From sequence record PP410321: 64,000 bases of DNA. One strand, written 5' to 3'. The notes under the pieces were generated by a model. That model made no database searches, was not told the DNA's origin, and was given only the letters and a program-made list of their open reading frames with translations. Positions 1 through 64,000 of this stretch are shown here, one piece after another. Positions within the stretch are counted from its first letter, which is position 1; each line of letters opens with the position of its first letter. This stretch comes from Escherichia phage vB_EcoM_CUA3. The position numbers and the translations under genes are program-made.

Positions 1-68
1 GTTTTCAAAAGATATTTGAATACTGAATCTTTGTGCATAAGTCCTCCTACCACATCCATGTGATTAAA

Positions 69-296
69 TTATTTTCCTAAAGAAATACGGGTAGGTTTTT
101 TACCAAAGTATTCTTCATAAGAGCCATCTAAACGACCCGCTTTAGACCGACAATACGAATCGTACTTTTTGTAATAAGTCATCTCGGTATTATAACGCGG
201 GTGTCTATCGGCCATAATAATACTTAATGGCCAACCTTTGGCATAATCGCGAAGACCATTTATTTTACGAATGTATCTTTTCTTTAATTTTAGCAT
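69..296 (-). CDS. hypothetical small basic protein (75 aa)
   Basis: Minus-strand ORF; its ATG (294-296) overlaps the last codons of the upstream gene (tcATGcTAA); no recognisable motif. Confidence 0.4.
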   Translation of the reverse strand: MLKLKKRYIRKINGLRDYAKGWPLSIIMADRHPRYNTEMTYYKKYDSYCRSKAGRLDGSYEEYFGKKPTRISLGK

Positions 297-514
297 GAGC
301 TCGGGTACCAGATTTTACCATCAGAACGAGCAACGAAGGTACGTCCAGCTTCTTCACCATAACAAGAGCTGTTCAACCAGTCTTCGAGACGAACTTCACC
401 GTCATAATCATCGAGCTCAACACCGAAATCCTGAGCAGAAGCCATTTCTTTTACTTTCTTATACAGTGCAGCCAGTTCGAGTGCCGCTTTTTCTAATTCA
501 TTAATATCAGTCAT
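290..514 (-). CDS. small acidic protein, member 5 of tandem paralog array (C-terminus ...WYPSSC)
   Basis: ORF track; acidic N-terminal helix-like segment; C-terminal Trp-x-Pro-Ser-Ser-Cys-stop shared with the four upstream ORFs. Confidence 0.55.
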   Translation of the reverse strand: MTDINELEKAALELAALYKKVKEMASAQDFGVELDDYDGEVRLEDWLNSSCYGEEAGRTFVARSDGKIWYPSSC

Positions 515-526
515 TTTTTTNANNCC

Positions 527-736
527 TTAGCAAGACATAGAGGAGCTAAACCAGAAACCTTCACCTTCAGGAATACCGTAATCATCACGAACCCATTCGT
601 AATCATCATATTCCGGACTAGAAGCTGGAATATATTCTTCGCCACCGGCGTGGAAGTGCTGACCTGTTTCGTCAGCCACGGACTGGCCTTTACGTACTAA
701 TTCACGGATTTGTTTTTCAATTTCATCAATAGTCAT
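527..736 (-). CDS. small acidic protein, member 4 of tandem paralog array (C-terminus ...WFSSSMSC)
   Basis: ORF track; conserved tail; stop codon followed by TAAGG Shine-Dalgarno-like sequence for the next gene. Confidence 0.55.
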   Translation of the reverse strand: MTIDEIEKQIRELVRKGQSVADETGQHFHAGGEEYIPASSPEYDDYEWVRDDYGIPEGEGFWFSSSMSC

Positions 737-745
737 TTTATTACC

Positions 746-943
746 TTAGCATTCGTAAGAGGATGATACCCAAGAGGTACCACTAATTGTAATACAACCA
801 TTATAAAGCGTGATATGACGTTCCAGGTTACGTTGACCATCGATATAGATATCAGCTTCTTCGCGTTCTTCTTTACAAATCTGGATAACGTTTTCAATAG
901 CTGCGGCTGCAGTACGGATTGCACAATCTAATTCACGAGACAT
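746..943 (-). CDS. small acidic protein, member 3 of tandem paralog array (C-terminus ...WVSSSYEC)
   Basis: ORF track; conserved tail encoded with different synonymous codons than its paralogs. Confidence 0.55.
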   Translation of the reverse strand: MSRELDCAIRTAAAAIENVIQICKEEREEADIYIDGQRNLERHITLYNGCITISGTSWVSSSYEC

Positions 944-952
944 AATATTTCC

Positions 953-1234
953 TTAACATTCAGCAGAAGAGGACACCCAGCCGCCATTTTCTAGGTCGGT
1001 TGTGTAGTCATGAGTATTAACAATAGCCCATTCAGGATGACCATGTTCTTCCCAATGAGCAAGGTCAGCTTTCAAGGCGCCAGGAGAATAATAGTCACCG
1101 CCCATACCGCGAGCAGGGTATATATTAAAATGAGTCTCATATTTGTCTGCAATTTCCTCAGCACGACGAATAGCTTTATGGATGTCATTTACTGCGGCCA
1201 GNNNNTCTTTATTTTTACGGTAATCATTCATCAT
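953..1234 (-). CDS. small acidic protein, member 2 of tandem paralog array (C-terminus ...WVSSSAEC)
   Basis: ORF track; shares the internal EEIADKY...GGDYY segment with member 1; 4 N bases at 1202-1205. Confidence 0.55.
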   Translation of the reverse strand: MMNDYRKNKXXLAAVNDIHKAIRRAEEIADKYETHFNIYPARGMGGDYYSPGALKADLAHWEEHGHPEWAIVNTHDYTTDLENGGWVSSSAEC

Positions 1235-1243
1235 AGCGTTTCC

Positions 1244-1534
1244 TTAGCACATTGCCGAAGAGGAGACCCAAGCACCAACTGTAACGACACCGTTTTCAAC
1301 TTCGCCGCCGTTGTTTTCAATTTCATCTTTAAACCACTGGGAGCATTCATAACCGACCGGATAGTATGTACGTCCTGAACCATAATCGCCGGTACCGAAT
1401 TGGATACCATACTTATCGGCAATAGCTTCACATTTATGTTCGATGATATCTACTTTACCGAGTAGAGCATAGATAGCCTTTTCTGCAGATTTCTCGTCAT
1501 TGTATTCAGGGATTTCAATTTCAATTTTATTCAT
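1244..1534 (-). CDS. small acidic protein, member 1 of tandem paralog array (C-terminus ...WVSSSAMC)
   Basis: ORF track; AIADKYGIQFGTGDYGSG segment resembles member 2; conserved tail. Confidence 0.55.
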   Translation of the reverse strand: MNKIEIEIPEYNDEKSAEKAIYALLGKVDIIEHKCEAIADKYGIQFGTGDYGSGRTYYPVGYECSQWFKDEIENNGGEVENGVVTVGAWVSSSAMC

Positions 1535-1884
1535 GATTTACATTCCTTAATAAAGGTTTCAAGGTCATTACGTTTGGTTTGTTTTACATACTCATTATAA
1601 TTAGCCATCTCTAAAGCATATCTCTTACGGATTGGAGCATTCAAAGCATTTGTATGGCAAATATCATACACGAGAGGGATAAAATAAGTCACGACAGCTG
1701 GAGCGATTATCATATAGAAGCCCATCTCAATAGGCTTGACTCCTTCGATTGCCGCCATAACCGTGGTCATTACCAGACCAACCAGACCTCCGAGCATACC
1801 GGTGATAATTCCCGTAAATAAGGAAATAGCAATATCATATTCAGCCAATTGATAAACATGTGATGAAAGATTAGGCCGTTCCAT
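1531..1884 (-). CDS. small predicted membrane protein (about 117 aa, two hydrophobic helices)
   Basis: ORF 1531..1908; probable start ATG at 1882-1884 preceded by AAAGAGG; long hydrophobic stretches (GIITGMLGGLVGLVMTTVMAAI, FYMIIAPAVVTYFIPLV). Confidence 0.5.
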   Translation of the reverse strand: MERPNLSSHVYQLAEYDIAISLFTGIITGMLGGLVGLVMTTVMAAIEGVKPIEMGFYMIIAPAVVTYFIPLVYDICHTNALNAPIRKRYALEMANYNEYVKQTKRNDLETFIKECKS

Positions 1885-2413
1885 TTTGAACCTCTTTAGC
1901 GTATTCACGGCATTCTTTAATAAAATTATTAAGCTTACGTTGCTGTTTACGACTTTCTAATGTATACTCGTCTGCCAAAATAGTAAGTTCACCTTTATCG
2001 TAATTTTTAATATCCGAATAACTCGGGCGGCGGTCGACCATTCCAAATACATCACCGTTTTCTAGTGCCACATAACATACTAAATGATAATCATCATCTG
2101 CATCATTAATATGTACACAGTCGGTACTCTCGTTTAAAGAATATACCGAATATCTCACTCCGGCGAATTTAGCACTCTGTATACCCAATNNNNNGTCGAT
2201 GATTTCTAAAGCTTCTGCAAAAGAAAGGTCTTCAGCTAAAGCAAAGATAAAGGGTAATTTGGTAGTATCGCCACGGCTAGATGTTCTGCTTAAGAAATCG
2301 TTTGAATAGCCTAGGTCTTGGCGAATTCTATAAAGAACTGAATTGGTTTCATGGGAAAGACCACTATTTTTAAACCAATCAATATTTGATATCAAATTAT
2401 CATATAAACTCAT
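1871..2413 (-). CDS. hypothetical protein (180 aa)
   Basis: ORF track; ATG at 2411-2413 preceded by GGAGGAGAGGAG; 5 N bases inside; no recognised motif. Confidence 0.5.
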   Translation of the reverse strand: MSLYDNLISNIDWFKNSGLSHETNSVLYRIRQDLGYSNDFLSRTSSRGDTTKLPFIFALAEDLSFAEALEIIDXXLGIQSAKFAGVRYSVYSLNESTDCVHINDADDDYHLVCYVALENGDVFGMVDRRPSYSDIKNYDKGELTILADEYTLESRKQQRKLNNFIKECREYAKEVQNGTA

Positions 2414-2436
2414 AATATTCTCCTCTCCTCCAAATA

Positions 2437-2454
2437 GGGAGACCGAAGTCTCCC
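2437..2454 (-). terminator. stem-loop (gggagac-cgaa-gtctccc) between two minus-strand genes; possible attenuator/terminator
   Basis: Perfect 7-bp stem with tetraloop read directly; on the minus strand it is followed by TATTT and then the SD/ATG of the next gene. Confidence 0.4.
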
Positions 2455-2461
2455 GGTAATA

Positions 2462-3055
2462 TTACTTAAGTGAATTAATGTAGTCTTCGATATCAGCAGA
2501 AGTCGTATCCATTCCAACTTGTGGGCCTTTAAACGTTTCTACACGAAGCAGGGTATCTTCAATATCAATCTTAGTCAGTGCAGCGATTTCAACAACATCA
2601 TCGGCAGTAGCAATACCAAGGGCCGCCATATTACGAGTTTCACGAATGTACTCAAGCTTAACCGCTAGTTCCTGGCGAGAGTCATCAAGTTCCTTGACCT
2701 TAAGCTTAATTTCATTACGCATTTCAACATAATCATCGGCTTTCTTACGAAGTTGAGTAGCCGTACGACGATAAAGGAGGCCAAGTTTAGCATGCACCTG
2801 AACATCAGAGCCTTCTTTAATCAGTTTACGAATTTCTCGTTCTTTAGAACTAGCCAGTTGGTCCTTTTCGTTAGCGAGTTCACGGATACGTTTTTCTTCA
2901 TTCACAGACTTAACATGGGCAGTCTGGAGCTCAGTGATTTTATCAATCAGAGTAGAAGCAGCTTTGGTATACTGGTCTTCGATTGACAGGTTCTGAGTCA
3001 TTGCGGTACCCAGTTTAGAACGGATGAATTCAACGATTTTCTTTAAAGTGTTCAT
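2462..3055 (-). CDS. coiled-coil protein (about 198 aa), possibly PspA/IM30-like
   Basis: ORF 2462..3100; probable start ATG 3053-3055 preceded by AAGGAAA; charged heptad-like helical sequence throughout; PspA resemblance is impressionistic only. Confidence 0.45.
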
Positions 3056-3132
3056 AGTATTTCCTTCAGTCGGTTGATATTTTGTAATCCACGAGGACAT
3101 TATACCCTGTCCTCAGAGGTTTGTAAACATTT

Positions 3133-3531
3133 TTATTTCATTTTTGCGAGGCAGATTTCATTGGCTTCCCATTGAGCTTGCTTAATAATAGCTTTGGATA
3201 CAGGAACCCTTTGACCGTAAGTTTTTGATGTTGAGAGAACAATATGTTTGTTTGCTTCATTATGCCAGCCCCATGATTTTTCGCCATGAGTACCTTTAAC
3301 TACAGCTGACACCTCAACAGAGCAACCACCATCAGAAATCTTGGTTTCAACAATCCATTCATTTCTCTCAGCGGCTTCAATTTCCGATCTCCTTTTTTCT
3401 TCATACATGGCGGCCCAATCAGTTTTCGCCAGGTTGAAAGCAAGAGCTTTCTCTAATTCTTTGGCAGCTTTTTGTTGTTCGGGCGATAACGAATTATACA
3501 ACTCTTGCATTTCTTTATCTTCGATGTTCAT
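3133..3531 (-). CDS. hypothetical protein (about 133 aa)
   Basis: ORF 3133..3546 begins with a non-ATG codon in the track; first ATG at 3529-3531 is preceded by AAGGAG; conserved promoter/leader motif lies just upstream. Confidence 0.5.
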   Translation of the reverse strand: MNIEDKEMQELYNSLSPEQQKAAKELEKALAFNLAKTDWAAMYEEKRRSEIEAAERNEWIVETKISDGGCSVEVSAVVKGTHGEKSWGWHNEANKHIVLSTSKTYGQRVPVSKAIIKQAQWEANEICLAKMK

Positions 3532-3551
3532 TATGCTCTCCTTCACTCTGT

Positions 3552-3576
3552 TGTTTTGATAGGTCTATAGTATCAT
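3552..3576 (-). promoter_or_regulatory. conserved promoter/leader motif, copy 1 (minus strand reads ATGATACTATAGACCTATCAAAACA)
   Basis: One of three near-identical ~25-nt copies immediately upstream of minus-strand genes; contains an extended -10-like TGaTACTAT; upstream half masked by N. Confidence 0.4.
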
Positions 3577-4232
3577 NTTNNNNNNNNNNNNNNNNNNNNN
3601 NNNNNNNNNNNNNNNNNNNNNNNNNNNNNNNNNNNNNNNNNNNNNNNNNNNNNNNNNNNNNNNNNNNNNNNNNNNNNNNNNNNNNNNNNNNNNNNNNNNN
3701 NNNNNNNNNNNNNNNNNNNNNNNNNNNNNNNNNNNNNNNNNNNNNNNNNNNNNNNNNNNNNNNNNNNNNNNNNNNNNNNNNNNNNNNNNNNNNNNNNNNN
3801 NNNNNNNNNNNNNNNNNNNNNNNNNNNNNNNNNNNNNNNNNNNNNNNNNNNNNNNNNNNNNNNNNNNNNNNNNNNNNNNNNNNNNNNNNNNNNNNNNNNN
3901 NNNNNNNNNNNNNNNNNNNNNNNNNNNNNNNNNNNNNNNNNNNNNNNNNNNNNNNNNNNNNNNNNNNNNNNNNNNNNNNNNNNNNNNNNNNNNNNNNNNN
4001 NNNNNNNNNNNNNNNNNNNNNNNNNNNNNNNNNNNNNNNNNNNNNNNNNNNNNNNNNNNNNNNNNNNNNNNNNNNNNNNNNNNNNNNNNNNNNNNNNNNN
4101 NNNNNNNNNNNNNNNNNNNNNNNNNNNNNNNNNNNNNNNNNNNNNNNNNNNNNNNNNNNNNNNNNNNNNNNNNNNNNNNNNNNNNNNNNNNNNNNNNNNN
4201 NNNNNNNNNNNNNNNNNNNNNNNNNNNNNNNN

Positions 4233-4240
4233 TATTTATA
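4233..4240 (-). promoter_or_regulatory. T4-type late promoter TATAAATA (minus strand) reading into masked region
   Basis: Plus strand tatttata is the reverse complement of TATAAATA; the downstream gene is masked by N. Confidence 0.4.
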
Positions 4241-4269
4241 CAAAAAAGGCCCAACCTTTCGGAAGGGCC
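4241..4269 (-). terminator. intrinsic terminator hairpin ending the tRNA/small-RNA transcript
   Basis: ggccc aacc-tttc-ggaa gggcc stem-loop, followed on the minus strand by a T run (plus caaaaaa); identical 29-mer recurs at 51443-51471. Confidence 0.55.
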
Positions 4270-4271
4270 TT

Positions 4272-4439
4272 TAACCTAGGGTAACCTTGTCGGGGTTCCA
4301 CCTGCTAGGCAAGTGTTCNGTGCGCCGTTTCAGCTGTGAGATAAGGGACTTTAAGATGAACTCATGTACGCCTTAAAGTCGGGTCTTATTCAGGGAACAT
4401 CAGTCCGACGACTTACCGGTAGCGACCCGGTTTCTTGTT
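4272..4439 (-). ncRNA. candidate small stable RNA between tRNA-Arg and the terminator
   Basis: ~170 nt non-coding, GC-rich interval inside the tRNA transcription unit with no tRNA T-loop signature; T4 is known to carry small stable RNAs in its tRNA cluster. Confidence 0.25.
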
Positions 4440-4515
4440 TGGTCGAGACAGTAGGGATCGAACCTACGACCCAGGACTTAGAAGGTCCTTGCTCTTCCTT
4501 CTGAGCTATGCCTCG
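4440..4515 (-). tRNA. tRNA-Arg (anticodon UCU)
   Basis: Manual cloverleaf fold of the reverse complement: acceptor CGAGGCA/TGTCTCG, D-arm GCTC/GAGC, anticodon loop CTTCTAA, T-arm GTAGG-TTCGATC-CCTAC, encoded CCA; 76 nt. Confidence 0.8.
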
Positions 4516-4519
4516 TATT

Positions 4520-4594
4520 TGGCGGACATGCATGGATTCGAACCATGGACCAATTGATTAACAGTCAACTGCTCTACCACTGAGCTACACATCC
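4520..4594 (-). tRNA. tRNA-Asn (anticodon GUU)
   Basis: Manual fold: acceptor GGATGTG/CATGTCC, D-arm GCTC-AGTGGTA-GAGC, anticodon loop CTGTTAA, T-arm CATGG-TTCGAAT-CCATG, encoded CCA; 75 nt. Confidence 0.8.
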
Positions 4595-4598
4595 AAAT

Positions 4599-4672
4599 TG
4601 GTGGCCCTGGGTGGAATCGAACCACCATCCAGCGATTATGAGTCGCTCGCTTGACCGTCCAGCTACAGGGCC
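4599..4672 (-). tRNA. tRNA with CAU anticodon (Ile2/lysidine-type or Met)
   Basis: Manual fold: acceptor GGCCCTG/CAGGGCC, anticodon stem-loop AGCGA-CTCATAA-TCGCT (resembles the E. coli tRNA-Ile2 anticodon arm), T-arm GGTGG-TTCGATT-CCACC, encoded CCA; D-arm atypical. Confidence 0.65.
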
Positions 4673-5577
4673 TTAATTNNNNNNNNNNNNNNNNNNNNNN
4701 NNNNNNNNNNNNNNNNNNNNNNNNNNNNNNNNNNNNNNNNNNNNNNNNNNNNNNNNNNNNNNNNNNNNNNNNNNNNNNNNNNNNNNNNNNNNNNNNNNNN
4801 NNNNNNNNNNNNNNNNNNNNNNNNNNNNNNNNNNNNNNNNNNNNNNNNNNNNNNNNNNNNNNNNNNNNNNNNNNNNNNNNNNNNNNNNNNNNNNNNNNNN
4901 NNNNNNNNNNNNNNNNNNNNNNNNNNNNNNNNNNNNNNNNNNNNNNNNNNNNNNNNNNNNNNNNNNNNNNNNNNNNNNNNNNNNNNNNNNNNNTCTATTA
5001 TGAAAGGCTCTTTGAGTGAAGAACCTTTGGTAATAGAGGGTATTAATGATAGAGTAATAATATCATATAATTCTTAAAGCATATTAANNNNNNNNNNNNN
5101 NNNNNNNNNNNNNNNNNNNNNNNNNNNNNNNNNNNNNNNNNNNNNNNNNNNNNNNNNNNNNNNNNNNNNNNNNNNNNNNNNNNNNNNNNNNNNNNNNNNN
5201 NNNNNNNNNNNNNNNNNNNNNNNNNNNNNNNNNNNNNNNNNNNNNNNNNNNNNNNNNNNNNNNNNNNNNNNNNNNNNNNNNNNNNNNNNNNNNNNNNNNN
5301 NNNNNNNNNNNNNNNNNNNNNNNNNNNNNNNNNNNNNNNNNNNNNNNNNNNNNNNNNNNNNNNNNNNNNNNNNNNNNNNNNNNNNNNNNNNNNNNNNNNN
5401 NNNNNNNNNNNNNNNNNNNNNNNNNNNNNNNNNNNNNNNNNNNNNNNNNNNNNNNNNNNNNNNNNNNNNNNNNNNNNNNNNNNNNNNNNNNNNNNNNNNN
5501 NNNNNNNNNNNNNNNNNNNNNNNNNNNNNNNNNNNNNNNNNNNNNNNNNNNNNNNNNNCATATTAATATAGTCAAGT

Positions 5578-5837
5578 TTAATAGAAGCAATCTTTAAAGG
5601 ATTTTTAAAGATGTCGTATTCGACCAATCCATTTTCAGTTGCGGTATAAAAAGTAAAGTTGACAGAATTATAACGATGGCTGTTAACTTTGAGTTTAACA
5701 CCGCTTGAACTACGGCCAATATTAACCTGTTGAACATCAAGCACAGCATCTTTGCCGTAATTTCGAATCAACAACTCGGCTGCAACCTGATCGGATTTAT
5801 ATCCATTCTCTGGATTAGTAACCTTAACGTATAACAT
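5578..5837 (-). CDS. hypothetical protein, N-terminal part only (C-terminal part masked)
   Basis: Minus ORF starting ATG 5835-5837 (MLYVKVTNPENGYK...); reads into the N run 5088-5558. Confidence 0.4.
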
Positions 5838-6023
5838 TTAACCCTCGTCTACAATAGTGTGGGTATTGGCATTAACAATCTGCCACCAGTCAAAACGATT
5901 GGAACCATAACAAGGCTTATTCTCGTTTTCTTTAATGATATCGCGCAGTTCATCTTCAGNGAAGCCTTTNGCGATTAAGTCAGCATAACCGCCACGAGGG
6001 TAATAGTTATCACCCGCAAACAA
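5838..6023 (-). CDS. hypothetical protein, C-terminal fragment (N-terminal part masked)
   Basis: Open frame ending at stop 5838-5840 (...NRFDWWQIVNANTHTIVDEG); upstream portion lies in N run 6026-6238. Confidence 0.35.
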   Translation of the reverse strand: MFAGDNYYPRGGYADLIXKGFXEDELRDIIKENENKPCYGSNRFDWWQIVNANTHTIVDEG

Positions 6024-6238
6024 AANNNNNNNNNNNNNNNNNNNNNNNNNNNNNNNNNNNNNNNNNNNNNNNNNNNNNNNNNNNNNNNNNNNNNNNNNNN
6101 NNNNNNNNNNNNNNNNNNNNNNNNNNNNNNNNNNNNNNNNNNNNNNNNNNNNNNNNNNNNNNNNNNNNNNNNNNNNNNNNNNNNNNNNNNNNNNNNNNNN
6201 NNNNNNNNNNNNNNNNNNNNNNNNNNNNNNNNNNNNNN

Positions 6239-6424
6239 TTACTCACCTTTAGAGATTTTATCCATAACGAAAGAGATTGAACCAATTAAGAATGCCACTA
6301 CTAAAGAGATTGTATTCTCGGAAGTTGTAAGCAAATCCAACATGAATCCTGCAAACATACTAAAGCCAAAAGCAGTAACAGCGGCCAGTGCAGTAACATT
6401 TCTAATTAATTCGCAACGTTTCAT
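6239..6424 (-). CDS. small predicted membrane protein (61 aa)
   Basis: ORF track; two hydrophobic segments ([33 protein letters not shown]); conserved promoter/leader motif copy immediately upstream. Confidence 0.5.
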   Translation of the reverse strand: MKRCELIRNVTALAAVTAFGFSMFAGFMLDLLTTSENTISLVVAFLIGSISFVMDKISKGE

Positions 6425-6445
6425 TTTATTATCCNNNNNCTCATN

Positions 6446-6469
6446 TGTTTTGATAGGGCTATAGTATCA
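6446..6469 (-). promoter_or_regulatory. conserved promoter/leader motif, copy 2 (one substitution)
   Basis: tgttttgatagggctatagtatca; same element as 3552-3576 and 6812-6836. Confidence 0.4.
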
Positions 6470-6764
6470 NNNNNNNNNNNNNNNNNNNNNNNNNNNNNNN
6501 NNNNNNNNNNNNNNNNNNNNNNNNNNNNNNNNNNNNNNNNNNNNNNNNNNNNNNNNNNNNNNNNNNNNNNNNNNNNNNNNNNNNNNNNNNNNNNNNNNNN
6601 NNNNNNNNNNNNNNNNNNNNNNNNNNNNNNNNNNNNNNNNNNNNNNNNNNNNNNNNNNNNNNNNNNNNNNNNNNNNNNNNNNNNNNNNNNNNNNNNNNNN
6701 NNNNNNNNNNNNNNNNNNNNNNNNNNNNNNNNNNNNNNNNNNNNNNNNNNNNNNNNNNNNNNNN

Positions 6765-6786
6765 TAAATTCTTGATAAGTTTTCAT
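6765..6786 (-). CDS. internal protein (IP) gene, visible N-terminus only: MKTYQEF capsid-targeting sequence
   Basis: ATG at 6784-6786 followed by codons for K-T-Y-Q-E-F; I recall MKTYQEFIAE as the N-terminal capsid targeting sequence of T4 internal proteins; gene body masked by N (6470-6764). Confidence 0.55.
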
Positions 6787-6811
6787 TTTNNNGTTTCCAT
6801 TTGGTTNNNTT

Positions 6812-6836
6812 TGTTTTGATAGGTCTATAGTATCAT
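6812..6836 (-). promoter_or_regulatory. conserved promoter/leader motif, copy 3, upstream of the IP gene
   Basis: tgttttgataggtctatagtatcat, identical to copy 1. Confidence 0.4.
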
Positions 6837-7072
6837 NNNTATAGNCCTTGTAAANAACTTTTNNNNNNNNNNNNNNNNNNNNNNNNNNNNNNNNNNNNNN
6901 NNNNNNNNNNNNNNNNNNNNNNNNNNNNNNNNNNNNNNNNNNNNNNNNNNNNNNNNNNNNNNNNNNNNNNNNNNNNNNNNNNNNNNNNNNNNNNNNNNNN
7001 NNNNNNNNNNNNNNNNNNNNNNNNNNNNNNNNNNNNNNNNNNNNNNNNNNNNNNNNNNNNNNNNNNNNNNTT

Positions 7073-7780
<708 letters not shown>

Positions 7781-7788
<8 letters not shown>

Positions 7789-8542
7789 TTTTATTTCCTA
7801 ATAATTTATCAATAGTAGTGTATAGTTCAGAAAGAGTGCCGTTATTTTCAACAACAACGTCACCAGGTAAAATTGGTAGACCCGCTTCAGTGATGTGCGA
7901 GTCTTGTACTTGACCGGTTTCAGCGCGAACTACATGAATAATCGTAGCACCCATCGCTCTGAGCGAATCAATTTCGTGTGTTTGACGAACATCAGGTACG
8001 ACATAGTATTTCGCATCAGAGTATATTTTATCAAAATAGTCTAAAGCGAACAACTTAACCCAATACATCTTATCAAATTGGTTAACAATAATATCAGTCC
8101 CAAGGGTCTGCATGAGACGACGTACTGACCAATTGTTATTTTTATTTATTACTTCAAACAGCTGGTCTTTTGTTTCTTCAGACAGATACTGAACTGGGGT
8201 AAGACCATAATGATACGCGGTACGAACATCAATTCCTGGAATAGGAAGGATATTATTCAGCTTAACAATAGCATGTTCAAAGATATCAATAACATCATAT
8301 GGTTTTAAAGGAAGGGCTTCTTCACGGTCATAACCGATGCCTTCAAAACAATTAAAATCCAATTTAGGCATATAGCTACGGTCGAATACAGGGTCATCAG
8401 ATATGTATTCATAAGCTTCAGCCAGATACTTTTTAATAGGACCCGCGAGTTGGAATTTTACAGAATCCATATTCTCAATTACATAGTTAGCAACGGTATC
8501 CTTACCGCTACGTTTGATTCCTACAATTGATATTAGTTTCAT
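7781..8542 (-). CDS. 1: gp1 deoxynucleoside monophosphate kinase
   Basis: MKLISIVGIKRSGKDT P-loop-like N-terminus and synteny (between 57A and 3); stop/start overlaps with neighbours. Confidence 0.85.
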
Positions 8543-9132
8543 TATTTTCTCATAGATGGATGCATAGACATACGAGCCACACGTTGTTCGGCATACGAAT
8601 CAATTTGTGGACGACCTGTAACTATTGTACCATCTATTTCTACAGCAAACGACTTGAAGTTGAATGTTGCTGTAGCGATTATAGCAGGGTCAGAATCTTC
8701 TTTATACGAGTATTGGATTTCCGATAGGTCGGACGGCCAACCGCCGTAGTAATGAATGCTCATTACGATTTTCTGTTTGTTGTTATCAAGGATATGGAGG
8801 GTAATCGCTTCAGGCAAGCCTTTAGGGTGCCAGGCTTCGGATTCATGTGTTACATAGTTGTTTAATGATAACATCCATTTATAAACGTCCATCCATGATT
8901 TCAACTCACGGTCTACAAGAAAGTTTACAATCAAGGGGTCGAATTCTACTGTAGAACCTGGCAGCTTAGCACGATGTATGCCCTGGGTCGATCCCGGGAC
9001 GTCTGAGATAGGAATATGGATACCAGGTAGTGTTACATCTTGCACGTTCAATTTGAATGACTGCGTCATTCCTGAGTCACTAACCTCTAAGATAAAGTTG
9101 GTAGTGTTAGTTTGGTTAAATAAACCGTTCAT
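8542..9132 (-). CDS. 3: gp3 tail completion / sheath stabiliser protein
   Basis: Synteny (1-3-2-4); start chosen at ATG 9130-9132 preceded by AGGAA; the ORF-track N-terminal extension to 9297 overlaps gp2 and is rejected; alternative start at 9069. Confidence 0.7.
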   Translation of the reverse strand: MNGLFNQTNTTNFILEVSDSGMTQSFKLNVQDVTLPGIHIPISDVPGSTQGIHRAKLPGSTVEFDPLIVNFLVDRELKSWMDVYKWMLSLNNYVTHESEAWHPKGLPEAITLHILDNNKQKIVMSIHYYGGWPSDLSEIQYSYKEDSDPAIIATATFNFKSFAVEIDGTIVTGRPQIDSYAEQRVARMSMHPSMRK

Positions 9133-9217
9133 AGGATTCCTATATTGCTTAAGTCCCAGACAGTGTATAATGGTCCTAGGTCTGTTCCATTCAATAACTG
9201 GCTGGGATAATAGATTA

Positions 9218-10054
9218 TTATGCGTTCTTCCATACTTTCTGAGCCGAGTAACGCTTACCTTTAGACATGAACTGTTGAAGTGGAAGCATGACCACATTAG
9301 CCCAATCAGAAGGTTTTATCTCTACTAAAGGTCCCTTGATATTTCCAGGGATATAAGCCTTAATCATCACGTCAGCACCAGCAAATCCTTTTACCTTACT
9401 CCAATCGATTTTTAATTTGGTCGAGTTCGTAATGGTAGGCGTACTCGCGTATTGCTTCAGCAATTCTTCTAGAAATTGTTGGCGTGCTTTAGGCGGAATA
9501 TAGTGTAAGTTCAACCCATACATCAGATTATGCTTACCGAGACCGAGATAAATGATTAAAGGATATTTGTCCCAGTAGGGTAATGTATCCTTGTGTTTAG
9601 CATCGTAGATATAAGCATAAAGCTTACCAGGAGATGGTTTAGATACCTGGTGTCCTCTAATTCCTTTCTTTAATGTTTCTGTAAACCATTTAGCTGATTT
9701 ATTGTTTACAGCAGCGCCTTCGTTAGCAATCTTATCACGAATACTCTTTCTAAAACTATTCACCAAAATCAATTGACGTTCAGCTTTGGTTAATTTATTG
9801 CCAGGTTTCTTCTGGAGTTTTTCGACCTGTACAGCAGTTTTAATTCGACTCGAGTATCGAGACATCGCAGATGTAAAGCTAGAATACTTAATGCCTTTAT
9901 CTTCAGCGAATTTCTTAGCCGAGACACCTTTGGCCTTAGCTTTGGCATATTCAACACCTAAAGCTATCCATTGTTGTTCTGAACGAGTAGGCTTGGAACC
10001 TTTTGTAGTTTCAGTAGCCTCATTGATGTAGGAAAATATACTCATCCTTTCCAT
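9218..10054 (-). CDS. 2: gp2 DNA end-protector protein
   Basis: 278-aa basic protein in the gp2 position; length matches T4 gp2 (about 274 aa). Confidence 0.8.
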
Positions 10055-10491
10055 CCTAATTTTTTCAGTGAATGTTCGGTAATCAATCTAAAGGTGATAC
10101 CCATTTTATCTGCTGTAGCTTTAGCTGCTTTCCACTTATCAGTATTAACAGACCAAGTATAGTGTTCGTTGATATATCTCTTTTTAGCAGCCGTAGTCAT
10201 TTTAACAGGCACCGCAGGAGCATGGGTTTCTTTAAAAGGTTTGACTTCAAAAAAGAATTGTTGGCCTGTATCAAATTTAACCCAGAAGTCCATAAAATAT
10301 CGTCTTTTCTTTCCTTCGGCATTGCAAAAGTAAGGAATGACCACCTCTTCTGAATTCCACTGGACTACATTAGGATGGTTGTCAAGCCAACGCATAAACC
10401 ATGCTTCCCATGAGGAACGATATTGGATTTTCTTCCAGTCACCTTTATATTTTTGTAAGTTGGTAGGTTTAAATTTCCCTGAGTAAGCCAT
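10042..10491 (-). CDS. 4: gp4 head completion protein
   Basis: Synteny; start ATG 10489-10491 preceded by AAGGAGG and a minus-strand TATAAATA; about 149 aa as in T4. Confidence 0.8.
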
Positions 10492-10502
10492 AGTTGCCTC
10501 CT

Positions 10503-10510
10503 TATAAATA
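10503..10510 (+). promoter_or_regulatory. late promoter TATAAATA for gene 53
   Basis: Exact TATAAATA 28 nt upstream of the gp53 ATG. Confidence 0.7.
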
Positions 10511-10517
10511 TTAATAT

Positions 10518-10525
10518 TATTTATA
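10518..10525 (-). promoter_or_regulatory. late promoter TATAAATA (minus strand) for gene 4
   Basis: Reverse complement of plus tatttata; divergent from the gp53 promoter. Confidence 0.65.
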
Positions 10526-10537
10526 CTCGGAGGCCCT

Positions 10538-11140
10538 ATGCTCTTCTCATTTTTCGATCCCATCGATTACGAATCAAAAACAGTCAAGCCGGATTCGGGC
10601 TCATTAACTAATGCCGATGTATTGAGCGTACCGATGACTGATATATTTAGAAATTATAAAGAATATTTTGATAAAGTGGCTAAAAACTATACACTAAAGA
10701 CTTATTATATCAACGGAGCTCCACGTCCTGAAGAACTTGCCAATCTTCTTTATGGCAACGTCCAATTATATTGGGTTCTACTGATGTGTAATAATATATA
10801 CGACCCGTATTATGGATGGATTACCGGCCAAGAAGCGGCCTACCAAGCAGCTGTCCAAAGATATTCTACAGCCGGCGGAAACCAGGTCCTTTACCATGTA
10901 AACGAAAAAGGTGAGAAATTCTGGAATCTTGTCAACACCCCGGAAAATCCATATACTTGGTATGATAAAGGTGATACAGAAAAACGTTATCCTCAATACG
11001 AAGGCCCGTTGGCTGCAGTAGATATTTACGAGGATGCTATTCGCAAAAATGAATATAAGCGCGAAATAAAAATTATAGACCCTAATGATATTGAGTCTTT
11101 TATTTCTGCTCTTATTCGTGAAATGGAGAAAGCCCTCTAA
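10538..11140 (+). CDS. 53: gp53 baseplate wedge subunit
   Basis: Sequence and length (200 aa) match T4 gp53 as recalled; synteny upstream of gene 5. Confidence 0.9.
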   Translation: MLFSFFDPIDYESKTVKPDSGSLTNADVLSVPMTDIFRNYKEYFDKVAKNYTLKTYYINGAPRPEELANLLYGNVQLYWVLLMCNNIYDPYYGWITGQEAAYQAAVQRYSTAGGNQVLYHVNEKGEKFWNLVNTPENPYTWYDKGDTEKRYPQYEGPLAAVDIYEDAIRKNEYKREIKIIDPNDIESFISALIREMEKAL

Positions 11141-12882
11141 TGATTAACATGTCTGATAACGTAAGTTGGTTCGTCGGTGTAGTTGAAGACCGAATGGACC
11201 CGCTCCAACAGGGCCGAGTACGCGTACGCGTATGGGGTATGCACCCGTATGAAAAAGTACAGGGCCCTGTAAAAGGCCTTCGTACAGAAGATTTACCATG
11301 GATGTCGGTATTAATGCCCACATCTTCTGCCTCTGTTTCAGGTATACAAACCGCTATGACAGGTATGGTCCCAGGTACACAAGTTTACGGACACTTTCTT
11401 GATAAGTGGAAATTAAACGGGCTTGTCCTAGGTACATATGGTTCAGCTTCAAAACAAAAGGCAAATCCAAACGAAGGTTTTAGCGACCCCACAGGACAGT
11501 ATCCACTTTATTTAGGTAATGATGCCGCTGCACTAAACCGAGGTGGTGAAGTTGGATACGACGCCACTTCTAACGTAATACAAGATGCAAACACTGATGT
11601 GGGTATTAATCCCGATGGGTTGGATTTAAGCCAAGTTAAGCCTGATGATAATCCTAATTTCACAATAGAAAACATGCTTCATCGTGATGAGGGTCTTCGT
11701 CTTAAGGTATATTGGGACACTGAAGGATATCCTACCATAGGTATAGGTCACCTTATTACTCCACAACCTATTAGAGATATGAATCAAATAAACAAAATAT
11801 TATCTAATCAAATAGGTCGTGAAGTTAAAGGAAACCCGGGTGCAATATCAATGGACGAGGCTTCTAAATTATTCCAAGAAGACCTTAAAAAAGTCCAGAG
11901 CGATATAGGCCGTCACAGTGTCGTAGGTCCGGTTTACAATAAAGAAAACCGTTCGAGACAAATGGCCCTTGAAAACATGGCTTTCCAAATGGGGTTAGGC
12001 GGGCTTGCTAAATTNNNNNNNNNNNNNNNNNNNNNNNNNNNNNNNNNNNNNNNNNNNNNNNNNNNNNNNGCTCGTAATTCAGTATGGTTTAACCAAACTA
12101 AGGGACGTGCCTCAAGGGTATCAATGATTATTCTTACCGGTAATATGGAATCATACGGTATTATGGCCCCTAAAGAAAGAGAATTTAATGGCCGTTCTTA
12201 TAGGATGATTCAAACCTTTGCGGCCCCTACAAATTCAGACCCGGCCGACCCATGGACTCCGGAAGATACAAGGATTCTTTTTAAAGAGCCAGATTCCAGT
12301 TATAAAGGCGAATATCCATATGTCCAAACTATGCAAACTGAAGGCGGGCATATCCAAGAATTCGATAACACCCCAGGGCAAGAACGTTACCGATTAATTC
12401 ACCCTACAGGTAGTTATGAAGAAGTTGCTCCTGACGGACGTAAAACTTCTAAGACTGTAGCCGATGGATATTATATGACCCAAGGCGATTCCAATACTTA
12501 TGTTGGTGGTAATAATAAAGTCAATATAGGTGGTGATGAAACCTATTATAATATGGCAAACGTTCGACGTCAAACTGACGGTTCTGAAAGCATTCATATT
12601 CGTGGTAATGAAACCAAAACGGTAGAAGGTGACGGAACCCTTATTGTTAAAGGAAATGTTACGGTTATTGTTGAAGGTAATGCCGATATAACTGTTAAAG
12701 GTGATGCAAAAACCTTAGTCGAAGGCAACCATGATTATACAGTAAATGGAAATGTTAAGTGGTCGGTAAATGGAAACGTTGATATGACTGTTGCCGGTAA
12801 TTGGTCTGAAACTATGTCAACAATGAGTTCAATTGCATCTGGACAATATACTATTGATGGTTCGAGGATTGACATTGGCTAA
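11140..12882 (+). CDS. 5: gp5 baseplate hub subunit and tail lysozyme
   Basis: 580 aa; N-terminal OB-fold region, lysozyme-like middle and C-terminal beta-helix repeats (VKGNVTVIVEGNADITVKGDAKTLVEGNHDYTVNGNVKWSVNGNVDMTV); short N run inside. Confidence 0.95.
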   Translation: MINMSDNVSWFVGVVEDRMDPLQQGRVRVRVWGMHPYEKVQGPVKGLRTEDLPWMSVLMPTSSASVSGIQTAMTGMVPGTQVYGHFLDKWKLNGLVLGTYGSASKQKANPNEGFSDPTGQYPLYLGNDAAALNRGGEVGYDATSNVIQDANTDVGINPDGLDLSQVKPDDNPNFTIENMLHRDEGLRLKVYWDTEGYPTIGIGHLITPQPIRDMNQINKILSNQIGREVKGNPGAISMDEASKLFQEDLKKVQSDIGRHSVVGPVYNKENRSRQMALENMAFQMGLGGLAKXXXXXXXXXXXXXXXXXXXARNSVWFNQTKGRASRVSMIILTGNMESYGIMAPKEREFNGRSYRMIQTFAAPTNSDPADPWTPEDTRILFKEPDSSYKGEYPYVQTMQTEGGHIQEFDNTPGQERYRLIHPTGSYEEVAPDGRKTSKTVADGYYMTQGDSNTYVGGNNKVNIGGDETYYNMANVRRQTDGSESIHIRGNETKTVEGDGTLIVKGNVTVIVEGNADITVKGDAKTLVEGNHDYTVNGNVKWSVNGNVDMTVAGNWSETMSTMSSIASGQYTIDGSRIDIG

Positions 12883-12892
12883 TATTCTACCT

Positions 12893-13368
12893 ATGAGCAC
12901 GGATTTAGGAGACTCCATGGAAGGAGCCTCAATCGATGTTACGTTTACCGCTCAATTAGAAACAAACGAAACATTAGTCGAAATAAATATAACAGAATAT
13001 GAGCCAACAGAAGGCATTATTGTCGATGGGGCTCGTTTATATGGAACCTATGAATCAGTATTTGGATTCTCTGAAGATGCGTTAAAATACCGATTAGGCG
13101 ATGAATTTAAAACAGCCGGTTCATGGAAAGATTTACCAGAGGACAAGAGCACTCAATTATACCTCTGGAAAGCCCCTGGTAATCTCCAGAAGACTTTTTC
13201 CTATACCGTCACATTAATCTATGACTTCCAAGAAGAGTCATCAGGAGGTGATACAGGGAGCTCAGGAGGAAGTAATTCTAGAGCCGGTAGTGAAACCGAC
13301 CCTCCTCCAGCACCAGTAAGAAAAACTCTTACTAAGGTCTATACAAAGGTTATAGTAGGTAATTGGAG
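12893..13368 (+). CDS. 5.1: gp5.1-like protein, N-terminal part (rest masked)
   Basis: ATG at 12893 directly after gene 5 stop; frame runs into N block 13369-14009. Confidence 0.5.
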
Positions 13369-14014
13369 NNNNNNNNNNNNNNNNNNNNNNNNNNNNNNNN
13401 NNNNNNNNNNNNNNNNNNNNNNNNNNNNNNNNNNNNNNNNNNNNNNNNNNNNNNNNNNNNNNNNNNNNNNNNNNNNNNNNNNNNNNNNNNNNNNNNNNNN
13501 NNNNNNNNNNNNNNNNNNNNNNNNNNNNNNNNNNNNNNNNNNNNNNNNNNNNNNNNNNNNNNNNNNNNNNNNNNNNNNNNNNNNNNNNNNNNNNNNNNNN
13601 NNNNNNNNNNNNNNNNNNNNNNNNNNNNNNNNNNNNNNNNNNNNNNNNNNNNNNNNNNNNNNNNNNNNNNNNNNNNNNNNNNNNNNNNNNNNNNNNNNNN
13701 NNNNNNNNNNNNNNNNNNNNNNNNNNNNNNNNNNNNNNNNNNNNNNNNNNNNNNNNNNNNNNNNNNNNNNNNNNNNNNNNNNNNNNNNNNNNNNNNNNNN
13801 NNNNNNNNNNNNNNNNNNNNNNNNNNNNNNNNNNNNNNNNNNNNNNNNNNNNNNNNNNNNNNNNNNNNNNNNNNNNNNNNNNNNNNNNNNNNNNNNNNNN
13901 NNNNNNNNNNNNNNNNNNNNNNNNNNNNNNNNNNNNNNNNNNNNNNNNNNNNNNNNNNNNNNNNNNNNNNNNNNNNNNNNNNNNNNNNNNNNNNNNNNNN
14001 NNNNNNNNNCNATA

Positions 14015-14308
14015 ATGTCGGGCTTAAGTTATAACCAATGCGTAACGGCAGGTCATGAAGCATGGCCTCCTACAGTAATAAATGCCACCCAGGGTAAAGT
14101 ATTTACAGGTGGCATTCCTGTACTAGTCGATGGGGACCCAATAACTCCTCATACAGAAATTAAAAAACCATATGAAACCCACGGTGGGGTAACCCAACCT
14201 AGAACATCAAAGGTATATGTTACAGGCAAAAAGGCTGTCCAAATGGCAGACCCTATTTCGTGTGGCGATACAGTCGCACAAGCCTCATCTAAAGTATTCA
14301 TAAAATAG
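14015..14308 (+). CDS. 5.4: gp5.4 PAAR-repeat spike tip protein
   Basis: 97-aa ORF ending immediately before gene 6, size and position of T4 gp5.4; ATG at 14015 right after N block. Confidence 0.8.
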
Positions 14309-14316
14309 GAATTAAA

Positions 14317-16275
14317 ATGGCTACTCCTACGAATTACCAATTAACAAGAACCGTTAACGCTATCCCAAAAGTATTTGTGGGAGCTACGTTTGAAGAAATT
14401 AAAAAGAATATTATAGACTGGCTTTCCAGCCAGGACGAATTTAAGGATTATGATTTCGTTGGTTCTCGAATGAATATCCTTATTGATATGCTTGCTTATA
14501 ATACCCTTTATATGCAGCAATTTGCTAACACAGCTTTATACGAATCTTTTATAGGAACAGCAAACCTTCGTTCTTCGGTTGTCCAAGCGGCACAAGACAA
14601 TGGATATCTCCCTAGTTCTAAGTCTGCAGCCAAAACTAGTANNATGCTAACATGTACGCAAGCCCTTAATGAAAAGAATATTCGTATCCCTAGAGGTACT
14701 AAATTCCTGGCTTATGCACGTGATACATCAGCGGACCCGTATGCTTTTGTGACCACTGATAACGTTATTGCCGTACGTGATGTTAATAACCAATATTGGC
14801 CTATTGTTTCTTTGGCCCAGGGACGTATTATTCGTACCGAACTTAAATATGACCCTAAAACTCCTATTCTTATTCGTGACCCTGATATCGATAGACAAGA
14901 AGTTAGACTTTATGTTGATGGCGCCGAATGGATTAACTGGACTGATAAATCAATGGTTCACGCTGGCAGTACTTCAACAATTTATTATATGCGTGAAACC
15001 GTAGATGGTAATACAGAATTCTTCTTTGGTGAGGGTGAAGCCGAGAAATCTGTTGCAGGTGGAGTATTAGAAGCTAATTATATCGGTGGTCTAAAACCTG
15101 TTAAAGATTCTACTATTGTCATTGAATATCTTCGTACAGATGGTGAAGTTGCTAANNNNNNNNNNNNNNNNNNNNNNNNNNNNNNNNNNNNNNNNNNNNN
15201 NNNNNAAAANATNANNNAAANNTATNNNNNNNNNCCTGATTATGTGGGTGCTGATGGCGGTGGTGACCCTGAAGATATTGAACGTATTCGAGAGCTGGCT
15301 GTAGTTAAGCGTGAAGCCCAGATGCGTGCTGTTACAGGAACCGACTATGATACATTCGTGTCTGAACGTTTTGGTTCTATTGTACAAGCAGTACAAACCT
15401 TTACAGACCCAAATAAACCAGGTTATGCTTTTGTTACCATTAAACCTAAATCAGGATTGTATTTGACCGCGGTTCAACGTGAAGATATCCAGGATTATCT
15501 AAAAGAATTTAACTTAGCCCCTATTACCGCTTCTGTTATTTCTCCAGATTATTTGTTCTTAAAGCATAAAATTAAGGTATCGTATGCCTTGAATAAATTA
15601 CAGGAATCTGAACAGTGGCTATCGGCTCAAATTCTTTCTCAGATAGACCGTTATTATATTAACGAAGTAGAAATTTTTAACCATGGATTCGCTAAGTCAA
15701 AAATGCTGACTTATATTGATAACGCAGACCATAGTATTTTAGGCTCCTCTGCTACCATAACAATGGTTCGCGAGGTATTGAACTTTTTCAAAACTCCTGA
15801 GTCAGGTATTAAATACTATAATCAATACACTAACCGTTCTGTGGTTTCTAGTGAATTTGAGTTTGTCCCTACTAACGTTTCNNNNNNNNNNNNNNNNNNN
15901 NNNNNNNNNNNNNNNNNNACAGATAAAGATGAGCGTGGTGATGGTAAAATAGTTATTGGTCCTTTCCGTCCAGGAGATGTGATTGAAAACCAATATATTA
16001 AACCTTATACAGGAAATGACTTTGATAAAATGCCTGCTCCTGCAGACCAATCTGTTTATTACGTTATAGGTGAAATCGATTATTATTCAGATTTCATTTT
16101 CTGGGANNNNNNNNNNNNNNNNNNNNNNNNNGATCGTTTTGAAGTTCAATCTATAGAACTTTATGCAGGACCTGACCAAGATAACATCTTTACAAAAGAC
16201 GGTTCGTTAATCGTATTTGAAGATGACCTCCGCCCTCAATACACGACCATTGAATTAGAACCTATTACAATATAA
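14317..16275 (+). CDS. 6: gp6 baseplate wedge subunit
   Basis: 652 aa (T4 gp6 about 660); synteny; three short N runs. Confidence 0.9.
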   Translation: MATPTNYQLTRTVNAIPKVFVGATFEEIKKNIIDWLSSQDEFKDYDFVGSRMNILIDMLAYNTLYMQQFANTALYESFIGTANLRSSVVQAAQDNGYLPSSKSAAKTSXMLTCTQALNEKNIRIPRGTKFLAYARDTSADPYAFVTTDNVIAVRDVNNQYWPIVSLAQGRIIRTELKYDPKTPILIRDPDIDRQEVRLYVDGAEWINWTDKSMVHAGSTSTIYYMRETVDGNTEFFFGEGEAEKSVAGGVLEANYIGGLKPVKDSTIVIEYLRTDGEVAXXXXXXXXXXXXXXXXXXXXXXXYXXXPDYVGADGGGDPEDIERIRELAVVKREAQMRAVTGTDYDTFVSERFGSIVQAVQTFTDPNKPGYAFVTIKPKSGLYLTAVQREDIQDYLKEFNLAPITASVISPDYLFLKHKIKVSYALNKLQESEQWLSAQILSQIDRYYINEVEIFNHGFAKSKMLTYIDNADHSILGSSATITMVREVLNFFKTPESGIKYYNQYTNRSVVSSEFEFVPTNVXXXXXXXXXXXXXTDKDERGDGKIVIGPFRPGDVIENQYIKPYTGNDFDKMPAPADQSVYYVIGEIDYYSDFIFWXXXXXXXXXDRFEVQSIELYAGPDQDNIFTKDGSLIVFEDDLRPQYTTIELEPITI

Positions 16276-16302
16276 GCCTCTTAGGAGGTTTGAGGAGATT
16301 TA

Positions 16303-19300
16303 ATGTCTGTGCAAGCGCCTTCCGTTACTAGTTTGAGAATCGATAAACTCTCGGCTAACCATGTAAGTATTCTTTGGGATGACGTAGGCGCCAATTTCTA
16401 TTATTTTGTAGAACTGGCCCAAACCAAGGATGCGGGTGAATCTATACCCGATGATAAGTTATTTTGGAGAAATTTAGGTTACACCCCTACCAACAATTGG
16501 TTCGAAGAAAGATTTATTTCTCCTAATTCGTTTTATAAAATGCGTGTCGCTGTAGCAGCTCAAGGATTTGAACAATCTGAATGGGTTTATACAGAAGAAT
16601 TCGAGACGTTTTCTACTAACGCATATACCTTCGAGCATATGCGTGAATTTACTTTATCCAATAAATTCATTGAAGAAAAATTTACCAAAAATAANNNNNN
16701 NNNNNNNNNNNNNNNNNNNNNNNNNNNNNNNNNNNNNNNNNNNNNNNNNNNNNNNNNNNNNNNNNNNNNNNNNNNNNNNNNNNNNNNNNNNNNNAATTAT
16801 GTATTAAAGGCCGACCGTTTTCATGAGATTCAAGGAAGTATTCAAGCTGTATGTAAGGACCCTAATCGTTCCATTTTAATGGAGCTTGGTGGTGTACTTT
16901 ATCTTTTAGAAAGATTCCAGAACACTGCTAAGGTGTCTAATGACAAAGCTCAAAACTGGCACTATATTCGTTTGTTTAATGACCGAGTTGGTAATCCGGT
17001 TTCACGTACGGCTCATTACCAAACAGATACCACAACTTATGTTTTAGGTTATGACCGTATATTTTACGGACGTAAATCGAGTGATATCAGATGGTCTGCT
17101 GATGATGTACGTTTTAGCTCACAAGATGTAACTTTTGCTAAAATTGGTAGTGATATCGACCTTNNNNNNNNNNNNNNNNNNNNNNNNNNNNNNNNNNNNN
17201 NNNNNNNNNNTATTTCTACTATAGCAGAGGCAATGTGTGCTTCGGATGATTTTATTTACGTAGCGGCTAGAGACAGAGTTTATAAAGCAAAAACTACTGA
17301 TGCTCCTATTGACACCGACCCAGGTTCACCTACTTACGGTGAAAAAATATTTGAAAGTGGATATTCGACTATAACTGGCAACCCTAAAGCAGTTTGTTAT
17401 AAATTAGACTCCATTCAAGGAAGTACCTTTGCCTTAATTACGGGCGAAGTTAAAGAAGAAAGAATGGACCCTACNNNNNNNNNNNNNNNNNTTGATTCTG
17501 AATCTAAAGGTGTTTATTGGCTTGATGTTGAAACCGATACATGGACCCGAGTATTTGGTAACACTGAAGAAGAGAGACGCCGTATTGAGCATGGTTATAC
17601 CAGCATGTCTACAGACGGTGAAGAAATATTNTTTAGNNNNNNNNNNNNNNNNNNNNNNNNNNNNNNNNNNNNNNNNNNNNNNNNNNNNNNNNNNNNNNNN
17701 NNNNCTTCTGCCGTAAAATATGTTAAGGACGAGCAGTGGATTCATGATAAACATTATCTGATGATGAGCTTTAGAGCCAACAGTAAATCAGATTTTAAAG
17801 AATTCAAACCAGGTCGAATGGCCTATTACGCTGAACCGTTCTTTAGTTGGTCTAGACGCGATGGAACCCGCTCTTGGATTACCACAAGTAATCATGCGAT
17901 GGTGGTTTATAACGATGCGTTATATCAAAAAATNNNNNNNNNNNNNNNNNNNNNNNNNNNNNNNNNNNNNNNNNNNNNNNNNNNNNNNNNNNNNNNNNNN
18001 NNNNNNNNNNNNNNNNNNNNNNNNNNNNNNNNNTTTAAAAAATATTCTTCAGGTATCATGATTCACAAATCNNNNNNNNNNNNNNNNNNNNNNNNNNNNN
18101 NNNNNNNNNNNNNNNNNNNNNNNNNNNNNNNNATTTGGAAGCCTAAAGAAATAATGTTTACTGCAGAGCTCCAAAACCAAGAGCATGAAATTCCATGGAC
18201 CCCTAAAGAAGAAACAGGTGAACAAGACCCTGATTTGCGTCCTTTATTGGTTAAAATGGTTCCTGATAGTTATTTGCTTCAAGATTCCAACTTTGAAAAA
18301 TTCTGCGAATATTACCTTCAGTTTATTAGTGACGGCTCCGGCACTCATTATAATAACCTATTAAATCTTATTCGTAACCAATATCCTAGAGAAGAAGACT
18401 CGTGGGAATACTTATGGTCTGAAATCTATAAACGTAATATCTACCTGTCTAAAGAAAAGCGCGACGAAGTGGTTCGCTTCTTCCAGGCTCGTCAATCGGA
18501 TTTCTGGTCTACAAAAGGTACCGAGGCTTCATATAAATTCCTGTTTAAATTGCTTTACAACGAAGATGTCGAAATTGATATCGAGTCCAAGAACTCTATT
18601 GAATACGATATTATCGTAGAATCCGATAACATCAGTGAAGATATCGTTGGCCAAACAATTTATACCCCTACAGGAAGAAGTAATGTTACTTATATAGAAC
18701 GAAATTATAAAGATGGTAAATTGCAATGGCGTTTAACCATTCATAATCTTTTAGGTCGTTTTATAGTGGGTCAAGAGATTAAATCTGAACGCACATCATT
18801 TAAAGGTATGATAGTGCAGGGTGTACGCGGTAAAGAATTGTTAAGTAACAATATCGATTATATTAACCGCAACCGTTCTTATTATGTTATGACTATTAAA
18901 TCCAACCTCCCTACTTCTCGATATCGTAATGACGTATTGAGATTTGTCCACCCTGTAGGATTTGGTTTTATAGGGATTACATTGCTTTCTATGTTTGTTA
19001 ACGTCGGTTTGACATTAAAGCACACGGAAACCATTATTAATATACTTAAGAACTATAAGTGGGACTCAGGACTTCCATCCGAATGGTACGATAGAGTTGC
19101 TGTAATCGGATTTGATGGTAATATAGAACGAGACCCTAGAACAGGNGCTCCGGTTTATAACGTTGGACCTAAAGCAGGCGAACCTTTTGATATTCCTGCT
19201 GATTATGACGCAGAAAATGATTTCTCTGTATTCCAAGGCCAATTACCTCATGAACGTATTAAAAAGCATAGTCCTTTATTTGACCAAAGTGCAGTAACAT

Positions 19301-19398
19301 TTTCAAAATGGCGTGCTTTAGTTGATGACAGACTTAAAGCTGATATTGGAAACCCTAGAGACCCGCAAGACCCAACTCAGGTAAAAATTGATGATTAA
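16303..19398 (+). CDS. 7: gp7 baseplate wedge initiator
   Basis: 1031 aa (T4 gp7 about 1032); synteny; several N runs. Confidence 0.9.
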   Translation: MSVQAPSVTSLRIDKLSANHVSILWDDVGANFYYFVELAQTKDAGESIPDDKLFWRNLGYTPTNNWFEERFISPNSFYKMRVAVAAQGFEQSEWVYTEEFETFSTNAYTFEHMREFTLSNKFIEEKFTKNXXXXXXXXXXXXXXXXXXXXXXXXXXXXXXXXXXNYVLKADRFHEIQGSIQAVCKDPNRSILMELGGVLYLLERFQNTAKVSNDKAQNWHYIRLFNDRVGNPVSRTAHYQTDTTTYVLGYDRIFYGRKSSDIRWSADDVRFSSQDVTFAKIGSDIDLXXXXXXXXXXXXXXXXISTIAEAMCASDDFIYVAARDRVYKAKTTDAPIDTDPGSPTYGEKIFESGYSTITGNPKAVCYKLDSIQGSTFALITGEVKEERMDPXXXXXXXDSESKGVYWLDVETDTWTRVFGNTEEERRRIEHGYTSMSTDGEEIXFXXXXXXXXXXXXXXXXXXXXXXXXSAVKYVKDEQWIHDKHYLMMSFRANSKSDFKEFKPGRMAYYAEPFFSWSRRDGTRSWITTSNHAMVVYNDALYQKXXXXXXXXXXXXXXXXXXXXXXXXXXXXXXXXXXFKKYSSGIMIHKXXXXXXXXXXXXXXXXXXXXXIWKPKEIMFTAELQNQEHEIPWTPKEETGEQDPDLRPLLVKMVPDSYLLQDSNFEKFCEYYLQFISDGSGTHYNNLLNLIRNQYPREEDSWEYLWSEIYKRNIYLSKEKRDEVVRFFQARQSDFWSTKGTEASYKFLFKLLYNEDVEIDIESKNSIEYDIIVESDNISEDIVGQTIYTPTGRSNVTYIERNYKDGKLQWRLTIHNLLGRFIVGQEIKSERTSFKGMIVQGVRGKELLSNNIDYINRNRSYYVMTIKSNLPTSRYRNDVLRFVHPVGFGFIGITLLSMFVNVGLTLKHTETIINILKNYKWDSGLPSEWYDRVAVIGFDGNIERDPRTXAPVYNVGPKAGEPFDIPADYDAENDFSVFQGQLPHERIKKHSPLFDQSAVTFSKWRALVDDRLKADIGNPRDPQDPTQVKIDD

Positions 19399-20395
19399 CT
19401 CAACAGTAATATATCGTTCTATTGTTACTTCTAAATTTAGAACGGAAAAGATGTACAACTTTTACAGAACAATCGGTGACGGTGAAGACCAGAACACGAT
19501 GTATGTATCTTTCGGGAGAGCCCAACCATGGGCTCCTAACGAAAATGACCCAGGCTTTGCCCCACCGTATCCTGTAGATGATTCTGAGGGCGTAGAGGAC
19601 GTCTGGACAAACATGATGGGTTGTGTTAAGGTTTATAAGAGTATGTTGGATTGTGTTGTTCCTCGCAAAGACTGGGGCGATACCTCTTATCCTAATCCTT
19701 TTACATTCCAGATTGGTGAAATTGTAGTAGCGAATAGCCAGCCACAAAACCGTACTGATGTCGGTGCAGGTTGGATGGTTTATCGTTGTGTGGATGTTCC
19801 TGAATCCGGAGCATGCTCTATTTTATCTCTTGATAATAAAGCCGAGTGTATTAAACTTGGTGGTAAATGGACTGCTAACGTCCCTTCAGTTAAAGCCCCT
19901 GCTGGACAAGGTGATACCGAAGGTATGGTTGATACCGGTGATGGGTATCTTTGGGAATATCTTTATGAGATTCCACCTGATGTGAGTATTAACCGCTGCA
20001 CCAATGAATACATTGTAGTTCCATGGCCGGAAGAAATTGCTGAAGACCCTGAACGTTGGGGATACGAGAATAACCTCACTTGGCAACAAGACGATTATGG
20101 ATTGATTTATCGTATTAAAGCCAATACTATTCGCTTTAAAGCATTCTTAGATTCAGTTTATTTCCCTGAATTTAGTTTGCCAGGGAATAAAGGATTTAGA
20201 CAACTTTCAATAATTTCCAACCCATTGGAAGCTAAAGCCCACCCATCCGACCCGATCATTAAAGCCGAAAAAGAGTACTATGACGTTATAGACCTCTCCC
20301 GCCACTCCGGTGAAATGATTTATATGGAAAACCGTCCTCCGGTTATTCGTTCCATGGACCAAACCGAAGAAATTAACATTATCTTCGAATTCTAA
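19391..20395 (+). CDS. 8: gp8 baseplate wedge subunit
   Basis: Strong match to T4 gp8 as recalled (…VIYRSIVTSKFRTEKMYNFY…NRCTNEYIVVPWPEE…); track start 19388 is TTG, first ATG is 19391. Confidence 0.95.
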   Translation: MINSTVIYRSIVTSKFRTEKMYNFYRTIGDGEDQNTMYVSFGRAQPWAPNENDPGFAPPYPVDDSEGVEDVWTNMMGCVKVYKSMLDCVVPRKDWGDTSYPNPFTFQIGEIVVANSQPQNRTDVGAGWMVYRCVDVPESGACSILSLDNKAECIKLGGKWTANVPSVKAPAGQGDTEGMVDTGDGYLWEYLYEIPPDVSINRCTNEYIVVPWPEEIAEDPERWGYENNLTWQQDDYGLIYRIKANTIRFKAFLDSVYFPEFSLPGNKGFRQLSIISNPLEAKAHPSDPIIKAEKEYYDVIDLSRHSGEMIYMENRPPVIRSMDQTEEINIIFEF

Positions 20396-20416
20396 AAAGG
20401 GCCGCAAGGCCCTTTC
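20396..20416 (+). terminator. stem-loop terminator after gene 8
   Basis: gggcc-gcaa-ggccc hairpin followed by ttt. Confidence 0.5.
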
Positions 20417-20523
20417 GGGGNNNNNNNNNNNNNNNNNNNNNNNNNNNNNNNNNNNNNNNNNNNNNNNNNNNNNNNNNNNNNNNNNNNNNNNNNNNNNNNN
20501 NNNNNNNNNNNNNAGGCATACCT

Positions 20524-21384
20524 ATGATTAAGCAAACTGGTAAATTACTAATTGACGTTGGTGAAATTGGTAATGCTAGCACCGGCGACATCTTATATGA
20601 CGGTGGTGTTAAACTAAACACCGACTTAAACAACATTTATAATACCTTTGGTGACCAACGTAAAACCGCTCTTACAGGCGAAACTACCGGTCAGAAATTA
20701 CATGCCACTGGATACTATCAAAAATTTGGCGATACCGACCAAGCAGGTTCTGTTGACCTTGGGTCTTTGGTTGATATTGATGCTTCTACAGGTTCTATAG
20801 TGTTAACCACGGTAAAAGGAGCTGTAGGTGAAGGTATTGAAATAATTAACTCCAACGGGAGTATTTCAGCTACCAATTATCTTGAAATCCGTATATTAGA
20901 TNCNNNNNNNNNNNNNNNNNNNNNNNNNNNNNNNNNNNNNNNNNNNNNNNNNNNNNNNNNNNNNNNNNNNNNNNNNNNNNNNNNNNNNNNNNNNGTATGG
21001 GATTATTCTATTGAAAGTATGTTTGGTGATAAACGAGTACCGTTAAATAGAACATATAACATNNNNNNNNNNNNNNNNNNNNNNNNNNNNNNNNNTTCAG
21101 GCCAATATTCTTTGGTCAAGCTTTTAGTTACGGCAGTAAATGCTAATGAAACCATTTATAAAGCTTCTGAATATCTTTTGTTTATGGATAACCAAGCTAA
21201 AAAAATATATTCTACGGAATACGCTGTTATNNNNNNNNNNNNNNNNNNNNNNNNNNNNNNNNNNNNNNNNNNNGATTTTAAATTTGATACATCTAACTAT
21301 ANNNNNNNNNNNNNNNNNNNNNNNNNNNCTATGAGATTNGCAATTAAAGTCGTAGATACCCAAACTATTGGAGTTCCAGTATAA
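20524..21384 (+). CDS. 9: gp9 baseplate wedge / long tail fibre attachment protein
   Basis: 286 aa (T4 gp9 288); synteny; N runs inside. Confidence 0.85.
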   Translation: MIKQTGKLLIDVGEIGNASTGDILYDGGVKLNTDLNNIYNTFGDQRKTALTGETTGQKLHATGYYQKFGDTDQAGSVDLGSLVDIDASTGSIVLTTVKGAVGEGIEIINSNGSISATNYLEIRILDXXXXXXXXXXXXXXXXXXXXXXXXXXXXXXXVWDYSIESMFGDKRVPLNRTYNXXXXXXXXXXXXSGQYSLVKLLVTAVNANETIYKASEYLLFMDNQAKKIYSTEYAVXXXXXXXXXXXXXXXDFKFDTSNYXXXXXXXXXXMRXAIKVVDTQTIGVPV

Positions 21385-23195
21385 TGAAACAAGAATTAAA
21401 AATAGGCCCCGCCGTTGATGATGGCTCCGGAGATTACCTGCGTGCAGGTGGTCTAAAAATCAATAATAACTTTAANGAGNNNNNNNNNNNNNNNNNNNNN
21501 NNNNNNNNNNNNNNNNNNNNNNNNNNNNNNNNNNNNNNNNNNNNNNNNNNNNNNNNNNNNNNNNNNNNNNNNNNNNNNNNNNNNNNNNNNNNNNNNNNNN
21601 NNNNNNNNNNNATTAACGTTCAGCTTCCTAAAGGCACCCCTTCAGAATATAACTTTGTAATTCGTTTGCGTGACGTTTATTCTTCTTGGCAAGCAAACCC
21701 TGTAACNNNNNNNNNNNNNNNNNNNNNNNNNNNNNNNNNNNNNNNNNNNNNNNNNNNNNNNNNNNNNNNNNNNNNNGACCTTGAACTTGTTTACTGTGCA
21801 CCGGGTCGCTGGGAATATGTCGAGAACAAACAAGTTAACCGTATTCCNAATAACGACCTAGCTACTGTAGCAACCAAACAGTTTATTGCTACNGAAGGCC
21901 AAACTGANNNNNNNNNNNNNNNNNNNNNNNNNNNNNNNNNNNNNNNNNNNNNNNNNNNNNNNNNNNNNNNNNNNNNNNNNNNNNNNNNNNNNNNNNNNNN
22001 NNNNNNNNNNNNNNNNNNNNNNNNNNNNNNNNNNNNNNNNNNNNNNNNNNNNNNNNNNNNNNNNNNNNNNNNNNNNNNNNNNNNNNNNNNNNNNNNNNNN
22101 NNNNNNNNNNNNNNNNNNNNNNNNNNNNNNNNNNNNNNNNNNNNNNNNNNNNNNNNNNNNNNNNNNNNNNNNNNNNNNNNNNNNNNNNNNNNNNNNNNNN
22201 NNNNNNNNNNNNNNNNNNNNNNNNNNNNNNNNNNNNNNNNNNNNNNNNNNNNNNNNNNNNNNNNNNNNNNNNNNNNNNNNNNNNNNNNNNNNNNNNNNNN
22301 NNNNNNNNNNNNNNNNNNNNNNNNNNNNNNNNNNNNNNNNNNNNNNNNNNNNNNNNNNNNNNNNNNNNNNNNNNNNNNNNNNNNNNNNNNNNNNNNNNNN
22401 NNNNNNNNNNNNNNNNNNNNNNNNNNNNNNNNNNNNNNNNNNNNNNNNNNNNNNNNNNNNNNNNNNNNNNNNNNNNNNNNNNNNNNNNNNNNNNNNNNNN
22501 NNNNNNNNNNNNNNNNNNNNNNNNNNNNNNNNNNNNNNNNNNNNNNNNNNNNNNNNNNNNNNNNNNNNNNNNNNNNNNNNNNNNNNNNNNNNNNNNNNNN
22601 NNNNNNNNNNNNNNNNNNNNNNNNNNNNNNNNNNNNNNNNGGCCAGGTTCGTATTACTGATGTGGATAATCCNNNNNNNNNNNNNNNNNNNNNNNNNNNN
22701 NNNNNNNNNNNNNNNNNNNNNNNNNNNNNNNNNNNNNNNNNNNNNNNNNNNNNNNNNNNNNNNNNNNNNGAGAACACAGTGAACCCTAATAACCCTGCAA
22801 CTTATATGGGNNNNNNNNNNNNNNNNNNNNNNNNNNNNNNNNNNNNNNNNNNNNNNNNNNNNNNNNNNNNNNNNNNNNNNNNNNNNNNNNNNNNNNNNNN
22901 NNNNNNNNNNNNNNNNNNNNNNNNNNNNNNNNNNNNNNNNNNNNNNNNNNNNNNNNNNNNNNNNNNNNNNNNNNNNNNNNNNNNNNNNNNNNNNNNNNNN
23001 NNNNNNNNNNNTGATGATAACNNNGGCCCTATTGTTATCGGTGGATGTTTGGTAGACCCGGATGCGCAAGGTCCTGCTTATACCAAATATCGTGAAGATA
23101 AAGCNNNNNNNNNNNNNNNNNNNNNNNNNNNNNNNNNNNNNNNNNNNNNNNNNNNNNNNNNNNNAACCGTTTATCGCTGGGTGAGGATTGCGTAA
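21384..23195 (+). CDS. 10: gp10 baseplate wedge subunit and tail pin
   Basis: 603 codons, matching T4 gp10 length; about 60 percent of the gene is N-masked. Confidence 0.7.
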   Translation: MKQELKIGPAVDDGSGDYLRAGGLKINNNFXEXXXXXXXXXXXXXXXXXXXXXXXXXXXXXXXXXXXXXXXXXXXXINVQLPKGTPSEYNFVIRLRDVYSSWQANPVXXXXXXXXXXXXXXXXXXXXXXXXDLELVYCAPGRWEYVENKQVNRIXNNDLATVATKQFIAXEGQTXXXXXXXXXXXXXXXXXXXXXXXXXXXXXXXXXXXXXXXXXXXXXXXXXXXXXXXXXXXXXXXXXXXXXXXXXXXXXXXXXXXXXXXXXXXXXXXXXXXXXXXXXXXXXXXXXXXXXXXXXXXXXXXXXXXXXXXXXXXXXXXXXXXXXXXXXXXXXXXXXXXXXXXXXXXXXXXXXXXXXXXXXXXXXXXXXXXXXXXXXXXXXXXXXXXXXXXXXXXXXXXXXXXXXXXXXXXXXXXXXXXXXGQVRITDVDNXXXXXXXXXXXXXXXXXXXXXXXXXXXXXXXXXENTVNPNNPATYMXXXXXXXXXXXXXXXXXXXXXXXXXXXXXXXXXXXXXXXXXXXXXXXXXXXXXXXXXXXXXXXXXXXXDDNXGPIVIGGCLVDPDAQGPAYTKYREDKXXXXXXXXXXXXXXXXXXXXXTVYRWVRIA

Positions 23196-23860
23196 TGACT
23201 TTAACAGAAATGAAAAGCGGGTTAAAATCCCGCNTNGCCGACTNNNNNNNNNNNNNNNNNNNNNNNNNNNNNNNNNNNNNNNNNNNNNNNNNNNNNNNNN
23301 NNNNNNNNNNNNNNGCAAACCAAACCCAAAAAGGTGTTTATTATCCTACAGTCCAAAGTGCTATTGATGATATTGCNNNNNNNNNNNNNNNNNNNNNNNN
23401 NNNNNNNNNNNNNNNNNNNGAAAACAGAGCACCGGGCTTTATTCAACAATCAGATNNNNNNNNNNNNNNNNNNNNNNNNNNNNNNNNNNNNNNNNNNNNN
23501 NNNNNNNNNNNNNNNNNNNNNNNNNNNNNNNNNNNNNNNNNNNNNNNNNNNNNNNNNNNNNNNNNNNNNNNNNNNNNNNNNNNNNNNNNNNNNNNNNNNN
23601 NNATTGCCAATAGTTATATTTTAGCAGAAACCTCTATTGACNNNNNNNNNNNNNNNNNNNNNNNNNNNNNNNNNNNNNNNNNNNNNNNNNNNNNNNNNNN
23701 NNNNNNNNNNNNNNNNNNNNNNNNNNNNNNNNNNNNNNNNNNNNNNNNNNNNNNNNNNNNNNNNNNNNNNNNNNNNNNNNNNNNNNNNNNNNNNNNNNNN
23801 NNNNNNNNNNNNNNNNNNNNNNNNNNNNNNNCTTTATATCACTATAAGCGAGTAAGTTAA
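23195..23860 (+). CDS. 11: gp11 baseplate wedge subunit and tail pin
   Basis: 221 codons (T4 gp11 219); heavily masked; stop/start overlaps with genes 10 and 12. Confidence 0.7.
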   Translation: MTLTEMKSGLKSRXADXXXXXXXXXXXXXXXXXXXXXXXXANQTQKGVYYPTVQSAIDDIXXXXXXXXXXXXXXXENRAPGFIQQSDXXXXXXXXXXXXXXXXXXXXXXXXXXXXXXXXXXXXXXXXXXXXXXXXXIANSYILAETSIDXXXXXXXXXXXXXXXXXXXXXXXXXXXXXXXXXXXXXXXXXXXXXXXXXXXXXXXXXXXXXXXXLYHYKRVS

Positions 23861-25245
23861 TGTCTACAAATACACTAAAACATATAAGTGATAAATCAGA
23901 ATTTAAAACATTCGACCCTACTGGGTCGAATTTNNNNNNNNNNNNNNNNNNNNNNNNNNNNNNNNNNNNNNNNNNNNNNNNNNNNNNNNNNNNNNNNNNN
24001 NNNNNNNNNNNNNNNNNNNNNNNNNNNNNNNNNNNNNNNNNNNNNNNNNNNNNNNNNNNNNNNNNNNNNNNNNNNNNNNNNNNTGCTGTGACCCCGGCTA
24101 CTTTAAAAGGCCGCTTGGACATTCCTACTCAAGCAACTGAAACCTATGTAGGTATCACCCGTTATGCTACTAATGACGAGGCCATCGCTGGGACAGAGAC
24201 CCAGGCGGCAATCGTAGCATCATCTTTGAAGGCNNNNNNNNNNNNNNNNNNNNNNNNNNNNNNNNNNNNNNNNNNNNNNNNNNNNNNNNNNNNNNNNNNN
24301 NNNNNNNNNNNNNNNNNNNNNNNNNNNNNNNNNNNNNNNNNNNNNNNNNNNNNNNNNNNNNNNNNNNNNNNNNNNNNNNNNNNNNNNNNNNNNNNNNNNN
24401 NNNNNNNNNNNNNNNNNNNNNNNNNNNNNNNNNNNNNNNNNNNNNNNNNNNNNNNNNNNNNNNNNNNNNNNNNNNNNNNNNNNNNNNNNNNNNNNNNNNN
24501 NNNNNNNNNNNNNNNNNNNNNNNNNNNNNNNNNNNNNNNNNNNNNNNNNNNNNNNNNNNNNNNNNNNNNNNNNNNNNNNNNNNNNNNNNNNNNNNNNNNN
24601 NNNNNNNNNNNNNNNNNNNNNNNNNNNNNNNNNNNNNNNNNNNNNNNNNNNNNNNNNNNNNNNNNNNNNNNNNNNNNNNNNNNNNNNNNNNNNNNNNNNN
24701 NNNNNNNNNNNNNNNNNNNNNNNNNNNNNNNNNNNNNNNNNNNNNNNACTTTAAACGTTAACGGTACTTTACGTCGTAATNNNNNNNNNNNNNNNNNNNN
24801 NNNNNNNNNNNNNNNNNNNNNNNNNNNNNNNNNNNNNNNNNNNNNNNNNNNNNNNNNNNNNNNNNNNNNNNNNNNNNNNNNNNNNNNNNNNNNNNNNNNN
24901 NNNNNNNNNNNNNNNNNNNNNNNNNNNNNNNNNNNNNNNNNNNNNNNNNNNNNNNNNNNNNNNNNNNNNNNNNNNNNNNNNNNNNNNNNNNNNNNNNNNN
25001 NNNNNNNNNNNNNNNNNNNNNNNNNNNNNNNNNNNNNNNNNNNNNNNNNNNNNNNNNNNNNNNNNNNNNNNNNNNNNNNNNNNNNNNNNNNNNNNNNNNN
25101 NNNNNNNNNNNNNNNNNNNNNNNNNNNNNNNCGTTTCCATAAACATGCCGGTGGTTTTGGTGAACATGATAACGCAGGTGCTTTTGGTAACACNNCTAAC
25201 NNNNNNNNNNNNGGTACTCGTAAAGGACTAGACTGGGATAACCGT
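23860..25245 (+). CDS. 12: gp12 short tail fibre, N-terminal and middle parts visible (3' end unresolved)
   Basis: MSTNTLKHISDKSEFKTFDPTGSN and AVTPATLKGRLDIPTQATETYVGITRYATNDEAIAG match the T4 gp12 N-terminus as recalled; the end lies in masked sequence. Confidence 0.8.
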
Positions 25246-26349
25246 NNNNNNNNNNNNNNNNNNNNNNNNNNNNNNNNNNNNNNNNNNNNNNNNNNNNNNN
25301 NNNNNNNNNNNNNNNNNNNNNNNNNNNNNNNNNNNNNNNNNNNNNNNNNNNNNNNNNNNNNNNNNNNNNNNNNNNNNNNNNNNNNNNNNNNNNNNNNNNN
25401 NNNNNNNNNNNNNNNNNNNNNNNNNNNNNNNNNNNNNNNNNNNNNNNNNNNNNNNNNNNNNNNNNNNNNNNNNNNNNNNNNNNNNNNNNNNNNNNNNNNN
25501 NNNNNNNNNNNNNNNNNNNNNNNNNNNNNNNNNNNNNNNNNNNNNNNNNNNNNNNNNNNNNNNNNNNNNNNNNNNNNNNNNNNNNNNNNNNNNNNNNNNN
25601 NNNNNNNNNNNNNNNNNNNNNNNNNNNNNNNNNNNNNNNNNNNNNNNNNNNNNNNNNNNNNNNNNNNNNNNNNNNNNNNNNNNNNNNNNNNNNNNNNNNN
25701 NNNNNNNNNNNNNNNNNNNNNNNNNNNNNNNNNNNNNNNNNNNNNNNNNNNNNNNNNNNNNNNNNNNNNNNNNNNNNNNNNNNNNNNNNNNNNNNNNNNN
25801 NNNNNNNNNNNNNNNNNNNNNNNNNNNNNNNNNNNNNNNNNNNNNNNNNNNNNNNNNNNNNNNNNNNNNNNNNNNNNNNNNNNNNNNNNNNNNNNNNNNN
25901 NNNNNNNNNNNNNNNNNNNNNNNNNNNNNNNNNNNNNNNNNNNNNNNNNNNNNNNNNNNNNNNNNNNNNNNNNNNNNNNNNNNNNNNNNNNNNNNNNNNN
26001 NNNNNNNNNNNNNNNNNNNNNNNNNNNNNNNNNNNNNNNNNNNNNNNNNNNNNNNNNNNNNNNNNNNNNNGGTCCACATATTGATACGGTAGGTAAACAA
26101 CCGGCNTANNNNNNNNNNNNNNNNNNNNNNNNNNNNNNNNNNNNNNNNNNNNNNNNNNNNNNNNNNNNNNNNNNNNNNNNNNNNNNNNNNNNNNNNNNNN
26201 NNNNNNNNNNNNNNNNNNNNNNNNNNNNNNNNNNNNNNNNNNNNNNNNNNNNNNNNNNNNNNNNNNNNNNNNNNNNNNNNNNNNNNNNNNNNNNNNNNNN
26301 NNNNNNNNNNNNNNNNNNNNNNNNNNNNNNNNNNNNNNNNNNNNNNNNN

Positions 26350-27795
26350 CGTACTGATGTTAATGAGTTAAAAACCATAGTTGGTGCTAGTTCANNNNNN
26401 NNNNNNNNNNNNNNNNNNNNNNNNNNNNNNNNNNNNNNNNNNNNNNNNNNNNNNNNNNNNNNNNNNNNNNNNNNNNNNNNNNNNNNNNNNNNNNNNNNNN
26501 NNNNNNNNNNNNNNNNNNNNNNNNNNNNNNNNNNNNNNNNNNNNNNNNNNNNNNNNNNNNNNNNNNNNNNNNNNNNNNNNNNNNNNNNNNNNNNNNNNNN
26601 NNNNNNNNNNNNNNNNNNNNNNNNNNNNNNNNNNNNNNNNNNNNNNNNNNNNNNNNNNNNNNNNNNNNNNNNNNNNNNNNNNNNNNNNNNNNNNNNNNNN
26701 NNNNNNNNNNNNNNNNNNNNNNNNNNNNNNNNNNNNNNNNNNNNNNNNNNNNNNNNNNNNNNNNNNNNNNNNNNNNNNNNNNNNNNNNNNNNNNNNNNNN
26801 NNNNNNNNNNNNNNNNNNNNNNNNNNNNNNNNNNNNNNNNNNNNNNNNNNNNNNNNNNNNNNNNNNNNNNNNNNNNNNNNNNNNNNNNNNNNNNNNNNNN
26901 NNNNNNNNNNNNNNNNNNNNNNNNNNNNNNNNNNNNNNNNNNNNNNNNNNNNNNNNNNNNNNNNNNNNNNNNNNNNNNNNNNNNNNNNNNNNNNNNNNNN
27001 NNNNNNNNNNNNNNNNNNNNNNNNNNNNNNNNNNNNNNNNNNNNNNNNNNNNNNNNNNNNNNNNNNNNNNNNNNNNNNNNNNNNNNNNNNCCTATTAAAG
27101 CCGATATAACCAAGAATAAAGGTGATATCGTTACTTTAACTGGACGAGTAGCAGCTAATGAAGGCGAAATTACTGATATTAAANTNGATACCGCNAAAAT
27201 AGCTCCTTTAACAACTNNNNNNNNNNNNNNNNNNNNNNNNNNNNNNNNNNNNNNNNNNNNNNNNNNNNNTGTTAAAGTCGAATCCGATAAAGTAGAAGGA
27301 ATTGATACTCGNNNNNNNNNNNNNNNNNNNNNNNNNNNNNNNNNNNNNNNNNNNNNNNNNNNNNNNNNNNNNNNNNNNNNNNNNNNNNNNNNNNNNNNNN
27401 NNNNNNNNNNNNNNNNNNNNNNNNNNNNNNNNNNNNNNNNNNNNNNNNNNNNNNNNNNNNNNNNNNNTGAAGGTAAAGTTAGTACTCTTGAAACGGGCTT
27501 AGCCGCCGTTAAAGTTGAATCGGATAAAGTNGNAGGAATNAATACCCGTTTAGGTACGGTCGAAGGTAAAGTTGGTACTCTTGAAACAGGTTTGGCTGCA
27601 GTTAAAGTTGAATCTGATAAAGTGGCAGGATTAACTACTCGCTTATCTGCGGCTGAAGCTAAAATCACTGCCTTAGAAACAGAATTAGCTAAACGTCCAC
27701 CGGTGGCTCCTGCTGCAGACGGACTTCCGTATGTTCTGGTTGATAACGCATGGGTATTATTGTCTGATTTTGTGACTTTAAATCCAGCACCATAA
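26350..27795 (+). CDS. wac: wac fibritin (whisker), C-terminal part with foldon-like end (5' end unresolved)
   Basis: Coiled-coil repeats ending in ...DGLPYVLVDNAWVLLSDFV, resembling the T4 fibritin foldon (…GEWVLLSTFL); followed by terminator and the gene 13 late promoter. Confidence 0.75.
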   Translation, partial: RTDVNELKTIVGASSXXXXXXXXXXXXXXXXXXXXXXXXXXXXXXXXXXXXXXXXXXXXXXXXXXXXXXXXXXXXXXXXXXXXXXXXXXXXXXXXXXXXXXXXXXXXXXXXXXXXXXXXXXXXXXXXXXXXXXXXXXXXXXXXXXXXXXXXXXXXXXXXXXXXXXXXXXXXXXXXXXXXXXXXXXXXXXXXXXXXXXXXXXXXXXXXXXXXXXXXXXXXXXXXXXXXXXXXXXXXXXXXXXXXXXXXPIKADITKNKGDIVTLTGRVAANEGEITDIKXDTXKIAPLTTXXXXXXXXXXXXXXXXXXVKVESDKVEGIDTXXXXXXXXXXXXXXXXXXXXXXXXXXXXXXXXXXXXXXXXXXXXXXXXXXXXXEGKVSTLETGLAAVKVESDKXXGXNTRLGTVEGKVGTLETGLAAVKVESDKVAGLTTRLSAAEAKITALETELAKRPPVAPAADGLPYVLVDNAWVLLSDFVTLNPAP

Positions 27796-27796
27796 T

Positions 27797-27818
27797 AAAA
27801 GGGCTTCGGCCCTTTTTT
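27797..27818 (+). terminator. intrinsic terminator after wac
   Basis: aaaa-gggc-ttcg-gccc-tttttt hairpin plus T run. Confidence 0.65.
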
Positions 27819-27820
27819 GC

Positions 27821-27828
27821 TATAAATA
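27821..27828 (+). promoter_or_regulatory. late promoter TATAAATA for gene 13
   Basis: Exact TATAAATA 22 nt upstream of the gp13 ATG. Confidence 0.7.
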
Positions 27829-27849
27829 CGGTTATTAGAGGAATAAAAC

Positions 27850-28785
27850 ATGGCAAGTGAATCATTTAACCCTAAGCAACTCAAGGACGCTATTCTGCGC
27901 CGCCTGGGTGCACCGATTACAAATATTGAAGTAACTACAGACCAAGTATACGATTGCATCCAGCGCGCTCTAGAGCTCTACGGTGAATACCATTATAACG
28001 GATATAACAAAGGCTACCAGGCTTTTTATATCGGCCATGACGATGAAGAAAAATTCCGTAATGGTGTATTTGACCTTAAAGGACGTAATATATTTGCAGT
28101 AACACAAATTTTGAGAACTAATGTTGGTTCGTTAACATCTATGGACGGGCAAGCAACCTATCCGTGGTTTACTGATTTTGTATTAGGTTTAGCTGGGATT
28201 AATGGCGGCCTTGGGTCTTCATGTAATAGTTTTGGGCCTAATGCCTTCGGTGCCGACCTTGGTTATTTTACCCAGCTAATGCAATACCGTTCTATGATGC
28301 AAGACCTTTTAGTTCCACTCCCGGATTATTGGTATAATGATGCCACAGAACAATTGAAGGTAATGGGTAACTTCGTTAAAGGCGATTTTATTGTAATTGA
28401 AGTTTATACTCGCTCTTTTAATGGGGTAGATTCTATGGTTGGAAATACCGTAGGCTATGGTTATGCTTCNNNNGGCNGTGGTGAAAATGAATGGAGTCCT
28501 GGTGCTATTTGGGATAACCCAGCTCGTCGTATTTCCGGTATGCGTGTAGGCGAGGACCTTGGCCTTCAAGACGGTGCATATAATAACCGTTGGGTTAAAG
28601 ATTATGCCACTGCATTGGTTAAAGAAGTCAATGGCAATATTCTAGCCAAACACCAAGGCATGCAACTTGCAGGTGGAACCACTGTAGATGGTATTCGATT
28701 GATTGAAGAAGCTCGTTTAGAAAAAGAACGTCTTCGTGAAGAATTAGATTTGCTCGACCCACCAACACCTATTTTAATTGGATAA
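27850..28785 (+). CDS. 13: gp13 neck protein
   Basis: 311 aa; strong match to T4 gp13 as recalled (…[37 protein letters not shown]…). Confidence 0.95.
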
Positions 28786-28787
28786 TT

Positions 28788-29561
28788 ATGGCTACTTTCG
28801 ATTCGAGTTTATTCGCTAAGCTAGAAGATAATACTGGCTATGCTAATACGAACGAAACTGAAATAATGAACCCATTCGTCAACTTTTATCGCCATGAGAA
28901 TACCCAAACATTGGCTGATGCTTTAGTTGCTGAGTCTATTCAAATGCGTGGTATCGAGCTTTATTATATACCACGTGAATATGTTAAACCAGACCAACTA
29001 TTTGGCGAAGACCTTCAGAACAAATTTACTAAAGCCTGGAAGTTTGCAGGTTATTTGGATTCCTTTGAAGGTTATTCCGGTGACAATACTTATTTCAGTA
29101 AGTTCGGTATGATGGTTAATGATGAAGTAACAATCACAATTAACCCTAACCTTTTTAAACATCAATGTAATGGTACTGAACCTGTTTCAGGTGACTTGAT
29201 TTATTTCCCTATGGACAACAGTCTATTTGAAATTAATTGGGTTCAACCTTACGACCCGTTCTATCAAGTTGGTACAAACGTCCAGCGTCGTATTACTGCT
29301 ACCAAGTTCATTTATAACGGTGAAGAACTTCGTCCTGAATTACAGAGAAATGAAGGCATTAATATTCCTGAATTCAGTGAGCTTGATTTAATGCCTGTTA
29401 AAAATATCGACGGGTTGGCTGATATCTCTGATATCCAATATGAAGAGGTTAATGAGATTAATGCTGAAGCAGAGGAATTCGTACATCCTTATGTGGTGAT
29501 TAATGGTAGAGGAGAAGATGCTCCTCCTACAGCATTTGATGATGCTTTTTTAGATGATTAA
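28788..29561 (+). CDS. 14: gp14 neck protein
   Basis: 257 aa (T4 gp14 256); synteny. Confidence 0.9.
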
Positions 29562-29568
29562 ATAATAC

Positions 29569-29590
29569 ATGGCGCATAGTGCGCCATTTT
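29569..29590 (+). terminator. stem-loop terminator after gene 14
   Basis: atggcgc-atagt-gcgccat hairpin followed by ttt. Confidence 0.5.
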
Positions 29591-29600
29591 AGGAGGTTTG

Positions 29601-30463
29601 ATGTTTGGACATTGGTATAATAGTTCGCTACGTCGCTATATTGTTTTGATGGGTGATTTATTTTCCCATGTTCAAGTAGCACGTCAAAGAGAAGATACAG
29701 GGCTTAAATTTATTAAGGTTCCTATTACGTATGCTTCTAAAGAAAGATTTATGGCTAATTTAGGTAAGTGGACAGCAGTACAGAATATCCCAAATCCTAA
29801 TATGTCCCCAAAAGAAAGGGCTGAACAAAAAGCTAAAGTGGAAACTGTTCTTCCACGTATGAACCTTCAAATGGTTGACATGCTTTATAACTCACAATAC
29901 AAAACGGCTCTTCAAAATAGAACACAAATTCAATTTGAGAATGGAGACCCTCGGAAAAGAGTCAGCCAATATTCTCCTACTCCAGTAAAAATGATTTTTG
30001 AACTGGGTATTTACACTAGAACTCAAGATGATATGTTCCAGATTGTGGAACAAATTATGCCGTATTTCCAACCTCACTTTAATACAACAATTACCGAACT
30101 CTATACAAACGAAATTAAATTTGACCGTGATATTCGTATTGTGTTCCAATCTATAGCAATGGACGAACAATTAGAAGGTGATACCACTTCACGTCGTCGC
30201 TTAGAATGGTCTATGATGTTTGAGGTTAACGGATGGTTATATCCTCCTGTTAAAGAAATGGAAGGCGAAATCAAAACCATTTATCTTGATTTCTTTGCCA
30301 ACTCTAAAGAACTCGCTCCTGAAGGTAATTTTGAATCGGTTGATAGCGAAGTAGTTCCTAGAGGTGTAGAAGAAAAAGAATGGGATGGTAAGTCCATTCA
30401 AACGTATTCACAAGATATTCCGGTGCCTGTTGAACCAGAACCTCCAGCACCAAGGAGAAACCC

Positions 30464-30467
<4 letters not shown>
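29601..30467 (+). CDS. 15: gp15 tail sheath stabiliser / tail terminator
   Basis: Match to T4 gp15 (MFG..YNSS.RRY…[17 protein letters not shown]…); track start 29598 is TTG, ATG at 29601 follows AGGAGG. Confidence 0.95.
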
Positions 30468-32777
<2,310 letters not shown>

Positions 32778-32806
32778 ACAATAAAGCATAACCAAGAGGA
32801 TTCAAA

Positions 32807-34789
32807 ATGTCTTTATTATCACCGGGCATTGAGCTCAAAGAAACGTCCGTACAGAGTACTGTCGTTCGTAACGCAACGGGTCGTGCAGCGCTGGTTGGTA
32901 AATTCCAGTGGGGCCCTGCTTTCCAGGTAACTCAAATTACTAACGAAGTTGAACTGGTGGATTTGTTTGGAGGTCCTAACAACGAAGTGGCAGATTATTT
33001 TATGTCTGGTATGAACTTCCTCCAATATGGTAACGACCTTCGTACTGTTCGTGTTGTTAACCGTGAATTCGCTAAAAACGCATCTCCTATTGCAGGCAAT
33101 ATCGAAACCACTATTACTACGGCTGGTTCTAACTATGCGGTAGGCGATAAAATCAATATTAAATATAACCAAACTGTTGTTGAATCTGAAGGCCGTGTGA
33201 CTTCTGTAGATACGGACGGTAAAATTCTTTCCGTGTTTATCCCAACAGCAAAAATTATTGCTTATGCACGTTCTCTAAACCAGTATCCTACCCTGGGTCC
33301 GGCTTGGACAGCTGAAGTTACTTCCGCATCTTCCGGTGTTTCTGGTACTATTACCGTAGGTAAAATTGTTACGGATTCAGGTATTCTTTTGACTGAAGCA
33401 GAGAATAGCGAAGAAGCTATTACTTCTCTTGAATTCCAAGCATCTCTTAAGAAATTTGCTATGCCAGGCGTAGTGGCTCTTTATCCTGGTGAAATTGGTT
33501 CTACTCTGGAAGTAGAAATCGTTTCCAAAGCCGCTTATGATGCTGGTTCTTCTAAAATGCTGGATATTTATCCTGGCGGTGGCACCCGTGCTTCTATTGC
33601 TAAGGCAGTATTTAATTACGGCCCGCAAACAGATGACCAATATGCAATTATTGTTCGTCGCGATGGCGCTATCGTAGAATCCGTCGTACTTTCTACCAAA
33701 GAAGGTGAAAAAGACGTTTACGGTAATAACATTTATCTTGACGACTATTTCGCTAAAGGTACTTCCAATTACATCTATGCTACCTCTTTGAACTGGCCTA
33801 AAGGCTTCAGCGGTATCATTAATCTGATGGGTGGTGTTTCTGCTAACGATAAAGTTACTGCAGGCGATTTGATGCAAGGTTGGGATTTGTTTGCCGATCG
33901 TGAAGCACTCCATATTAACCTTTTGATTGCTGGTGCTGTTGCCGGTGAAGGCGACGAAGTGGCTTCTACTGTTCAGAAACACGTTGTGAGTATTGCTGAT
34001 GAACGTCAGGATTGCTTAGCATTTATTTCTCCTCCTAAAGGACTGTTGGTTAACGTTCCATTGACTCGTGCAGTAGATAATCTTATCGACTGGCGTACCG
34101 GTGCAGGTACTTTCGATGCCAACAACATGAACATTAGCACCACTTATGCTGCTATTGATGGTAACTATAAATATCAGTATGACAAATATAATGACGTAAA
34201 CCGTTGGGTACCACTGGCTGCCGATATGGCTGGTTTGTGTGCACGTACTGATGATGTGTCTCAGCCTTGGATGTCTCCTGCTGGTTATAATCGTGGTCAG
34301 ATTCTTAACGTTCTGAAATTGGCAATTGAACCACGCCAAGCACAACGTGACCGCATGTACCAGGAAGCTATTAACCCGGTTGTTGGTTTTGCTGGTGGTG
34401 ATGGTTTCGTATTGTTTGGTGATAAGACTGCAACTAAAGTTCCATCTCCGATGGACCACATTAACGTTCGCCGTCTGTTCAACATGCTTAAGAAAAATAT
34501 CGGTGATGCCTCTAAATATAAACTGTTTGAATTGAACGATAACTTCACTCGTTCAAGCTTCCGTATGGAAGTTTCTCAGTACTTAGATGGTATTAAGGCA
34601 CTTGGTGGGATTTATGAAGGACGTGTGGTTTGTGATACTACGGTGAACACTCCTGCGGTTATCGACCGTAACGAGTTTATTGCTAATATCTATGTTAAAC
34701 CTTCTCGTTCTATTAACTACATCACGTTGAACTTCGTTGCAACGAGCACTGGTGCTGATTTTGATGAATTGATTGGACCTTTAGTATAA
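32807..34789 (+). CDS. 18: gp18 tail sheath protein
   Basis: 660 aa; strong match to T4 gp18 as recalled. Confidence 0.97.
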   Translation: MSLLSPGIELKETSVQSTVVRNATGRAALVGKFQWGPAFQVTQITNEVELVDLFGGPNNEVADYFMSGMNFLQYGNDLRTVRVVNREFAKNASPIAGNIETTITTAGSNYAVGDKINIKYNQTVVESEGRVTSVDTDGKILSVFIPTAKIIAYARSLNQYPTLGPAWTAEVTSASSGVSGTITVGKIVTDSGILLTEAENSEEAITSLEFQASLKKFAMPGVVALYPGEIGSTLEVEIVSKAAYDAGSSKMLDIYPGGGTRASIAKAVFNYGPQTDDQYAIIVRRDGAIVESVVLSTKEGEKDVYGNNIYLDDYFAKGTSNYIYATSLNWPKGFSGIINLMGGVSANDKVTAGDLMQGWDLFADREALHINLLIAGAVAGEGDEVASTVQKHVVSIADERQDCLAFISPPKGLLVNVPLTRAVDNLIDWRTGAGTFDANNMNISTTYAAIDGNYKYQYDKYNDVNRWVPLAADMAGLCARTDDVSQPWMSPAGYNRGQILNVLKLAIEPRQAQRDRMYQEAINPVVGFAGGDGFVLFGDKTATKVPSPMDHINVRRLFNMLKKNIGDASKYKLFELNDNFTRSSFRMEVSQYLDGIKALGGIYEGRVVCDTTVNTPAVIDRNEFIANIYVKPSRSINYITLNFVATSTGADFDELIGPLV

Positions 34790-34914
34790 TCTATTATCCC
34801 AGGCTGTAATATAAAGAACCTAAAACCATTATACCATGTGTTCGGTTACAGCGTATATCACGTAGAATTGCGCCTGGGATTGATTAACTATCGGGAATAT
34901 GATTTATCAACTGT

Positions 34915-34922
34915 TATAAATA
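34915..34922 (+). promoter_or_regulatory. late promoter TATAAATA for gene 19
   Basis: Exact TATAAATA 41 nt upstream of the gp19 ATG. Confidence 0.65.
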
Positions 34923-34962
34923 AATTAATCAGAACGTTCCTGGTGTGGCCAGGAACTGACTT

Positions 34963-35466
34963 ATGAGGCATCCCATGGAGTTGACAGATATCACTCGTGC
35001 GTTTGAGTCAGGTGACTTTGCACGCCCTAACCTTTTCGAAGTGGAAATTCCATTTCTCGGTAAAAACTTTAGCTTTAAATGTAAAGCAGCACCCATGCCG
35101 GCAGGCATTGTAGAAAAAGTACCGGTTGGCTACATGAACCGTAAAATTAACGTAGCCGGTGACCGTACATTTGATGATTGGACCATTACCATTTATAACG
35201 ATGATGCTCATGACACCCGTCAGGCAATTGTTGATTGGCAGAACCTCTGTCACGGTATGACCAATGAAATTACCGGTGCTGCACCTGCAGAATATAAGAA
35301 ACAAGCAGTAGTTCGCCAGTTCCATCGTGATGGCAAGACTGTGACTAAAGAAGTTACAATTTATGGCTTATGGCCTACTAACGTTGGTGAAGTCCAGATG
35401 GACTGGGATTCAAACAACGAGGTAGAAACTTTCGAATCTACGTTCGCTATCGATTGGTGGGAATGA
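34963..35466 (+). CDS. 19: gp19 tail tube protein
   Basis: 167 aa; strong match to T4 gp19 (…TRAFESGDFARPNLF…KINVAGDRTFDDWT…). Confidence 0.97.
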   Translation: MRHPMELTDITRAFESGDFARPNLFEVEIPFLGKNFSFKCKAAPMPAGIVEKVPVGYMNRKINVAGDRTFDDWTITIYNDDAHDTRQAIVDWQNLCHGMTNEITGAAPAEYKKQAVVRQFHRDGKTVTKEVTIYGLWPTNVGEVQMDWDSNNEVETFESTFAIDWWE

Positions 35467-35467
35467 G

Positions 35468-35475
35468 TATAAATA
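35468..35475 (+). promoter_or_regulatory. late promoter TATAAATA for gene 20
   Basis: Exact TATAAATA immediately after the gene 19 stop codon. Confidence 0.6.
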
Positions 35476-35485
35476 GAACTATAAA

Positions 35486-35499
35486 GGAGCTTCGGCTCC
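35486..35499 (+). other. stem-loop ggagc-ttcg-gctcc in the gene 20 leader
   Basis: Perfect 5-bp stem with tetraloop between the late promoter and the gp20 ATG; could be a partial terminator or leader structure. Confidence 0.4.
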
Positions 35500-35523
35500 T
35501 TATCCCATTCATCGGAGACTCTA

Positions 35524-37101
35524 ATGGCAAACTTTAATACAATATTAAGTTTTCTTAAGCCATGGGCTAATGAAGACGAAAAAGAATTTAAACAACAATT
35601 AAATAACAATTTAGAGTCTGTCACTGCACCTAAGCTTGATGATGGCGCTCGCGAAATTGAAACCCAAGAGCAAAATATTCCTTATAACGCTCTTATGCAA
35701 CAAATGTTTGGTAGTAATGAGCCTGAAGTAAAAAACACCAGGGAACTCATTGATACCTACCGTAATTTGATGAACAACTATGAAGTCGATAACGCAGTTC
35801 AAGAAATTGTGTCTGACGCTATTGTCTATGAGGATGATAAAGAAGTAGTTGCATTGAATTTAGACGGGACAGAATTCAGTCAATCAATTAAAGATAAAAT
35901 TTTGGCTGAATTTAGTGAAGTTTTAAACCTTTTAAATTTCCAACGTAAAGGCACTGACCATTTCCAACGTTGGTATGTAGACTCGAGAATATTCTTTCAT
36001 AAAATTATAAACCCTAAAAAAATGAAAGATGGCGTACAAGAGCTTCGACGCTTAGACCCGCGCCAAGTCCAATATATTCGTGAAATCGTTACACGTATGG
36101 AAGACGGCGTTAAAATTGTAGACGGGTATCGCGAGTTTTTCGTTTACGACACAGGCCATGAAAGTTATTGCGCTGATGGACGCATTTATTCAGCCGGGAC
36201 TAAAGTTAAAATTCCTCGTGCTGCGGTAGTTTATGCACATTCCGGATTATTAGATTGTTGTGGTAAAAACATCATTGGCTATTTGCAACGTGCTATTAAG
36301 CCTGCAAACCAGCTTAAATTGATGGAAGACGCAATGGTCATCTACCGTATTACACGTGCTCCCGACCGTCGTGTGTTTTATATCGATACAGGTAATATGC
36401 CTTCTCGTAAGGCGGCAGCACAAATGCAACATATCATGAACACGATGAAAAACCGTGTGGTGTATGATGCTTCGACCGGTAAAATTAAAAACCAGCAACA
36501 TAATATGTCAATGACTGAAGACTATTGGTTGCAACGTCGAGACGGTAAAGCAGTTACAGAAGTTGATACAATGCCAGGTGCTACTGGTATGAGTGATATG
36601 GATGACGTTCTTTATTTCCGCACAGCACTTTACCGTGCGCTGCGTATTCCAGAGTCGCGTATCCCTAGTGAATCTAATTCCGGTGTTATGTTTGATGCTG
36701 GTACGGCTATAACTCGTGATGAGTTGAAATTTGCTAAATGGATTCGTCAGCTCCAAAATAAATTCGAAGAAATTTTCTTAGACCCATTAAAAACAAACCT
36801 CATTCTTAAAAAGATTATTACAGAAGATGAGTGGGAAAGAGAAATAAATAATATTAAAGTTACGTTCAACCGTGATAGCTACTTCAGTGAAATGAAAGAT
36901 GCGGAAATCATGGAACGCAGAATCAATATGCTAACGATGGCTGAACCATTTATTGGTAAGTATATTTCACATCAAACGGCTATGAAAGATTTCCTTCAGA
37001 TGACTGACGAAGAAATTAATCAAGAAGCTAAGCAAATTGAAGAAGAGTCTAAAGAGGCTCGTTTCCAAAACCCAGATGAAGAAGAAGAAGAGGATTTCTA
37101 A
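35524..37101 (+). CDS. 20: gp20 portal vertex protein
   Basis: 525 aa (T4 gp20 524); synteny. Confidence 0.95.
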
Positions 37102-37376
37102 TGGAAGATTTAATCGAAGCTATTAAATCAAACGACCTCGTAGCAGTTCGTAAAGCAGCAGCCCCGCTTATCGAATCTCGAGTAGCCGCTTTGATTGAAG
37201 CCCGTAAAGCAGAAATTGCTCGCTCCGTTATGATTGAAGGCGAAGAAGCCGACGAAGATGACGAAGACGAAGATAAAGACGAAAAATCCGATAAAGCAGA
37301 TAAGAAAGACAAAAAAGAATCTGACGATGCGGATGAAGGTGATGACGGCGATGATGAAGACGAGGACGACGAATAA
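37101..37376 (+). CDS. 67: gp67 prohead core protein
   Basis: 91 aa with highly acidic C-terminal tail ([11 protein letters not shown]…); position between 20 and 68. Confidence 0.85.
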
Positions 37377-37804
37377 TGTTCCTTATCCCTGATGATTACG
37401 AATTAACTCTAGAAAGTGTAGAGGCCAAAATTCCAGAAGCACAGGGACGTTTTGCTACTCTTTCTGAAGCCCTCGAGAAAAGCGATATAAATAATCTTGT
37501 AGAGAACATGATTGCTGATGGCGATATTGATACAGCTATTGCCATCGCCTCTTTGAATGAAAATATGGCTCTTAACGAATTTATTGTTAAGCACGTTTCT
37601 TCTAAAGGTGAGCTTACTCGTACTAAAGATATTAAAACCCGTCAACGCAACGCTTATCAAACGACCGGGTTGTCTAAAGCAAAACGCCGTCAGATTGCTC
37701 GCAAAGCATCTAAAACCAAACGTGCTAATCCGTCTACTCAAGTACGTGCTGAACGTAAGCGTAAGAAAGCTCGTTCTAAACGTAAAGCCTTTGGACTTAA
37801 CTAA
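37376..37804 (+). CDS. 68: gp68 prohead core protein
   Basis: 142 aa (T4 gp68 141); synteny. Confidence 0.85.
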
Positions 37805-38439
37805 TGAAACCTGAATTGCTCATCGAACATTGGGGACAACCAGGTGAAATTATCGATGGGGTTCCAATGTTGGAATCTCATGATGGAAAAGATTCTGGAC
37901 TTGCCCCAGGCCTTTATATAGAAGGCATATTCATGCAAGCCGAAGTGGTTAACCGTAATAAACGCCTTTATCCAAAACCTATTTTGGAAAAAGCTGTTGC
38001 CGATTATATGGCAGAACAGGTTGCTACTAAACAAGCTTTAGGAGAATTAAATCATCCGCCTCGTGCTAACGTTGACCCTATGCAAGCCGCTATTATTATT
38101 GAAGATATGTGGTGGAAAGGTAATGACGTTTATGGACGTGCTCGTATTATTGAAGGCGACCATGGTCCTGGTGATAAACTAGCTGCTAATATTAGAGCCG
38201 GTTGGGTACCTGGTGTTAGTTCTCGTGGTCTAGGTTCTTTAACTGAAACCAACAAAGGATATAAGCGTGTAAACGAAGGTTATAAATTAACCGTCGGTGT
38301 TGATGCAGTATGGGGACCATCTGCTCCTGATGCTTATGTAACTCCTAAACAAATTACAGAATCACAAACGGTAGATACCGATACCAGTGCCGATGACGCC
38401 TTTATGGCTCTCGCAGAGGCCATGAAAAAAGCGTTATAA
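37804..38439 (+). CDS. 21: gp21 prohead core scaffold protein and protease
   Basis: 211 aa; near-identical to T4 gp21 as recalled (…LIEHWGQPGEIIDGVPMLESHDGKD…). Confidence 0.97.
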   Translation: MKPELLIEHWGQPGEIIDGVPMLESHDGKDSGLAPGLYIEGIFMQAEVVNRNKRLYPKPILEKAVADYMAEQVATKQALGELNHPPRANVDPMQAAIIIEDMWWKGNDVYGRARIIEGDHGPGDKLAANIRAGWVPGVSSRGLGSLTETNKGYKRVNEGYKLTVGVDAVWGPSAPDAYVTPKQITESQTVDTDTSADDAFMALAEAMKKAL

Positions 38440-38442
38440 ATA
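38435..38442 (+). promoter_or_regulatory. late promoter TATAAATA for gene 22
   Basis: Exact TATAAATA overlapping the gene 21 stop codon, 28 nt upstream of the gp22 ATG. Confidence 0.7.
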
Positions 38443-38469
38443 TTATTATCTAAACAACAGGACTACAAA

Positions 38470-39285
38470 ATGCTTAAAGAACAACTGATTGCTGAAGCAC
38501 AGAATATTGATGCTTCCGTTGCTCTTGACAGTATTTTCGAATCAGTTAATATTTCTCCGGAAGCAAAAGAAACTTTCGGCACTGTATTCGAAGCTACCGT
38601 CAAGCAACACGCCGTTAAACTGGCTGAATCTCACATCGCTAAAATCGCTGAAAAAGCGGAAGAAGAAGTTGAGAAAAATAAAGAAGAAGCTGAAGAAAAA
38701 GCCGATAAGAAAATCCAAGAAGCTGCCGGTCGTTTCCTTGACCACGTCGCTAAAGAATGGATGGCTGAAAACCAGCTGGCTGTTGATAAAGGTATTAAAG
38801 CCGAACTGTTCGAATCCATGTTGATGGGTATGAAAGAACTGTTTGTTGAACACAACGTGGTTGTTCCAGAAGAAGCAGTAGACGTTGTCGCTGAAATGGA
38901 AGAAGAACTTCAAGAGCAGAAAGATGAAACCGCTCGTCTGTTCGAAGAAGTTGGTAAGCGCGATGCGTATATTAATTACGTACAGCGTGAAGTTGCGTTG
39001 ACTGAAGCAACTAAAGACCTGACTGAATCTCAGAAAGAAAAAGTTAGTTCTCTGGTAGAAGGCATGGATTATTCCGATGCATTTGGTAAAAAAATTGGCG
39101 CTATCGTTGAAATGGTTAAAGGCCAGACCGACGTTGAAAAACCAATCACCGAAGCCGCTATAAATAAAACTGAAGACGATGCTGCAGCACTGAATTATAT
39201 TTCGGAAGCAGTTGAAGAAAAAGGCGCTAAGCCTACCCTGTCCTTCGCGGACCTGTCTGCAATCGCAGCATCACGAATTTCTTAA
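38470..39285 (+). CDS. 22: gp22 prohead core scaffold protein
   Basis: 271 aa acidic helical protein (T4 gp22 269); synteny. Confidence 0.93.
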   Translation: MLKEQLIAEAQNIDASVALDSIFESVNISPEAKETFGTVFEATVKQHAVKLAESHIAKIAEKAEEEVEKNKEEAEEKADKKIQEAAGRFLDHVAKEWMAENQLAVDKGIKAELFESMLMGMKELFVEHNVVVPEEAVDVVAEMEEELQEQKDETARLFEEVGKRDAYINYVQREVALTEATKDLTESQKEKVSSLVEGMDYSDAFGKKIGAIVEMVKGQTDVEKPITEAAINKTEDDAAALNYISEAVEEKGAKPTLSFADLSAIAASRIS

Positions 39286-39306
39286 TTTAATAAGGTTATA
39301 CAACAC

Positions 39307-40866
39307 ATGAAAAAGAATGCATTAGTTCAAAAATGGTCCGCTCTGCTGGAAAACGAAGCTCTTCCTGAAATCGTTGGTGCTTCTAAACAAGCTATCATCG
39401 CTAAAATTTTCGAAAACCAGGAACAAGACATCCTGACTGCTCCGGAATATCGTGACGAAAAAATCTCCGAAGCATTTGGTTCTTTCTTGACCGAAGCTGA
39501 AATCGGCGGTGACCACGGTTATGATGCTACCAATATCGCAGCTGGCCAGACCTCTGGTGCTGTAACTCAGATTGGGCCGGCAGTAATGGGTATGGTTCGT
39601 CGTGCTATTCCTCATCTGATTGCTTTTGATATTTGTGGTGTTCAGCCTCTGAATAACCCTACCGGCCAGGTATTTGCACTGCGTGCAGTATATGGTAAAG
39701 ACCCTATCGCTGCTGGCGCTAAAGAAGCTTTCCACCCGATGTATGCTCCAAATGCTATGTTCTCTGGTCAGGGTGCTGCTCAGACTTTTGAAGCACTGGC
39801 TGCAAGTAAAGTTCTGGAAGTTGGTAAAATTTATTCTCACTTCTTCGAAGCTACCGGTTCTGCACACTTCCAGGCTGTTGAAGCTGTAACCGTTGATGCT
39901 GGCGCTACTGATGCCGCTAAACTGGATGCTGCTGTAACCGCTCTGTTGGAAGCTGGTCAGTTGGCTGAAATCGCTGAAGGCATGGCTACTTCTATCGCTG
40001 AACTTCAGGAAGGCTTTAATGGTTCTCAGGATAACCCGTGGAACGAAATGGGCTTCCGTATCGATAAACAAGTTATCGAAGCTAAATCCCGTCAGCTGAA
40101 AGCAAGCTACTCCATCGAACTGGCACAGGACCTTCGTGCAGTACACGGTATGGATGCAGATGCTGAACTGTCCGGTATCCTTGCTACCGAAATTATGCTC
40201 GAAATCAACCGTGAAGTTATCGATTGGATTAACTACTCTGCACAGGTTGGTAAATCTGGTATGACCAACACCGTTGGCGCTAAAGCTGGTGTGTTTGACT
40301 TCCAGGACCCGATTGATATCCGTGGTGCTCGTTGGGCCGGTGAAAGCTTTAAAGCTCTCCTGTTCCAGATTGATAAAGAAGCAGCCGAAATCGCTCGTCA
40401 GACCGGTCGTGGTGCTGGTAACTTCATCATCGCTTCCCGTAACGTAGTTAACGTACTGGCTGCAGTTGATACTTCTGTAAGTTATGCAGCTCAGGGTCTT
40501 GGTCAAGGTTTCAACGTTGACACCACTAAAGCAGTATTTGCCGGTGTTCTTGGTGGTAAATATCGCGTTTACATTGACCAGTATGCACGTTCCGATTACT
40601 TCACTATCGGTTATAAAGGCGCTAACGAAATGGACGCAGGTATCTACTACGCTCCGTACGTTGCACTGACCCCGCTGCGTGGTTCCGATCCGAAGAACTT
40701 CCAACCGGTAATGGGCTTCAAAACTCGTTACGGTATCGGTATCAACCCGTTTGCTGACCCAGCTGCTCAGGCACCTACCAAACGTATTCAGAATGGTATG
40801 CCGGACATCGTTAACAGCCTTGGTCTGAATGGTTACTTCCGTCGTGTTTATGTTAAAGGTATCTAA
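39307..40866 (+). CDS. 23: gp23 major capsid protein
   Basis: 519 aa; near-identical to T4 gp23 over most of its length as recalled. Confidence 0.98.
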   Translation: MKKNALVQKWSALLENEALPEIVGASKQAIIAKIFENQEQDILTAPEYRDEKISEAFGSFLTEAEIGGDHGYDATNIAAGQTSGAVTQIGPAVMGMVRRAIPHLIAFDICGVQPLNNPTGQVFALRAVYGKDPIAAGAKEAFHPMYAPNAMFSGQGAAQTFEALAASKVLEVGKIYSHFFEATGSAHFQAVEAVTVDAGATDAAKLDAAVTALLEAGQLAEIAEGMATSIAELQEGFNGSQDNPWNEMGFRIDKQVIEAKSRQLKASYSIELAQDLRAVHGMDADAELSGILATEIMLEINREVIDWINYSAQVGKSGMTNTVGAKAGVFDFQDPIDIRGARWAGESFKALLFQIDKEAAEIARQTGRGAGNFIIASRNVVNVLAAVDTSVSYAAQGLGQGFNVDTTKAVFAGVLGGKYRVYIDQYARSDYFTIGYKGANEMDAGIYYAPYVALTPLRGSDPKNFQPVMGFKTRYGIGINPFADPAAQAPTKRIQNGMPDIVNSLGLNGYFRRVYVKGI

Positions 40867-40882
40867 GACCTAACCTTATTAT

Positions 40883-40910
40883 GGGAGACTTCGGTCTCCC
40901 ATTCTTGTTT
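40883..40910 (+). terminator. intrinsic terminator after gene 23
   Basis: gggagac-ttcg-gtctccc hairpin followed by attcttgttt. Confidence 0.65.
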
Positions 40911-41247
40911 CTGTACNNNNNNNNNNNNNNNNNNNNNNNNNNNNNNNNNNNNNNNNNNNNNNNNNNNNNNNNNNNNNNNNNNNNNNNNNNNNNNNNNNNN
41001 NNNNNNNNNNNNNNNNNNNNNNNNNNNNNNNNNNNNNNNNNNNNNNNNNNNNNNNNNNNNNNNNNNNNNNNNNNNNNNNNNNNNNNNNNNNNNNNNNNNN
41101 NNNNNNNNNNNNNNNNNNNNNNNNNNNNNNNNNNNNNNNNNNNNNNNNNNNNNNNNNNNNNNNNNNNNNNNNNNNNNNNNNNNNNNNNNNNNNNNNNNNN
41201 NNNNNNNNNNNNNNNNNNNNNNNNNNNNNNNNNNNNNNNNNNACCTT

Positions 41248-41255
41248 TATAAATA
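41248..41255 (+). promoter_or_regulatory. late promoter TATAAATA for gene 24
   Basis: Exact TATAAATA 28 nt upstream of the gp24 ATG. Confidence 0.7.
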
Positions 41256-41283
41256 AACATATACCCTCAATAAGGAAAGCGCA

Positions 41284-42567
41284 ATGGCAAAGATTAACGA
41301 ATTACTGCGCGAGTCAACAACTACTACCAGCAACTCATTGGGTCGCCCTAATCTTGTTGCTTTGACCCGTGCTACCACTAAACTAATTTATCGCGATATC
41401 ATCGCTGAACAACGTACAAACCAGCCTATCGCTGCATTGTATGGTGTCAAATATCTTACTCCTGATAATGAATTTAGCTTCCAAACCGGCGCCGTTTATG
41501 GCGGTGAAGTTGGTGCTAAAGACCGCGAAACCATTCCAGAATTAACAGATAAGTCCCAGGCGATTGCCAAGGGTGACTACTTTAAGTATCAGAATGTGGT
41601 TTATAAGGCTCTTGAATCAAGCCCTCTCGCATCTACTAGCGCTACAGGATTGGCTGATGCTCTTCAAGAAGGTTTGGTGTCATTAACATGTCGTCTGGTT
41701 CCGGACGCTGCTCATACCACTAAATTCGAAGAGAGTGATGTAGAAATCTCTGATGCCGTATTCCAGGTTAATAAATGGAATGCCCCTGTTAAGACTCGTA
41801 AATTGAAGACTGCTTTGACAGTAGAATTGGCCCAGGATATGGAATCAAATGGCTTCGACGCCCCTGCATTCTTAGAAGACCTCCTGGCCACAGTAATGGC
41901 AGATGAAATTAATAAAGACGTTCTTCAATCCTTGATTACGGTATCCAAACGTTATAAAGTAACTGGTGTATCCGATAACGGCATTATAGATTTGACTTAT
42001 GCCAGTGCCCCAGAATCTGCACGTAAACTTTATGAAATTGTTTGTGAGATGAATTCTGAAATCCAGAAAACTACTTCTTATTCTGGCACGTTTGTTGTGG
42101 CTTCAAGTCGTGTAGCTGCAATGCTTGCAGGTTCTGGCTGGTTAAAACATAGACCTGAAGATAATAATTGGCTCCCAGAAACTGCCTATGGTTATTTGTT
42201 GAATGGATTACCTCTGTTCTGTGATGTTAACAGCCCATTGGATTATGTTATCGTCGGTGTTAAAGAGAACTATGGTGGTAATGAAGTTGTCGGTTCTATT
42301 TTCTATGCCCCGTATACAGAAGGCCTAGATTTAGATGACCAAGAACACGTTGGTGCTTATAAGGTTATTGTCGACCCGGATTCATTACAGCCTTCTATTT
42401 CTCTGATGGTTCGTTATGCACTTTCGGCTAACCCATACACCGTAGCTAAAGACGATAAAGAAGCTCGTGTTATCGATGCAACCAATATGGATTTAATGGC
42501 TGGTCAGAGTAATATGTCTTATCTGCTTGGTGTTAAACTTCCAGCAATTATTTACGAGGCTGATTAA
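41284..42567 (+). CDS. 24: gp24 capsid vertex protein
   Basis: 427 aa; strong match to T4 gp24 (MAKINELLRESTTT…). Confidence 0.95.
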   Translation: MAKINELLRESTTTTSNSLGRPNLVALTRATTKLIYRDIIAEQRTNQPIAALYGVKYLTPDNEFSFQTGAVYGGEVGAKDRETIPELTDKSQAIAKGDYFKYQNVVYKALESSPLASTSATGLADALQEGLVSLTCRLVPDAAHTTKFEESDVEISDAVFQVNKWNAPVKTRKLKTALTVELAQDMESNGFDAPAFLEDLLATVMADEINKDVLQSLITVSKRYKVTGVSDNGIIDLTYASAPESARKLYEIVCEMNSEIQKTTSYSGTFVVASSRVAAMLAGSGWLKHRPEDNNWLPETAYGYLLNGLPLFCDVNSPLDYVIVGVKENYGGNEVVGSIFYAPYTEGLDLDDQEHVGAYKVIVDPDSLQPSISLMVRYALSANPYTVAKDDKEARVIDATNMDLMAGQSNMSYLLGVKLPAIIYEAD

Positions 42568-43841
42568 TGTCTAAGATTATAGACCTAATTAAAGAATCCA
42601 CACTGACGGCTGCCAACTCGGTTGGCCGTCCTGCTCTTCTTTCATACACCCAAGCAACTAATAAAAGAATCTTTAAAGCCTTAGTTGCCGAACAAAAAAC
42701 AAGCCAACCTGTTGCCGCTCTGTACGGGGTTCGTGTACTTAATCCTGACGACAAAATGACTTATATTGGTGGCGCTACATTTGCAGGCCAGATTGGTATG
42801 TCGGAACGTGAAAATATTCCTGAATTTACTGATTCGTCTACAGCTTATGCAGCAGGTGATATGTTCCAGTTTGAAAGTGTAGTGTTTAAAGTTCTGGAAG
42901 CATCTCCTTTCGCCGGAACCACAGAAACCGACCTCGGTGAAGTTATTTCTGAAGCAGTGGCCGCTGGACATATTCGTATGGTATCAGATGCTGCTATTAC
43001 TTCTAAATTCGAACAAGGCCATCCTGAAATTGCTGAAGCAGGCTTCCGTATTGATAAATGGCAATCTGAAGTTAAATCACGTAAATTGAAAACTTCGTTG
43101 ACAGTTGAATTGGCCCAAGACCTAGAATCAAACGGGTTTAATGCTCCTAATTTCGTTGAAAATCTGCTAGGAATTCAAATGGCAGAAGAAATTAATAAGG
43201 ACGTATTACAGTCATTAATTACGGTTAGTTCTCGTTTTAAAGTCCAAGGTGTTTCTGAAAAGGGTGTATTAGACCTTACCAACCCACGTTACGATAATGC
43301 CCAGGACCGTGCTCGTACACTATATTATTACATGTGTGAGATGAACTCTGCCGTCCAACGTCAAACTTCTTTCGCTGGGACTTATGCAGTAGCTAGTTCT
43401 CGTTGTGCTGCTATTCTCGCCGCTTCCGGTTGGGTTGAGAAAAAGGAAGACCAAGACGAACTGGCTTATGGTGTATTAAAGAACGGCCTGCCACTTTATG
43501 CTGATATGAATAGTCCATGTGATTATGTTATTGTTGGTGTGAATGCTCAGATGGGTGAAGGACAGACGGTCGCATCTTTATATTATGCGCCTTATACGGA
43601 AGGTTTGAATGTGGTTGATGAAGAAGGTGATACTTCAGTAGGTGAATTTAAGGTTATTGTTGACCCTGAAAGCTTACAACCTACAGTAGCATTGCTTGCT
43701 CGTTATGCATTGACTGCAAACCCTTATACCGTCGCTAAGGACGATAAAGAAGCCCGCATTATTGATGGCTCTGATATGGACAAAATGGCTAACCAAAGCC
43801 AATTGAGTTCTTATCTTGGTGTTAAACTTCCACCTTTAGAN
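42567..43841 (+). CDS. second gp24-like capsid vertex protein (divergent tandem paralog); 3' end uncertain
   Basis: About 425 aa, alignable along its whole length with the upstream gp24 (roughly half of residues identical by eye); true stop lies in or next to the N-containing stretch 43841-43850. Confidence 0.8.
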
Positions 43842-43853
43842 ANAAANNNAAAA

Positions 43854-43880
43854 GGGACCTCACGGTCCCTTTATTGTTTA
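43854..43880. terminator. terminator hairpin between convergent gp24 paralog and rnlB
   Basis: gggacc-tcac-ggtccc hairpin followed by tttattgttta. Confidence 0.55.
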
Positions 43881-44885
43881 TTTGGATACTAATTCAATCC
43901 ATACAGCTCGTAGCGTATCTTTAACACACTCAATGAGCTGCTTTTTAACTTCAACAGGATTTTCGGCATCGGTTAATTCTAATTCTTCACGGGCCGCTTC
44001 TTCCAAAATATCTTGGACCGTCAGTCCCATTACCTTTCCAAAATCTTTAGGTGATACTTCACCAATCTTACTGATAACATTGTTAATACGGTTAACAGTC
44101 ACATAATCAGTGAATTGCCACATCAAGTCCATATCGTCTTGGGACAATACCACTGCAACTTTAATAGGCTTGTCAGACTTTTTCTTCTCGCTGAATTTAG
44201 AGTTCTTACATTTAATCGCTACACGATTTCCATTAGGAAGCCAGATTGGAACATCAGGTTTCAGTACAAAGCCTTCAGCCGTAAATACTTTACCTTCAAC
44301 CTTAGGAATAAAATCAGTCGAGTTAGCAATGGTTAAACCTGCATTATCCACTGCAAAATTATAATCTGGGATAACAGAATCAAAATCATTTGGAAGTTTA
44401 ATAAGGTCTTCAAAGCTACCTGTGGCTAAGCATGGAGCAACCTTAAACTTATGGATAATACAGAAAGCTTCCATAAGGGTATCAGTTAGAACAGATTCGG
44501 TGCCATCTTCTTTAGTAACACGGATATCAAATACATAAAAGTCTTTATCGCCGTAATCCACATTCTTCTGGATACCTGTACCAGCGAACTCACCATAAAT
44601 TTGATATGACTGATAATTAATAGATTCGATTAGATGTTGAACAGATTTAATAGAATCAGCATAGTTCTTAAGTACGATTTCATAGCCGTAGAAATCTTCA
44701 GCAGGGAGAATTGGTCCGGTGCGCTTGGCGCATGTGACTGCGTCACGTTCTATGATTAAACTAAAGTTGGTTCCATGAATCTTCTCACGTGCTACCCATT
44801 CACCGCCAGTCAAACCATTAATACGGAGTTTTTCAATAAACTTATTGTTGTAGTGGTTTTCCAGACTGCTATATTTCTTGAACAT
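43878..44885 (-). CDS. rnlB: RNA ligase 2 (Rnl2)
   Basis: About 335 aa; EKIHGTNFS lysine-containing ligase motif near the N-terminus; length and position match T4 rnlB; ATG at 44883-44885 abuts an N run. Confidence 0.85.
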
Positions 44886-45370
44886 ANNNNNNNNNNNNNN
44901 NNNNNNNNNNNNNNNNNNNNNNNNNNNNNNNNNNNNNNNNNNNNNNNNNNNNNNNNNNNNNNNNNNNNNNNNNNNNNNNNNNNNNNNNNNNNNNNNNNNN
45001 NNNNNNNNNNNNNNNNNNNNNNNNNNNNNNNNNNNNNNNNNNNNNNNNNNNNNNNNNNNNNNNNNNNNNNNNNNNNNNNNNNNNNNNNNNNNNNNNNNNN
45101 NNNNNNNNNNNNNNNNNNNNNNNNNNNNNNNNNNNNNNNNNNNNNNNNNNNNNNNNNNNNNNNNNNNNNNNNNNNNNNNNNNNNNNNNNNNNNNNNNNNN
45201 NNNNNNNNNNNNNNNNNNNNNNNNNNNNNNNNNNNNNNNNNNNNNNNNNNNNNNNNNAATCACCATAATAAATATAATTAAATAGAAGAGTTAGTATTCT
45301 TCTGTCACCAAGCCAAATGGTTTAACGGAAGGACCTAGACCCATTATAACACATCTAAATTTAAAGCATA

Positions 45371-45580
45371 TTACTTTGAACCAGAACGCGCTTTGCGCCG
45401 AACCTTATTGNNNNNNNNNNNNNNNNNNNNNNNNNNNNNNNNNNNNNNNNNNNNNNNNNNNNNNNNNNNNNNNNNNNNNNNNNNNNNNNNNNNNNNNNNN
45501 NNNNNNNNNNNNAATTTTTTAGCAATATCAATAAAATTCATACCAGATTCATGTAAAAAATGTACTTTAATCTTATCCAT
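45371..45580 (-). CDS. small hypothetical protein, largely masked
   Basis: ORF track: MDKIKVHFLHESGMNFIDIAKK … NKVRRKARSGSK with an N block between; weak. Confidence 0.3.
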   Translation of the reverse strand: MDKIKVHFLHESGMNFIDIAKKXXXXXXXXXXXXXXXXXXXXXXXXXXXXXXXXXXXNKVRRKARSGSK

Positions 45581-47613
45581 AACAATTCTCTTGTNNNNNN
45601 NNNNNNNNNNNNNNNNNNNNNNNNNNNNNNNNNNNNNNNNNNNNNNNNNNNNNNNNNNNNNNNNNNNNNNNNNNNNNNNNNNNNNNNNNNNNNNNNNNNN
45701 NNNNNNNNNNNNNNNNNNNNNNNNNNNNNNNNNNNNNNNNNNNNNNNNNNNNNNNNNNNNNNNNNNNNNNNNNNNNNNNNNNNNNNNNNNNNNNNNNNNN
45801 NNNNNNNNNNNNNNNNNNNNNNNNNNNNNNNNNNNNNNNNNNNNNNNNNNNNNNNNNNNNNNNNNNNNNNNNNNNNNNNNNNNNNNNNNNNNNNNNNNNN
45901 NNNNNNNNNNNNNNNNNNNNNNNNNNNNNNNNNNNNNNNNNNNNNNNNNNNNNNNNNNNNNNNNNNNNNNNNNNNNNNNNNNNNNNNNNNNNNNNNNNNN
46001 NNNNNNNNNNNNNNNNNNNNNNNNNNNNNNNNNNNNNNNNNNNNNNNNNNNNNNNNNNNNNNNNNNNNNNNNNNNNNNNNNNNNNNNNNNNNNNNNNNNN
46101 NNNNNNNNNNNNNNNNNNNNNNNNNNNNNNNNNNNNNNNNNNNNNNNNNNNNNNNNNNNNNNNNNNNNNNNNNNNNNNNNNNNNNNNNNNNNNNNNNNNN
46201 NNNNNNNNNNNNNNNNNNNNNNNNNNNNNNNNNNNNNNNNNNNNNNNNNNNNNNNNNNNNNNNNNNNNNNNNNNNNNNNNNNNNNNNNNNNNNNNNNNNN
46301 NNNNNNNNNNNNNNNNNNNNNNNNNNNNNNNNNNNNNNNNNNNNNNNNNNNNNNNNNNNNNNNNNNNNNNNNNNNNNNNNNNNNNNNNNNNNNNNNNNNN
46401 NNNNNNNNNNNNNNNNNNNNNNNNNNNNNNNNNNNNNNNNNNNNNNNNNNNNNNNNNNNNNNNNNNNNNNNNNNNNNNNNNNNNNNNNNNNNNNNNNNNN
46501 NNNNNNNNNNNNNNNNNNNNNNNNNNNNNNNNNNNNNNNNNNNNNNNNNNNNNNNNNNNNNNNNNNNNNNNNNNNNNNNNNNNNNNNNNNNNNNNNNNNN
46601 NNNNNNNNNNNNNNNNNNNNNNNNNNNNNNNNNNNNNNNNNNNNNNNNNNNNNNNNNNNNNNNNNNNNNNNNNNNNNNNNNNNNNNNNNNNNNNNNNNNN
46701 NNNNNNNNNNNNNNNNNNNNNNNNNNNNNNNNNNNNNNNNNNNNNNNNNNNNNNNNNNNNNNNNNNNNNNNNNNNNNNNNNNNNNNNNNNNNNNNNNNNN
46801 NNNNNNNNNNNNNNNNNNNNNNNNNNNNNNNNNNNNNNNNNNNNNNNNNNNNNNNNNNNNNNNNNNNNNNNNNNNNNNNNNNNNNNNNNNNNNNNNNNNN
46901 NNNNNNNNNNNNNNNNNNNNNNNNNNNNNNNNNNNNNNNNNNNNNNNNNNNNNNNNNNNNNNNNNNNNNNNNNNNNNNNNNNNNNNNNNNNNNNNNNNNN
47001 NNNNNNNNNNNNNNNNNNNNNNNNNNNNNNNNNNNNNNNNNNNNNNNNNNNNNNNNNNNNNNNNNNNNNNNNNNNNNNNNNNNNNNNNNNNNNNNNNNNN
47101 NNNNNNNNNNNNNNNNNNNNNNNNNNNNNNNNNNNNNNNNNNNNNNNNNNNNNNNNNNNNNNNNNNNNNNNNNNNNNNNNNNNNNNNNNNNNNNNNNNNN
47201 NNNNNNNNNNNNNNNNNNNNNNNNNNNNNNNNNNNNNNNNNNNNNNNNNNNNNNNNNNNNNNNNNNNNNNNNNNNNNNNNNNNNNNNNNNNNNNNNNNNN
47301 NNNNNNNNNNNNNNNNNNNNNNNNNNNNNNNNNNNNNNNNNNNNNNNNNNNNNNNNNNNNNNNNNNNNNNNNNNNNNNNNNNNNNNNNNNNNNNNNNNNN
47401 NNNNNNNNNNNNNNNNNNNNNNNNNNNNNNNNNNNNNNNNNNNNNNNNNNNNNNNNNNNNNNNNNNNNNNNNNNNNNNNNNNNNNNNNNNNNNNNNNNNN
47501 NNNNNNNNNNNNNNNNNNNNNNNNNNNNNNNNNNNNNNNNNNNNNNNNNNNNNNNNNNNNNNNNNNNNNNNNNNNNNNNNNNNNNNNNNNNNNNNNNNNN
47601 NNNNNNNNNNNNN

Positions 47614-48984
47614 ATGAATAATTCTACCGTTACGAGATTCTTGTACATCAACCTCTGGATAATCGGCGACCATTTTTTGAAGAGTATAGCGATGGAGATA
47701 ATATTCACTATCAGGGTCATCAGTTTTCCAGTCTTTACCTTCAAGTGTCATTTTCTGGATTTCATCCATAACCCACCAACCAGCCCAAATATAAGCTGAA
47801 TTACGAACAGGAAGTGGATGTACATAAGGTAGTTCACCGTCAGGAACAGGAGCCACTTTAGCAGTAATTGTTACATTACCTGTTTTTTTGACCGTCACTG
47901 GGTTATAATCGGTTGCGGAAACCGCAACAGAAACTTCAATAACCTGCGAACCTTCAGCACTTGTATCGATTGCCAAAGTATCCGTGGTGCCTGCAACAGG
48001 TGAACCATCTTTCTTCCAAGAATATGCAAAAGTAGCACCAGCAGGGGCACCGGCTACGGTAGCTTTAAAAGAAGCTGGAATTCCTTCAGAGACATTAATA
48101 GACGGTGGCGTTAAGTTAACAGAAACACCCGTCATAGTCTTTTTAGTAATTGTTACACTTCCTGTTTTGGCAACGGTTAAATCTTTATAATCCGCACCTG
48201 TTAGGACTACCGAAACTTCAATAGAGTAAGAACCTATTGTAGATGTATCGACAGCAAGAATATTGCTGCTTTCGCCTGGAATAATAGAACCATTTTTCTT
48301 CCAAGAATAAGTTGCATTTACACCGGAAGGAGCGCCGATTACATCCGCTTTAAACTGTGCAGATGAGTCTTTCTCTGTACTAATTGAGGCCGGCGTTAAA
48401 GTAACAGAAACACCTGACAAAGTTTTCTTAACAAAAGTTACAGCAGCACCTTTAGTAGCGGTAGCCGAATTATATTCAGGGGCAGTAACGGTAACTTCAC
48501 AGTTCAAAGTGTAATTTGCTTCTGCTGCTTCAGTTATGGTAATAGTTTTACCTGTTTGACCTGATATTACGCTAGTGTTACGTTTCCAAACATAAGCGAT
48601 TGTTGCACCGGAAGGAGCACCTGTTACGTTAGCAGTAACAACCTGAGATTGGCCAATTTCTTTAGAAACGGAAGTAGGGTCTAAGGCCAAAGAAATGGTC
48701 NNNATGGTCTTATTAACTACGGTGACTTCAAAAGTATCTTCAGCTACCTCAGGTTCGCCTTCAGCTGGAGTAGAAGTTGCTACTACCTTTAAAACTTTCT
48801 TACCAGCCGGAGCCGCACCGGTATATTTCAAAACATTGGTTGCCTCTGGATTAGAAGCACCGCCAACGGTCCATACATATGTAATGGTTCCTTCTACAGC
48901 TGCACCTGTTGCGGTAGCAGTGTAGTTGGCACTTTCGCCTATTTTTATAGACGCAGCACCGGCTATACTTACAGTAAAAGCCAT
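47614..48984 (-). CDS. hoc: Hoc outer capsid decoration protein with four Ig-like repeats (C-terminal few residues masked)
   Basis: Four consecutive ~90-aa repeats each ending ...T(V/I)(T/V)xKKT, then …AKVAPVPDGELPYVHPLP…YLHRYTLQKM… matching the T4 Hoc capsid-binding domain as recalled. Confidence 0.85.
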
Positions 48985-48993
48985 AGTTTACCC

Positions 48994-49665
48994 TTATTTT
49001 AAAGTTACGAAAGATGAATTACGTGTTTCACGTACTAATACTGAACCATTACGATTAATGTAATAAATCAGACTGAATAGTGTTTGGTGGGCAGATGGGT
49101 GTTGGAAATCTTTAGGACGTTCTTTCCAATCAGGGGTTTCGGCAATCCATTGATAAATCCACCAAGGCACAGTACAATACCCTGGATTTTTACCAATGAG
49201 TAAAAGATTAGGGCTAAAATTTTCAGGCAAAGAGAATACAGGTTTTTCAGATTCAATAACATTGGTTACAGCCTCTTCGAATTTCTCTTCGATAAAAGGA
49301 GTATCTTCTTCAATAANNNNNNNNNNNNNNNNNNNNNNNNNNNNNNNAACTTCAACCACGGCCTCAGGGGCATCAAATAATAGGGTGGCCTCTTCTTTAG
49401 CGGGTTCAGCACCATCAATAAATTCGTTAGCACCGGTAAGTTCATCAGCGGCGTCAATCAAATCAGAAATAGACAAACCTTCGGTTTCCGGAAGTGGTTC
49501 ATCTGCCAAGGCTTTAAGGCCTTCAGAGATATCGATAATCAAATTATCAAACGAACGGGTTTTCTTAAGTTTTAAACCGAACTGTTCGCCGTATTCGATT
49601 AACTTAGCTTTAGCTTCTTTTTTATCTTCGAGTGCACGAAGCTCTTCAATATATTGAGTATCCAT
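48994..49665 (-). CDS. inh: Inh, inhibitor of the prohead protease
   Basis: 223 aa in the inh position between hoc and uvsW (T4 Inh about 226 aa); short N run inside. Confidence 0.7.
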   Translation of the reverse strand: MDTQYIEELRALEDKKEAKAKLIEYGEQFGLKLKKTRSFDNLIIDISEGLKALADEPLPETEGLSISDLIDAADELTGANEFIDGAEPAKEEATLLFDAPEAVVEVXXXXXXXXXXXIEEDTPFIEEKFEEAVTNVIESEKPVFSLPENFSPNLLLIGKNPGYCTVPWWIYQWIAETPDWKERPKDFQHPSAHQTLFSLIYYINRNGSVLVRETRNSSFVTLK

Positions 49666-49684
49666 AATTAGTCTCTTGTTGGTG

Positions 49685-49692
49685 TATAAATA
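49685..49692 (+). promoter_or_regulatory. late promoter TATAAATA for uvsW
   Basis: Exact TATAAATA 29 nt upstream of the uvsW ATG. Confidence 0.65.
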
Positions 49693-49698
49693 TAACTA

Positions 49699-49706
49699 TA
49701 TTTATA
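49699..49706 (-). promoter_or_regulatory. late promoter TATAAATA (minus strand) for inh
   Basis: Plus tatttata; divergent from the uvsW promoter. Confidence 0.6.
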
Positions 49707-49720
49707 ACTGAGAATTAGAC

Positions 49721-51217
49721 ATGCAAATTCAAGTACATTTTGATAATTTTAGTCATGTTCGTGTTGAGTGTGATGAATCCACCTTCTACGAACTCAGAGA
49801 CTATTTCAGCTTTGAAGCTGATGGATATAAATTTAACCCTAAATACCGATATGGACAATGGGATGGGAGAATTCGTCTTCTAGATTATAACCGTAAACTT
49901 CCATATGGTTTAGTCCCACAAATTAAAAAATTCGCTGACCAGTTTGAATACTCTCTTTGGATAGACCCACGAATTCTTGAACAGGAAGATATTTCACGTG
50001 AAGATTTTGACTCATGGGTGGCTTCACAAGAGATTTATTCAGGTTCTACCAAGATTGAGCCACATTGGTATCAGAATGAAGCCGTATACAACGGCCTGAC
50101 AAAACGACGCGCAATTCTGAATTTACCTACATCTGCAGGTAAATCATTGATTCAGGCGCTCCTGAGTCGATATTACGTTGAGAACTACGAAGGTAAAATT
50201 CTTATCTTAGTTCCTACTACTGCACTCGTAGACCAGATGATTAACGACTTCGTTGATTATCGTTTGTTCCCTAAAGCTGCTATGCTTGGTATTCGTTCAG
50301 GTACTGCTCGTGATTCCGATGCAATGATTTATGTTTCAACTTATCAAACGGCTATTAAACAACCTAAAGAGTGGTTTGCCCAGTTTGGTATGTTTATGAA
50401 CGACGAATGCCATTTAGCAACAGGTAAATCAATTTCTACCATCATCGAAGGCCTTACCAATTGTATGTTTAAATTTGGTTTGTCAGGTTCTTTAAAAGAC
50501 GGTAAAGCCAATTTAATGCAATACATGGGTTTATTTGGCGATGTGTTTAAACCTGTTTCCACCTCTCAATTGATGGAAGAAGGACAGGTCACTGATTTAA
50601 AAATAAACAGTATTTTCCTTCGTTATCCAGACGAATTCACTGTTAAGATGAAAGGTAAAGATTACCAATCAGAAATTAAAGTCATTACTAAGGCTACTCG
50701 TCGTAATAAATGGGTTGCTAATTTAGCTGTTAAACTCGCTAAGAAAGAAGAGAACGTATTCTTGATGTTTAAAAACATCGAGCACGGTAAAACTCTTTTT
50801 GAAATGGTTAAAGAGCAACATAAAGAGGTTTATTACGTATCAGGTGAAGTTAATACAGAAACTCGTAATGCTCTTAAAGTAATGGCGGAAAATGGTAAGG
50901 GTATTATTGTTGTGGCAAGTTATGGTGTATTTTCTACAGGTATTTCCGTTAAGAATCTCCATCATGTAATATTTGCACACCCAGTAAAATCTAAAATCAT
51001 TGTACTCCAGACAATAGGTCGTGTGCTCCGTAAACATGCATCTAAAACAACTGCACAAGTTTGGGACATTATAGACGACATGGGCGTTAAGCCTAAATCA
51101 GCAAATGCTAAAAAGAAATATGTTCATTTGAATTATGCATTAAAACATGCCTTAGAACGTATTCAACGTTATGCTGACGAGAAATTTAATTACGTAATGA
51201 AACAGGTGGATTTATGA
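49721..51217 (+). CDS. uvsW: UvsW DNA/RNA helicase
   Basis: 498 aa; N-terminus matches T4 UvsW as recalled; helicase motifs (LNLPTSAGKS, DECH). Confidence 0.95.
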   Translation: MQIQVHFDNFSHVRVECDESTFYELRDYFSFEADGYKFNPKYRYGQWDGRIRLLDYNRKLPYGLVPQIKKFADQFEYSLWIDPRILEQEDISREDFDSWVASQEIYSGSTKIEPHWYQNEAVYNGLTKRRAILNLPTSAGKSLIQALLSRYYVENYEGKILILVPTTALVDQMINDFVDYRLFPKAAMLGIRSGTARDSDAMIYVSTYQTAIKQPKEWFAQFGMFMNDECHLATGKSISTIIEGLTNCMFKFGLSGSLKDGKANLMQYMGLFGDVFKPVSTSQLMEEGQVTDLKINSIFLRYPDEFTVKMKGKDYQSEIKVITKATRRNKWVANLAVKLAKKEENVFLMFKNIEHGKTLFEMVKEQHKEVYYVSGEVNTETRNALKVMAENGKGIIVVASYGVFSTGISVKNLHHVIFAHPVKSKIIVLQTIGRVLRKHASKTTAQVWDIIDDMGVKPKSANAKKKYVHLNYALKHALERIQRYADEKFNYVMKQVDL

Positions 51218-51441
51218 AGTCCTTTAAAGAAGTTATCTATGAAGCCTCTATTGAGAGCTTCATGTCTAAAATTAGTTCCTGTCAAACCATGGACGGTTTG
51301 GAGGAATTGGAGAAGTATTACAAAACTCGTAGTAAAGAAGCTGAGCTTCGAGATTCGGATGATATCAGCGTTCGTGATGCCCTAGCAGGTAAACGAGCTG
51401 AATTGGAGTCGATGGACGACGAGGAAGAGGAAGATTTCTAA
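51214..51441 (+). CDS. uvsW.1: UvsW.1
   Basis: 75-aa ORF overlapping the uvsW stop, as in T4; acidic C-terminus. Confidence 0.8.
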   Translation: MKSFKEVIYEASIESFMSKISSCQTMDGLEELEKYYKTRSKEAELRDSDDISVRDALAGKRAELESMDDEEEEDF

Positions 51442-51442
51442 A

Positions 51443-51471
51443 CAAAAAAGGCCCAACCTTTCGGAAGGGCC
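51443..51471 (-). terminator. intrinsic terminator hairpin, exact copy of the 4241-4269 element
   Basis: Identical 29-mer caaaaaaggcccaacctttcggaagggcc; on the minus strand the hairpin is followed by a T run. Confidence 0.55.
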
Positions 51472-51501
51472 AATAACCATAAAATGGCTATACACACTAG
51501 A

Positions 51502-51669
51502 CTAAAGTAGTAATTGGGTTTCGTTCAGCTGTTCTTCAGTGTTTTCCGTAACAGGCATGCTTTGAACGTAATTATAACATGAACCCGGATGAACCGGACC
51601 TTTTTCTGTTTCAACAACCAATGCAGCATCGATTGGAGTTTTACAGACAACGCAAATCTTATCTGACAT
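51502..51669 (-). CDS. small Cys-containing protein (55 aa), not in the ORF track
   Basis: Manual translation: MSDKICVVCKTPIDAALVVETEKGPVHPGSCYNYVQSMPVTENTEEQLNETQLLL; ATG preceded by TAAGGAGA; occupies the interval downstream of uvsY. Confidence 0.45.
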   Translation of the reverse strand: MSDKICVVCKTPIDAALVVETEKGPVHPGSCYNYVQSMPVTENTEEQLNETQLLL

Positions 51670-51795
51670 GATTGTCTCCTTAGTTTAACTTACATATCTA
51701 TTTATTACTTGCTAAAGCGGCATTAATGAATTCTTGGAGAAGTTTCATCTTATTAGCATCTACTTTAATGGGTTTGGTATTTTTAGTACGCCTCA

Positions 51796-52230
51796 TTATT
51801 TGCCGGCCTCAAATTGTCTCATCTCATGCATGGTTTTAAGGTTAAACCCTCGCGCCTTAATAGCATCTAGTGCCGAACTACAAAAGTCTTGTAACAAAGC
51901 CCAATACTGGATTGATGTATCGATTTTAATCACGCTAGAATCTGCAGCCATTACGGTCTTTAATTCTGACTTCTCGTATTGGTCCATACAAACCTCATCA
52001 CCAGGCTCTCCACGTCCCGTGTAGAAATCTAATCGCTTCTTAAGAGAGGTCTTTTTCTGGATTTCTAATCGCATTATCTCTTTCTTACAATTCGTATACA
52101 GTCTTAGCCATTTGCTGTGCAGCAAAACGTTGTTCTGTACTTCATACTGTAAACGAGTCCCATCAATCTTTAAATCTTCATCTAATGCATCTTGGAATGA
52201 TTCCAATTTATATTCAATCTCTTTACTCAT
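51796..52230 (-). CDS. uvsY: UvsY recombination mediator
   Basis: Strong match to T4 UvsY (…KSELKTVMAADSSVIKIDTSIQYWALLQDFCSSALDAIKARGFNLK…); start taken at MSKEIEY (ATG 52228-52230). Confidence 0.93.
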   Translation of the reverse strand: MSKEIEYKLESFQDALDEDLKIDGTRLQYEVQNNVLLHSKWLRLYTNCKKEIMRLEIQKKTSLKKRLDFYTGRGEPGDEVCMDQYEKSELKTVMAADSSVIKIDTSIQYWALLQDFCSSALDAIKARGFNLKTMHEMRQFEAGK

Positions 52231-52288
52231 CGCATGTTTCCTGTTGAATGACCATAGGACCATTATACACTATTTGTTTGTACAGCAA

Positions 52289-52678
52289 TTAACCACTTTG
52301 TGAGAGCTGGATTCTAATTTGCTCTAACGTATCCGGGTCATCAACAATACTAAACTGGACGGTTACTATAATAGAGTTGTCATCATAAACAGGGGTAACG
52401 CCTACAGCAAGAGCAGAAATTCTAGGTTCGAAGTTCCGCACAGCGGAAACTATATTACGCTTAATGGTATCCGTGATTAATGGAGTAATATTCTCAAACA
52501 GTTGATTACTGATATCACATCCAAATTCAGGCATAAAAGGGCGAGAGCCTTTACGAGTAGTAATAATGCCTAACAAACTATTTTTTACTGCACGGGCCCC
52601 TGTAGCTTTAGCGACGTCTCTATTCCAAGACGTCCTCATTTCAGGGTCTAAATCTGAATACATTTTATTGATATTCAT
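52289..52678 (-). CDS. 25: gp25 baseplate wedge subunit
   Basis: 129 aa; strong match to T4 gp25 (…NSLLGIITTRKGSRPF.PEFGCD…). Confidence 0.95.
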   Translation of the reverse strand: MNINKMYSDLDPEMRTSWNRDVAKATGARAVKNSLLGIITTRKGSRPFMPEFGCDISNQLFENITPLITDTIKRNIVSAVRNFEPRISALAVGVTPVYDDNSIIVTVQFSIVDDPDTLEQIRIQLSQSG

Positions 52679-53301
52679 TACATCACCTTAAAGAACTCTT
52701 TAAGTCCCTCAATAACGTGGACGGTATGCTCACCACATTCACAAGAAATAGGTATGGCCAAAATAGGCTTAGGGGTGACTAGAGCATCATAAACTTCTTT
52801 TACATCTTTTTCTGTTATCACAGAATAAAGGTCGTCTAGTTCCGCATCACTTAAATCAGAAAGAAGAAGCTTTTCGCCGGCAGAAGTTAAAATATAATCG
52901 ATACACCCTGCAACCATCATAGCCCTATTTTTGTCTTCAAAGAGCTTAGGATATCTGAACACTATTTTAAAGTTGCCAAAGTCCTTAATAACATCGGGCT
53001 CTTTACCTAATGTAGTGCGAGTTAACGTCATAGGGACCACCTGTGAGCGACCACAACTACAAACCCACTCACGTTCTATATTCACTTCAGCCAATGAATG
53101 GGCCCACAGGTTTATCACCAGGAGCTCAGATTCTTGCTTGTTTAAATCACGAGCATCTGTGCAATTCAAAATGAGTTCATTGATAAAGGACTCTATTCTG
53201 TCTTCTAATTTAGCTTGGAGCAAGTCCTTATACTCTCTGAGGGTAAATGCTCTGCATTTTATGGTCTTGTTTTTAATTTTTACGTCAAAAGTATAATTCA
53301 T
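52678..53301 (-). CDS. 26: gp26 baseplate hub subunit
   Basis: 207 aa (T4 gp26 208); synteny; TAATG stop/start overlap with gene 25. Confidence 0.88.
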   Translation of the reverse strand: MNYTFDVKIKNKTIKCRAFTLREYKDLLQAKLEDRIESFINELILNCTDARDLNKQESELLVINLWAHSLAEVNIEREWVCSCGRSQVVPMTLTRTTLGKEPDVIKDFGNFKIVFRYPKLFEDKNRAMMVAGCIDYILTSAGEKLLLSDLSDAELDDLYSVITEKDVKEVYDALVTPKPILAIPISCECGEHTVHVIEGLKEFFKVM

Positions 53302-53319
53302 TGTCTTCTCCTTTAAGCT

Positions 53320-53327
53320 TATTTATA
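53320..53327 (-). promoter_or_regulatory. late promoter TATAAATA (minus strand) for gene 26
   Basis: Plus tatttata; overlaps the plus-strand promoter for gene 51. Confidence 0.6.
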
Positions 53328-53331
53328 AATA
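53324..53331 (+). promoter_or_regulatory. late promoter TATAAATA for gene 51
   Basis: Exact TATAAATA 20 nt upstream of the gp51 ATG. Confidence 0.65.
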
Positions 53332-53351
53332 CATCAATAAGAGGATACCCT

Positions 53352-54104
53352 ATGGCTAATATAGTACGTTGTGAAATGCCTGATGGAGTCCACCGATTTA
53401 AGCCTTTTACAGTAGCTGATTATCGTGATTTTATTTTGATTCGAAATGATATGAATAGTAAATCACCTGAAGAGCAAAAACAAATTTTAGATGAGTTACT
53501 GGAAGAATACTTTGGTGAGTACCCTGTGTCATGGCGCCCATACATGTTTATTGAACTGTATACGTCATCTCTTGGCAAGACTAAAATTCCTATCCGATAC
53601 ACTTGCAGTAAGTGTGAAAAAGATAGACAAGTTTTATTTAATTTGAAGCAGGCTAAGTTGGACAACCCTACAATTGAAGTGGCCGGCTTAAAACTGACAT
53701 TCAAATTCCCTGAAATAGAATATCATGATAAGTCTGAATTAATTTTGAATACCATCCAGTCAGTAGAAGATGAAAATGGGGTTTATAATTGGTCGGACCT
53801 TTCTGAAGAGGACCAGTTAGCTGTAATAGATGCTATAGACTTATCTACTTTAGAAGATATAGTCAAACAAACCAGCCCTATTCATTTCGAGCTCAAATAC
53901 GGGTGTTGTAATCGTAGAACAATTACATATACCGATATTTTAGAGGTGTTTAAGCTTATAGTCAATCCGGATGAGATATTTTTATTTTACCAAATAAACC
54001 ATTTACTGGTAAAGAACAATTATTCATTAGAAAGCATTATGCATATGATTCCAATCGAACGTGGTATTGCTTTGTCTTTGGTTGAAAAGGACCTTAAGAA
54101 ATGA
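53352..54104 (+). CDS. 51: gp51 baseplate hub assembly catalyst
   Basis: Start at MANIV (ATG 53352 after GAGGA); match to T4 gp51 (…[18 protein letters not shown]…). Confidence 0.9.
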
Positions 54105-55270
54105 GTTCAAAAACTATGCAGCGTGAAGGCTTTCCTAATATCAGCATTCGCCTTTACGAAGATTATGACGCCTGGTTAGAGCATCGTTTTGTTGAACTAG
54201 GCGCGACATTTACTACCCTAACAATGCGAGACGGCCTTTACGGTAGTAATGAAGGATTGCTCCAGTTTTATGATGCAAAAAACCTTCATACTAAAATGGA
54301 TGGTGAACAAATTATCCAAGTTTCCGTTAAGAATGCCAACTCTGAACGTACCCAATCAAGAATTTACGGAAGTAAACACTTTGCAGTAGGGGTGGATTCT
54401 AAGGGCGACAATATCATAACAATACAACTCGCCCCTATCCACTTTTTAGAAAATCTTAAATTCGGACGTATGTTCTTCCCTAGCGTTCAAGAAACATTAA
54501 CCGAAATGATTGGGGTTATTTATCAAGACCGCCCGTTACTTGCTCCTCCTTTGAACGGAATAAACGTTTACGTTCCTAATGTTCCTTGGTGTGATTCAAT
54601 GGACAGATATATGGAATTTGTGCGAGAAGTAGGTATGGCTGTTGAATCCGATAAATTTGTATTTGTCTGGGAAGATATAGATGGTATTTCTATTATGGAC
54701 TACGAATTTATGGTTAATCAAGAGCCTATCAATTTTGTGGTGGGTGAGCCTCGTTTAATAGGCCAATACGTCCAAGATATGGATACCCCTATTGCATTTG
54801 ATTTTGAGTGGCTAACTAAAGCTAACCAACATACCAGAAAGCCGTATGAAAATGCTACAGTATACGCCCATTCGTTCCTAGATAAAAACGCTACACGAAT
54901 TACTTTTGGTGATGGACAAAACAGTATATTGGTTTCTCGTTCAGGTGGATATTCTGATTATACCTACCGAAACGGATTTGAAGAAGCTGATAGATTAGTT
55001 ACAATGGCCCAGTATGATGGTTATGCTCATTGCAAGGTATACGGAAACTTTGAGTTAACTCCAGGTGATAAGATTAATTTCTATGACCCTAAAAACCAAT
55101 TCCAGTACGATTTTTATGTAGACGAAGTTATTCATGAAGTGAGTAACAACACATCAATTACAAACCTTTATATGTTTACTAATGGTAAGCCTATTAAGAT
55201 TGAAGAGCCACCGAAGGTTAAAAATGAACTTAAAACTGATACTCCCGATCAAGAAAATAACGCTGGGTGA
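54101..55270 (+). CDS. 27: gp27 baseplate hub subunit
   Basis: 389 aa (T4 gp27 391); synteny. Confidence 0.92.
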
Positions 55271-55745
55271 TAAAGAGATTTCCATTCCTAAATTGGGTCT
55301 TAAACACCAAAAATTGGTTAAAGATGAAAAAGACCCTTATAAAGCTCTTCATATATTAATGAATTCCATTTATAAGGGTTTAACTGCAGCGGAAACCGAT
55401 TTCGCTGCTCTCCATCTTTTGGAATTCAATGGACGGTTAAAAGAAAAGGTGACTAAGGATGGATTTACGTATAACCTAAATGACCTTTATATCTGCCAAC
55501 GTCTTGAATTCCAATTCCAAGGTAAAACGTTTAAATTTAAATCGCATGAACCGTTCCAAACATTTGGTCCTGTTGATAGCGTACTACAATCTCTTTATCT
55601 TGGTGATGATGTACCAGATTTTCTGGATATGCCTGCCTTTGTTGCTACATGGGCCGACGATATAACTTCTACTGTAGCTATCCCTGGTCCTAATGGTCCT
55701 ATTAAAGGATTGCTTAAAATCATGGATATCTTAAATGAAGAATGA
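55224..55745 (+). CDS. 28: gp28 baseplate hub distal subunit
   Basis: About 173 aa; start taken at MNLKLILP (ATG 55224 after GAAGG), overlapping the gp27 3' end. Confidence 0.8.
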
Positions 55746-57471
55746 ATCTAATCAGAATAGTTTTCGTCGCAATAAACTGATTGAAGAAATGGCTCCTCAG
55801 CGTCGTGCTGAGGCGCTAGCACAAACCCAGAACGACGAATTAGGAAATATAACAGAAGCTTTATCAGAAACCCAGGCGGCGTCTGAATTGCTCTCTGAAG
55901 TTGTTGAAACAAAGTCTAATCAGATTATTAATTCTGTAGACCGAGTAGATAAAAGTGTTCAAGATGTTGTCGCCGGAACAGAATTAACAGCCGAAGCTAT
56001 ATCAGAACAGACCCAACAATCTAAAGCTCTTTCGGAAGCATTAAACGAAAAGATTAATAAGCTTTCTAATATGTTGGAGGCTAAATTTTCTGGTATTTCT
56101 ATACCACCAGACGGGAGCTCGTTAAAGGTTATTGAAGACTCTATTCCGGAAGAACCTAAGGCCGAAACTCCTAAAGTTCCTGCTGTTGTTGAAGATATTC
56201 TTCCGCCTGAAGATAATAAACCTGACGCTGAATTTGTACCAGAGCCTCCTAAAAATTCAAATGAAGGTAAAGAAGGTGATAAGTCTTCTCTTTCTGATAA
56301 AATCGAAGCCCTTACAAAAATAACCGAAAAAGGATTTAAAGCCTCTGTGGGTGTGGCTGATAGAATTTCAGGCATGCTTTTTAAGTATACCATTACCGCT
56401 GCCGCTGAAGCTGCTAAACTGGCTGCAGGTCTGGCCCTTTTAATATTTGGTATAGATGCTATTCGTGTATACTTCCAATATTTCATGGACCAATTTAATG
56501 AAGGGTGGAAGAAATTTAACGATAAGTTTAAAGAGTGGGGCCCTGTACTTGAAGGATTAATGACATGGGCCAAGAATGCTGAAGCTATGTTTAGCGAAAG
56601 AAATTGGTTAGGCCTGGCAGAAGCTATTATTCGTGGTATGGTTAATCTTACCAAAAATATGGCCCAACTTTTAATGCTCGGTATTTCTAAATTGATTTCA
56701 GCCATTTTAAGTAAAATACCTGGTATGGGTGATTTAGCTGAAAACGTAGAGGCTTCCGCCTTAATGTCATATCAACAAAATACCGGAGCCACTTTAGATG
56801 ACGAAGACCAGACTAAAGTAGCTAAGTACCATGATAGACGTTCAGCCGAGGCTTTAGAAGCAGCCGAGAAAATGAATAAGAAGTATAAGGATAAACCTGA
56901 GCTTATAAACCAGGCAGAGAAATACGGTAACCTTACTAAAGAACAAGCTGACCAATTACGCGCAGGTGGAATTGACACAAGCTTCCGTGACCTCCCTGAA
57001 GAAGAACGTTTAGAGTATTTCAAGAAACGTGATAAAGCCCAGGCTGATATTATTCGTTTAACCCAAACTGCCGATAATATAATGAAGCCTGATTCTAAAG
57101 ATATCGAAAATGCCAAGGCATTTAAAGCAGATATCGAGAAACAATTGGCCGACCCTATTATGGCTAAAGGTGGAGCACCGAAGGACCTTAATATCCAGCA
57201 ATTACTTGATAAGATGAATAAATCTTTAGAGAAATTTAATGAAGCTGAAAAGCCTAAACCTGCTTCTGTAGCGGAATCTCCTGAAAATACCCAGGTTAAA
57301 AAGGTTGATGAGCAAATGAGAGCAAAGGAAAATGCTAAATATAGTCAGCAAGCTCCAACTCAAATAAATCAGCAAACGAATATCAAGAAAACGAGTAAGA
57401 CCAGCTATAATTTGCCACCACAGTCTTCTACTCCTGCTCCTGGTATGCGTCAAGCTACTAAAGTTAATTAG
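55735..57471 (+). CDS. 29: gp29 baseplate hub subunit / tail length determinator
   Basis: 578 aa (T4 gp29 about 590); synteny. Confidence 0.9.
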   Translation: MKNESNQNSFRRNKLIEEMAPQRRAEALAQTQNDELGNITEALSETQAASELLSEVVETKSNQIINSVDRVDKSVQDVVAGTELTAEAISEQTQQSKALSEALNEKINKLSNMLEAKFSGISIPPDGSSLKVIEDSIPEEPKAETPKVPAVVEDILPPEDNKPDAEFVPEPPKNSNEGKEGDKSSLSDKIEALTKITEKGFKASVGVADRISGMLFKYTITAAAEAAKLAAGLALLIFGIDAIRVYFQYFMDQFNEGWKKFNDKFKEWGPVLEGLMTWAKNAEAMFSERNWLGLAEAIIRGMVNLTKNMAQLLMLGISKLISAILSKIPGMGDLAENVEASALMSYQQNTGATLDDEDQTKVAKYHDRRSAEALEAAEKMNKKYKDKPELINQAEKYGNLTKEQADQLRAGGIDTSFRDLPEEERLEYFKKRDKAQADIIRLTQTADNIMKPDSKDIENAKAFKADIEKQLADPIMAKGGAPKDLNIQQLLDKMNKSLEKFNEAEKPKPASVAESPENTQVKKVDEQMRAKENAKYSQQAPTQINQQTNIKKTSKTSYNLPPQSSTPAPGMRQATKVN

Positions 57472-57473
57472 GA

Positions 57474-58568
57474 TTGACAATGAAAGTAAAAGAAATTGAC
57501 ATTGATATAGCCTCCTTATTTAAAGGAGGTTCAAAGACCTCCGCGGGCCAGTCTAAAGCTAAACCGGTCCAAACTACGGTAACTGCACAGTATCCAGCCG
57601 AAAGGGCCTCCGGCAATGATACCTCTACAGATATGGTGTTAAGCGATTTATATAAAAATGGATTACTTTTTACAGCATATAATTTTAGCTCTCGTGTATC
57701 ACCAGATTTGCGTAACGACCGTTCAAGCCAAATGACTAAAAAGTTTTCAAAAGCCGCTAGTAAGCTTACTGGTAATAATGGCGGATTTAGTGCAGTTAAA
57801 AACTTGTTTAGTAACAACTCTAAAGGAGTTAAATTTGACAGCCAGGCTTTAGCCAATATTTTACTCCCACGTTCTAAATCTGACGTTGATTCGGTCACCC
57901 ATAAATTTAATGATGTAGGCGAATCCTTAATTACTAAAGGCGGTGGTACTGCTACAGGTATTTTGAGTAACGTTGCAAGTACTGCTGTATTTGGCGCATT
58001 GGAATCTGTAACCAATGGTGTAATGGCCGATTCCGGTGAGCAAATATACACCACCGCTCGTAGTATGTATGCAGGGCCAGATAACCGTACTAAGGTATTC
58101 ACTTGGGAAATGACCCCTAGAAATGCTCAAGACCTTATTCAGATTATTAAAATATACGAAATCTTTAATTACTATTCTTATGGCGAAACTGGTAACTCAG
58201 CCTTCGCTGGTGAATTAAAAGAGAAGATTGATACTTGGTACCGTTCCACGTTTAAAAAAGAAGCCATTGATAACTTTGATGGTAAACTATTAGGCGAAGG
58301 TATTACGAGCTTCCTTTCTAACGTTATTGTGGTAAGTAACCCAACTATTTGGTATATCAGAAACTTTGGCGATAGTAGTTCATATGATGGCCGTGAAGAT
58401 ATTTTCGGACCATGCCAAATCCAAAGTATACGATTTGATAAAACTCCTGATGGGCATTTTAATGGTTTGGCTATTGCTCCTAACTTACCGTCCACGTTTA
58501 GTTTAGAAGTTACTTTCCGTGAAATCATTACTTTGAACCGTGGCTCACTTTATACGGAAGGATTCTAA
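57474..58568 (+). CDS. 48: gp48 baseplate tail tube cap
   Basis: 364 aa (T4 gp48 364); synteny. Confidence 0.92.
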   Translation: MTMKVKEIDIDIASLFKGGSKTSAGQSKAKPVQTTVTAQYPAERASGNDTSTDMVLSDLYKNGLLFTAYNFSSRVSPDLRNDRSSQMTKKFSKAASKLTGNNGGFSAVKNLFSNNSKGVKFDSQALANILLPRSKSDVDSVTHKFNDVGESLITKGGGTATGILSNVASTAVFGALESVTNGVMADSGEQIYTTARSMYAGPDNRTKVFTWEMTPRNAQDLIQIIKIYEIFNYYSYGETGNSAFAGELKEKIDTWYRSTFKKEAIDNFDGKLLGEGITSFLSNVIVVSNPTIWYIRNFGDSSSYDGREDIFGPCQIQSIRFDKTPDGHFNGLAIAPNLPSTFSLEVTFREIITLNRGSLYTEGF

Positions 58569-59521
58569 TGTATACTTTACAAGAATTTCAAAACCAGGCA
58601 ATTAATATTGACCTGCAGAGGAATAACCTGTTTAGTGTAGTATTTGCTACAGTTCCTTCTTCTAAATCTCAAGCGCTCCTCGACCAGTTCGGTGGAGCCT
58701 TATTTAATAATATTCCTTTAAATACAGATTTGTTTGGCATTACTCAAGGAGAGTTGACCCAAGGTGTTACGACATTAGTGACAGCGGGCACTCAGAAGTT
58801 GATTCGTAAGTCAGGCATAAGTAAATATCTGATTGGAGCTATGTCATCCAGGGTTGTGCAGAGCTTACTAGGAGAGTTTGAAGTAGGTACATATCTGATG
58901 GATTTTTTCAATATGGCCTATCCTACCGCAGGTCTTTTAGTCCATGCTGTTAAAATTCCAGATAATACCTTGAATTATGAAATGGATTTGAACCATAACT
59001 CGCCTAATATAAAAATTACTGGGAGAGAATATTCTCCATTGGTATTAAGCTTCCGTATGGATTCTGAAGCTGCCAACTACCGTGCTTTTAATGATTGGGT
59101 CAACAGTGTCCAAGACCCTATTACACAGTTAAGAGCATTACCGGAGGATGTTGAAGCTGACATCCAAGTCAACCTTCATTCTCGTAATGGATTGCCGCAT
59201 ACAGTAGTAATGCTTAATGGATGTGTTCCTGTAGGTGTTTCTTCGCCTGAATTATCTTATGATGGCGATAACCAAATTGCTTCGTTTGATGTTACATTTG
59301 CTTATAGAAGTGTACAGACAGGTGCAGTTGGTAAACAAGCCGCTTATGAATGGCTGGAAGATAAAGTCCTTAAAGGCGTAGCAGGCATAAGTGAGAGTAA
59401 CTCATTAAGTTCTTCTGTAGCTAAACTAAGCCGACTTTCAGGAGCTTCTAGTGGATTGACTGGATTGGTTAATACATTTGGTGGGCGTGCTATTAATAAT
59501 GGGGTATCGAGGTTGTTATAA
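58568..59521 (+). CDS. 54: gp54 baseplate tail tube initiator
   Basis: 317 aa (T4 gp54 320); synteny. Confidence 0.92.
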   Translation: MYTLQEFQNQAINIDLQRNNLFSVVFATVPSSKSQALLDQFGGALFNNIPLNTDLFGITQGELTQGVTTLVTAGTQKLIRKSGISKYLIGAMSSRVVQSLLGEFEVGTYLMDFFNMAYPTAGLLVHAVKIPDNTLNYEMDLNHNSPNIKITGREYSPLVLSFRMDSEAANYRAFNDWVNSVQDPITQLRALPEDVEADIQVNLHSRNGLPHTVVMLNGCVPVGVSSPELSYDGDNQIASFDVTFAYRSVQTGAVGKQAAYEWLEDKVLKGVAGISESNSLSSSVAKLSRLSGASSGLTGLVNTFGGRAINNGVSRLL

Positions 59522-59522
59522 C

Positions 59523-59550
59523 AAAAAAGGAGAGCGTATGCTCTCCTTTA
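59523..59550. terminator. terminator hairpin between convergent gene 54 and the minus-strand small ORF
   Basis: aggagagc-gtat-gctctcct 8-bp stem; A run upstream on plus gives a T run after the hairpin on the minus strand. Confidence 0.6.
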
Positions 59551-59555
59551 GGGGG

Positions 59556-59846
59556 TTATTTGCGGAACGAGATAAAACCTGCAGCGGTCATTAATGGCTG
59601 CTTTTTAACAAAGACCGTAATAGAAATAGGAGCTTCAGATTCAAGCTGACCGGTTACTACGCCATTAAAGATATTTTCGGTTTGTTCGGGTTGTGAAAAA
59701 TTTTCAACCGGACGTAAGTCGAACTGCTTGTCTTCACCGAAAACTCGACGTAATTCATTACCTACTGCACTGTCGAACTCTTCAGAAGCAGGGATAACGT
59801 TTTCAACTACCAACTCTTGACCATTAAAACGGAATGCAGATTTCAT
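59556..59846 (-). CDS. hypothetical protein (96 aa) downstream of alt
   Basis: ORF track; position corresponds to the small alt.-1/-2/-3 ORFs of T4, but no similarity established. Confidence 0.5.
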   Translation of the reverse strand: MKSAFRFNGQELVVENVIPASEEFDSAVGNELRRVFGEDKQFDLRPVENFSQPEQTENIFNGVVTGQLESEAPISITVFVKKQPLMTAAGFISFRK

Positions 59847-59903
59847 AATGTTCTCCTCATGTTTATGTAAGGTAATAGTACCACATCCTTGTTGTGATGT
59901 AAA

Positions 59904-62027
59904 CTACATTTTGAATTTATTTGATAAAGAAGAGATGTCCAAAGATGCAGCAAGGATTTCCATAGCCTCATTACTTTCTGAAACAGATTCTGAAATTAGG
60001 AATTCTTTAAACCCGTTCATCAATTTAACTTCACCGGTTTCCATCAAATGGTCACCATCGTAAACAGATTCACTGAGCTCTGAAGGAGACGTTACGGTAG
60101 CTTCCATAAGGTATTTGTGAGATACTCTATCGTTCATAGCAAAAGCCGCTACTTTATCAACCTTCAACAACAATCCACGCGGAAGGATAATTTCTGCTTC
60201 TTCGGCGTATTCTGTAAGGTCACCAGGAGCGATAACTTTAACTGCTTCAGCACCTCTAATAACCATACCAATTTCGGCAATTCTATCTGCAGGACCTTCA
60301 GGTGCAATTGGATTACCAAACTCGTCTTCTTCCCATTCTACCTCTTCGTCATCGACTTCACCCACATCAGATGAACTACCGCTGGTCAATTTAAACAACT
60401 CATCAGCAGAGGATAAAGAACCTTCACCACCAACAAAAACGGCTTGGTTGTCGAGGGCCATATAATTTTTACCGAATTCACCAAAGATGTTAGGCTTTAA
60501 TGAGGCTGATACAAAGTTCTTAAAGTAAAATGTTTTGTTATCGATATTATGACGCAGAATTTTGTATGGCAAATCCTGACCACGATACAAAATAGTACCC
60601 TTAGGAAGTTTAATACCCTTAGTAAATGCTGAGTCTAAATCCTTAATCAATCTAATAGCCGTTGTATTGTTTTCGGATTCAGGTTTACCTAAAAGGAATA
60701 AGTTCATAGGAGCATATTCGGCCGCACAATATTCAATAATGGCGTTACTTTCGTCTTTAGTCAAGCCCTTAGGTTTAATGAGCTCGCCTGAATAAGCATA
60801 CGCATCACCAATAGAATCGTTAATCAGTTTATAAACGGCTTCCATAGCGAAAGCAATTCGGGATGCTTTCTCTGAAGGAGTACCCTTAAAACGGGTGCTC
60901 AGGTTATTAACAATTTTCTTAATAATATCCAGACTATTGGTTGTATTGATTTGCGAAAGGCCGCTTAAAAGTCTATCGACTTCTGTATTAAAAAATGCCA
61001 TATTTTTAGAGTAAATTTCAAACCCTTGTTTATCTCTATTAGCATAGTTTAGTTTAAATTTACTATCGGTCATTAAAGCGTGCGTAAGAGCAATGGTGTA
61101 TCTAAAGTTGGCAAGGTCCTCACTCTTAGATTTAAACTGAGAGGCCTGACGCATTTTAGTAATAGCACCTTTTTTAAAGTTCTGGCTAATCTGTTCAATA
61201 CCTTCGTTCTCAGGGCCTTCGGCCGAGTGAACAGGGACAGAAGCTTCAAACTCGTTATAAACCTGCAATTCTTTAGGTGATAAAGTTTCAGGTTCAGCAG
61301 TAGAATACTGCGCTGCTGCAGCCATACGACGGGAAATCTTAGTACGAGAAATAACAGCCTTATCGGTACGTTTCTCTTCAACCTGTGCAATAGATGCTGC
61401 TACGGCTTCTACCTTACTTACGGCCTGGCCGGTTTTCTTAGAAACATAAACTTCACCGACTTTAGACTCAACCTTGGTATAAAGGTCCGCATCAATTTCA
61501 GGCATACCCTTGATATCTTCGATATTAGTGCCACGACGTGCTAAAAGAACGTATGTATGTTTACCACTAAACTGGAACATATCATCGACAACTTTAAACT
61601 TACCACCGGTACGTGCCATCGCCAAACGAGCTAATACACGCTGAACGGTAGGACCCTTACCTTTCATTTTCTTGGTAGGGAAACGGAACAGAACTGCGTC
61701 CATTTTAAGTTTATTTACTTGTTCATATATTGTATCGAAAATAGTATTCAATGCGCCAAGTGGGTCTGGACCAAGACCACCTTTGAGTTCAGCCGGAGCA
61801 CCCTTGCTCGATAAACTCATTAGAATAACGTGGACATATTTGTCGCCGGGCTTAACCATTTTAATAGCGTCTCCTTGAGACGCATAAGATACCATACGAG
61901 CAACCAGGTTATCATTACCTGGTGCTTGGATAGAGAAAATCTGTGGGATACCTGAGCCTGGCTTAAGATTTGTTACTGGATAGTTTTTAGCTGAATCACT
62001 ATCAAAAACTTCGTTTAAATTTTCCAT
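59904..62027 (-). CDS. alt: Alt-like ADP-ribosyltransferase, copy 1 (707 aa)
   Basis: Alignable with T4 Alt along its length as recalled; ART motifs visible: …TILYRGQDL…, …FYFKNFVSASL…, …EEAEIILPRG… (R, S-x-S and E-x-E). Confidence 0.9.
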   Translation of the reverse strand: MENLNEVFDSDSAKNYPVTNLKPGSGIPQIFSIQAPGNDNLVARMVSYASQGDAIKMVKPGDKYVHVILMSLSSKGAPAELKGGLGPDPLGALNTIFDTIYEQVNKLKMDAVLFRFPTKKMKGKGPTVQRVLARLAMARTGGKFKVVDDMFQFSGKHTYVLLARRGTNIEDIKGMPEIDADLYTKVESKVGEVYVSKKTGQAVSKVEAVAASIAQVEEKRTDKAVISRTKISRRMAAAAQYSTAEPETLSPKELQVYNEFEASVPVHSAEGPENEGIEQISQNFKKGAITKMRQASQFKSKSEDLANFRYTIALTHALMTDSKFKLNYANRDKQGFEIYSKNMAFFNTEVDRLLSGLSQINTTNSLDIIKKIVNNLSTRFKGTPSEKASRIAFAMEAVYKLINDSIGDAYAYSGELIKPKGLTKDESNAIIEYCAAEYAPMNLFLLGKPESENNTTAIRLIKDLDSAFTKGIKLPKGTILYRGQDLPYKILRHNIDNKTFYFKNFVSASLKPNIFGEFGKNYMALDNQAVFVGGEGSLSSADELFKLTSGSSSDVGEVDDEEVEWEEDEFGNPIAPEGPADRIAEIGMVIRGAEAVKVIAPGDLTEYAEEAEIILPRGLLLKVDKVAAFAMNDRVSHKYLMEATVTSPSELSESVYDGDHLMETGEVKLMNGFKEFLISESVSESNEAMEILAASLDISSLSNKFKM

Positions 62028-62030
62028 TAT

Positions 62031-64000
62031 TTACCCTTGGATGAATTTTTCTGGGATGTCATAGAGGTCTATGCATGAAGCCAAAAGAGGCAGTACGTCA
62101 AACCGTGTAGATTTAACAAATGAATCAAAAGATACAGGGCTTTCGGAAGTATCGAAGTCATCTTGATATACAACCAATTCACCGGTTTCCATTAGTACGT
62201 CACCATCATACACTACAGATTCTTGAAGCTCATCTGTCGTCATAACTTCAGCTTGAATGAGTTTTGTATTNNNNNNNNNNNNNNNNNNNNNNNNNNNNNN
62301 NNNNNNNNNNNNNNNNNNNNNNNNNNNNNNNNNNNNNNNNNNNNNNNNNNNNNNNNNNNNNNNNNNNNNNNNNNNNNNNNNNNNNNNNNNNNNNNNNNNN
62401 NNNNNNNNNNNNNNNNNNNNNNNNNNNNNNNNNNNNNNNNNNNNNNNNNNNNNNNNNNNNNNNNNNNNNNNNNNNNNNNNNNNNNNNNNNNNNNNNNNNN
62501 NNNNNNNNNNNNNNNNNNNNNNNNNNNNNNNNNNNTCTAAAAGACCTACACCGGCATGGGTAACACCAAAACGACCGAAAATAATAGGGGTCAGTGAAGT
62601 TGATACAAAGTTTCTAAAATAGAATACTTTATTTTTNNNNNNNNNNNNNNNNNNNNNNNNNGTCATACTCTGTGCACGATAAACTGTGATGCCTTCAGGT
62701 AATCTATCGCCGTTTTCAAAAGCAGAATCCAAATTATTAACTGCAGATTCGATATCTTTTTCGCTCATAACTTCATAGTTCTGAGGATTATATCGTCCTA
62801 AAAGAAGGTTATTGATATCGNNNNNNNNNNNNNNNNNNNNNNNNNNNNNNNNNNNNNNNNNNNNNNNNNNNNNNNNNNNNNNNNNNNNNNNNANAGTAAT
62901 ATCAACCATAATACCGCCACCTACACCAGCAAAACTATAAACACGTTTTTTAATGAACTTGGTCTTAGCGGCTTTCCACTTAGACTCGGTCAATTCGTTC
63001 CAGAGGTCGTCAGGTTGACCTTTACGAGTTTTGTTATGCTTAGCCAGCCATTCGCCTTTATATTCTTCAAAAACTGTATTAATAACAGAGGCATATTTTT
63101 CTAGAGCTTTAACAGATGTCAAAGGTTCGTTTTTGATGGCTGTAAGGATTTTCTCTTTAATTTTCTCTTGGATTTCACCTATACCGTGAAGAGGAAACAT
63201 TTTATAATCGTAATGCAACTCTTCAGCAGTGCCTTCAGCTACTATATTAGCAACCTTATTTTTAGCCGCAGGAGAATTGTTATTAGTAACCATTTCTTGG
63301 GCATCAGGGATTAATGGAGCTGTTGCCGGTTTATTAAAATCAGCGGCAGTGGCTTCATATTTCTTAAACAGTTCGCTTTCATTACGATAGGATTCTAAAG
63401 ACTGGCTTGCCGCAATAGCACGTCGAGAAATCTTAGTCTTGGTTATAACCATTTTATCGGTGCGACGTTCTTCAACTTTAGCAATACTGCCGGCAATAGC
63501 AGTTTCTTTAGTAACCTGCACGCCTTCTTTTTTAGAAATATAAACTTCACCGACATCAGAATCTACCTTAGTGTATAATTCGGAATTAATTCCAGGCATA
63601 CCTTTGATATCTTCGATATCAGCTTGTTTACGGACTACCAGGATGTAAGTATGTTTACCGGTAAATTGGTACATAGCCGGAACCACTTTAAAACGTCCAC
63701 CGGTTTTCTGCGCTACCAAACGTTGGATAATACGTTGAACGATAGGGCCTTGACCTTTCATTTTCTTAGTAGGGAAACGGAACATCACGGCATCCATACG
63801 AAGCTTTTTAACTTGTTCGAATACTACGTCGAAAATGGTATTGATAGCATCAATAGGAGTAGGGCCTAAGCCACCTTTGAGTTCAGCCGGAGAACCTTTA
63901 GCTGAAAGGCTCATAAGGATAACGTGGGCGTATTTATCACCTAATTTAACCTGTTTAATAGCATCGCCTTCAGAGGCATAAGATACCATACGAGCCACCA
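62031..64000 (-). CDS. Alt-like ADP-ribosyltransferase, copy 2 (N-terminus beyond window end; internal N runs)
   Basis: Parallel to copy 1 (…VARMVSYASEGDAIKQVK…, …GITVYRAQSM…, …FYFRNFVSTSL…, C-terminus …ASCIDLYDIPEKFIQG like T4 Alt); stops 3 nt before the copy 1 ATG. Confidence 0.85.
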   Translation of the reverse strand, partial: VARMVSYASEGDAIKQVKLGDKYAHVILMSLSAKGSPAELKGGLGPTPIDAINTIFDVVFEQVKKLRMDAVMFRFPTKKMKGQGPIVQRIIQRLVAQKTGGRFKVVPAMYQFTGKHTYILVVRKQADIEDIKGMPGINSELYTKVDSDVGEVYISKKEGVQVTKETAIAGSIAKVEERRTDKMVITKTKISRRAIAASQSLESYRNESELFKKYEATAADFNKPATAPLIPDAQEMVTNNNSPAAKNKVANIVAEGTAEELHYDYKMFPLHGIGEIQEKIKEKILTAIKNEPLTSVKALEKYASVINTVFEEYKGEWLAKHNKTRKGQPDDLWNELTESKWKAAKTKFIKKRVYSFAGVGGGIMVDITXXXXXXXXXXXXXXXXXXXXXXXXXDINNLLLGRYNPQNYEVMSEKDIESAVNNLDSAFENGDRLPEGITVYRAQSMXXXXXXXXXKNKVFYFRNFVSTSLTPIIFGRFGVTHAGVGLLXXXXXXXXXXXXXXXXXXXXXXXXXXXXXXXXXXXXXXXXXXXXXXXXXXXXXXXXXXXXXXXXXXXXXXXXXXXXXXXXXXXXXXXXXNTKLIQAEVMTTDELQESVVYDGDVLMETGELVVYQDDFDTSESPVSFDSFVKSTRFDVLPLLASCIDLYDIPEKFIQG

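What the first reader, a model, noticed from the sequence alone, without database searches (positions are those of the whole stretch)
23860..27795. gp12-wac interval is ~0.9 kb longer than in T4 and every unmasked island is in one open frame
From the gp12 ATG (23860) to the wac stop (27795) is 1311 codons, whereas T4 gp12 plus wac total about 1014. All nine unmasked islands across 3.9 kb are in the same frame without a stop, including fragments GPHIDTVGKQP (26071-26103) and RTDVNELKTIVGASS (26350-26394) that I cannot place in either protein. Either the receptor-binding short tail fibre or fibritin is substantially expanded here, or an additional in-frame gene sits between them. The region determines adsorption and is mostly hidden by N.
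Basis: seen in the sequence. Interest (0 to 1): 0.45.

Follow-up and report, generated by a model that had tools for sequence, protein, structure and literature searches.

The report
Ordinary gp12 plus long JS98-type fibritin
The 3.9-kb "single open frame" is two ordinary adjacent phage genes, a normal-length short tail fibre gene and a long neck-whisker (fibritin) gene of a type already described in JS98-like coliphages, whose stop and start codons are hidden by the N mask.

Summary
The window is a Dhakavirus, a JS98-like T-even coliphage about 96% identical to phage dhabil. The interval 23860-27795 is 1311 codons against 1014 in T4, and every unmasked island is stop-free in one frame (0 internal stops, against 25 and 50 in the other two frames).

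It is not one gene, and nothing is inserted. At one fixed offset all islands align without a gap to phage JS10. There the same 3936 nt hold gp12 (508 aa), a 9-nt spacer with stop and ribosome-binding site, and wac (799 aa). Predicted here: gp12 23860-25386 and wac 25396-27795. The gp12 stop and wac ATG lie under N.

The shared frame follows from the 9-nt spacer found in 9 of 10 relatives checked. All of the extra 0.9 kb is in fibritin. gp12 is 19 aa shorter than in T4.

The long fibritin is the published JS98 type: a T4-like body with an internal foldon-like motif, a coiled-coil spacer of variable length, and a terminal foldon. Wac lengths in relatives run from 689 to 827 aa. The finding is already known and of low interest.

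The parts
23860..25386 (+). Gene 12, short tail fibre, predicted 508 aa. The ATG is visible at 23860 and overlaps the gp11 stop (TAATG). The stop is predicted at 25384-25386 and is masked.
   Evidence: Islands are 97-100% identical in DNA to gp12 of dhabil, CLB_P2 and dhaeg. They are gap-free collinear with JS10 gp12, which is 508 aa. The end coordinate is inferred from that collinearity and is not seen.
25132..25245 (+). Visible piece of the gp12 C-terminal receptor-binding domain (RFHKHAGGFGEHDNAGAFGNT.N....GTRKGLDWDNR).
   Evidence: Pfam PF14928 S_tail_recep_bd, E=2.3e-14, profile positions 12-48 of 93. It aligns to T4 gp12 residues 444-480, including H445-K-H447.
25387..25395 (+). Predicted 9-nt spacer between the gp12 stop and the wac ATG, carrying the wac ribosome-binding site. 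Entirely masked.
   Evidence: Relatives read TAAGGAAATAAAATG (dhabil, CLB_P2, dhaeg) or TAAGGGTAAAAAATG (JS98, JS10). The spacer is 9 nt in 9 of 10 relatives.
25396..27795 (+). wac, JS98-type fibritin (collar and whisker fibre), predicted 799 aa. The ATG is masked. The stop TAA at 27793-27795 is visible.
   Evidence: The interval length equals JS10 (wac 799 aa) with a constant offset across all islands. The C-terminal 108 aa are 94% identical to wac of IME08 and JS10.
25396..26757 (+). T4-homologous fibritin body (wac residues 1 to about 454). It includes the visible fragments GPHIDTVGKQP (26071-26103, residue 226) and RTDVNELKTIVGASS (26350-26394, residue 319).
   Evidence: T4 wac 6-477 aligns to JS98 wac 7-449 at 35% identity. 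Full-length T4 fibritin structures 3j2o and 2bsg match JS10 wac 5-429, E about 1e-72. Both islands are 100% identical in DNA to CLB_P2 and dhabil wac over the aligned stretch.
26680..26739 (+). Predicted internal foldon-like motif (JS10: GKLGDAPSDGKLYARRNAAW). Masked in the window.
   Evidence: Pfam Fibritin_C matches JS98 wac 371-454, in the middle of the protein. The motif aligns to the T4 foldon. It is described as the first of two foldon motifs in PMC3797505. In the window it is inferred only.
27232..27654 (+). Variable tandem zone of the coiled-coil spacer. Predicted units are 31+31+17+31+31 aa: U1 27232-27324, U2 27325-27417, partial unit 27418-27468, U3 27469-27561, U4 27562-27654. U3, U4 and part of U1 are visible.
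   Evidence: U3 and U4 share 74 of 90 readable nt. JS10 and IME08 have the same 31+31+17+31+31 layout, and TRF finds periods of 93 and 51 nt in JS10. The visible start of U3 at 27469 falls where JS10 predicts.
27697..27792 (+). Terminal foldon-like trimerisation motif (PPVAPAADGLPYVLVDNAWVLLSDFVTLNPAP). Fully visible.
   Evidence: It aligns to the T4 foldon [27 protein letters not shown].
27797..27816 (+). GC-rich hairpin followed by a T run, directly after the wac stop. Probable intrinsic terminator.
   Evidence: Folded as RNA, dG is -11.1 kcal/mol with z = -2.6. The simple consensus scanner did not list it.
27821..27828 (+). TATAAATA, the T4-type late promoter motif, 22 nt upstream of the gene 13 ATG (27850).
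   Evidence: Exact match. The motif occurs 17 times in the window against 6.3 expected.

Best explanation
The interval holds two separate, adjacent late structural genes of a JS98-like (Dhakavirus) T-even phage. The first is gene 12, about 508 aa. It encodes the trimeric short tail fibre that binds the host LPS core irreversibly through its C-terminal domain carrying the HxH motif. The second is wac, about 799 aa, which encodes the trimeric collar and whisker fibre fibritin. A 9-nt spacer carrying the wac ribosome-binding site separates them. Because gp12 plus stop plus spacer comes to 512 codons, the wac ATG falls in the gp12 frame. With the stop masked, the two genes therefore read as one 1311-codon frame. 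All the extra length over T4 lies in wac, which is the published JS98-type fibritin. It has a T4-like N-terminal and coiled-coil body ending in an internal foldon-like motif. After that comes a coiled-coil spacer of about 310 aa, whose last third is a tandem array of 31-aa units with partial units. A second, terminal foldon nucleates trimerisation. The number of units changes among close relatives, probably through unequal recombination or slippage between the 93-nt repeats. The window carries the JS10/IME08 layout of 31+31+17+31+31. By analogy with T4, the protein would help attach and retract the long tail fibres. A whisker roughly 1.6 times as long as T4's is an inference from sequence only.
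For: - Identity of the phage and synteny gp9-10-11-12-wac-13-14-15-16.
- All 12 islands between 23832 and 27900 align gap-free to JS10 at a single offset, 955 of 1062 nt identical. JS10 has gp12 508 aa, a 9-nt spacer and wac 799 aa, 3936 nt in total, exactly the window's interval.
- Against dhabil, CLB_P2 and dhaeg the only offset changes are -6 nt inside gp12 (between 24780 and 25132) and a gain inside the wac repeat zone (between 27311 and 27468).
- The window's own island 25132-25245 hits the gp12 receptor-binding domain PF14928 and aligns to T4 gp12 444-480 with the HKH motif.
- The terminal foldon and two 93-nt units are visible in the window.
- T4 fibritin aligns only to the first 450 or so residues of the Dhakavirus protein, and Pfam Fibritin_C lies mid-protein.
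- Wac length in ten relatives is 689, 720, 720, 734, 751, 768, 772, 799, 799 and 827 aa. Sequences are printed for nine of them, and in those all variation lies after residue 600.
- Letarov & Krisch 2013 (PMC3797505) describe JS98-type fibritin as having two T4-like foldon motifs separated by a coiled-coil spacer of variable length that folds through the foldons.
Against: - 76% of the interval is masked. The gp12 stop, the spacer, the wac ATG, the wac N-terminal domain, the internal foldon motif and about 1.5 repeat units are not seen; they are inferred from spacing and relatives.
- The source genome could not be recovered. Exact look-ups of gp13, gp14 and gp16 found nothing, and neither did the exact-pattern scans of viral contigs and metagenome contigs.
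- A replacement of equal length inside a masked block cannot be strictly excluded.
- The function of the extension is untested here. The cited paper says it is unclear whether fibritin variants share T4's dual role.
Confidence: 0.95

Rival explanations
1. An additional gene, for example a homing endonuclease or an accessory fibre or chaperone gene, lies between gp12 and wac or inside the masked blocks and accounts for the extra 0.9 kb.
For: Mobile insertions do occur near this locus in relatives. MX01 carries a 'putative endonuclease' among the features under its match spanning wac to gene 16, and that match is split into two pieces, as is ESCO10's. The largest masked block, 25246-26070 (825 nt), is unseen.
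Against: Island offsets against JS10 never change. Against dhabil, CLB_P2 and dhaeg the offset is constant from 25135 in the gp12 C-terminus to 27311 in wac, so no net insertion lies between the genes. The only gain, 237 nt over dhabil or 144 nt over JS98, lies inside the in-frame 31-aa repeat zone. It is fully explained by the JS10/IME08 unit pattern. None of the ten relatives has a gene between 12 and wac.
Confidence: 0.02
2. gp12, the receptor-binding short tail fibre, is the expanded protein.
For: None beyond the total length. gp12 does show allelic variation in its C-terminal part.
Against: The gp12 receptor-binding-domain island lies at codons 425-462 from the ATG, exactly as in the 508-aa JS98 and JS10 proteins. 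Islands from 26071 onward are wac sequence. That leaves room for only about 508 codons of gp12.
Confidence: 0.01
3. gp12 and wac are really translated as one fusion protein, by stop-codon readthrough or loss of the stop in this phage. The conserved shared frame would then be functional.
For: The wac ATG is in the gp12 frame in 9 of 10 relatives. The stop codon itself is masked in the window.
Against: JS98 and JS10 have two in-frame stops in the spacer (TAA GGG TAA), and the others have one TAA. The spacer carries a ribosome-binding site and ATG for independent initiation. IME08 has a 10-nt spacer that puts wac in a different frame. In T4 the genes overlap out of frame. gp12 sits on the baseplate and fibritin on the neck (established T4 structure), so a fusion is structurally implausible.
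Confidence: 0.01

Closest known systems
Phage JS10 (NC_012741) gene 12 and wac
   Same: The layout and lengths are identical: gp12 508 aa, a 9-nt spacer and wac 799 aa, 3936 nt in total. The repeat-unit pattern 31+31+17+31+31 is the same. Alignment is gap-free at every island.
   Different: DNA identity in the islands is only 84-97%. The bodies of both genes in the window are closer to dhabil, CLB_P2 and dhaeg (97-100%). The window therefore combines a dhabil-like sequence with a JS10-like length.
JS98-type fibritin (Letarov & Krisch 2013, PMC3797505; Latypov et al. 2007 as cited there)
   Same: A T4-like fibritin body, two T4-like foldon motifs, and a coiled-coil spacer of variable length between them (seen in relatives; terminal foldon and spacer units seen in the window).
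   Different: Nothing categorical. The spacer here is 48 aa longer than in JS98 itself.
T4 fibritin (gp wac, 487 aa; PDB 1aa0, 2bsg, 3j2o)
   Same: A homologous N-terminal domain and segmented coiled coil (35% identity over about 450 aa) and the foldon motif. The gene sits in the same position between genes 12 and 13.
   Different: T4 ends at its single foldon. The Dhakavirus protein continues for about 345 aa more, with a coiled-coil spacer and a second foldon. T4 genes 12 and wac overlap by 4 nt in different frames.
T4 gp12 short tail fibre (527 aa)
   Same: 46% identity over the full length for the JS98 orthologue. The Pfam middle and receptor-binding domains are present. The HxH motif aligns with T4 His445/His447 in the window's own sequence.
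   Different: It is 19 aa shorter. The C-terminal domain is a patchwork of two Dhakavirus alleles.

Membership tests
T4-type short tail fibre gp12 | Gene position directly after gene 11 and before wac in the baseplate and tail-fibre late cluster | tested here: met
   The gp11 ORF 23195-23860 ends on the gp12 ATG. The same order is annotated in dhabil, JS98, JS10 and T4.
T4-type short tail fibre gp12 | C-terminal receptor-binding domain (Pfam PF14928) with the HxH motif. Its role in metal binding in T4 is from my own knowledge. | tested here: met
   Window island 25132-25245 hits PF14928 at E=2.3e-14. It aligns to T4 gp12 444-480 with HKH conserved.
T4-type short tail fibre gp12 | Full-length protein of about 500-530 aa with the gp12 middle domain (PF09089) | tested here: inconclusive
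   The middle domain and the stop are masked. A length of 508 aa is inferred from gap-free collinearity with JS10. PF09089 is found in the JS98 orthologue.
JS98-type fibritin (wac) | Conserved N-terminal neck-attachment domain (M..L..LPFVDG...) | not testable with these tools
   Positions 25396 to about 26070 are masked in the window. The domain is present in all relatives and the spacing is conserved.
JS98-type fibritin (wac) | Coiled-coil body homologous to T4 fibritin | tested here: met
   Islands 26071-26105 and 26350-26394 are 100% identical over the aligned stretch to CLB_P2 and dhabil wac. The corresponding JS10 residues align to T4 fibritin.
JS98-type fibritin (wac) | Internal, first foldon-like motif | not testable with these tools
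   The predicted position 26680-26739 is masked. In JS98 and CLB_P2, Pfam Fibritin_C maps to residues 371-454, and the motif aligns to the T4 foldon.
JS98-type fibritin (wac) | Coiled-coil spacer of variable length between the two foldons | tested here: met
   Two full 31-aa units and part of a third are visible at 27270-27654. The length polymorphism of 689-827 aa in relatives maps to this zone.
JS98-type fibritin (wac) | C-terminal, second T4-like foldon | tested here: met
   Visible at 27697-27792. ADGLPYVLVDNAWVLLSDF aligns to T4 [19 protein letters not shown].

The most novel reading that the evidence does not exclude
The most novel reading still open is modest. This phage would carry a previously unrecorded recombinant of the adsorption module. 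One part is a gp12 head domain patched from the dhabil-type and JS98-type alleles, with a breakpoint near 25194 and a 2-codon length change hidden in 24781-25131. The other is a dhabil-like wac body joined to a JS10/IME08-like repeat array. The masked segments could then hide a new receptor-binding variant that affects host range. A gp12-wac readthrough fusion is formally not excluded while the stop is masked, but it is very unlikely.
Probability: 0.35. Interest if true: 0.15.

Novelty: already known. Interest (0 to 1): 0.07.

Why it matters
It matters little. The result assigns correct gene boundaries in a heavily masked stretch. It also shows that the apparent 1311-codon frame is a masking artefact laid over a lineage-typical gene arrangement. 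The long fibritin with two foldons and a spacer of variable length is a described feature of JS98-like phages, and JS10 and IME08 have a wac of exactly the same length. The only residual value is as one more data point on two things. One is the repeat-number polymorphism of the fibritin spacer, now 689 to 827 aa across the relatives examined. The other is mosaicism in the gp12 receptor-binding domain.

Tried and rejected
**Recovering the masked DNA.** Exact-protein look-ups of the unmasked neighbours gp13, gp14 and gp16 found no record. Three exact-pattern scans of viral contigs and one of metagenome contigs, all using window-specific strings from the wac 3' end, found nothing. The source genome is apparently not in these collections, so the masked bases are inferred from relatives. 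I did not spend a 5.8-billion-protein search on it, because the verdict does not depend on it.

**Tandem repeats.** TRF on the window's repeat zone returned nothing because Ns break the array. I replaced it with a direct comparison of units and TRF on JS10.

**Terminator.** The consensus terminator scanner missed the hairpin after wac. Folding shows it.

**Terminal foldon in Pfam.** Pfam on the window's C-terminal 108 aa gave only a sub-threshold chance hit. Fibritin_C does not pick up the terminal foldon, so I showed that motif by pairwise alignment instead.

**Explanations rejected.** Expansion of gp12, an inserted ORF, and a readthrough fusion are all rejected (see the rival explanations).
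Full report
**1. What is in the sequence**

The interval 23860-27795 is 76% N. The ORF listing reports it as a 1311-aa ORF, but only because codons containing N are not stops. In the frame of the ATG at 23860 the visible sequence (about 288 codons) has no stop except the terminal TAA. The other two + frames have 25 and 50 stops.

T4 gp12 is 527 aa and wac is 487 aa. The two genes overlap by 4 nt in different frames and span 3044 nt.

**2. Which genome this is**

The unmasked DNA downstream (27468-30500) matches Dhakavirus genomes, the JS98-like T-even coliphages. The best matches are dhabil at 96.1% and CLB_P2 at 96.9%, with JS98, JS10, IME08 and others at 91-94%. All of them annotate the order gp9-10-11-12-wac-13-14-15-16.

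**3. Mapping the islands**

Against dhabil, CLB_P2 and dhaeg the offset between window and relative is constant from 23832 to 24780. It drops by 6 nt somewhere in the masked stretch 24781-25131, which lies inside gp12. It is then constant again from 25135 in the gp12 C-terminus to 27311 deep in wac. It changes again only inside the wac C-terminal repeat zone. There is therefore no net insertion between the two genes.

Against JS10 a single offset (23168) puts all 12 islands from 23832 to 27900 in register without any gap. Each island is 84-97% identical, 955 of 1062 nt overall. JS10 has gp12 of 508 aa, a 9-nt spacer and wac of 799 aa, 3936 nt from ATG to stop. This is exactly the window's interval.

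The predicted coordinates follow:
- gp12 at 23860-25386
- spacer at 25387-25395
- wac at 25396-27795

The junction (25375-25404) is entirely masked, which is why the two genes looked like one frame.

**4. Why the frame is shared**

In 9 of the 10 relatives examined the gp12 stop is followed by a 9-nt spacer. It reads TAAGGAAATAAAATG or TAAGGGTAAAAAATG and carries the wac ribosome-binding site, so the wac ATG lies in the gp12 frame. JS98 and JS10 even have two in-frame stops there. IME08 has a 10-nt spacer and a different frame. T4 also uses different frames. The shared frame is a lineage-fixed coincidence, not a continuous reading frame.

**5. Where the extra length is**

gp12 is 19 aa shorter than in T4. 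Its identity is shown directly in the window. Island 25132-25245 hits the Pfam short-tail-fibre receptor-binding domain PF14928 at E=2.3e-14. It aligns to T4 gp12 residues 444-480 with the H445-K-H447 motif conserved.

All of the gain, 312 aa, is in wac. T4 fibritin residues 6-477 align to only the first 450 or so residues of JS98 or CLB_P2 wac at 35% identity. The full-length T4 fibritin structures 3j2o and 2bsg match JS10 wac 5-429. Pfam Fibritin_C, the 'C-terminal region', maps to residues 371-454, in the middle of the protein.

That region ends in a foldon-like motif, GDAPSDGKLYARRNAAW. About 310 residues of coiled coil follow, with weak hits to coiled-coil families and to the tail needle gp26. 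Then comes a second foldon at the very C-terminus, which is visible in the window (ADGLPYVLVDNAWVLLSDF, 27697-27792).

In one search their JS10 counterparts align to diverged T4 segments, elgPkppsf-sQn and ttsieslngiVGentS.

**6. The variable zone**

Wac length among ten relatives is 689 (dhaeg), 720 (dhabil, IME540), 734 (UP19), 751 (JS98), 768 (EcWhh-1), 772 (CLB_P2), 799 (JS10, IME08) and 827 aa (Ec2-ASingh). In the nine relatives whose sequence from residue 600 was printed, all variation lies after that residue. IME540 lacks the KIAPLT landmark used to extract that tail, so its repeat zone was not examined. The variable zone is a tandem array of 31-aa units, EGKITTLETGLAAVKVESDKVAGINTRLGTA, with partial units of 7, 14 or 17 aa. 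TRF finds periods of 93 and 51 nt in JS10.

The window's odd gains, +79 codons over dhabil and +48 over JS98, equal the JS10/IME08 pattern of 31+31+17+31+31. The visible start of unit 3 at 27469 falls where that pattern predicts. Units 3 and 4 share 74 of 90 readable nt.

In sequence, both gene bodies in the window are dhabil- or CLB_P2-like (97-100%). The length layout is JS10-like, as expected for repeat-number change or recombination among close relatives.

**7. What is known**

Letarov & Krisch 2013 (PMC3797505) describe exactly this 'JS98-type' fibritin. It has two T4-like foldon motifs separated by a coiled-coil spacer that 'may vary in length'. It is derivable from, or convertible to, the T4 type by a single duplication or deletion, and it can trimerise through the foldon motifs alone. 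They also state that it is unclear whether variants keep T4's dual role in tail-fibre attachment and environmental sensing.

The mechanism I give is therefore partly inference. It comprises trimerisation nucleated by the foldon, a longer whisker, help with long-tail-fibre attachment and retraction, and gp12 binding LPS irreversibly. These steps are inferred from homology and from T4 biology, which I cite from established knowledge and did not test here.

**8. Limits**

The source genome could not be recovered. The following are inferred from spacing and relatives rather than seen:
- the gp12 stop
- the wac start
- the wac N-terminal domain
- the internal foldon motif
- about 48 residues of the repeat array

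An equal-length replacement under the mask cannot be strictly excluded, but nothing suggests one.

**9. Verdict**

The single open frame is a masking artefact. The feature is already known and is of low interest.

Noticed in passing
window 25132-25245, and masked 24781-25131: The gp12 receptor-binding domain looks like a patchwork of two Dhakavirus alleles. RFHKHAGGFGEHDNAGAFGN matches the dhabil, CLB_P2 and IME08 type. The partly masked next codons (ACN NCT AAC, i.e. T-?-N) fit the JS98/JS10 type T-A-N and not T-V-R. The window also lacks 2 codons relative to its closest relatives somewhere in 24781-25131.
   Followed up: partly
window 27797-27828: A hairpin, AAAGGGCUUCGGCCCUUU plus a T run (dG -11.1 kcal/mol), lies right after the wac stop. 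It is followed by TATAAATA, the T4 late-promoter motif, 22 nt before the gene 13 ATG. TATAAATA occurs 17 times in the window against 6.3 expected, mostly on the + strand between 32 and 42 kb. The consensus terminator scan missed the hairpin.
   Followed up: partly
window 24162-27959, minus strand: the ORF listing reports a 1265-aa minus-strand 'ORF' across the same masked stretch. It is a masking artefact. One antisense frame has only 3 stops in the visible parts. The IME540 record annotates an antisense 'hypothetical protein' over the wac repeat zone (L009 3787-4791), which looks spurious for the same reason.
   Followed up: partly
L007 (IME08 NC_014260) 2159-2228: The IME08 record starts wac 59 nt inside gp12. 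The conserved MI[DN]KL start gives a 799-aa wac after a 10-nt spacer, making IME08 the only relative with wac out of frame with gp12. This may be a 1-nt sequencing or annotation issue.
   Followed up: no
MX01 (NC_031934) and ESCO10 (OM386655), wac to gene 16 region: Their matches to window 27468-30500 (wac 3' end to gene 16) are each split in two pieces and span about 600 nt more than the query. MX01 lists a 'putative endonuclease' among the features under its match, so an insertion lies somewhere in that stretch. Its exact position was not checked. The window has only a 54-nt wac-gene 13 intergenic region.
   Followed up: no
L012 (Ec2-ASingh PQ561418), wac residues 600-827: This is the longest wac seen, 827 aa. 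It carries an extra copy of the segment VDTAKIAPLTTRVTT inside the repeat array. CLB_P2 and UP19 show irregular unit fusions (EGKITTAEGKITTLESGLAAVEGEV...). These are footprints of unequal recombination within the array.
   Followed up: partly
window 4001-8000, 12001-14000, 22001-28000, 44001-48000: Masking is concentrated in a few blocks, up to 86% N per 2 kb. Most of 28-40 kb and 48-62 kb is unmasked. The other heavily masked blocks were not examined.
   Followed up: no

Follow-up and report, generated by a model that had tools for sequence, protein, structure and literature searches.

For the assembly of large prolate capsids, bacteriophage T4 serves as the reference model, with a single vertex protein in the textbook account: gp23 forms hexamers and gp24 forms pentamers. 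A second, strongly conserved predicted vertex protein is found in roughly one in twelve sequenced T4-like phages, the gene pair being present in ~120 of ~1,450 T4-like phage records. The tandem arrangement of gene 24 is already known from the GenBank annotations of JS98, JS10 and other phages. The two genes are named 24a/24b in JS10, JS98 and IME08, 24(1)/24(2) in VR7 and 'capsid vertex protein I/II' in VR5, and Chibani-Chennoufi et al. are said to have noted the 'gene 24 duplication in JS98' in J Bacteriol as early as 2004. Many of the phages that carry the pair (JS98, JS10, S16-like phages) are candidates for phage therapy. The duplication itself is not new; what we add here is the selection acting on the two genes, their operon layout, the placement of the second gene in an apparently old lineage and the clustering of its changes in the N-terminal arm.

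The gene pair of phage CUA3

We analysed a window of 64,000 nucleotides from Escherichia phage vB_EcoM_CUA3 (record PP410321), a T4-like coliphage belonging to Dhakavirus whose 24a-24b region shares 95.7% nucleotide identity with phage JS10. Gene order in the window is 20-67-68-21-22-23-24a-24b, with the gp21 gene at 37804-38439. A first-pass annotation had claimed adjacent full-length ORFs beginning at 41284 and 42567, and two + strand ORFs are indeed located there:

41284..42567, + strand: gene 24a (copy 1), 427 aa, orthologue of the T4 gp24 capsid vertex protein
42567..43850, + strand: gene 24b (copy 2), 427 aa by inference, the final four codons being partly masked; gp24-type, probably anciently diverged

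BLASTP aligned the two products end to end with 240/426 identical residues (56%), 77% positives and 10 gap positions (E 6e-180). This identity is far above chance and agrees with the 'roughly half' estimated earlier by eye. Naming the first ORF the gp24 orthologue was likewise borne out, 24a being 71% identical to T4-type gp24 and 24b 57%. The shared motifs quoted for the pair are both present, but copy 1 reads KTRKLKT and not KSRKLKT as had been given. Compared with their JS10 counterparts, 24a is 97.7% and 24b 99.5% identical.

Family assignments gave a consistent picture. Pfam family PF07068, which has a curated cut-off of 24.4 bits and takes in gp23, 24a and 24b, matched 24a at 329.6 bits and 24b at 325.7 bits, and PHROG 138 was assigned, indicating membership of the gp24-type capsid family. 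For 24b, Pfam and PHROGs returned the capsid family alone, with no sign of a new activity. In comparisons with the T4 gp24 structure 1yue, residues 1-424 of 24a aligned to residues 1-425 of 1yue (E 4.7e-201) and residues 1-422 of 24b to residues 1-421 (E 8e-151). Matches to gp23 were weak, reaching E ~1e-11 at best over part of the chain, and both proteins are colinear with gp24 rather than gp23, having ~427 aa and lacking the 65-residue gp23 propeptide. Both ORFs are, as predicted from these comparisons, genuine full-length gp24-type vertex proteins.

A predicted two-gene late operon

Candidate expression signals were identified around and within the pair:

40881..40902, + strand: terminator-like hairpin after gene 23, with a 9-bp stem (5 G-C pairs) and a 4-nt loop, then TCTTGTTTCT
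41248..41255, + strand: T4-type late promoter box TATAAATA, 29 nt 5' of the 24a start codon
41272..41276, + strand: Shine-Dalgarno-like AAGGA, 7 nt 5' of the 24a ATG, read from the sequence
42556..42559, + strand: Shine-Dalgarno-like GAGG, inside the 3' end of 24a and 7 nt 5' of the 24b ATG
42565-42569, + strand: stop/start overlap TAATG (24a stop, 24b ATG), read from the sequence
43851..43872, + strand: terminator-like hairpin after 24b, with a 9-bp stem and a 4-nt loop, then ATTGTTTATT

The box TATAAATA, the T4 late promoter consensus, has 17 exact matches in the window versus 6.3 expected from shuffles, and these mostly precede + strand head/tail genes. None lies within 24a or between 24a and 24b. 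Nor is there a terminator-like hairpin between the two genes, hairpins being found only on either side of the pair. The upstream hairpin (40881..40902) is the putative upstream boundary of the 24a-24b transcription unit, and the downstream one, common to 24b and the convergent minus-strand gene rnlB, is conserved in JS10, Bp7 and JS98. The TAATG overlap, together with the GAGG placed 7 nt ahead of the 24b ATG, suggests that translation of the two genes is coupled. Judged by these signals, 24a and 24b form a predicted two-gene late operon consisting of late promoter, 24a, 24b and terminator.

Integrity of 24b and selection on both genes

The 3' end of copy 2 reads CCACCTTTAGANANAAANNNAAAAGGG in the window and aligns without gaps to CCTCCATTGGATAAAAACTAAAAAGGG of JS10. 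On the basis of this alignment the stop codon is placed at 43848-43850, giving a probable product of 427 aa (...PPLDKN*); the end reported earlier, ~43841, is corrected accordingly. The program-made ORF list extends copy 2 further, to 43892, because N bases were read as X.

Masking of the last codons means that the 24b stop codon is not read directly, which leaves some room for copy 2 being a decaying pseudogene. However, no frameshift or internal stop occurs in the unmasked part of copy 2, its 3' end aligns to an intact gene in JS10, and the gene is undamaged in all relatives examined (JS10, Bp7, JS98, VR7, STML-198, F48). Nei-Gojobori dN/dS, obtained from Dhakavirus and Gaprivervirus comparisons in which dS was not clearly saturated, was 0.044-0.078 for 24a and 0.018-0.065 for 24b. 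Both genes are under strong purifying selection. The first-pass annotation had named disruption of the second ORF as the observation that would count against it; with the frame intact and dN/dS at 0.02-0.08, no such disruption was found. The values for 24b itself (0.02-0.07) and its intact 3' end relative to JS10 led us to reject the pseudogene reading, which we regard as vanishingly improbable.

Across 19 paired genomes the mean p-distance was 0.229 for 24b and 0.271 for 24a, making 24b the slightly more conserved gene, and the distance matrices of the two genes were correlated (Mantel test, r = 0.87, p <= 2e-4). Gene conversion or concerted evolution was considered and discarded, the a-b distance being 0.446 within genomes and 0.448 across genomes.

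Distribution and origin of 24b

The pair is found patchily, in Dhakavirus, Gaprivervirus, Gelderlandvirus, Marfavirus, Erwinia phage FBB1 and uncultured relatives. Among the 24b-like genes examined, which range down to 66% identity, every one directly follows a T4-type gene 24, and phages with a single copy fall between the 24a genes of pair-bearing lineages. Two further leads were dropped. A 262-aa ORF downstream of gp24 in Klebsiella phage PMBT63 was considered as the remnant of a lost 24b, but shows neither gp24 similarity nor a PHROG match; and an association of the pair with extra collagen-like/Hoc-like decoration genes proved inconsistent, such genes being present in JS10 and L018 and absent in JS98 and Bp7.

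The locus had initially been described as a tandem duplication, a term suggesting that in this lineage copy 2 was derived from copy 1. A recent in-situ duplication of 24a followed by fast divergence fits two genes that are adjacent, co-oriented and of equal length, with overlapping stop and start codons, and 7 alignment columns hold a state common to 24a and 24b only; in addition, a fast-evolving copy may be drawn to the base of a distance tree. The gp24 trees, built by neighbour-joining with a simple distance correction, nevertheless argue against such an origin. They united the position-1 copies with T4-type single gp24 proteins (T4, RB69, others) at 99.5% bootstrap in a clade that excludes 24b, the 24b proteins forming their own clade at 100%. 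Site patterns agreed with the trees: 24a matches T4-type gp24 and not 24b in 56 columns, against the 7 columns in which it matches 24b and not T4-type gp24. None of these 7 was polarised as derived, whereas 9 shared-derived states unite 24a with T4-type gp24 (vs 0 for 24a with 24b). Moreover, 24b keeps many outgroup states, such as VSSRFKV, SRCAA and the loop at T4 residues 286-300, which is short in 24b and likewise in the outgroups. It evolves no faster than 24a among the same genomes, and the interposition of single-copy phages between pair-bearing lineages also counts against recent duplication, an origin that we consider very unlikely. Thus, of the initial description, full-length gp24 paralogues in tandem are retained, but the two copies are not mutual closest relatives.

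Since the 99.5% clade excludes 24b and polarised states stand at 9 to 0, 24b appears to be an old, separate gp24 lineage and not a recent duplicate of 24a. It would have diverged from the T4-type lineage about as deeply as did the gp24 proteins of Acinetobacter phages and Jiaodavirus, and would since have been inherited jointly with the T4-type gene 24, always immediately downstream of it. The branching depth could be exaggerated by long-branch attraction, given the long 24b stem (0.22) and the use of neighbour-joining, and no grouping of 24b with a sister exceeded 32% bootstrap in these trees.

The single-copy Jiaodavirus gp24 found no support as a donor or chimera: it is ~62% identical to both copies and groups with 24b at 17% bootstrap. 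Its likenesses to 24b are ancestral states, since they are common to Acinetobacter-phage and deeper gp24 proteins. Composition gave no trace of a recent horizontal gain of 24b, whose GC content (0.420 vs 0.421), GC3 and codon usage (r = 0.88) match those of 24a.

Predicted fold, cleavage motif and 24b-specific sites

An AlphaFold2 model of 24b was of moderate quality (pLDDT 66, pTM 0.60), with the N-arm poorly predicted. Its best structural match was 5vf3_a, T4 gp24 in the capsid (TM 0.79/0.80, E 1e-45), and on this model 24b is predicted to have the gp24 fold. The N-termini read MAKINELLRE/S in 24a (LxE motif) and MSKIIDLIKE/S in 24b (IxE/S motif), E10 and S11 being invariant in 52 homologues. 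The prohead protease gp21 recognises (L/I)-x-E, at which the N-terminal decapeptide would be removed. As a proxy for pentamer formation we used the positions aligned with the gp23 bypass-24 sites N381, A387 and K420; T4 gp24 has R277, A283 and G309 there, and 24a and 24b likewise have R, A and G. In their spine-helix and P-domain regions the two copies are 67-69% identical.

Differences between the copies are unevenly placed along the chain. Ten of the 36 sites fixed differently between the 24a and 24b clades fall in residues 11-59 (binomial p = 0.006). The same is true of 6 of the 11 sites altered solely in 24b and conserved in all other gp24 (p = 6e-4), namely A26S, T32N, L34R, Y36F, K56R and Y57V. 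The diagnostic substitutions of 24b thus cluster in the N-terminal arm and the I-domain linker next to it. In T4, gp24 residues 26-29 pair with an I-domain linker of the adjacent gp24 subunit, residues 11-20 reach onto the neighbouring hexamer, and prior to expansion the capsid proteins have their N-terminal region turned towards the scaffolding core (PMC9546572).

This last orientation lends some support to a 24b that has left the vertex role, as a prohead-only assembly factor, an occupant of a special position such as beside the portal, or a host-defence decoy, its unique changes sitting in the region that faces the core in T4 before expansion (PMC9546572). It would then be missing from the mature shell or scarce in it, and T4 manages with one gp24. 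Yet the gp24 architecture is preserved in full in 24b, as are the cleavage motif and the residues of the pentamer interface; the predicted fold of 24b matches that of gp24 in the capsid, and Pfam and PHROGs give the capsid family only. We judge a non-vertex role to be quite unlikely.

A possible division of the capsid corners

We favour, with a probability of roughly 0.6, the reading that CUA3 carries a late operon for two gp24-type vertex proteins, that 24b represents an old lineage, and that each protein forms its own homopentamers, the 11 non-portal corners of the prolate head being shared. Both proteins would be made late in infection, would lose their N-terminal ten residues to the prohead protease, which cuts behind Glu10, and would enter the head as pentamers. 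The homopentamers of each paralogue would dock slightly differently, so that the corners would be divided between two kinds of penton. Separate homopentamers are proposed because the substitutions fixed in 24b lie in the N-arm and I-domain linker, where T4 gp24 makes its intersubunit and gp23-hexamer contacts.

The homopentamer and two-corner part of the proposal draws on a single kind of observation, the location of the fixed differences. The N-arm contact of T4 is partly backbone beta-pairing and as such tolerant of substitutions, which weakens the homopentamer proposal.

Co-transcription and probable translational coupling would place both proteins together at the same time, and the similarity of their spine-helix and P-domain regions (67-69%) and the identity of the bypass-24-equivalent interface residues would be compatible with the two subunits mixing. 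The copies might then be interchangeable, either assembling stochastically into mixed pentamers or each filling any corner, and the second gene would mainly provide dosage, robustness or antigenic/physico-chemical variety. Simple redundancy of this kind is difficult to reconcile with strong purifying selection on both copies across divergences at which synonymous sites are saturated, and with 11 radical-to-conservative changes exclusive to 24b, all at sites where the remaining gp24 proteins are conserved throughout. The copies also show no homogenisation inside genomes (0.446 within vs 0.448 across). Mixing therefore seems to us possible but doubtful, and would make the pair a minor variation.

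Counting against our preferred reading, T4, RB69 and Jiaodavirus form a prolate head of the same kind from a single gp24, so that geometry does not call for a second penton. A bolder version would place 24a and 24b pentamers at geometrically different corners, for example the single apical corner on the long axis versus the ten 'shoulder' corners, the one-gene state of T4 being a secondary loss from an ancestor with two pentons; we think this unlikely. If true, a lattice paralogue would encode positional information in the capsid, these would be the first position-specific penton proteins in a tailed phage, and the finding would bear on the engineering of T4-type heads for display or delivery. 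Searches of the PDB found no capsid structure with two gp24 proteins, and those of the literature found no proteomics that would place 24b in the virion. Nor did the literature search, which did not extend to the JS98 genome papers (J Bacteriol 2004, 2007), find any account of the function, virion presence or structure of a second gp24.

Comparison with known systems

The nearest counterparts of the CUA3 locus are those of JS98, JS10 and IME08 (Dhakavirus) and of VR7 and VR5 (Gaprivervirus), where these two genes are likewise ordered and flanked by gene 23 and rnlB. Nothing essential sets CUA3 apart from them; at 95.7% nucleotide identity to JS10 over the region it is a slightly different isolate. 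T4 gp24 (PDB 1yue, 5vf3, 7vrt, 7vs5, 8gmo) agrees with 24a and 24b in length, propeptide motif, place in the genome and control by a late promoter, but T4 has one gene 24 where CUA3 has two. Relative to T4 gp24, 24b differs at 43% of positions, carries 3-residue insertions near T4 residues 237 and 352, has a loop at 293-296 shorter by 4 residues and shows clade-specific changes in the N-arm.

The older paralogy of gp23 and gp24 offers a precedent in the same operon, being likewise a case of a head-operon capsid paralogue that lies beside its relative and is specialised for a lattice position. Those two proteins are only ~25-28% identical and differ by ~90 residues in length, whereas 24a and 24b are 56% identical and colinear. 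Outside phages, the alpha-carboxysome proteins CsoS4A and CsoS4B are paired adjacent paralogues for the pentameric corner protein of a polyhedral shell. Their fold and system are unrelated to those of 24a and 24b, and the likeness would be one of function, by analogy only.

Organisation of the gene pair

The ORF list gave the window's head genes in T4 order, with 24a and 24b (copies 1 and 2 of the gp24-type vertex gene) after gene 23.

Features of the head-gene region
35524-37101, + strand: gp20
between gp20 and gp21, + strand: gp67 and gp68
37804-38439, + strand: gp21
38470-39285, + strand: gp22
39307-40866, + strand: gp23
40881-40902: terminator-like hairpin right after gene 23
40917-41242: masked stretch (N) between gene 23 and 24a
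41248-41255: T4 late-promoter box TATAAATA, 29 nt 5′ of the 24a start
41284-42567, + strand: 24a, 427-aa ORF
7 nt 5′ of the 24b ATG, within the 3′ end of 24a: GAGG, 24b's own
42567-43850 (stop inferred), + strand: 24b, 427 aa, 3′ end partly masked
43851-43872: terminator-like hairpin right after 24b

The first-pass annotation had claimed two adjoining full-length gp24-type ORFs, alike end to end yet diverged, and both points were borne out. Besides their place in the ORF list, 24a and 24b each scored above 325 bits on Pfam PF07068 (cut-off 24.4 bits), and the T4 gp24 crystal-structure sequence (1yue) aligned end to end with 24a (E 4.7e-201) and with 24b (E 8e-151). BLASTP aligned the copies with each other over 426 columns at 56% identity, well above chance, and 77% positives (E 6e-180). 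The partly masked 3′ end of 24b reads GANANAAANNNAAAAGGG and matched JS10 GATAAAAACTAAAAAGGG without gaps, which puts the presumed stop at 43848-43850 and the product at 427 aa. A 441-aa length for this ORF was an artefact of translating through N bases.

Runs of N break up the window at 40917-41242, at 45.6-47.6 kb and in other low-GC blocks. Apparent GC dips to 0.07-0.2 were masking artefacts, and ORFs of 685-1148 aa around 45.4-49 kb resulted from N bases translated through. The counterpart of 40917-41242 in JS10, JS98 and Bp7 is a small minus-strand hypothetical ORF; segD homing endonuclease occupies the gene 23-24 gap in T4-type phages.

The ATG of 24b overlaps the stop of 24a (TAATG). 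The T4 late-promoter box TATAAATA occurred 17 times across 4233-53331 of the window versus 6.3 expected from shuffles (0 of 100 reached 17), and most copies lay just 5′ of plus-strand structural genes. It was not found inside the pair, and no terminator-like hairpin was found between 24a and 24b. A box only before 24a, the flanking hairpins and the GAGG/ATG arrangement mark the pair as a two-gene late operon, in which 24a and 24b are probably translationally coupled.

Spread of the pair and neighbouring genes

Megablast with 41284-43900 returned 89 phage records, each covering at least 80% of the query, the top matches being Escherichia phages UP19 and JS10, the latter classified as Dhakavirus, at 95.7% identity. 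GenBank names the genes 24a, 24b and 'gp24 head vertex protein' in JS10, JS98 and IME08, 24(1) and 24(2) in VR7, and 'capsid vertex protein I/II' in VR5. Since close relatives are already annotated in this way, the feature is not novel; the existence of the pair is known. The abstract of Chibani-Chennoufi et al. (J Bacteriol 2004) reportedly calls the JS98 and T4 structural gene maps colinear 'except for ... gene 24 duplication in JS98'. Searches with 24b hit 1,578 places in 1,452 phage records (tblastn) and 1,151 places in 1,029 records (sensitive blastn), a surplus of places that points to ~120 records with two copies. Carriers include Dhakavirus, Gaprivervirus, Gelderlandvirus (STML-198), Marfavirus (F48), Enterobacter phage IME523 and Erwinia phage FBB1. 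Neither proteomic nor structural data turned up for phages with two gp24 genes, and T4 gp24 was the only gp24 in the PDB copy searched.

Several other genes lie near the pair. In the window, a minus-strand Hoc-type head decoration gene (~47620-48984), its 3′ end entering masked sequence, encodes repeated Ig-like segments (…YVWTVGG…, …YVWKRNT…, …YSWKKNG…) and ESRNG in the C-terminal capsid-binding part; PMC10385173 gives Glu-Ser-Arg-Asn-Gly as a conserved Hoc motif. Some two-gp24 phages have extra plus-strand genes here (JS10 locus, 10368-12247; a further compared locus, L018, 4890-6427; VR7 locus, 6815-7602). One specifies a collagen-like protein named 'tail fiber-like' (PHROG 5073, E 1.4e-43), and the gene after it a short product whose C-terminus resembles the capsid-binding part of Hoc (PHROG 1149, E 6e-37). 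JS98 and Bp7 have neither, so their presence does not track the gp24 pair; the matching region of the window is masked. Jiaodavirus-like phages have a plus-strand ORF of 239-269 aa directly 3′ of the last gp24 gene (PMBT63 locus, 3785-4573; L021, another compared locus, 5325-6134; metagenomic L022, 5827-6546), with no Pfam or PHROG match and no gp24 similarity. A DprA-like DNA-processing gene, absent from the window and T4, lies between 24b and rnlB in Gelderlandvirus (STML-198 locus, 5302-5865), Marfavirus (truncated; F48 locus, 5288-5464) and one metagenomic relative (L023, 2612-3148).

Origin of 24b

Neighbour-joining trees were built from the gp24 of 17 annotated phages, 120 database homologues of 24b and five metagenomic loci, rooted on gp23 or on Krischvirus, Slopekvirus and Biquartavirus gp24. 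Every 24b-like protein fell in a single clade (100% bootstrap). Another clade (99.5%), excluding 24b, united the position-1 (24a-type) copies with the single gp24 of T4, RB69, Karamvirus, Winklervirus-like phages and Kanagawavirus. Each group had a clear consensus at 267 columns. At 56 of them, 24a agreed with the T4-type state against 24b; 24a and 24b agreed against T4-type at 7, and 24b and T4-type against 24a at 10. Polarised with outgroups, nine columns united 24a with T4-type by a derived state and no column did so for 24a and 24b, and 24b retained outgroup states at many positions (e.g., VSSRFKV, SRCAA and a short loop at T4 residues 286-300). The two genes do not differ in GC content or codon usage.

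A rival reading makes 24b a recent duplicate that diverged fast. The use of distance trees and the long 24b stem (0.22) may somewhat exaggerate its depth; trees, site patterns and outgroup states together show that 24b did not arise by recent copying of 24a. From these comparisons, 24b is a gp24 lineage of roughly the same age as those of Acinetobacter phages and of Jiaodavirus and Tegunavirus; for its sister group, no grouping exceeded 32%. 'Tandem duplication', as the first-pass annotation put it, thus describes the arrangement well but misleads as history, because 24b is an old separate lineage.

The two genes of JS98 disagreed, 24a grouping with Dhakavirus (99%) and 24b with Gaprivervirus VR7 (99%). 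Synonymous divergence between the JS98 and VR7 24b genes was saturated (dS 1.66), so any exchange within the cassette would be old, or the grouping may reflect protein-level convergence.

Constraint and co-inheritance

Nei-Gojobori dN/dS among Dhakavirus and Gaprivervirus was 0.044-0.078 for 24a and 0.018-0.065 for 24b; 24a reached 0.17 against the more distant Marfavirus F48, where synonymous sites are saturated. Over 19 two-copy genomes, 24b had diverged a little less than 24a (mean p-distance 0.229 vs 0.271). Low dN/dS and this lower divergence indicate that 24b is neither a relaxed spare nor the pseudogene that the first-pass annotation had considered.

All 24b-like genes whose context was read, down to 66% identity, lay directly 3′ of a T4-type gene 24; Jiaodavirus gp24, at 62% identity the closest single-copy relative, stands without a partner. 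The 24a and 24b distance matrices of the 19 genomes were correlated (Mantel r = 0.87, p ≤ 2e-4), with no homogenisation of the copies inside genomes (distance 0.446 within vs 0.448 across). Position-1 partners occupied at least four separate places in the T4-type clade: the Dhakavirus/Marfavirus group, the FBB1 group, L022 (adjoining Karamvirus and T4) and L023 (adjoining Kanagawavirus). Two-copy and one-copy phages were intermixed in the gp23 tree. Either of two histories fits these sequences: the pair may be ancestral to much of the T4-type clade with several losses, the T4 line included, or the cassette may have moved by recombination.

Features peculiar to 24b and a working model

The gp23 bypass-24 mutations (N381, A387, K420) control the formation of pentamers, and T4 gp24, 24a and 24b have the same residues at the aligned positions. 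The (L/I)-x-E|S motif of the propeptide is invariant as well. An AlphaFold2 model of 24b, of moderate quality (pLDDT 66), best matched capsid-bound T4 gp24 (5vf3_a, TM 0.79). A rival reading gives 24b a non-vertex role; on this point, 24b retains the hallmarks of a penton subunit, and the pair consists of two intact, constrained and co-transcribed gp24-type genes.

Comparison of 42 24a-type with 28 24b-type sequences identified 36 fixed differences (at least 90% conserved in each clade yet different), and the segment spanning residues 11-59 (T4 numbering), which makes up 11% of the protein, held ten of them (binomial p = 0.006). At eleven sites, 24b alone departed from a residue that every other gp24 conserves, and six of these fell within that segment (A26S, T32N, L34R, Y36F, K56R and Y57V; p = 6e-4). 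Other fixed differences between the clades fall in I-domain linker 1 (S65T, T68G) and linker 2 (V153P). In the T4 head structures described in PMC9546572, residues 26-29 of gp24* (the gp21-processed form) pair, within one pentamer, with an I-domain linker on the next gp24* subunit. Residues 11-20 reach over the outside of the gp23 hexamer next to it, and the N-terminal regions face the scaffolding core before expansion.

We propose that 24a and 24b would both be processed by gp21 and then built into the shell. Pentons might be mixed, or the two kinds interchangeable; we favour separate 24a and 24b homopentamers that would dock differently and make two kinds of corner, because the paralogue-specific changes fall on both sides of the intra-pentamer contact and in the hexamer-reaching arm. 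By symmetry, the non-portal corners of a prolate head fall into three classes, a single apical corner plus two five-membered rings. These classes would be a natural candidate basis for dividing corners between separate 24a and 24b pentons. Counting against two kinds of corner, a single gp24 suffices for the same head in T4 and Jiaodavirus.

Follow-up and report, generated by a model that had tools for sequence, protein, structure and literature searches.

The hoc locus and its context

We have analysed a stretch of 64,000 nucleotides from Escherichia phage vB_EcoM_CUA3 (hereafter the window), in which a long open reading frame lies on the minus strand at 47614..48984. The visible part of this frame comprises 457 codons and starts with an ATG at 48984. 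Over its full length it shows ~90% nucleotide identity to the annotated hoc genes of CLB_P2, JS10, dhaeg, dhabil, and Esco_phi_B-01, and the T4 Hoc chains in the PDB match its translation with E=7e-112 (phmmer). In addition, the gene lies directly downstream of inh, which encodes the prohead protease inhibitor (48994..49665, minus strand) and is separated from it by a gap of 9 nt, while uvsW (49721-51217, plus strand) is divergent from inh. The inh gene is colinear with that of JS10, the order in T4 is alike, and the uvsW, inh, and hoc synteny has the layout of both phages, with the downstream flank of hoc being masked in the window. Identity, T4 match, and synteny together bear out the original prediction that a homologue of the highly immunogenic outer capsid protein (Hoc) is encoded here, and its coordinates, 47614-48984, correctly delimit what is visible of the gene.

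The end coordinate 47614 is a masking boundary and not the end of the gene; a run of 2,019 N bases (45595-47613) begins there. In the alignment, the Hoc proteins of JS10, IME341, UP19, and T4 extend 12–15 residues past the visible end of the window protein, and the C-terminal end of JS10 Hoc reads …RSALDTGIIYFY*. That is, judged by these relatives, the 3′ end of the window hoc (~12–15 codons plus the stop) sits inside the masked run. Three further masked bases (48701-48703) leave residues 94-95 of the protein as 'XX'. Across the window there are about 100 masked runs, of which the largest measure 2,019, 825, 733, 696, 653, and 641 nt. We have considered the GC dips of the window (e.g., at 22-28 kb and 44-48 kb) as true low-GC islands and rejected them, as they are masking artefacts.

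Upstream of inh-hoc, a motif search has found the T4 late-promoter-like sequence TATAAATA at 49699..49706 on the minus strand. Its role as a late promoter would follow from what is known of late promoters in T4. Actually, the 55-nt gap between inh and uvsW holds two such motifs in opposite orientations, one reading toward inh-hoc (49706-49699, minus strand) and the other toward uvsW (from 49685, plus strand). In T4 this gap is occupied by the homing endonuclease gene segE, which is absent from both the window and JS10. UP19 has a homing endonuclease gene at another place, between uvsW and uvsW.1 (L003:76-771), and neither JS10 nor the colinear region of the window contains it.

The 8-kb block of tail and packaging genes in the window (28500-36500) shows 97.5% identity to both dhabil and dhaeg, and 96% to JS98. 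Because hoc (~90%) and this structural block (97.5% and 96%) both match Dhakavirus phages, the window is, on these identities, a Dhakavirus-type (JS10/dhabil-like) coliphage of the T4 family, and its gene is the hoc orthologue. The visible protein is acidic, with a pI of 5.08 versus 4.74 for T4 Hoc.

Domain organization of the window Hoc

The N-terminal part of the protein is a linear string of Ig-like domains, all encoded on the minus strand. Module 1 (aa 1-93; 48706..48984) ends with TVVNKT and is the orthologue of T4 Hoc domain 1, to which it is 45% identical; its identity to module 1 of JS10 and UP19 is 92–94%. It is all-beta in the AlphaFold2 model, and the first modules of all Hocs group together with 83% bootstrap support. 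Module 2 (aa 94-188, of which 94-95 are masked; 48421..48705) ends with TFVKKT and takes the position of T4 domain 2, with 85–91% identity to module 2 of JS10 and UP19 and 31% to T4 domain 2; it gives a full-length match to the module profile and is modelled with a pLDDT of ~88–96. Module 3 (aa 189-283; 48136..48420), which ends with TITKKT and has a Pfam Ig_2 match at aa 218-259, is not found in T4, UP19, or VR20. Module 4 (aa 284-377; 47854..48135) ends with TITAKV and is the orthologue of T4 Hoc domain 3 (61% identity; 85% to UP19 module 3), with Pfam I-set and Ig_3 matches at aa 289-350. The four module ends agree roughly with the T-V-x-x-K-K-T-like linker that had been described in the original prediction.

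Several lines of evidence converge on this division. The window Hoc has four full-length matches to the module profile and T4 has three, counts that are circular since the profile was built from these same seven modules. For ~120 database homologues together with AR1, WSPA, and IME341 the counts are independent of the profile construction, and here the profile finds 3, 4, or 5 modules strictly by length class (~375, 470, and 565 aa). At the DNA level, a 52-nt segment (repeat family D2 of a seed-and-extend repeat search) occurs four times in the gene with a spacing of exactly 285 nt, while TRF finds no tandem array in hoc because the module copies are too diverged.

The predicted structure points in the same direction. 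In the AlphaFold2 model, which was derived from a 33-sequence alignment and has a mean pLDDT of 86, residues 1-377 fold into four distinct modules, all of them all-beta with about seven strands, and the block pLDDT values lie at ~83–97. The Pfam I-set, Ig_2, and Ig_3 matches on modules 3 and 4 exceed their cut-offs. When the model is compared with the PDB by Foldseek, the best matches are strings of Ig domains, including the N-terminal four Ig domains of Dscam1 (E ~3e-13) and cadherin ectodomains; the crystal structure of RB49 Hoc (3shs) also matches with E=2.9e-11, and among viral proteins the best matches are Hocs of varied lengths. Of these matches we rely on the E-values and on what kind of protein is hit, since the global TM-scores are low (0.2–0.5) and the orientation from bead to bead differs.

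The remaining visible part, aa 378-457 (47614..47853, minus strand), is the capsid-binding domain shortened by masking. It aligns near-identically to T4 Hoc 284-363 and belongs to a C-terminal domain homologous to T4 Hoc ~281-376, with the last ~12–15 residues masked in the window. The Trp interface is in place: W400, W403, and W404 of the window Hoc correspond to W306, W309, and W310 of T4 and are invariant in 33 homologues. In T4 Hoc, the capsid-binding domain and its Trp cluster bind gp23* hexamers (PMC10385173). AlphaFold2 models this domain as helix-containing and with low confidence (pLDDT ~47–67), because it is truncated by the masking.

Overall, we put the probability at roughly 0.93 that the window Hoc consists of four ~94-aa Ig-like modules followed by a T4-type capsid-binding domain. 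The claim of four successive Ig-like modules before the capsid-binding domain has therefore held up in the module profile, the 285-nt periodicity, the AlphaFold2 model, and the Pfam matches.

Comparison with T4 Hoc and the relationships of module 3

T4 Hoc (NP_049793; PDB 5vf3, 8t1x, and others) has 376 aa, with three Ig-like domains and, C-terminal to them, the capsid-binding domain (PMC10385173), i.e., four domains in all, and our profile matches it three times. The count of three Ig modules that the original prediction gave for T4 is thus correct; the domain analysis keeps four Ig folds in the window Hoc, and T4 does not have four. The two proteins are not colinear in phmmer, where query residues 1-178 align to T4 1-179 and query residues 209-457 align to T4 115-363. 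This split alignment implies that roughly 94 residues of the window Hoc are without a counterpart in T4. The multiple alignment shows a single clean gap, equivalent to module 3 of the window, that is shared by T4, UP19 (Dhakavirus, 375 aa), and VR20 (Gaprivervirus, 377 aa). The repeat-boundary comparison that had been proposed for finding the duplicated module gives the same answer, in that the module lacking in T4 is module 3.

Module 3 is 53% identical to module 4, 52% to T4 domain 3, 34% to module 2, and 27% to module 1. We have placed it in a bootstrapped neighbour-joining tree of 63 modules from 17 Hocs. Module 3 of the Dhakaviruses forms its own clade (100% bootstrap) within the family of T4 domain 3 (98%), while Dhakavirus module 4 and the third modules of the three-module Hocs make up one clade (100%). 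Inside the domain-3 family, module 3 is sister to all others in 41% of the replicates and joins the m3 type of Klebsiella phages in 14%. Module 4 and T4 domain 3 share 61% identity and are closer to each other than either is to module 3, which argues that the module 3 paralogue is old. On this sequence evidence, module 3 is a paralogue that diverged from T4 domain 3 long ago, and not the product of a recent duplication. Its presence in the window may reflect retention rather than gain; that is, the paralogue may pre-date the split between Dhakavirus and Tequatrovirus, which would imply its loss in T4.

Distribution of the four-module architecture

We have collected the 120 best homologues of the window Hoc from a collection of 5.8 billion proteins. 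In this set, 467–472 aa is the prevailing length (87/120), followed by 373–377 aa (29/120) and 563–565 aa (4/120). Members of the four-module class come from dhabil, JS10, Salmonella SG1, and dozens of Klebsiella phages, and some are Shigella-associated sequences; four modules are also present in the Hocs of Serratia WSPA (452 aa) and Klebsiella RCIP0032 (468 aa). The four longest proteins (P0013, P0014, P0016, and P0017), from metagenome or assembly contigs, are five-module Hocs of 563–565 aa with 63–65% identity to the window Hoc, and they appear to combine an extra domain-2-type module with an extra domain-3-type module.

When module 3 alone is searched by tblastn, 15 phage records (~11 distinct phages) match at 88–94%, with JS10, dhabil, dhaeg, CLB_P2, and IME341 among them, and the next best match drops to 64%. 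This gap indicates that module 3 is a discrete type common to the JS10-like phages. With the whole protein as the query, 60 evenly spaced tblastn records were inspected, and in at least 9 of them the full-length Hoc match is a single piece. For this tally we have taken single-piece matches of ~1,375 nt only, since the "covered" percentage is unreliable for a repeat protein; in IME281, for example, two overlapping pieces span 99% of the query from a locus of 804 nt.

The capsid-binding domain is found with a much wider range of lengths in front of it. In an exhaustive search of 1.84 billion representatives, 0 to ~12 module-lengths precede the domain in the 62 tabulated hits (E≤1e-10), and weaker matches of the same search reach ~14–15 module-lengths, with two and three modules being the commonest. 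Fokine and colleagues reported in 2023 that most of 650 Hoc homologues are strings of Ig-like domains, ranging from 1 to 10 Ig and including Hocs with 1, 2, and 10 (PMC10385173). A 468-aa Hoc of phage PMBT63 has been explicitly described as having four Ig-like domains, one more than T4 (PMC13435897). The text of that paper places the capsid-binding domain at the N-terminus, while the sequence itself (P0047) has it at the C-terminus, residues 378-457, as in T4; judged by this sequence, the "N-terminal" is a wording slip and not a different architecture.

The four-Ig layout is hence already known, being the norm for JS10-type Dhakaviruses, common elsewhere, and described in print. The discovery value of the present case is small, since the architecture has been deposited for JS10, dhabil, and others, has been printed for a homologue that is 68% identical, and falls inside the published range of 1–10 Ig domains.

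Direct repeats and the origin of module 3

Module 3 is bounded by two direct repeats on the minus strand. Copy A, GGTGTTTCTGTTACTTTAACGCC, lies at the boundary between modules 2 and 3 (48392..48414, within repeat family D4) and encodes GVSVTLTP; copy B, GGTGTTTCTGTTAACTTAACGCC, lies at the boundary between modules 3 and 4 (48107..48129, found by the repeat search) and encodes GVSVNLTP. The two ~23-nt copies match at 21/23 bases and are exactly 285 nt apart. UP19, which lacks module 3, has a single junction that is a hybrid of A and B, with module-2-type sequence before the repeat and module-4-type sequence after it. A hybrid of this kind would be expected from recombination or slippage between the repeats, and it suggests that the absence of module 3 from UP19 is due to a precise recombinational loss or gain between the ~23-nt repeats. 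In general, the module number in the hoc family changes by whole 285-nt units, and the most likely route would be recombination between the near-identical sequences that encode the module starts (GVSVxLTP).

Which event explains the fourth module of the window Hoc has to be weighed against three readings. One would take it for a tandem duplication that arose recently in this phage alone, or for a repeat expansion created in the assembly. The modules do stand in tandem with a period of exactly 285 nt, but at the amino acid level module 4, the nearest neighbour of module 3, is only 53% identical to it, even the most similar DNA stretches of the two reach just 70–76% identity, and the repeat array that such an event would leave is not seen by TRF. 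Moreover, the orthologues of module 3 at 88–94% come from 15 independent phage records, and a diverged copy cannot be made by an assembler. We have rejected this candidate, whose probability is close to nil. Another reading is that module 3 was not duplicated within a Dhakavirus gene, but was acquired laterally by recombination with the hoc of another phage group, e.g., relatives that infect Klebsiella. Consistent with this, module 3 is slightly nearer to the m3 type (63%) and the m4 type (60%) of Klebsiella phages than to its own module 4 (53–56%), with 60–64% in tblastn, and the ~90% nucleotide identity of hoc versus 97.5% in neighbouring structural genes fits a frequent exchange of alleles. 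However, module 3 groups with the m3 type of Klebsiella phages at only 14% bootstrap, and no donor above 64% identity is present in the phage collection, so that we regard a lateral origin as unlikely.

The reading we consider a serious possibility, at somewhat under an even chance, takes four modules as the older state. According to it, the three-module forms (certainly the UP19-type Dhakaviruses, and possibly T4) would be deletions via the linker repeat, while the window would have retained the module. Modules 1, 2, and 3 of UP19 are 94%, 91%, and 85% identical to modules 1, 2, and 4 of the window, exactly the 285-nt module 3 is missing, and the junction is the hybrid of both flanking repeats described above. 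In addition, module 3 is equally far from module 4 (53–56%) and from T4 domain 3 (52%), while the latter two share 61%, distances which suggest that the paralogue split off before Dhakavirus and Tequatrovirus diverged. Against this, the position of module 3 outside all the other domain-3-type modules has 41% bootstrap only, the rates of the modules may differ, and what looks like a deletion could also stem from phages swapping entire hoc alleles.

A more far-reaching proposal, which we hold to be improbable, is that the module number of Hoc works as a fast and reversible length switch through the ~23-nt module-start sequences, and that module 3 of the Dhakaviruses adds ligand specificity or reach under diversifying selection in the gut. 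If it were true, three-module fibres (as in UP19) and four-module fibres (as in this phage and JS10) would arise within one genus.

Divergence at the locus and a probable second Hoc paralogue

Compared with its nearest relatives, hoc (47614-48984) shows only ~90% nucleotide identity, versus 97.5% to dhabil and dhaeg for the tail-sheath, terminase, and portal genes at 28500-36500. It is a hotspot of local divergence and belongs to the faster-diverging genes of the phage, which fits diversifying selection or allele exchange.

The masked run next to hoc (45595-47613) is exactly colinear in length with a stretch of JS10 (L001:4455-6334). In JS10 this stretch contains two genes, both on the strand opposite to hoc. 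One of them encodes a second Hoc paralogue of 286 aa, which is 28% identical to residues 287-457 of the window Hoc and has a capsid-binding domain of its own (WIGWWVLDEI…QESRNGY). The other encodes a 335-aa "tail fiber protein" with collagen-like G-X-Y repeats. Both genes are absent from UP19, IME341, VR20, and T4. By analogy with JS10, the phage probably has a second, different Hoc-type decoration, encoded in the region masked in the window, and the two would compete for the hexamer centres.

Proposed working of the four-module fibre

From what is known of T4, the window Hoc would be a monomeric fibre anchored by its C-terminal alpha/beta domain, which would sit at the centre of each hexamer of the major capsid protein. 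T4 Hoc is present as one copy per gp23* hexamer centre and is dispensable for growth (PMC10385173). Its string of four Ig-like modules, against three in T4, would project outward as a flexible, acidic fibre of ~225 Å, a length obtained by scaling from the 180 Å of the four-domain T4 fibre (PMC10385173).

In the literature, Hoc proteins are proposed to adhere to mucin glycans or bacterial surfaces via their Ig-like domains (PMC10385173, PMC11853027, PMC13435897), and the fibre of this phage may likewise provide a weak and reversible adhesion to them. It had also been proposed that the extra Ig domain lengthens the fibre and possibly alters adhesion; this idea is plausible and fits the literature. 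Phage PMBT63 is retained on mucin-coated plates (PMC13435897), and the Hoc of PNJ-9, with two Ig domains, still binds MUC2 (PMC11853027). Mucin binding has been published for Hocs with 2, with 3, and with 4 Ig modules, so that the module number alone may not alter the adhesion qualitatively.

The value of the locus is comparative. Three- and four-module alleles coexist in Dhakavirus and differ by one repeat-flanked 285-nt unit, and four-module Hocs have arisen at least twice, from copies of different domains. The hoc locus is a natural experiment on how the length of the fibre and the identity of its modules relate to mucus adherence, which bears on the persistence of phages in therapy.

Comparison with known Hoc proteins

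The closest known systems are the Hocs of JS10 (YP_002922527, 469 aa), dhabil and dhaeg (470 aa), CLB_P2, and IME341 (472 aa), which occupy the same locus and have four modules in the same order with the same capsid-binding domain. Full-length alignments with JS10 and IME341 are colinear and confirm that the window Hoc has this module order (m1-m2-m3-m4, then the C-terminal domain) and the specific m3 type. The window Hoc is 90–92% identical in amino acids to those of JS10 and dhabil over all 457 visible residues. It differs from the JS10-type genes by point substitutions only, at ~10% of nucleotides versus ~2.5% in nearby structural genes, while in IME341 module 1 is a different allele. Within the same genus, UP19 Hoc (375 aa) has three modules, which match modules 1, 2, and 4 of the window at 85–94%.

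Four-module Hocs are also found outside the genus. The Hoc-like protein of Klebsiella phage PMBT63 (468 aa) is 68% identical over 100% of the window Hoc and likewise has four Ig-like domains plus the capsid-binding domain. In this protein, as in dozens of similar Hocs from Klebsiella, Salmonella, and Shigella phages, both capsid-proximal modules are of the T4 domain-3 type, like in the window. However, modules 3 and 4 of PMBT63 are 76% identical to each other, while those of the window are 53% identical, and the third module of PMBT63 shares 60–64% identity with module 3 of the window, with 14% bootstrap for their grouping. The Hoc of the Tequatrovirus AR1 (474 aa), together with those of similar E. 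coli and Shigella phages, also has four Ig-like modules and the capsid-binding domain at the same locus, but unlike in the window its extra module is of the T4 domain-2 type (100% bootstrap; module 3 of AR1 is 86% identical to T4 module 2). Judged by this tree, the AR1-type Hoc is an independent route to four modules. A shorter form is known from phage PNJ-9, whose Hoc has two modules and lacks domain 3 (PMC11853027).

Compared with T4 itself, the window Hoc has a nearly identical capsid-binding domain, modules 1 and 4 that are orthologous to T4 domains 1 and 3 (45% and 61%), the same inh-hoc order, and the same acidic character. On the other hand, its module 2 is just 31% identical to T4 domain 2, and its module 3 has no equivalent in T4.

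Follow-up and report, generated by a model that had tools for sequence, protein, structure and literature searches.

The Alt protein of phage T4 (NP_049811) is a characterized NAD+:arginine ADP-ribosyltransferase that is packaged in the phage head and injected (PMC2988021 and PMC9503650). It acts chiefly on one of the RNA polymerase alpha subunits, at Arg265 (PMC2988021), and it carries two cleavage motifs for the gp21 prohead protease, ITE-6 and LTE-619 (PMC5694885).

Tandem alt genes are already known and are common among T-even phages; the JS98 GenBank record names alta and altb, and the duplication is mentioned in two papers. With an annotation dating from 2007 and mentions in the literature, the pair described here does not justify a claim of novelty, and its initial detection, as the correct recognition of an already annotated gene pair, matters little. 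The model phage for Alt biology, T4, is itself atypical: it has lost the second alt, which is kept by T6 and apparently by most sampled relatives. Our literature searches found neither virion proteomics of a two-alt phage nor a discussion of the second alt of T6, and the targets of the AltB-type enzyme appear never to have been asked about. If the targets of the paralogues differ, the textbook view of Alt as a modifier of one RNA polymerase alpha subunit would describe only part of the injected activity of T-even phages, and the cassette mosaic described below would provide natural points of exchange when head-packaged cargo is engineered.

Locus organization and identity of the two genes

The window analyzed here is a stretch of 64,000 nt from Escherichia phage vB_EcoM_CUA3 (PP410321), and all features for which coordinates are given lie on its minus strand. 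As the preliminary description had reported, two open reading frames (ORFs) homologous to Alt are arranged head to tail, and both the ORF list and the sequence place them exactly 3 nt apart. The downstream gene (copy 1; 59904..62027) is an altB-type Alt ADP-ribosyltransferase gene of 707 codons plus stop, and the upstream gene (copy 2; 62031..>64000) is a partial gene of the altA type that occupies the alta position of JS98. The letters TAA-ATA-ATG, read at 62033..62025, are the copy 2 stop, the spacer, and the copy 1 start, and they form part of the junction CAAGGGTAAATAATG (62028..62041), which runs from the final codons and stop codon of copy 2 through the spacer into the start of copy 1. 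Inside the end of copy 2 lies an AAGGG element resembling a Shine-Dalgarno sequence. The junction is identical in JS98, at both junctions of fDHCT2, in T6, and between alt and alt.-1 of T4.

Downstream of copy 1, the last gene of the altA-altB minus-strand unit (59556..59846) encodes a 96-amino-acid (aa) DUF5498 protein (PF17602, E = 4e-34) whose counterpart is named alt.-3 in the JS98 and T4 annotations. A hairpin followed by a T-run, resembling an intrinsic terminator (59526..59549), separates the convergent alt.-3 and gene 54. The gene order of the window, gp29-gp48-gp54 / alt.-3-altb-alta, is that of JS98, MN04, and CLB_P2. The interval that harbors alt in T4, from gene 30/alt.1 to alt.-3/gene 54, is matched by alt.-3, gp54, gp48, and gp29 in the window, with the upstream side read from relatives only.

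Copy 1 matches PHROG 802 ("Alt-like RNA polymerase ADP-ribosyltransferase") over aa 1 to 707 (E = 8e-251) and Pfam PF03496 (E = 8e-17), and for the orthologue of copy 2 in CLB_P2 the match to this PHROG has E = 6e-258. All 120 of the 120 homologues among the matches listed carry PF03496 and the precomputed PF26846. Alignments and the PHROG match also place copy 1 in full-length collinearity with T4 Alt. The window is about 95 to 96% identical in nucleotides (nt) to JS98, MN04, and CLB_P2; copy 1 is 95 to 96% identical to altb of JS98 and to MN04, and the unmasked blocks of copy 2 are 96.5 to 99% identical to CLB_P2. At the level of sequence, these comparisons establish the pair as altA (upstream, partial) and altB (downstream) of a T4-type coliphage, a JS98-like Dhakavirus, and as paralogues of T4 alt. 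The assignment of both genes to Alt-type ADP-ribosyltransferases, made in the preliminary description, agrees with alta and altb of JS98 and with the MN04 annotation, in which "NAD(+)--arginine ADP-ribosyltransferase" appears twice at this locus.

The pair had also been called full length, which holds for copy 1 (707 aa) and fails for copy 2. In register with its relatives, the first 115 nt of copy 2 (38 codons plus 1 nt) lie beyond position 64000, and 363 of its 1970 bases in the window are N; its predicted full length is 694 aa. The reading frame is kept across all masks. A run of 265 N (62271..62535) covers the stretch expected to contain the E-x-E motif, which had correctly been reported as masked, and its length equals that of the matching stretch in fDHCT2 alt_3, IME341, IME281, and QL01. 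These four relatives all read TEAEVILPRG there, and with CLB_P2 and T6 included, TEAE[V/I]ILPRG is present at the masked position in 6/6 relatives of the same type. An identical genome that would unmask copy 2 was not found: the copy 1 protein had no exact match on record, and neither did a 41-mer adjoining the mask in IMG/VR, where the closest relatives are only 96 to 98% identical at the aa level. Among protein clusters, that of JS10 comes nearest, at 98% identity.

Domain architecture and catalytic motifs

The two copies are 39% identical overall (BLASTP), and the identity is distributed unevenly, so the earlier statement that they are diverged throughout is inaccurate. The N-terminal module of copy 1 (aa 1 to 245; 61293..62027) is 69% identical to its counterpart in copy 2, a figure that covers about 200 aa. 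Identity falls to 11% in the all-helical middle region (aa 246 to 420; 60768..61292) and is 40% both in the readable part of the ADP-ribosyltransferase (ART) domain and in the C-terminal part. The N-terminal module is modeled as an alpha/beta fold (pLDDT 86). It gave nothing in Pfam at E <= 10 (that of JSE gave chance-level matches only), no match when a profile was searched against the PDB, and no Foldseek match of significance to solved structures; we do not call it a GNAT (acyl-CoA N-acyltransferase) domain.

The ART domain of copy 1 (aa 421 to 653; 60069..60767) contains R482, S507-A-S509, E610-A-E612, and an acidic insert and ends in L-S-E653. In readable sequence, copy 1 has Y-R-G (60576..60590), S-A-S (60498..60512), and E-A-E (60174..60203), and copy 2 has Y-R-A (VYRAQ; 62670..62684) and S-T-S (62592..62606), which bears out the motifs first described: arginine and S-x-S in both copies and E-A-E in copy 1. 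Across 73 homologues, S507, E610, and E612 are invariant, and at least 90% of the sequences keep R482 and S509. In R-S-E ARTs, E-x-E, not Q-x-E, is the mark of arginine specificity, which the E-x-E found here implies.

Searched alone against PDB sequences, copy 1 gave no match at E <= 0.01, and the family profile was needed; the Y-R and E-x-E motifs of this profile align with their counterparts in BECa, C3, Certhrax, VIP2, CdtA, and iota toxin. With the AlphaFold model (pLDDT 77.7) as the query, Foldseek against the PDB finds Vis, C3, Certhrax, and VIP2, with E values down to 4e-8 (for Vis) and TMt of 0.6 to 0.7 (0.60 to 0.66 for C3bot). Together, Foldseek and the profile indicate a C3/VIP2-like R-S-E ART fold with aligned catalytic residues. 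The ART domains of the two types are decorated differently: the segment from S-x-S to E-x-E spans 114 aa in AltB versus 93 aa in the copy 2 type, the loop before E-x-E reads ...TEYAEEAE in AltB versus ...GIATEAE in the AltA type, and within the longer segment copy 1 has a disordered acidic insert at about aa 533 to 582, with 16 D/E and 2 K/R in 50 aa.

Prohead-protease motifs and proposed mechanism

Examination for gp21 processing sites, suggested in the preliminary description, revealed motifs at both ends of copy 1 and at the C-terminal end of copy 2. In copy 1, L-N-E at aa 4 to 6 (62010..62018) aligns with ITE-6 of T4, and LSE-653 aligns with LTE-619; both E6 and E653 are invariant across 73 homologues. 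The 54 aa that follow LSE-653 (59907..60068) align with the 63-aa C-terminal propeptide of T4 Alt and are predicted to be removed by the prohead protease. Copy 2 has the C-terminal gp21-type motif E-L-Q-E-S (62217..62231), with 62 residues after it; its N terminus lies beyond the window, and its relatives carry LNE-7 there. Homology with T4 Alt makes it probable that both copies are packaged in the head and injected; for packaging, the motifs are indirect support.

We propose that altA, altB, and alt.-3 would be cotranscribed late in infection from a promoter just upstream of altA, outside the window, and that the unit would end at the hairpin at 59526-59549. The sequence TATAAATA was not found anywhere in 59500-64000 of the window. 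In T4, a hairpin and TATAAATA lie upstream of alt, and CLB_P2 has the same hairpin as T4, together with CATAAATA, upstream of its upstream alt copy; we infer the promoter position from these relatives and from a late-promoter motif with one mismatch. Translation of altB would be coupled to that of altA through the conserved AAGGG-TAA-ATA-ATG junction, as we infer from its sequence. Each precursor of about 78 kDa would enter the prohead core, where gp21 would cut off the first 6 to 7 residues (after L-N-E) and the last 54 to 62 (after L-S-E or L-Q-E), leaving a mature AltB of 647 aa and 71 kDa. The mature enzymes would be ejected with the DNA and would mono-ADP-ribosylate arginines of host proteins from NAD+, with catalysis by the C3/VIP2-type R-S-ExE site. 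Taken together, the altA/altB identity and this mechanism of head-packaged, injected arginine-ADP-ribosyltransferases are, in our judgment, likely.

We further hypothesize that the two paralogues may modify different sets of host proteins. Distinct targets are plausible from sequence, since unrelated helical middles combined with differently decorated ART domains make different sets probable. On the other hand, T4 Alt alone modifies many proteins, and the target sets of AltA and AltB could therefore overlap extensively.

Cassette mosaicism and copy number

The alt genes are mosaic: their termini follow the phage genus, and the middle and ART cassette is exchanged between genera. T4 alt and the upstream alt of T6 are 97 to 99% identical over about 720 nt, then 39 to 72% over about 1 kb, and 81 to 99% over the last 270 nt or so, and copy 2 and JS98 alta show the same pattern of sharp breakpoints. 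The ART part of copy 2 is 82 to 93% identical in nucleotides to that of T6, versus only 36 to 64% for the N-terminal parts. Copy number also varies, with arrays of one, two, or three alt genes joined by identical junctions and three copies in some Dhakaviruses; apparently, most sampled Tequatroviruses carry two full copies, as T6 does.

These observations bear on an alternative that extends the proposed mechanism without contradicting it. The locus could be a polymorphic array of injected effectors whose "middle + ART" cassettes move from one T-even genus to another, with the conserved N-terminal module and the C-terminal propeptide as recombination handles and with some cassettes directed at host defense proteins instead of RNA polymerase, a reading that we consider possible, short of probable. 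It is favored by the sharp breakpoints in both the T4/T6 and the copy 2/JS98 alta comparisons and by the arrays of one to three copies. Nevertheless, mosaicism is general in T4-like genomes, the functional part is speculative, and defense-protein targets are speculation save for MazF, which T4 Alt modifies. A fuller version, in which the genus-specific N-terminal ~240 aa, a putative packaging/ejection module, would together with the C-terminal propeptide supply the homology arms for swapping unrelated helical middle and ART cassettes in a modular effector locus of one to three copies, giving each phage its own mix of injected ARTs with different targets, possibly in defense, can be offered only tentatively and leans toward the unlikely.

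Selection and alternative explanations

Both copies are under strong purifying selection relative to their counterparts in relatives (dN/dS 0.04 to 0.07), and for copy 1 the ART domain gives values of 0.02 to 0.05. An old and widespread event, the duplication is found in T6, 44RR, and Acinetobacter phages, and diversity arises by exchange of whole cassettes, not by rapid point substitution. The arms-race duplication raised in the preliminary description thus finds no support in its age, distribution, or mode of change, and the dN/dS values rule out an arms race by rapid substitution.

The copies might instead be redundant, both having Arg265 of the RNA polymerase alpha subunit as their main target, with the second gene providing a higher injected dose or robustness. 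Both share the same arginine-type R-S-ExE site and the N-terminal module, and one copy suffices for T4 and RB69. Against this, the middle regions are unrelated, and the AltB class forms a separate lineage across genera, being 48% (middle) and 56% (ART) identical to the downstream copy of T6 versus only 10 to 14% and 36 to 37%, respectively, to the upstream types. The long retention of two cassette classes at a dN/dS of about 0.05 argues for nonidentical roles, and we regard redundancy as unlikely.

A yet weaker alternative is that one copy is enzymatically dead and acts solely as an internal head protein with a structural or DNA-packing role. T4 alt mutants were reported to package more DNA (PMC3012670), which implies that Alt takes up head volume; the annotated Alt frame of the deposited RB69 sequence lacks the R and S-T-S motifs; and the E-x-E of copy 2 is unreadable in the window. 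However, copy 1 has all three motifs, the six same-type relatives of copy 2 all keep TEAE at the masked site, and the invariance of E610 and E612 is accompanied by an ART dN/dS as low as elsewhere, making this reading very improbable. Nothing but the tandem layout speaks for an artefact of assembly or duplication, a reading with a negligible chance of being correct, since copies only 39% identical rule out a near-identical assembly duplicate and the pair recurs in more than 40 independently sequenced phages.

Comparison with known systems

The altA-altB pair has its closest counterparts in the Dhakaviruses JS98 (EF469154 / NC_010105), JS10, IME08, MN04, CLB_P2, and dhaeg, which share the same two genes, their order, the 3-nt junction, and the flanking genes. 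Copy 1 is 98% identical in aa to altb of JS98 and JS10 (95 to 96% nt). The N- and C-terminal parts of copy 2 are 97 to 100% identical in aa to JS98 alta, whereas its middle and ART cassette are of another type (34% and 66%, respectively), namely, that of CLB_P2, fDHCT2 alt_3, IME341, and T6 (91 to 100% aa over the readable part).

T4 Alt is collinear over its full length. Common features are the motifs R / S-T-S / E-x-E, a gp21 motif near each terminus, and the genomic position. It is 32 to 33% identical to copy 1 overall (N-terminal, 42%; middle, 14%; ART, 37%) and closer to copy 2 (47%, 34%, and 63%, respectively). T4 retains one intact alt, the second having been cut to alt.-1/alt.-2 by a deletion of about 1.7 kb and a frameshift, whereas T6 has alt and a full-length "alt.-2" (MH550421) in tandem across the same junction. 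Outside the Dhakaviruses, the downstream T6 copy is the nearest relative of copy 1 in these parts (middle, 48%; ART, 56%; C-terminal, 60%), and the upstream one has the ART cassette of copy 2 (91% aa, 82 to 93% nt). The N-terminal modules are 42 to 47% identical between genera versus 69% between the two copies of one genome.

Among more distant enzymes, the C3, VIP2, iota, Certhrax, and Vis clade shares with Alt its ART fold and its catalytic residues (Arg, S-x-S, and E-x-E), at 12 to 19% identity. Unlike these secreted proteins, Alt is delivered by the phage head and has a much longer and variable segment between S-x-S and E-x-E, an N-terminal extension of about 420 aa, and a cleaved C-terminal propeptide. 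ModA and ModB of T4 are likewise phage R-S-E ARTs, and their substrates are host proteins of transcription and translation, but both are small (~200 aa), belong to the early proteins, and, unlike Alt, are not packaged. Alignment of ModB alone with Alt (hhalign) gave only an 18-column match around E-x-E (probability 0.2%, E = 0.27), and ModB, at least, is by this profile comparison no close relative of Alt.

Layout and identity of the two alt genes

Both alt open reading frames (ORFs) are on the minus strand and take up the final 4.1 kb of the window. Copy 1 (AltB type) is a long ORF of 707 aa at 59904..62027, and copy 2 (AltA type) is a long ORF running from 62031 to the window end. The stop codon of copy 2 (TAA, 62033-62031) is followed by ATA and then by the ATG of copy 1 (62027-62025), as stated in the preliminary description, which had reported two head-to-tail genes with a 3-nt spacer and had correctly identified both as Alt homologs. 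That identification is consistent with PHROG 802 (E = 8e-251 for copy 1), PF03496 (E = 8e-17 for copy 1), and the JS98 GenBank record, in which altb is the downstream gene, equivalent to copy 1, and alta is the upstream gene, equivalent to copy 2. The neighbors of the JS98 pair are alt.1/gene 30 at one end and alt.-3 with genes 54-48-29 at the other; alt.-3, gp54, gp48, and gp29 are likewise found in the window, with alt.-3 (59556..59846, minus strand; 96 aa, DUF5498) directly downstream of copy 1. [quoted passage not shown]

Copy 1 shares 95 to 96% nucleotide identity with MN04, JS98, dhaeg, and JS10, all of which belong to Dhakavirus (JS98-like T4-type coliphages), and the readable blocks of copy 2 are 96.5 to 99% identical to CLB_P2. 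The two copies are only 39% identical overall, which rules out an artifactual tandem and shows them to be a real, old pair of paralogues.

Copy 2, described earlier as full-length, is not. Its register with five relatives places 115 nt (38 codons plus 1 nt) beyond the window edge, so that the full gene is predicted to span 2085 nt and encode 694 aa, and it is interrupted by masks at three places, within 62821-62894 (72+1 N) and at 62637-62661 (25 N) and 62271-62535 (265 N), which sum to 363 N and across all of which the reading frame is unbroken. The largest mask (62271-62535) equals in length the same stretch in fDHCT2 alt_3, IME341, IME281, and QL01 and exceeds the CLB_P2 counterpart by 24 nt. 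About 100 N runs of 1 to 2019 nt (e.g., 45595-47613 and 21908-22640) are scattered over the whole window, and masking is therefore general rather than specific to alt.

Catalytic site and prohead processing

The ADP-ribosyltransferase (ART) motifs read LYRGQ, VSASL, and EEAEIILPRG in copy 1 and VYRAQ and VSTSL in the readable part of copy 2. The claim that both copies keep the arginine and S-x-S motifs thus stands, as does that of an E-x-E motif in copy 1, with the copy 2 E-x-E lying behind a mask. A search for a genome identical to the window, which would unmask this motif, found none; TEAE[V/I]ILPRG is present in all relatives that carry the same type of cassette (helical middle region plus ART domain) (CLB_P2, fDHCT2 alt_3, IME341, IME281, QL01, and T6 upstream alt). 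S507, E610, and E612 do not vary in an alignment of 73 sequences, where conservation of R482 and S509 is 90% or higher. The Y-R and E-x-E positions of the Alt profile align with those of BECa, and the profile has further matches in C3, Certhrax, VIP2, CdtA, and iota toxin. The structure predicted by AlphaFold for copy 1 (pLDDT 77.7, pTM 0.71) matched Vis, C3, and Certhrax in Foldseek, with E values down to 4e-8 and target TM scores of 0.6 to 0.7.

The prohead protease cuts T4 Alt at ITE-6 and LTE-619 (PMC5694885). The aligned positions in copy 1 are LNE-6 and LSE-653, with E6 and E653 invariant among the 73 homologues, and copy 2 has a C-terminal motif of the gp21 type (LQE) 62 residues from its end. 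Mature AltB is predicted to comprise 647 aa (71.1 kDa).

The annotated Alt frame of RB69 (L008:3384-5471, AY303349) lacks the Arg and S-T-S motifs, and 'TLYRAQ...FYFRNYVSTS' can be read in a different frame across ~60 codons (nt ~1430-1600). This suggests two compensating frameshifts, either genuine or due to sequencing error, the record being an old one.

Modular divergence and probable cassette exchange

The two copies had been described as diverged throughout; instead, their divergence is modular. In copy 1 numbering, identity is 69% in the N-terminal module (aa 42-245) but only 11% in the helical middle region (aa 246-420), and it is 40% in both the readable part of the ART domain and the C-terminal part.

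Phylogenies and identity profiles show that alt is mosaic. The copies are grouped by genus in the N-terminal tree, whereas in the middle, ART, and C-terminal trees they are grouped by cassette class, copy 1 with T6 downstream alt and copy 2 with T6 upstream alt. Phage genus is reflected in the N-terminal ~240 aa and in the final ~60 aa, and the middle region and ART domain track a cassette type common to several genera. Nucleotide identity between T4 alt and T6 upstream alt is 97 to 99% over ~720 nt, 39 to 72% over the following ~1 kb, and 81 to 99% over the last ~270 nt. The same pattern (87 to 96%, then 40 to 78%, then 83 to 100%) is seen between copy 2 and JS98 alta. Copy 2 and T6 share 82 to 93% nucleotide identity in the ART part and 36 to 64% in the N-terminal parts. 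Differences in rate were rejected as the source of these breaks, which are too sharp. The sharp breaks indicate that the middle and ART cassette has probably been replaced by recombination, also between genera. A limited search of the searchable literature found no statement of such cassette mosaicism in alt.

The spacing from S-x-S to E-x-E is 114 residues in AltB, 93 in the copy 2 type, and 82 in T4, and the AltB segment includes a low-confidence acidic stretch (16 D/E and 2 K/R in 50 aa). The loop before E-x-E, which contributes to substrate choice in C3-like enzymes, reads TEYAEEAE in AltB versus GIATEAE in the copy 2 type. Given the differences in this segment and loop, AltA and AltB would plausibly have different target sets.

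Compared with close relatives, copy 1 has a dN/dS of 0.04 to 0.07 overall and 0.02 to 0.05 in the ART domain, and the readable part of copy 2 has a dN/dS of 0.036. Both copies behave like functional genes, and rapid adaptive substitution within one alt type was not apparent in these comparisons.

Expression of the alt genes

The T4 late-promoter motif TATAAATA does not occur in 59500-64000, and it is enriched over the whole window (17 found versus 6.3 expected). The plus strand at 27821-49692 holds the majority of them, which fits a late structural-gene block. Upstream of T4 alt lie a hairpin and then TATAAATA, and CLB_P2 has the same hairpin plus CATAAATA ahead of its upstream alt copy. A terminator-like hairpin (59526-59549) follows alt.-3 in the window. 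The window, JS98, both fDHCT2 junctions, T6, and T4 alt/alt.-1 all share the conserved junction CAAGG(G/A)TAAAT(A/G/C)ATGGAA, whose Shine-Dalgarno-like AAGG falls within the last codons of the upstream alt gene. The placement of the promoter motifs, the hairpin after alt.-3, and the conserved junction suggest that altA-altB-alt.-3 form one late, translationally coupled unit.

Tandem alt genes in other phages and the reduced locus of T4

The tandem arrangement, being annotated and published, is already known, and it is common. Alt duplications were reported in JS98, Bp7, and Acinetobacter phage Ac42, together with three Alt-like genes in phage ZZ1 (Jin et al. 2014, PMC4177764), and alt paralogues were reported in RB49 and 44RR, as was T4 alt.-1/alt.-2 (Nolan et al. 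2006, PMC1524935). With the N-terminal module as the query, tblastn matched 1737 places, spread over 1201 phage records. Among the 24 T4-genus-like rows of an evenly spaced sample of this listing (H87-H106 and H109-H112, grouped by ~42 to 45% identity to the query), 20 had two places.

The alt array of fDHCT2 (L006:3825-10085) comprises three genes in tandem, and its 3-nt junctions are identical. Its middle gene has an AltB-like N terminus (89%) and a third cassette type, with 16 to 21% (middle) and 32 to 46% (ART) identity to the two copies in the window. The Bp7 homologue (684 aa, 48% identical to copy 1) may be of this type, given its similar length to fDHCT2 alt_2 (681 aa).

T6 carries two full tandem alt genes with a 3-nt gap, as in the window. 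In T4, alt.-1/alt.-2 lie in a 424-nt stretch (L003:5034-5457) that begins at the stop codon of alt and reaches alt.-3. Its first 353 nt match the first 354 nt of the T6 downstream-alt stretch (L007:4872-6995) at 96% identity, and its last 80 nt match the end of that T6 stretch at 94%. According to the T4 record, alt.-1/alt.-2 duplicates the first part of alt; the T6 record notes an 'insertion in alt.-2'. Because T4 matches only the two ends of the T6 stretch, alt.-1/alt.-2 is the relic of a full-length AltB-class gene left by a ~1.7-kb deletion, and T4, the model phage, is the reduced case.
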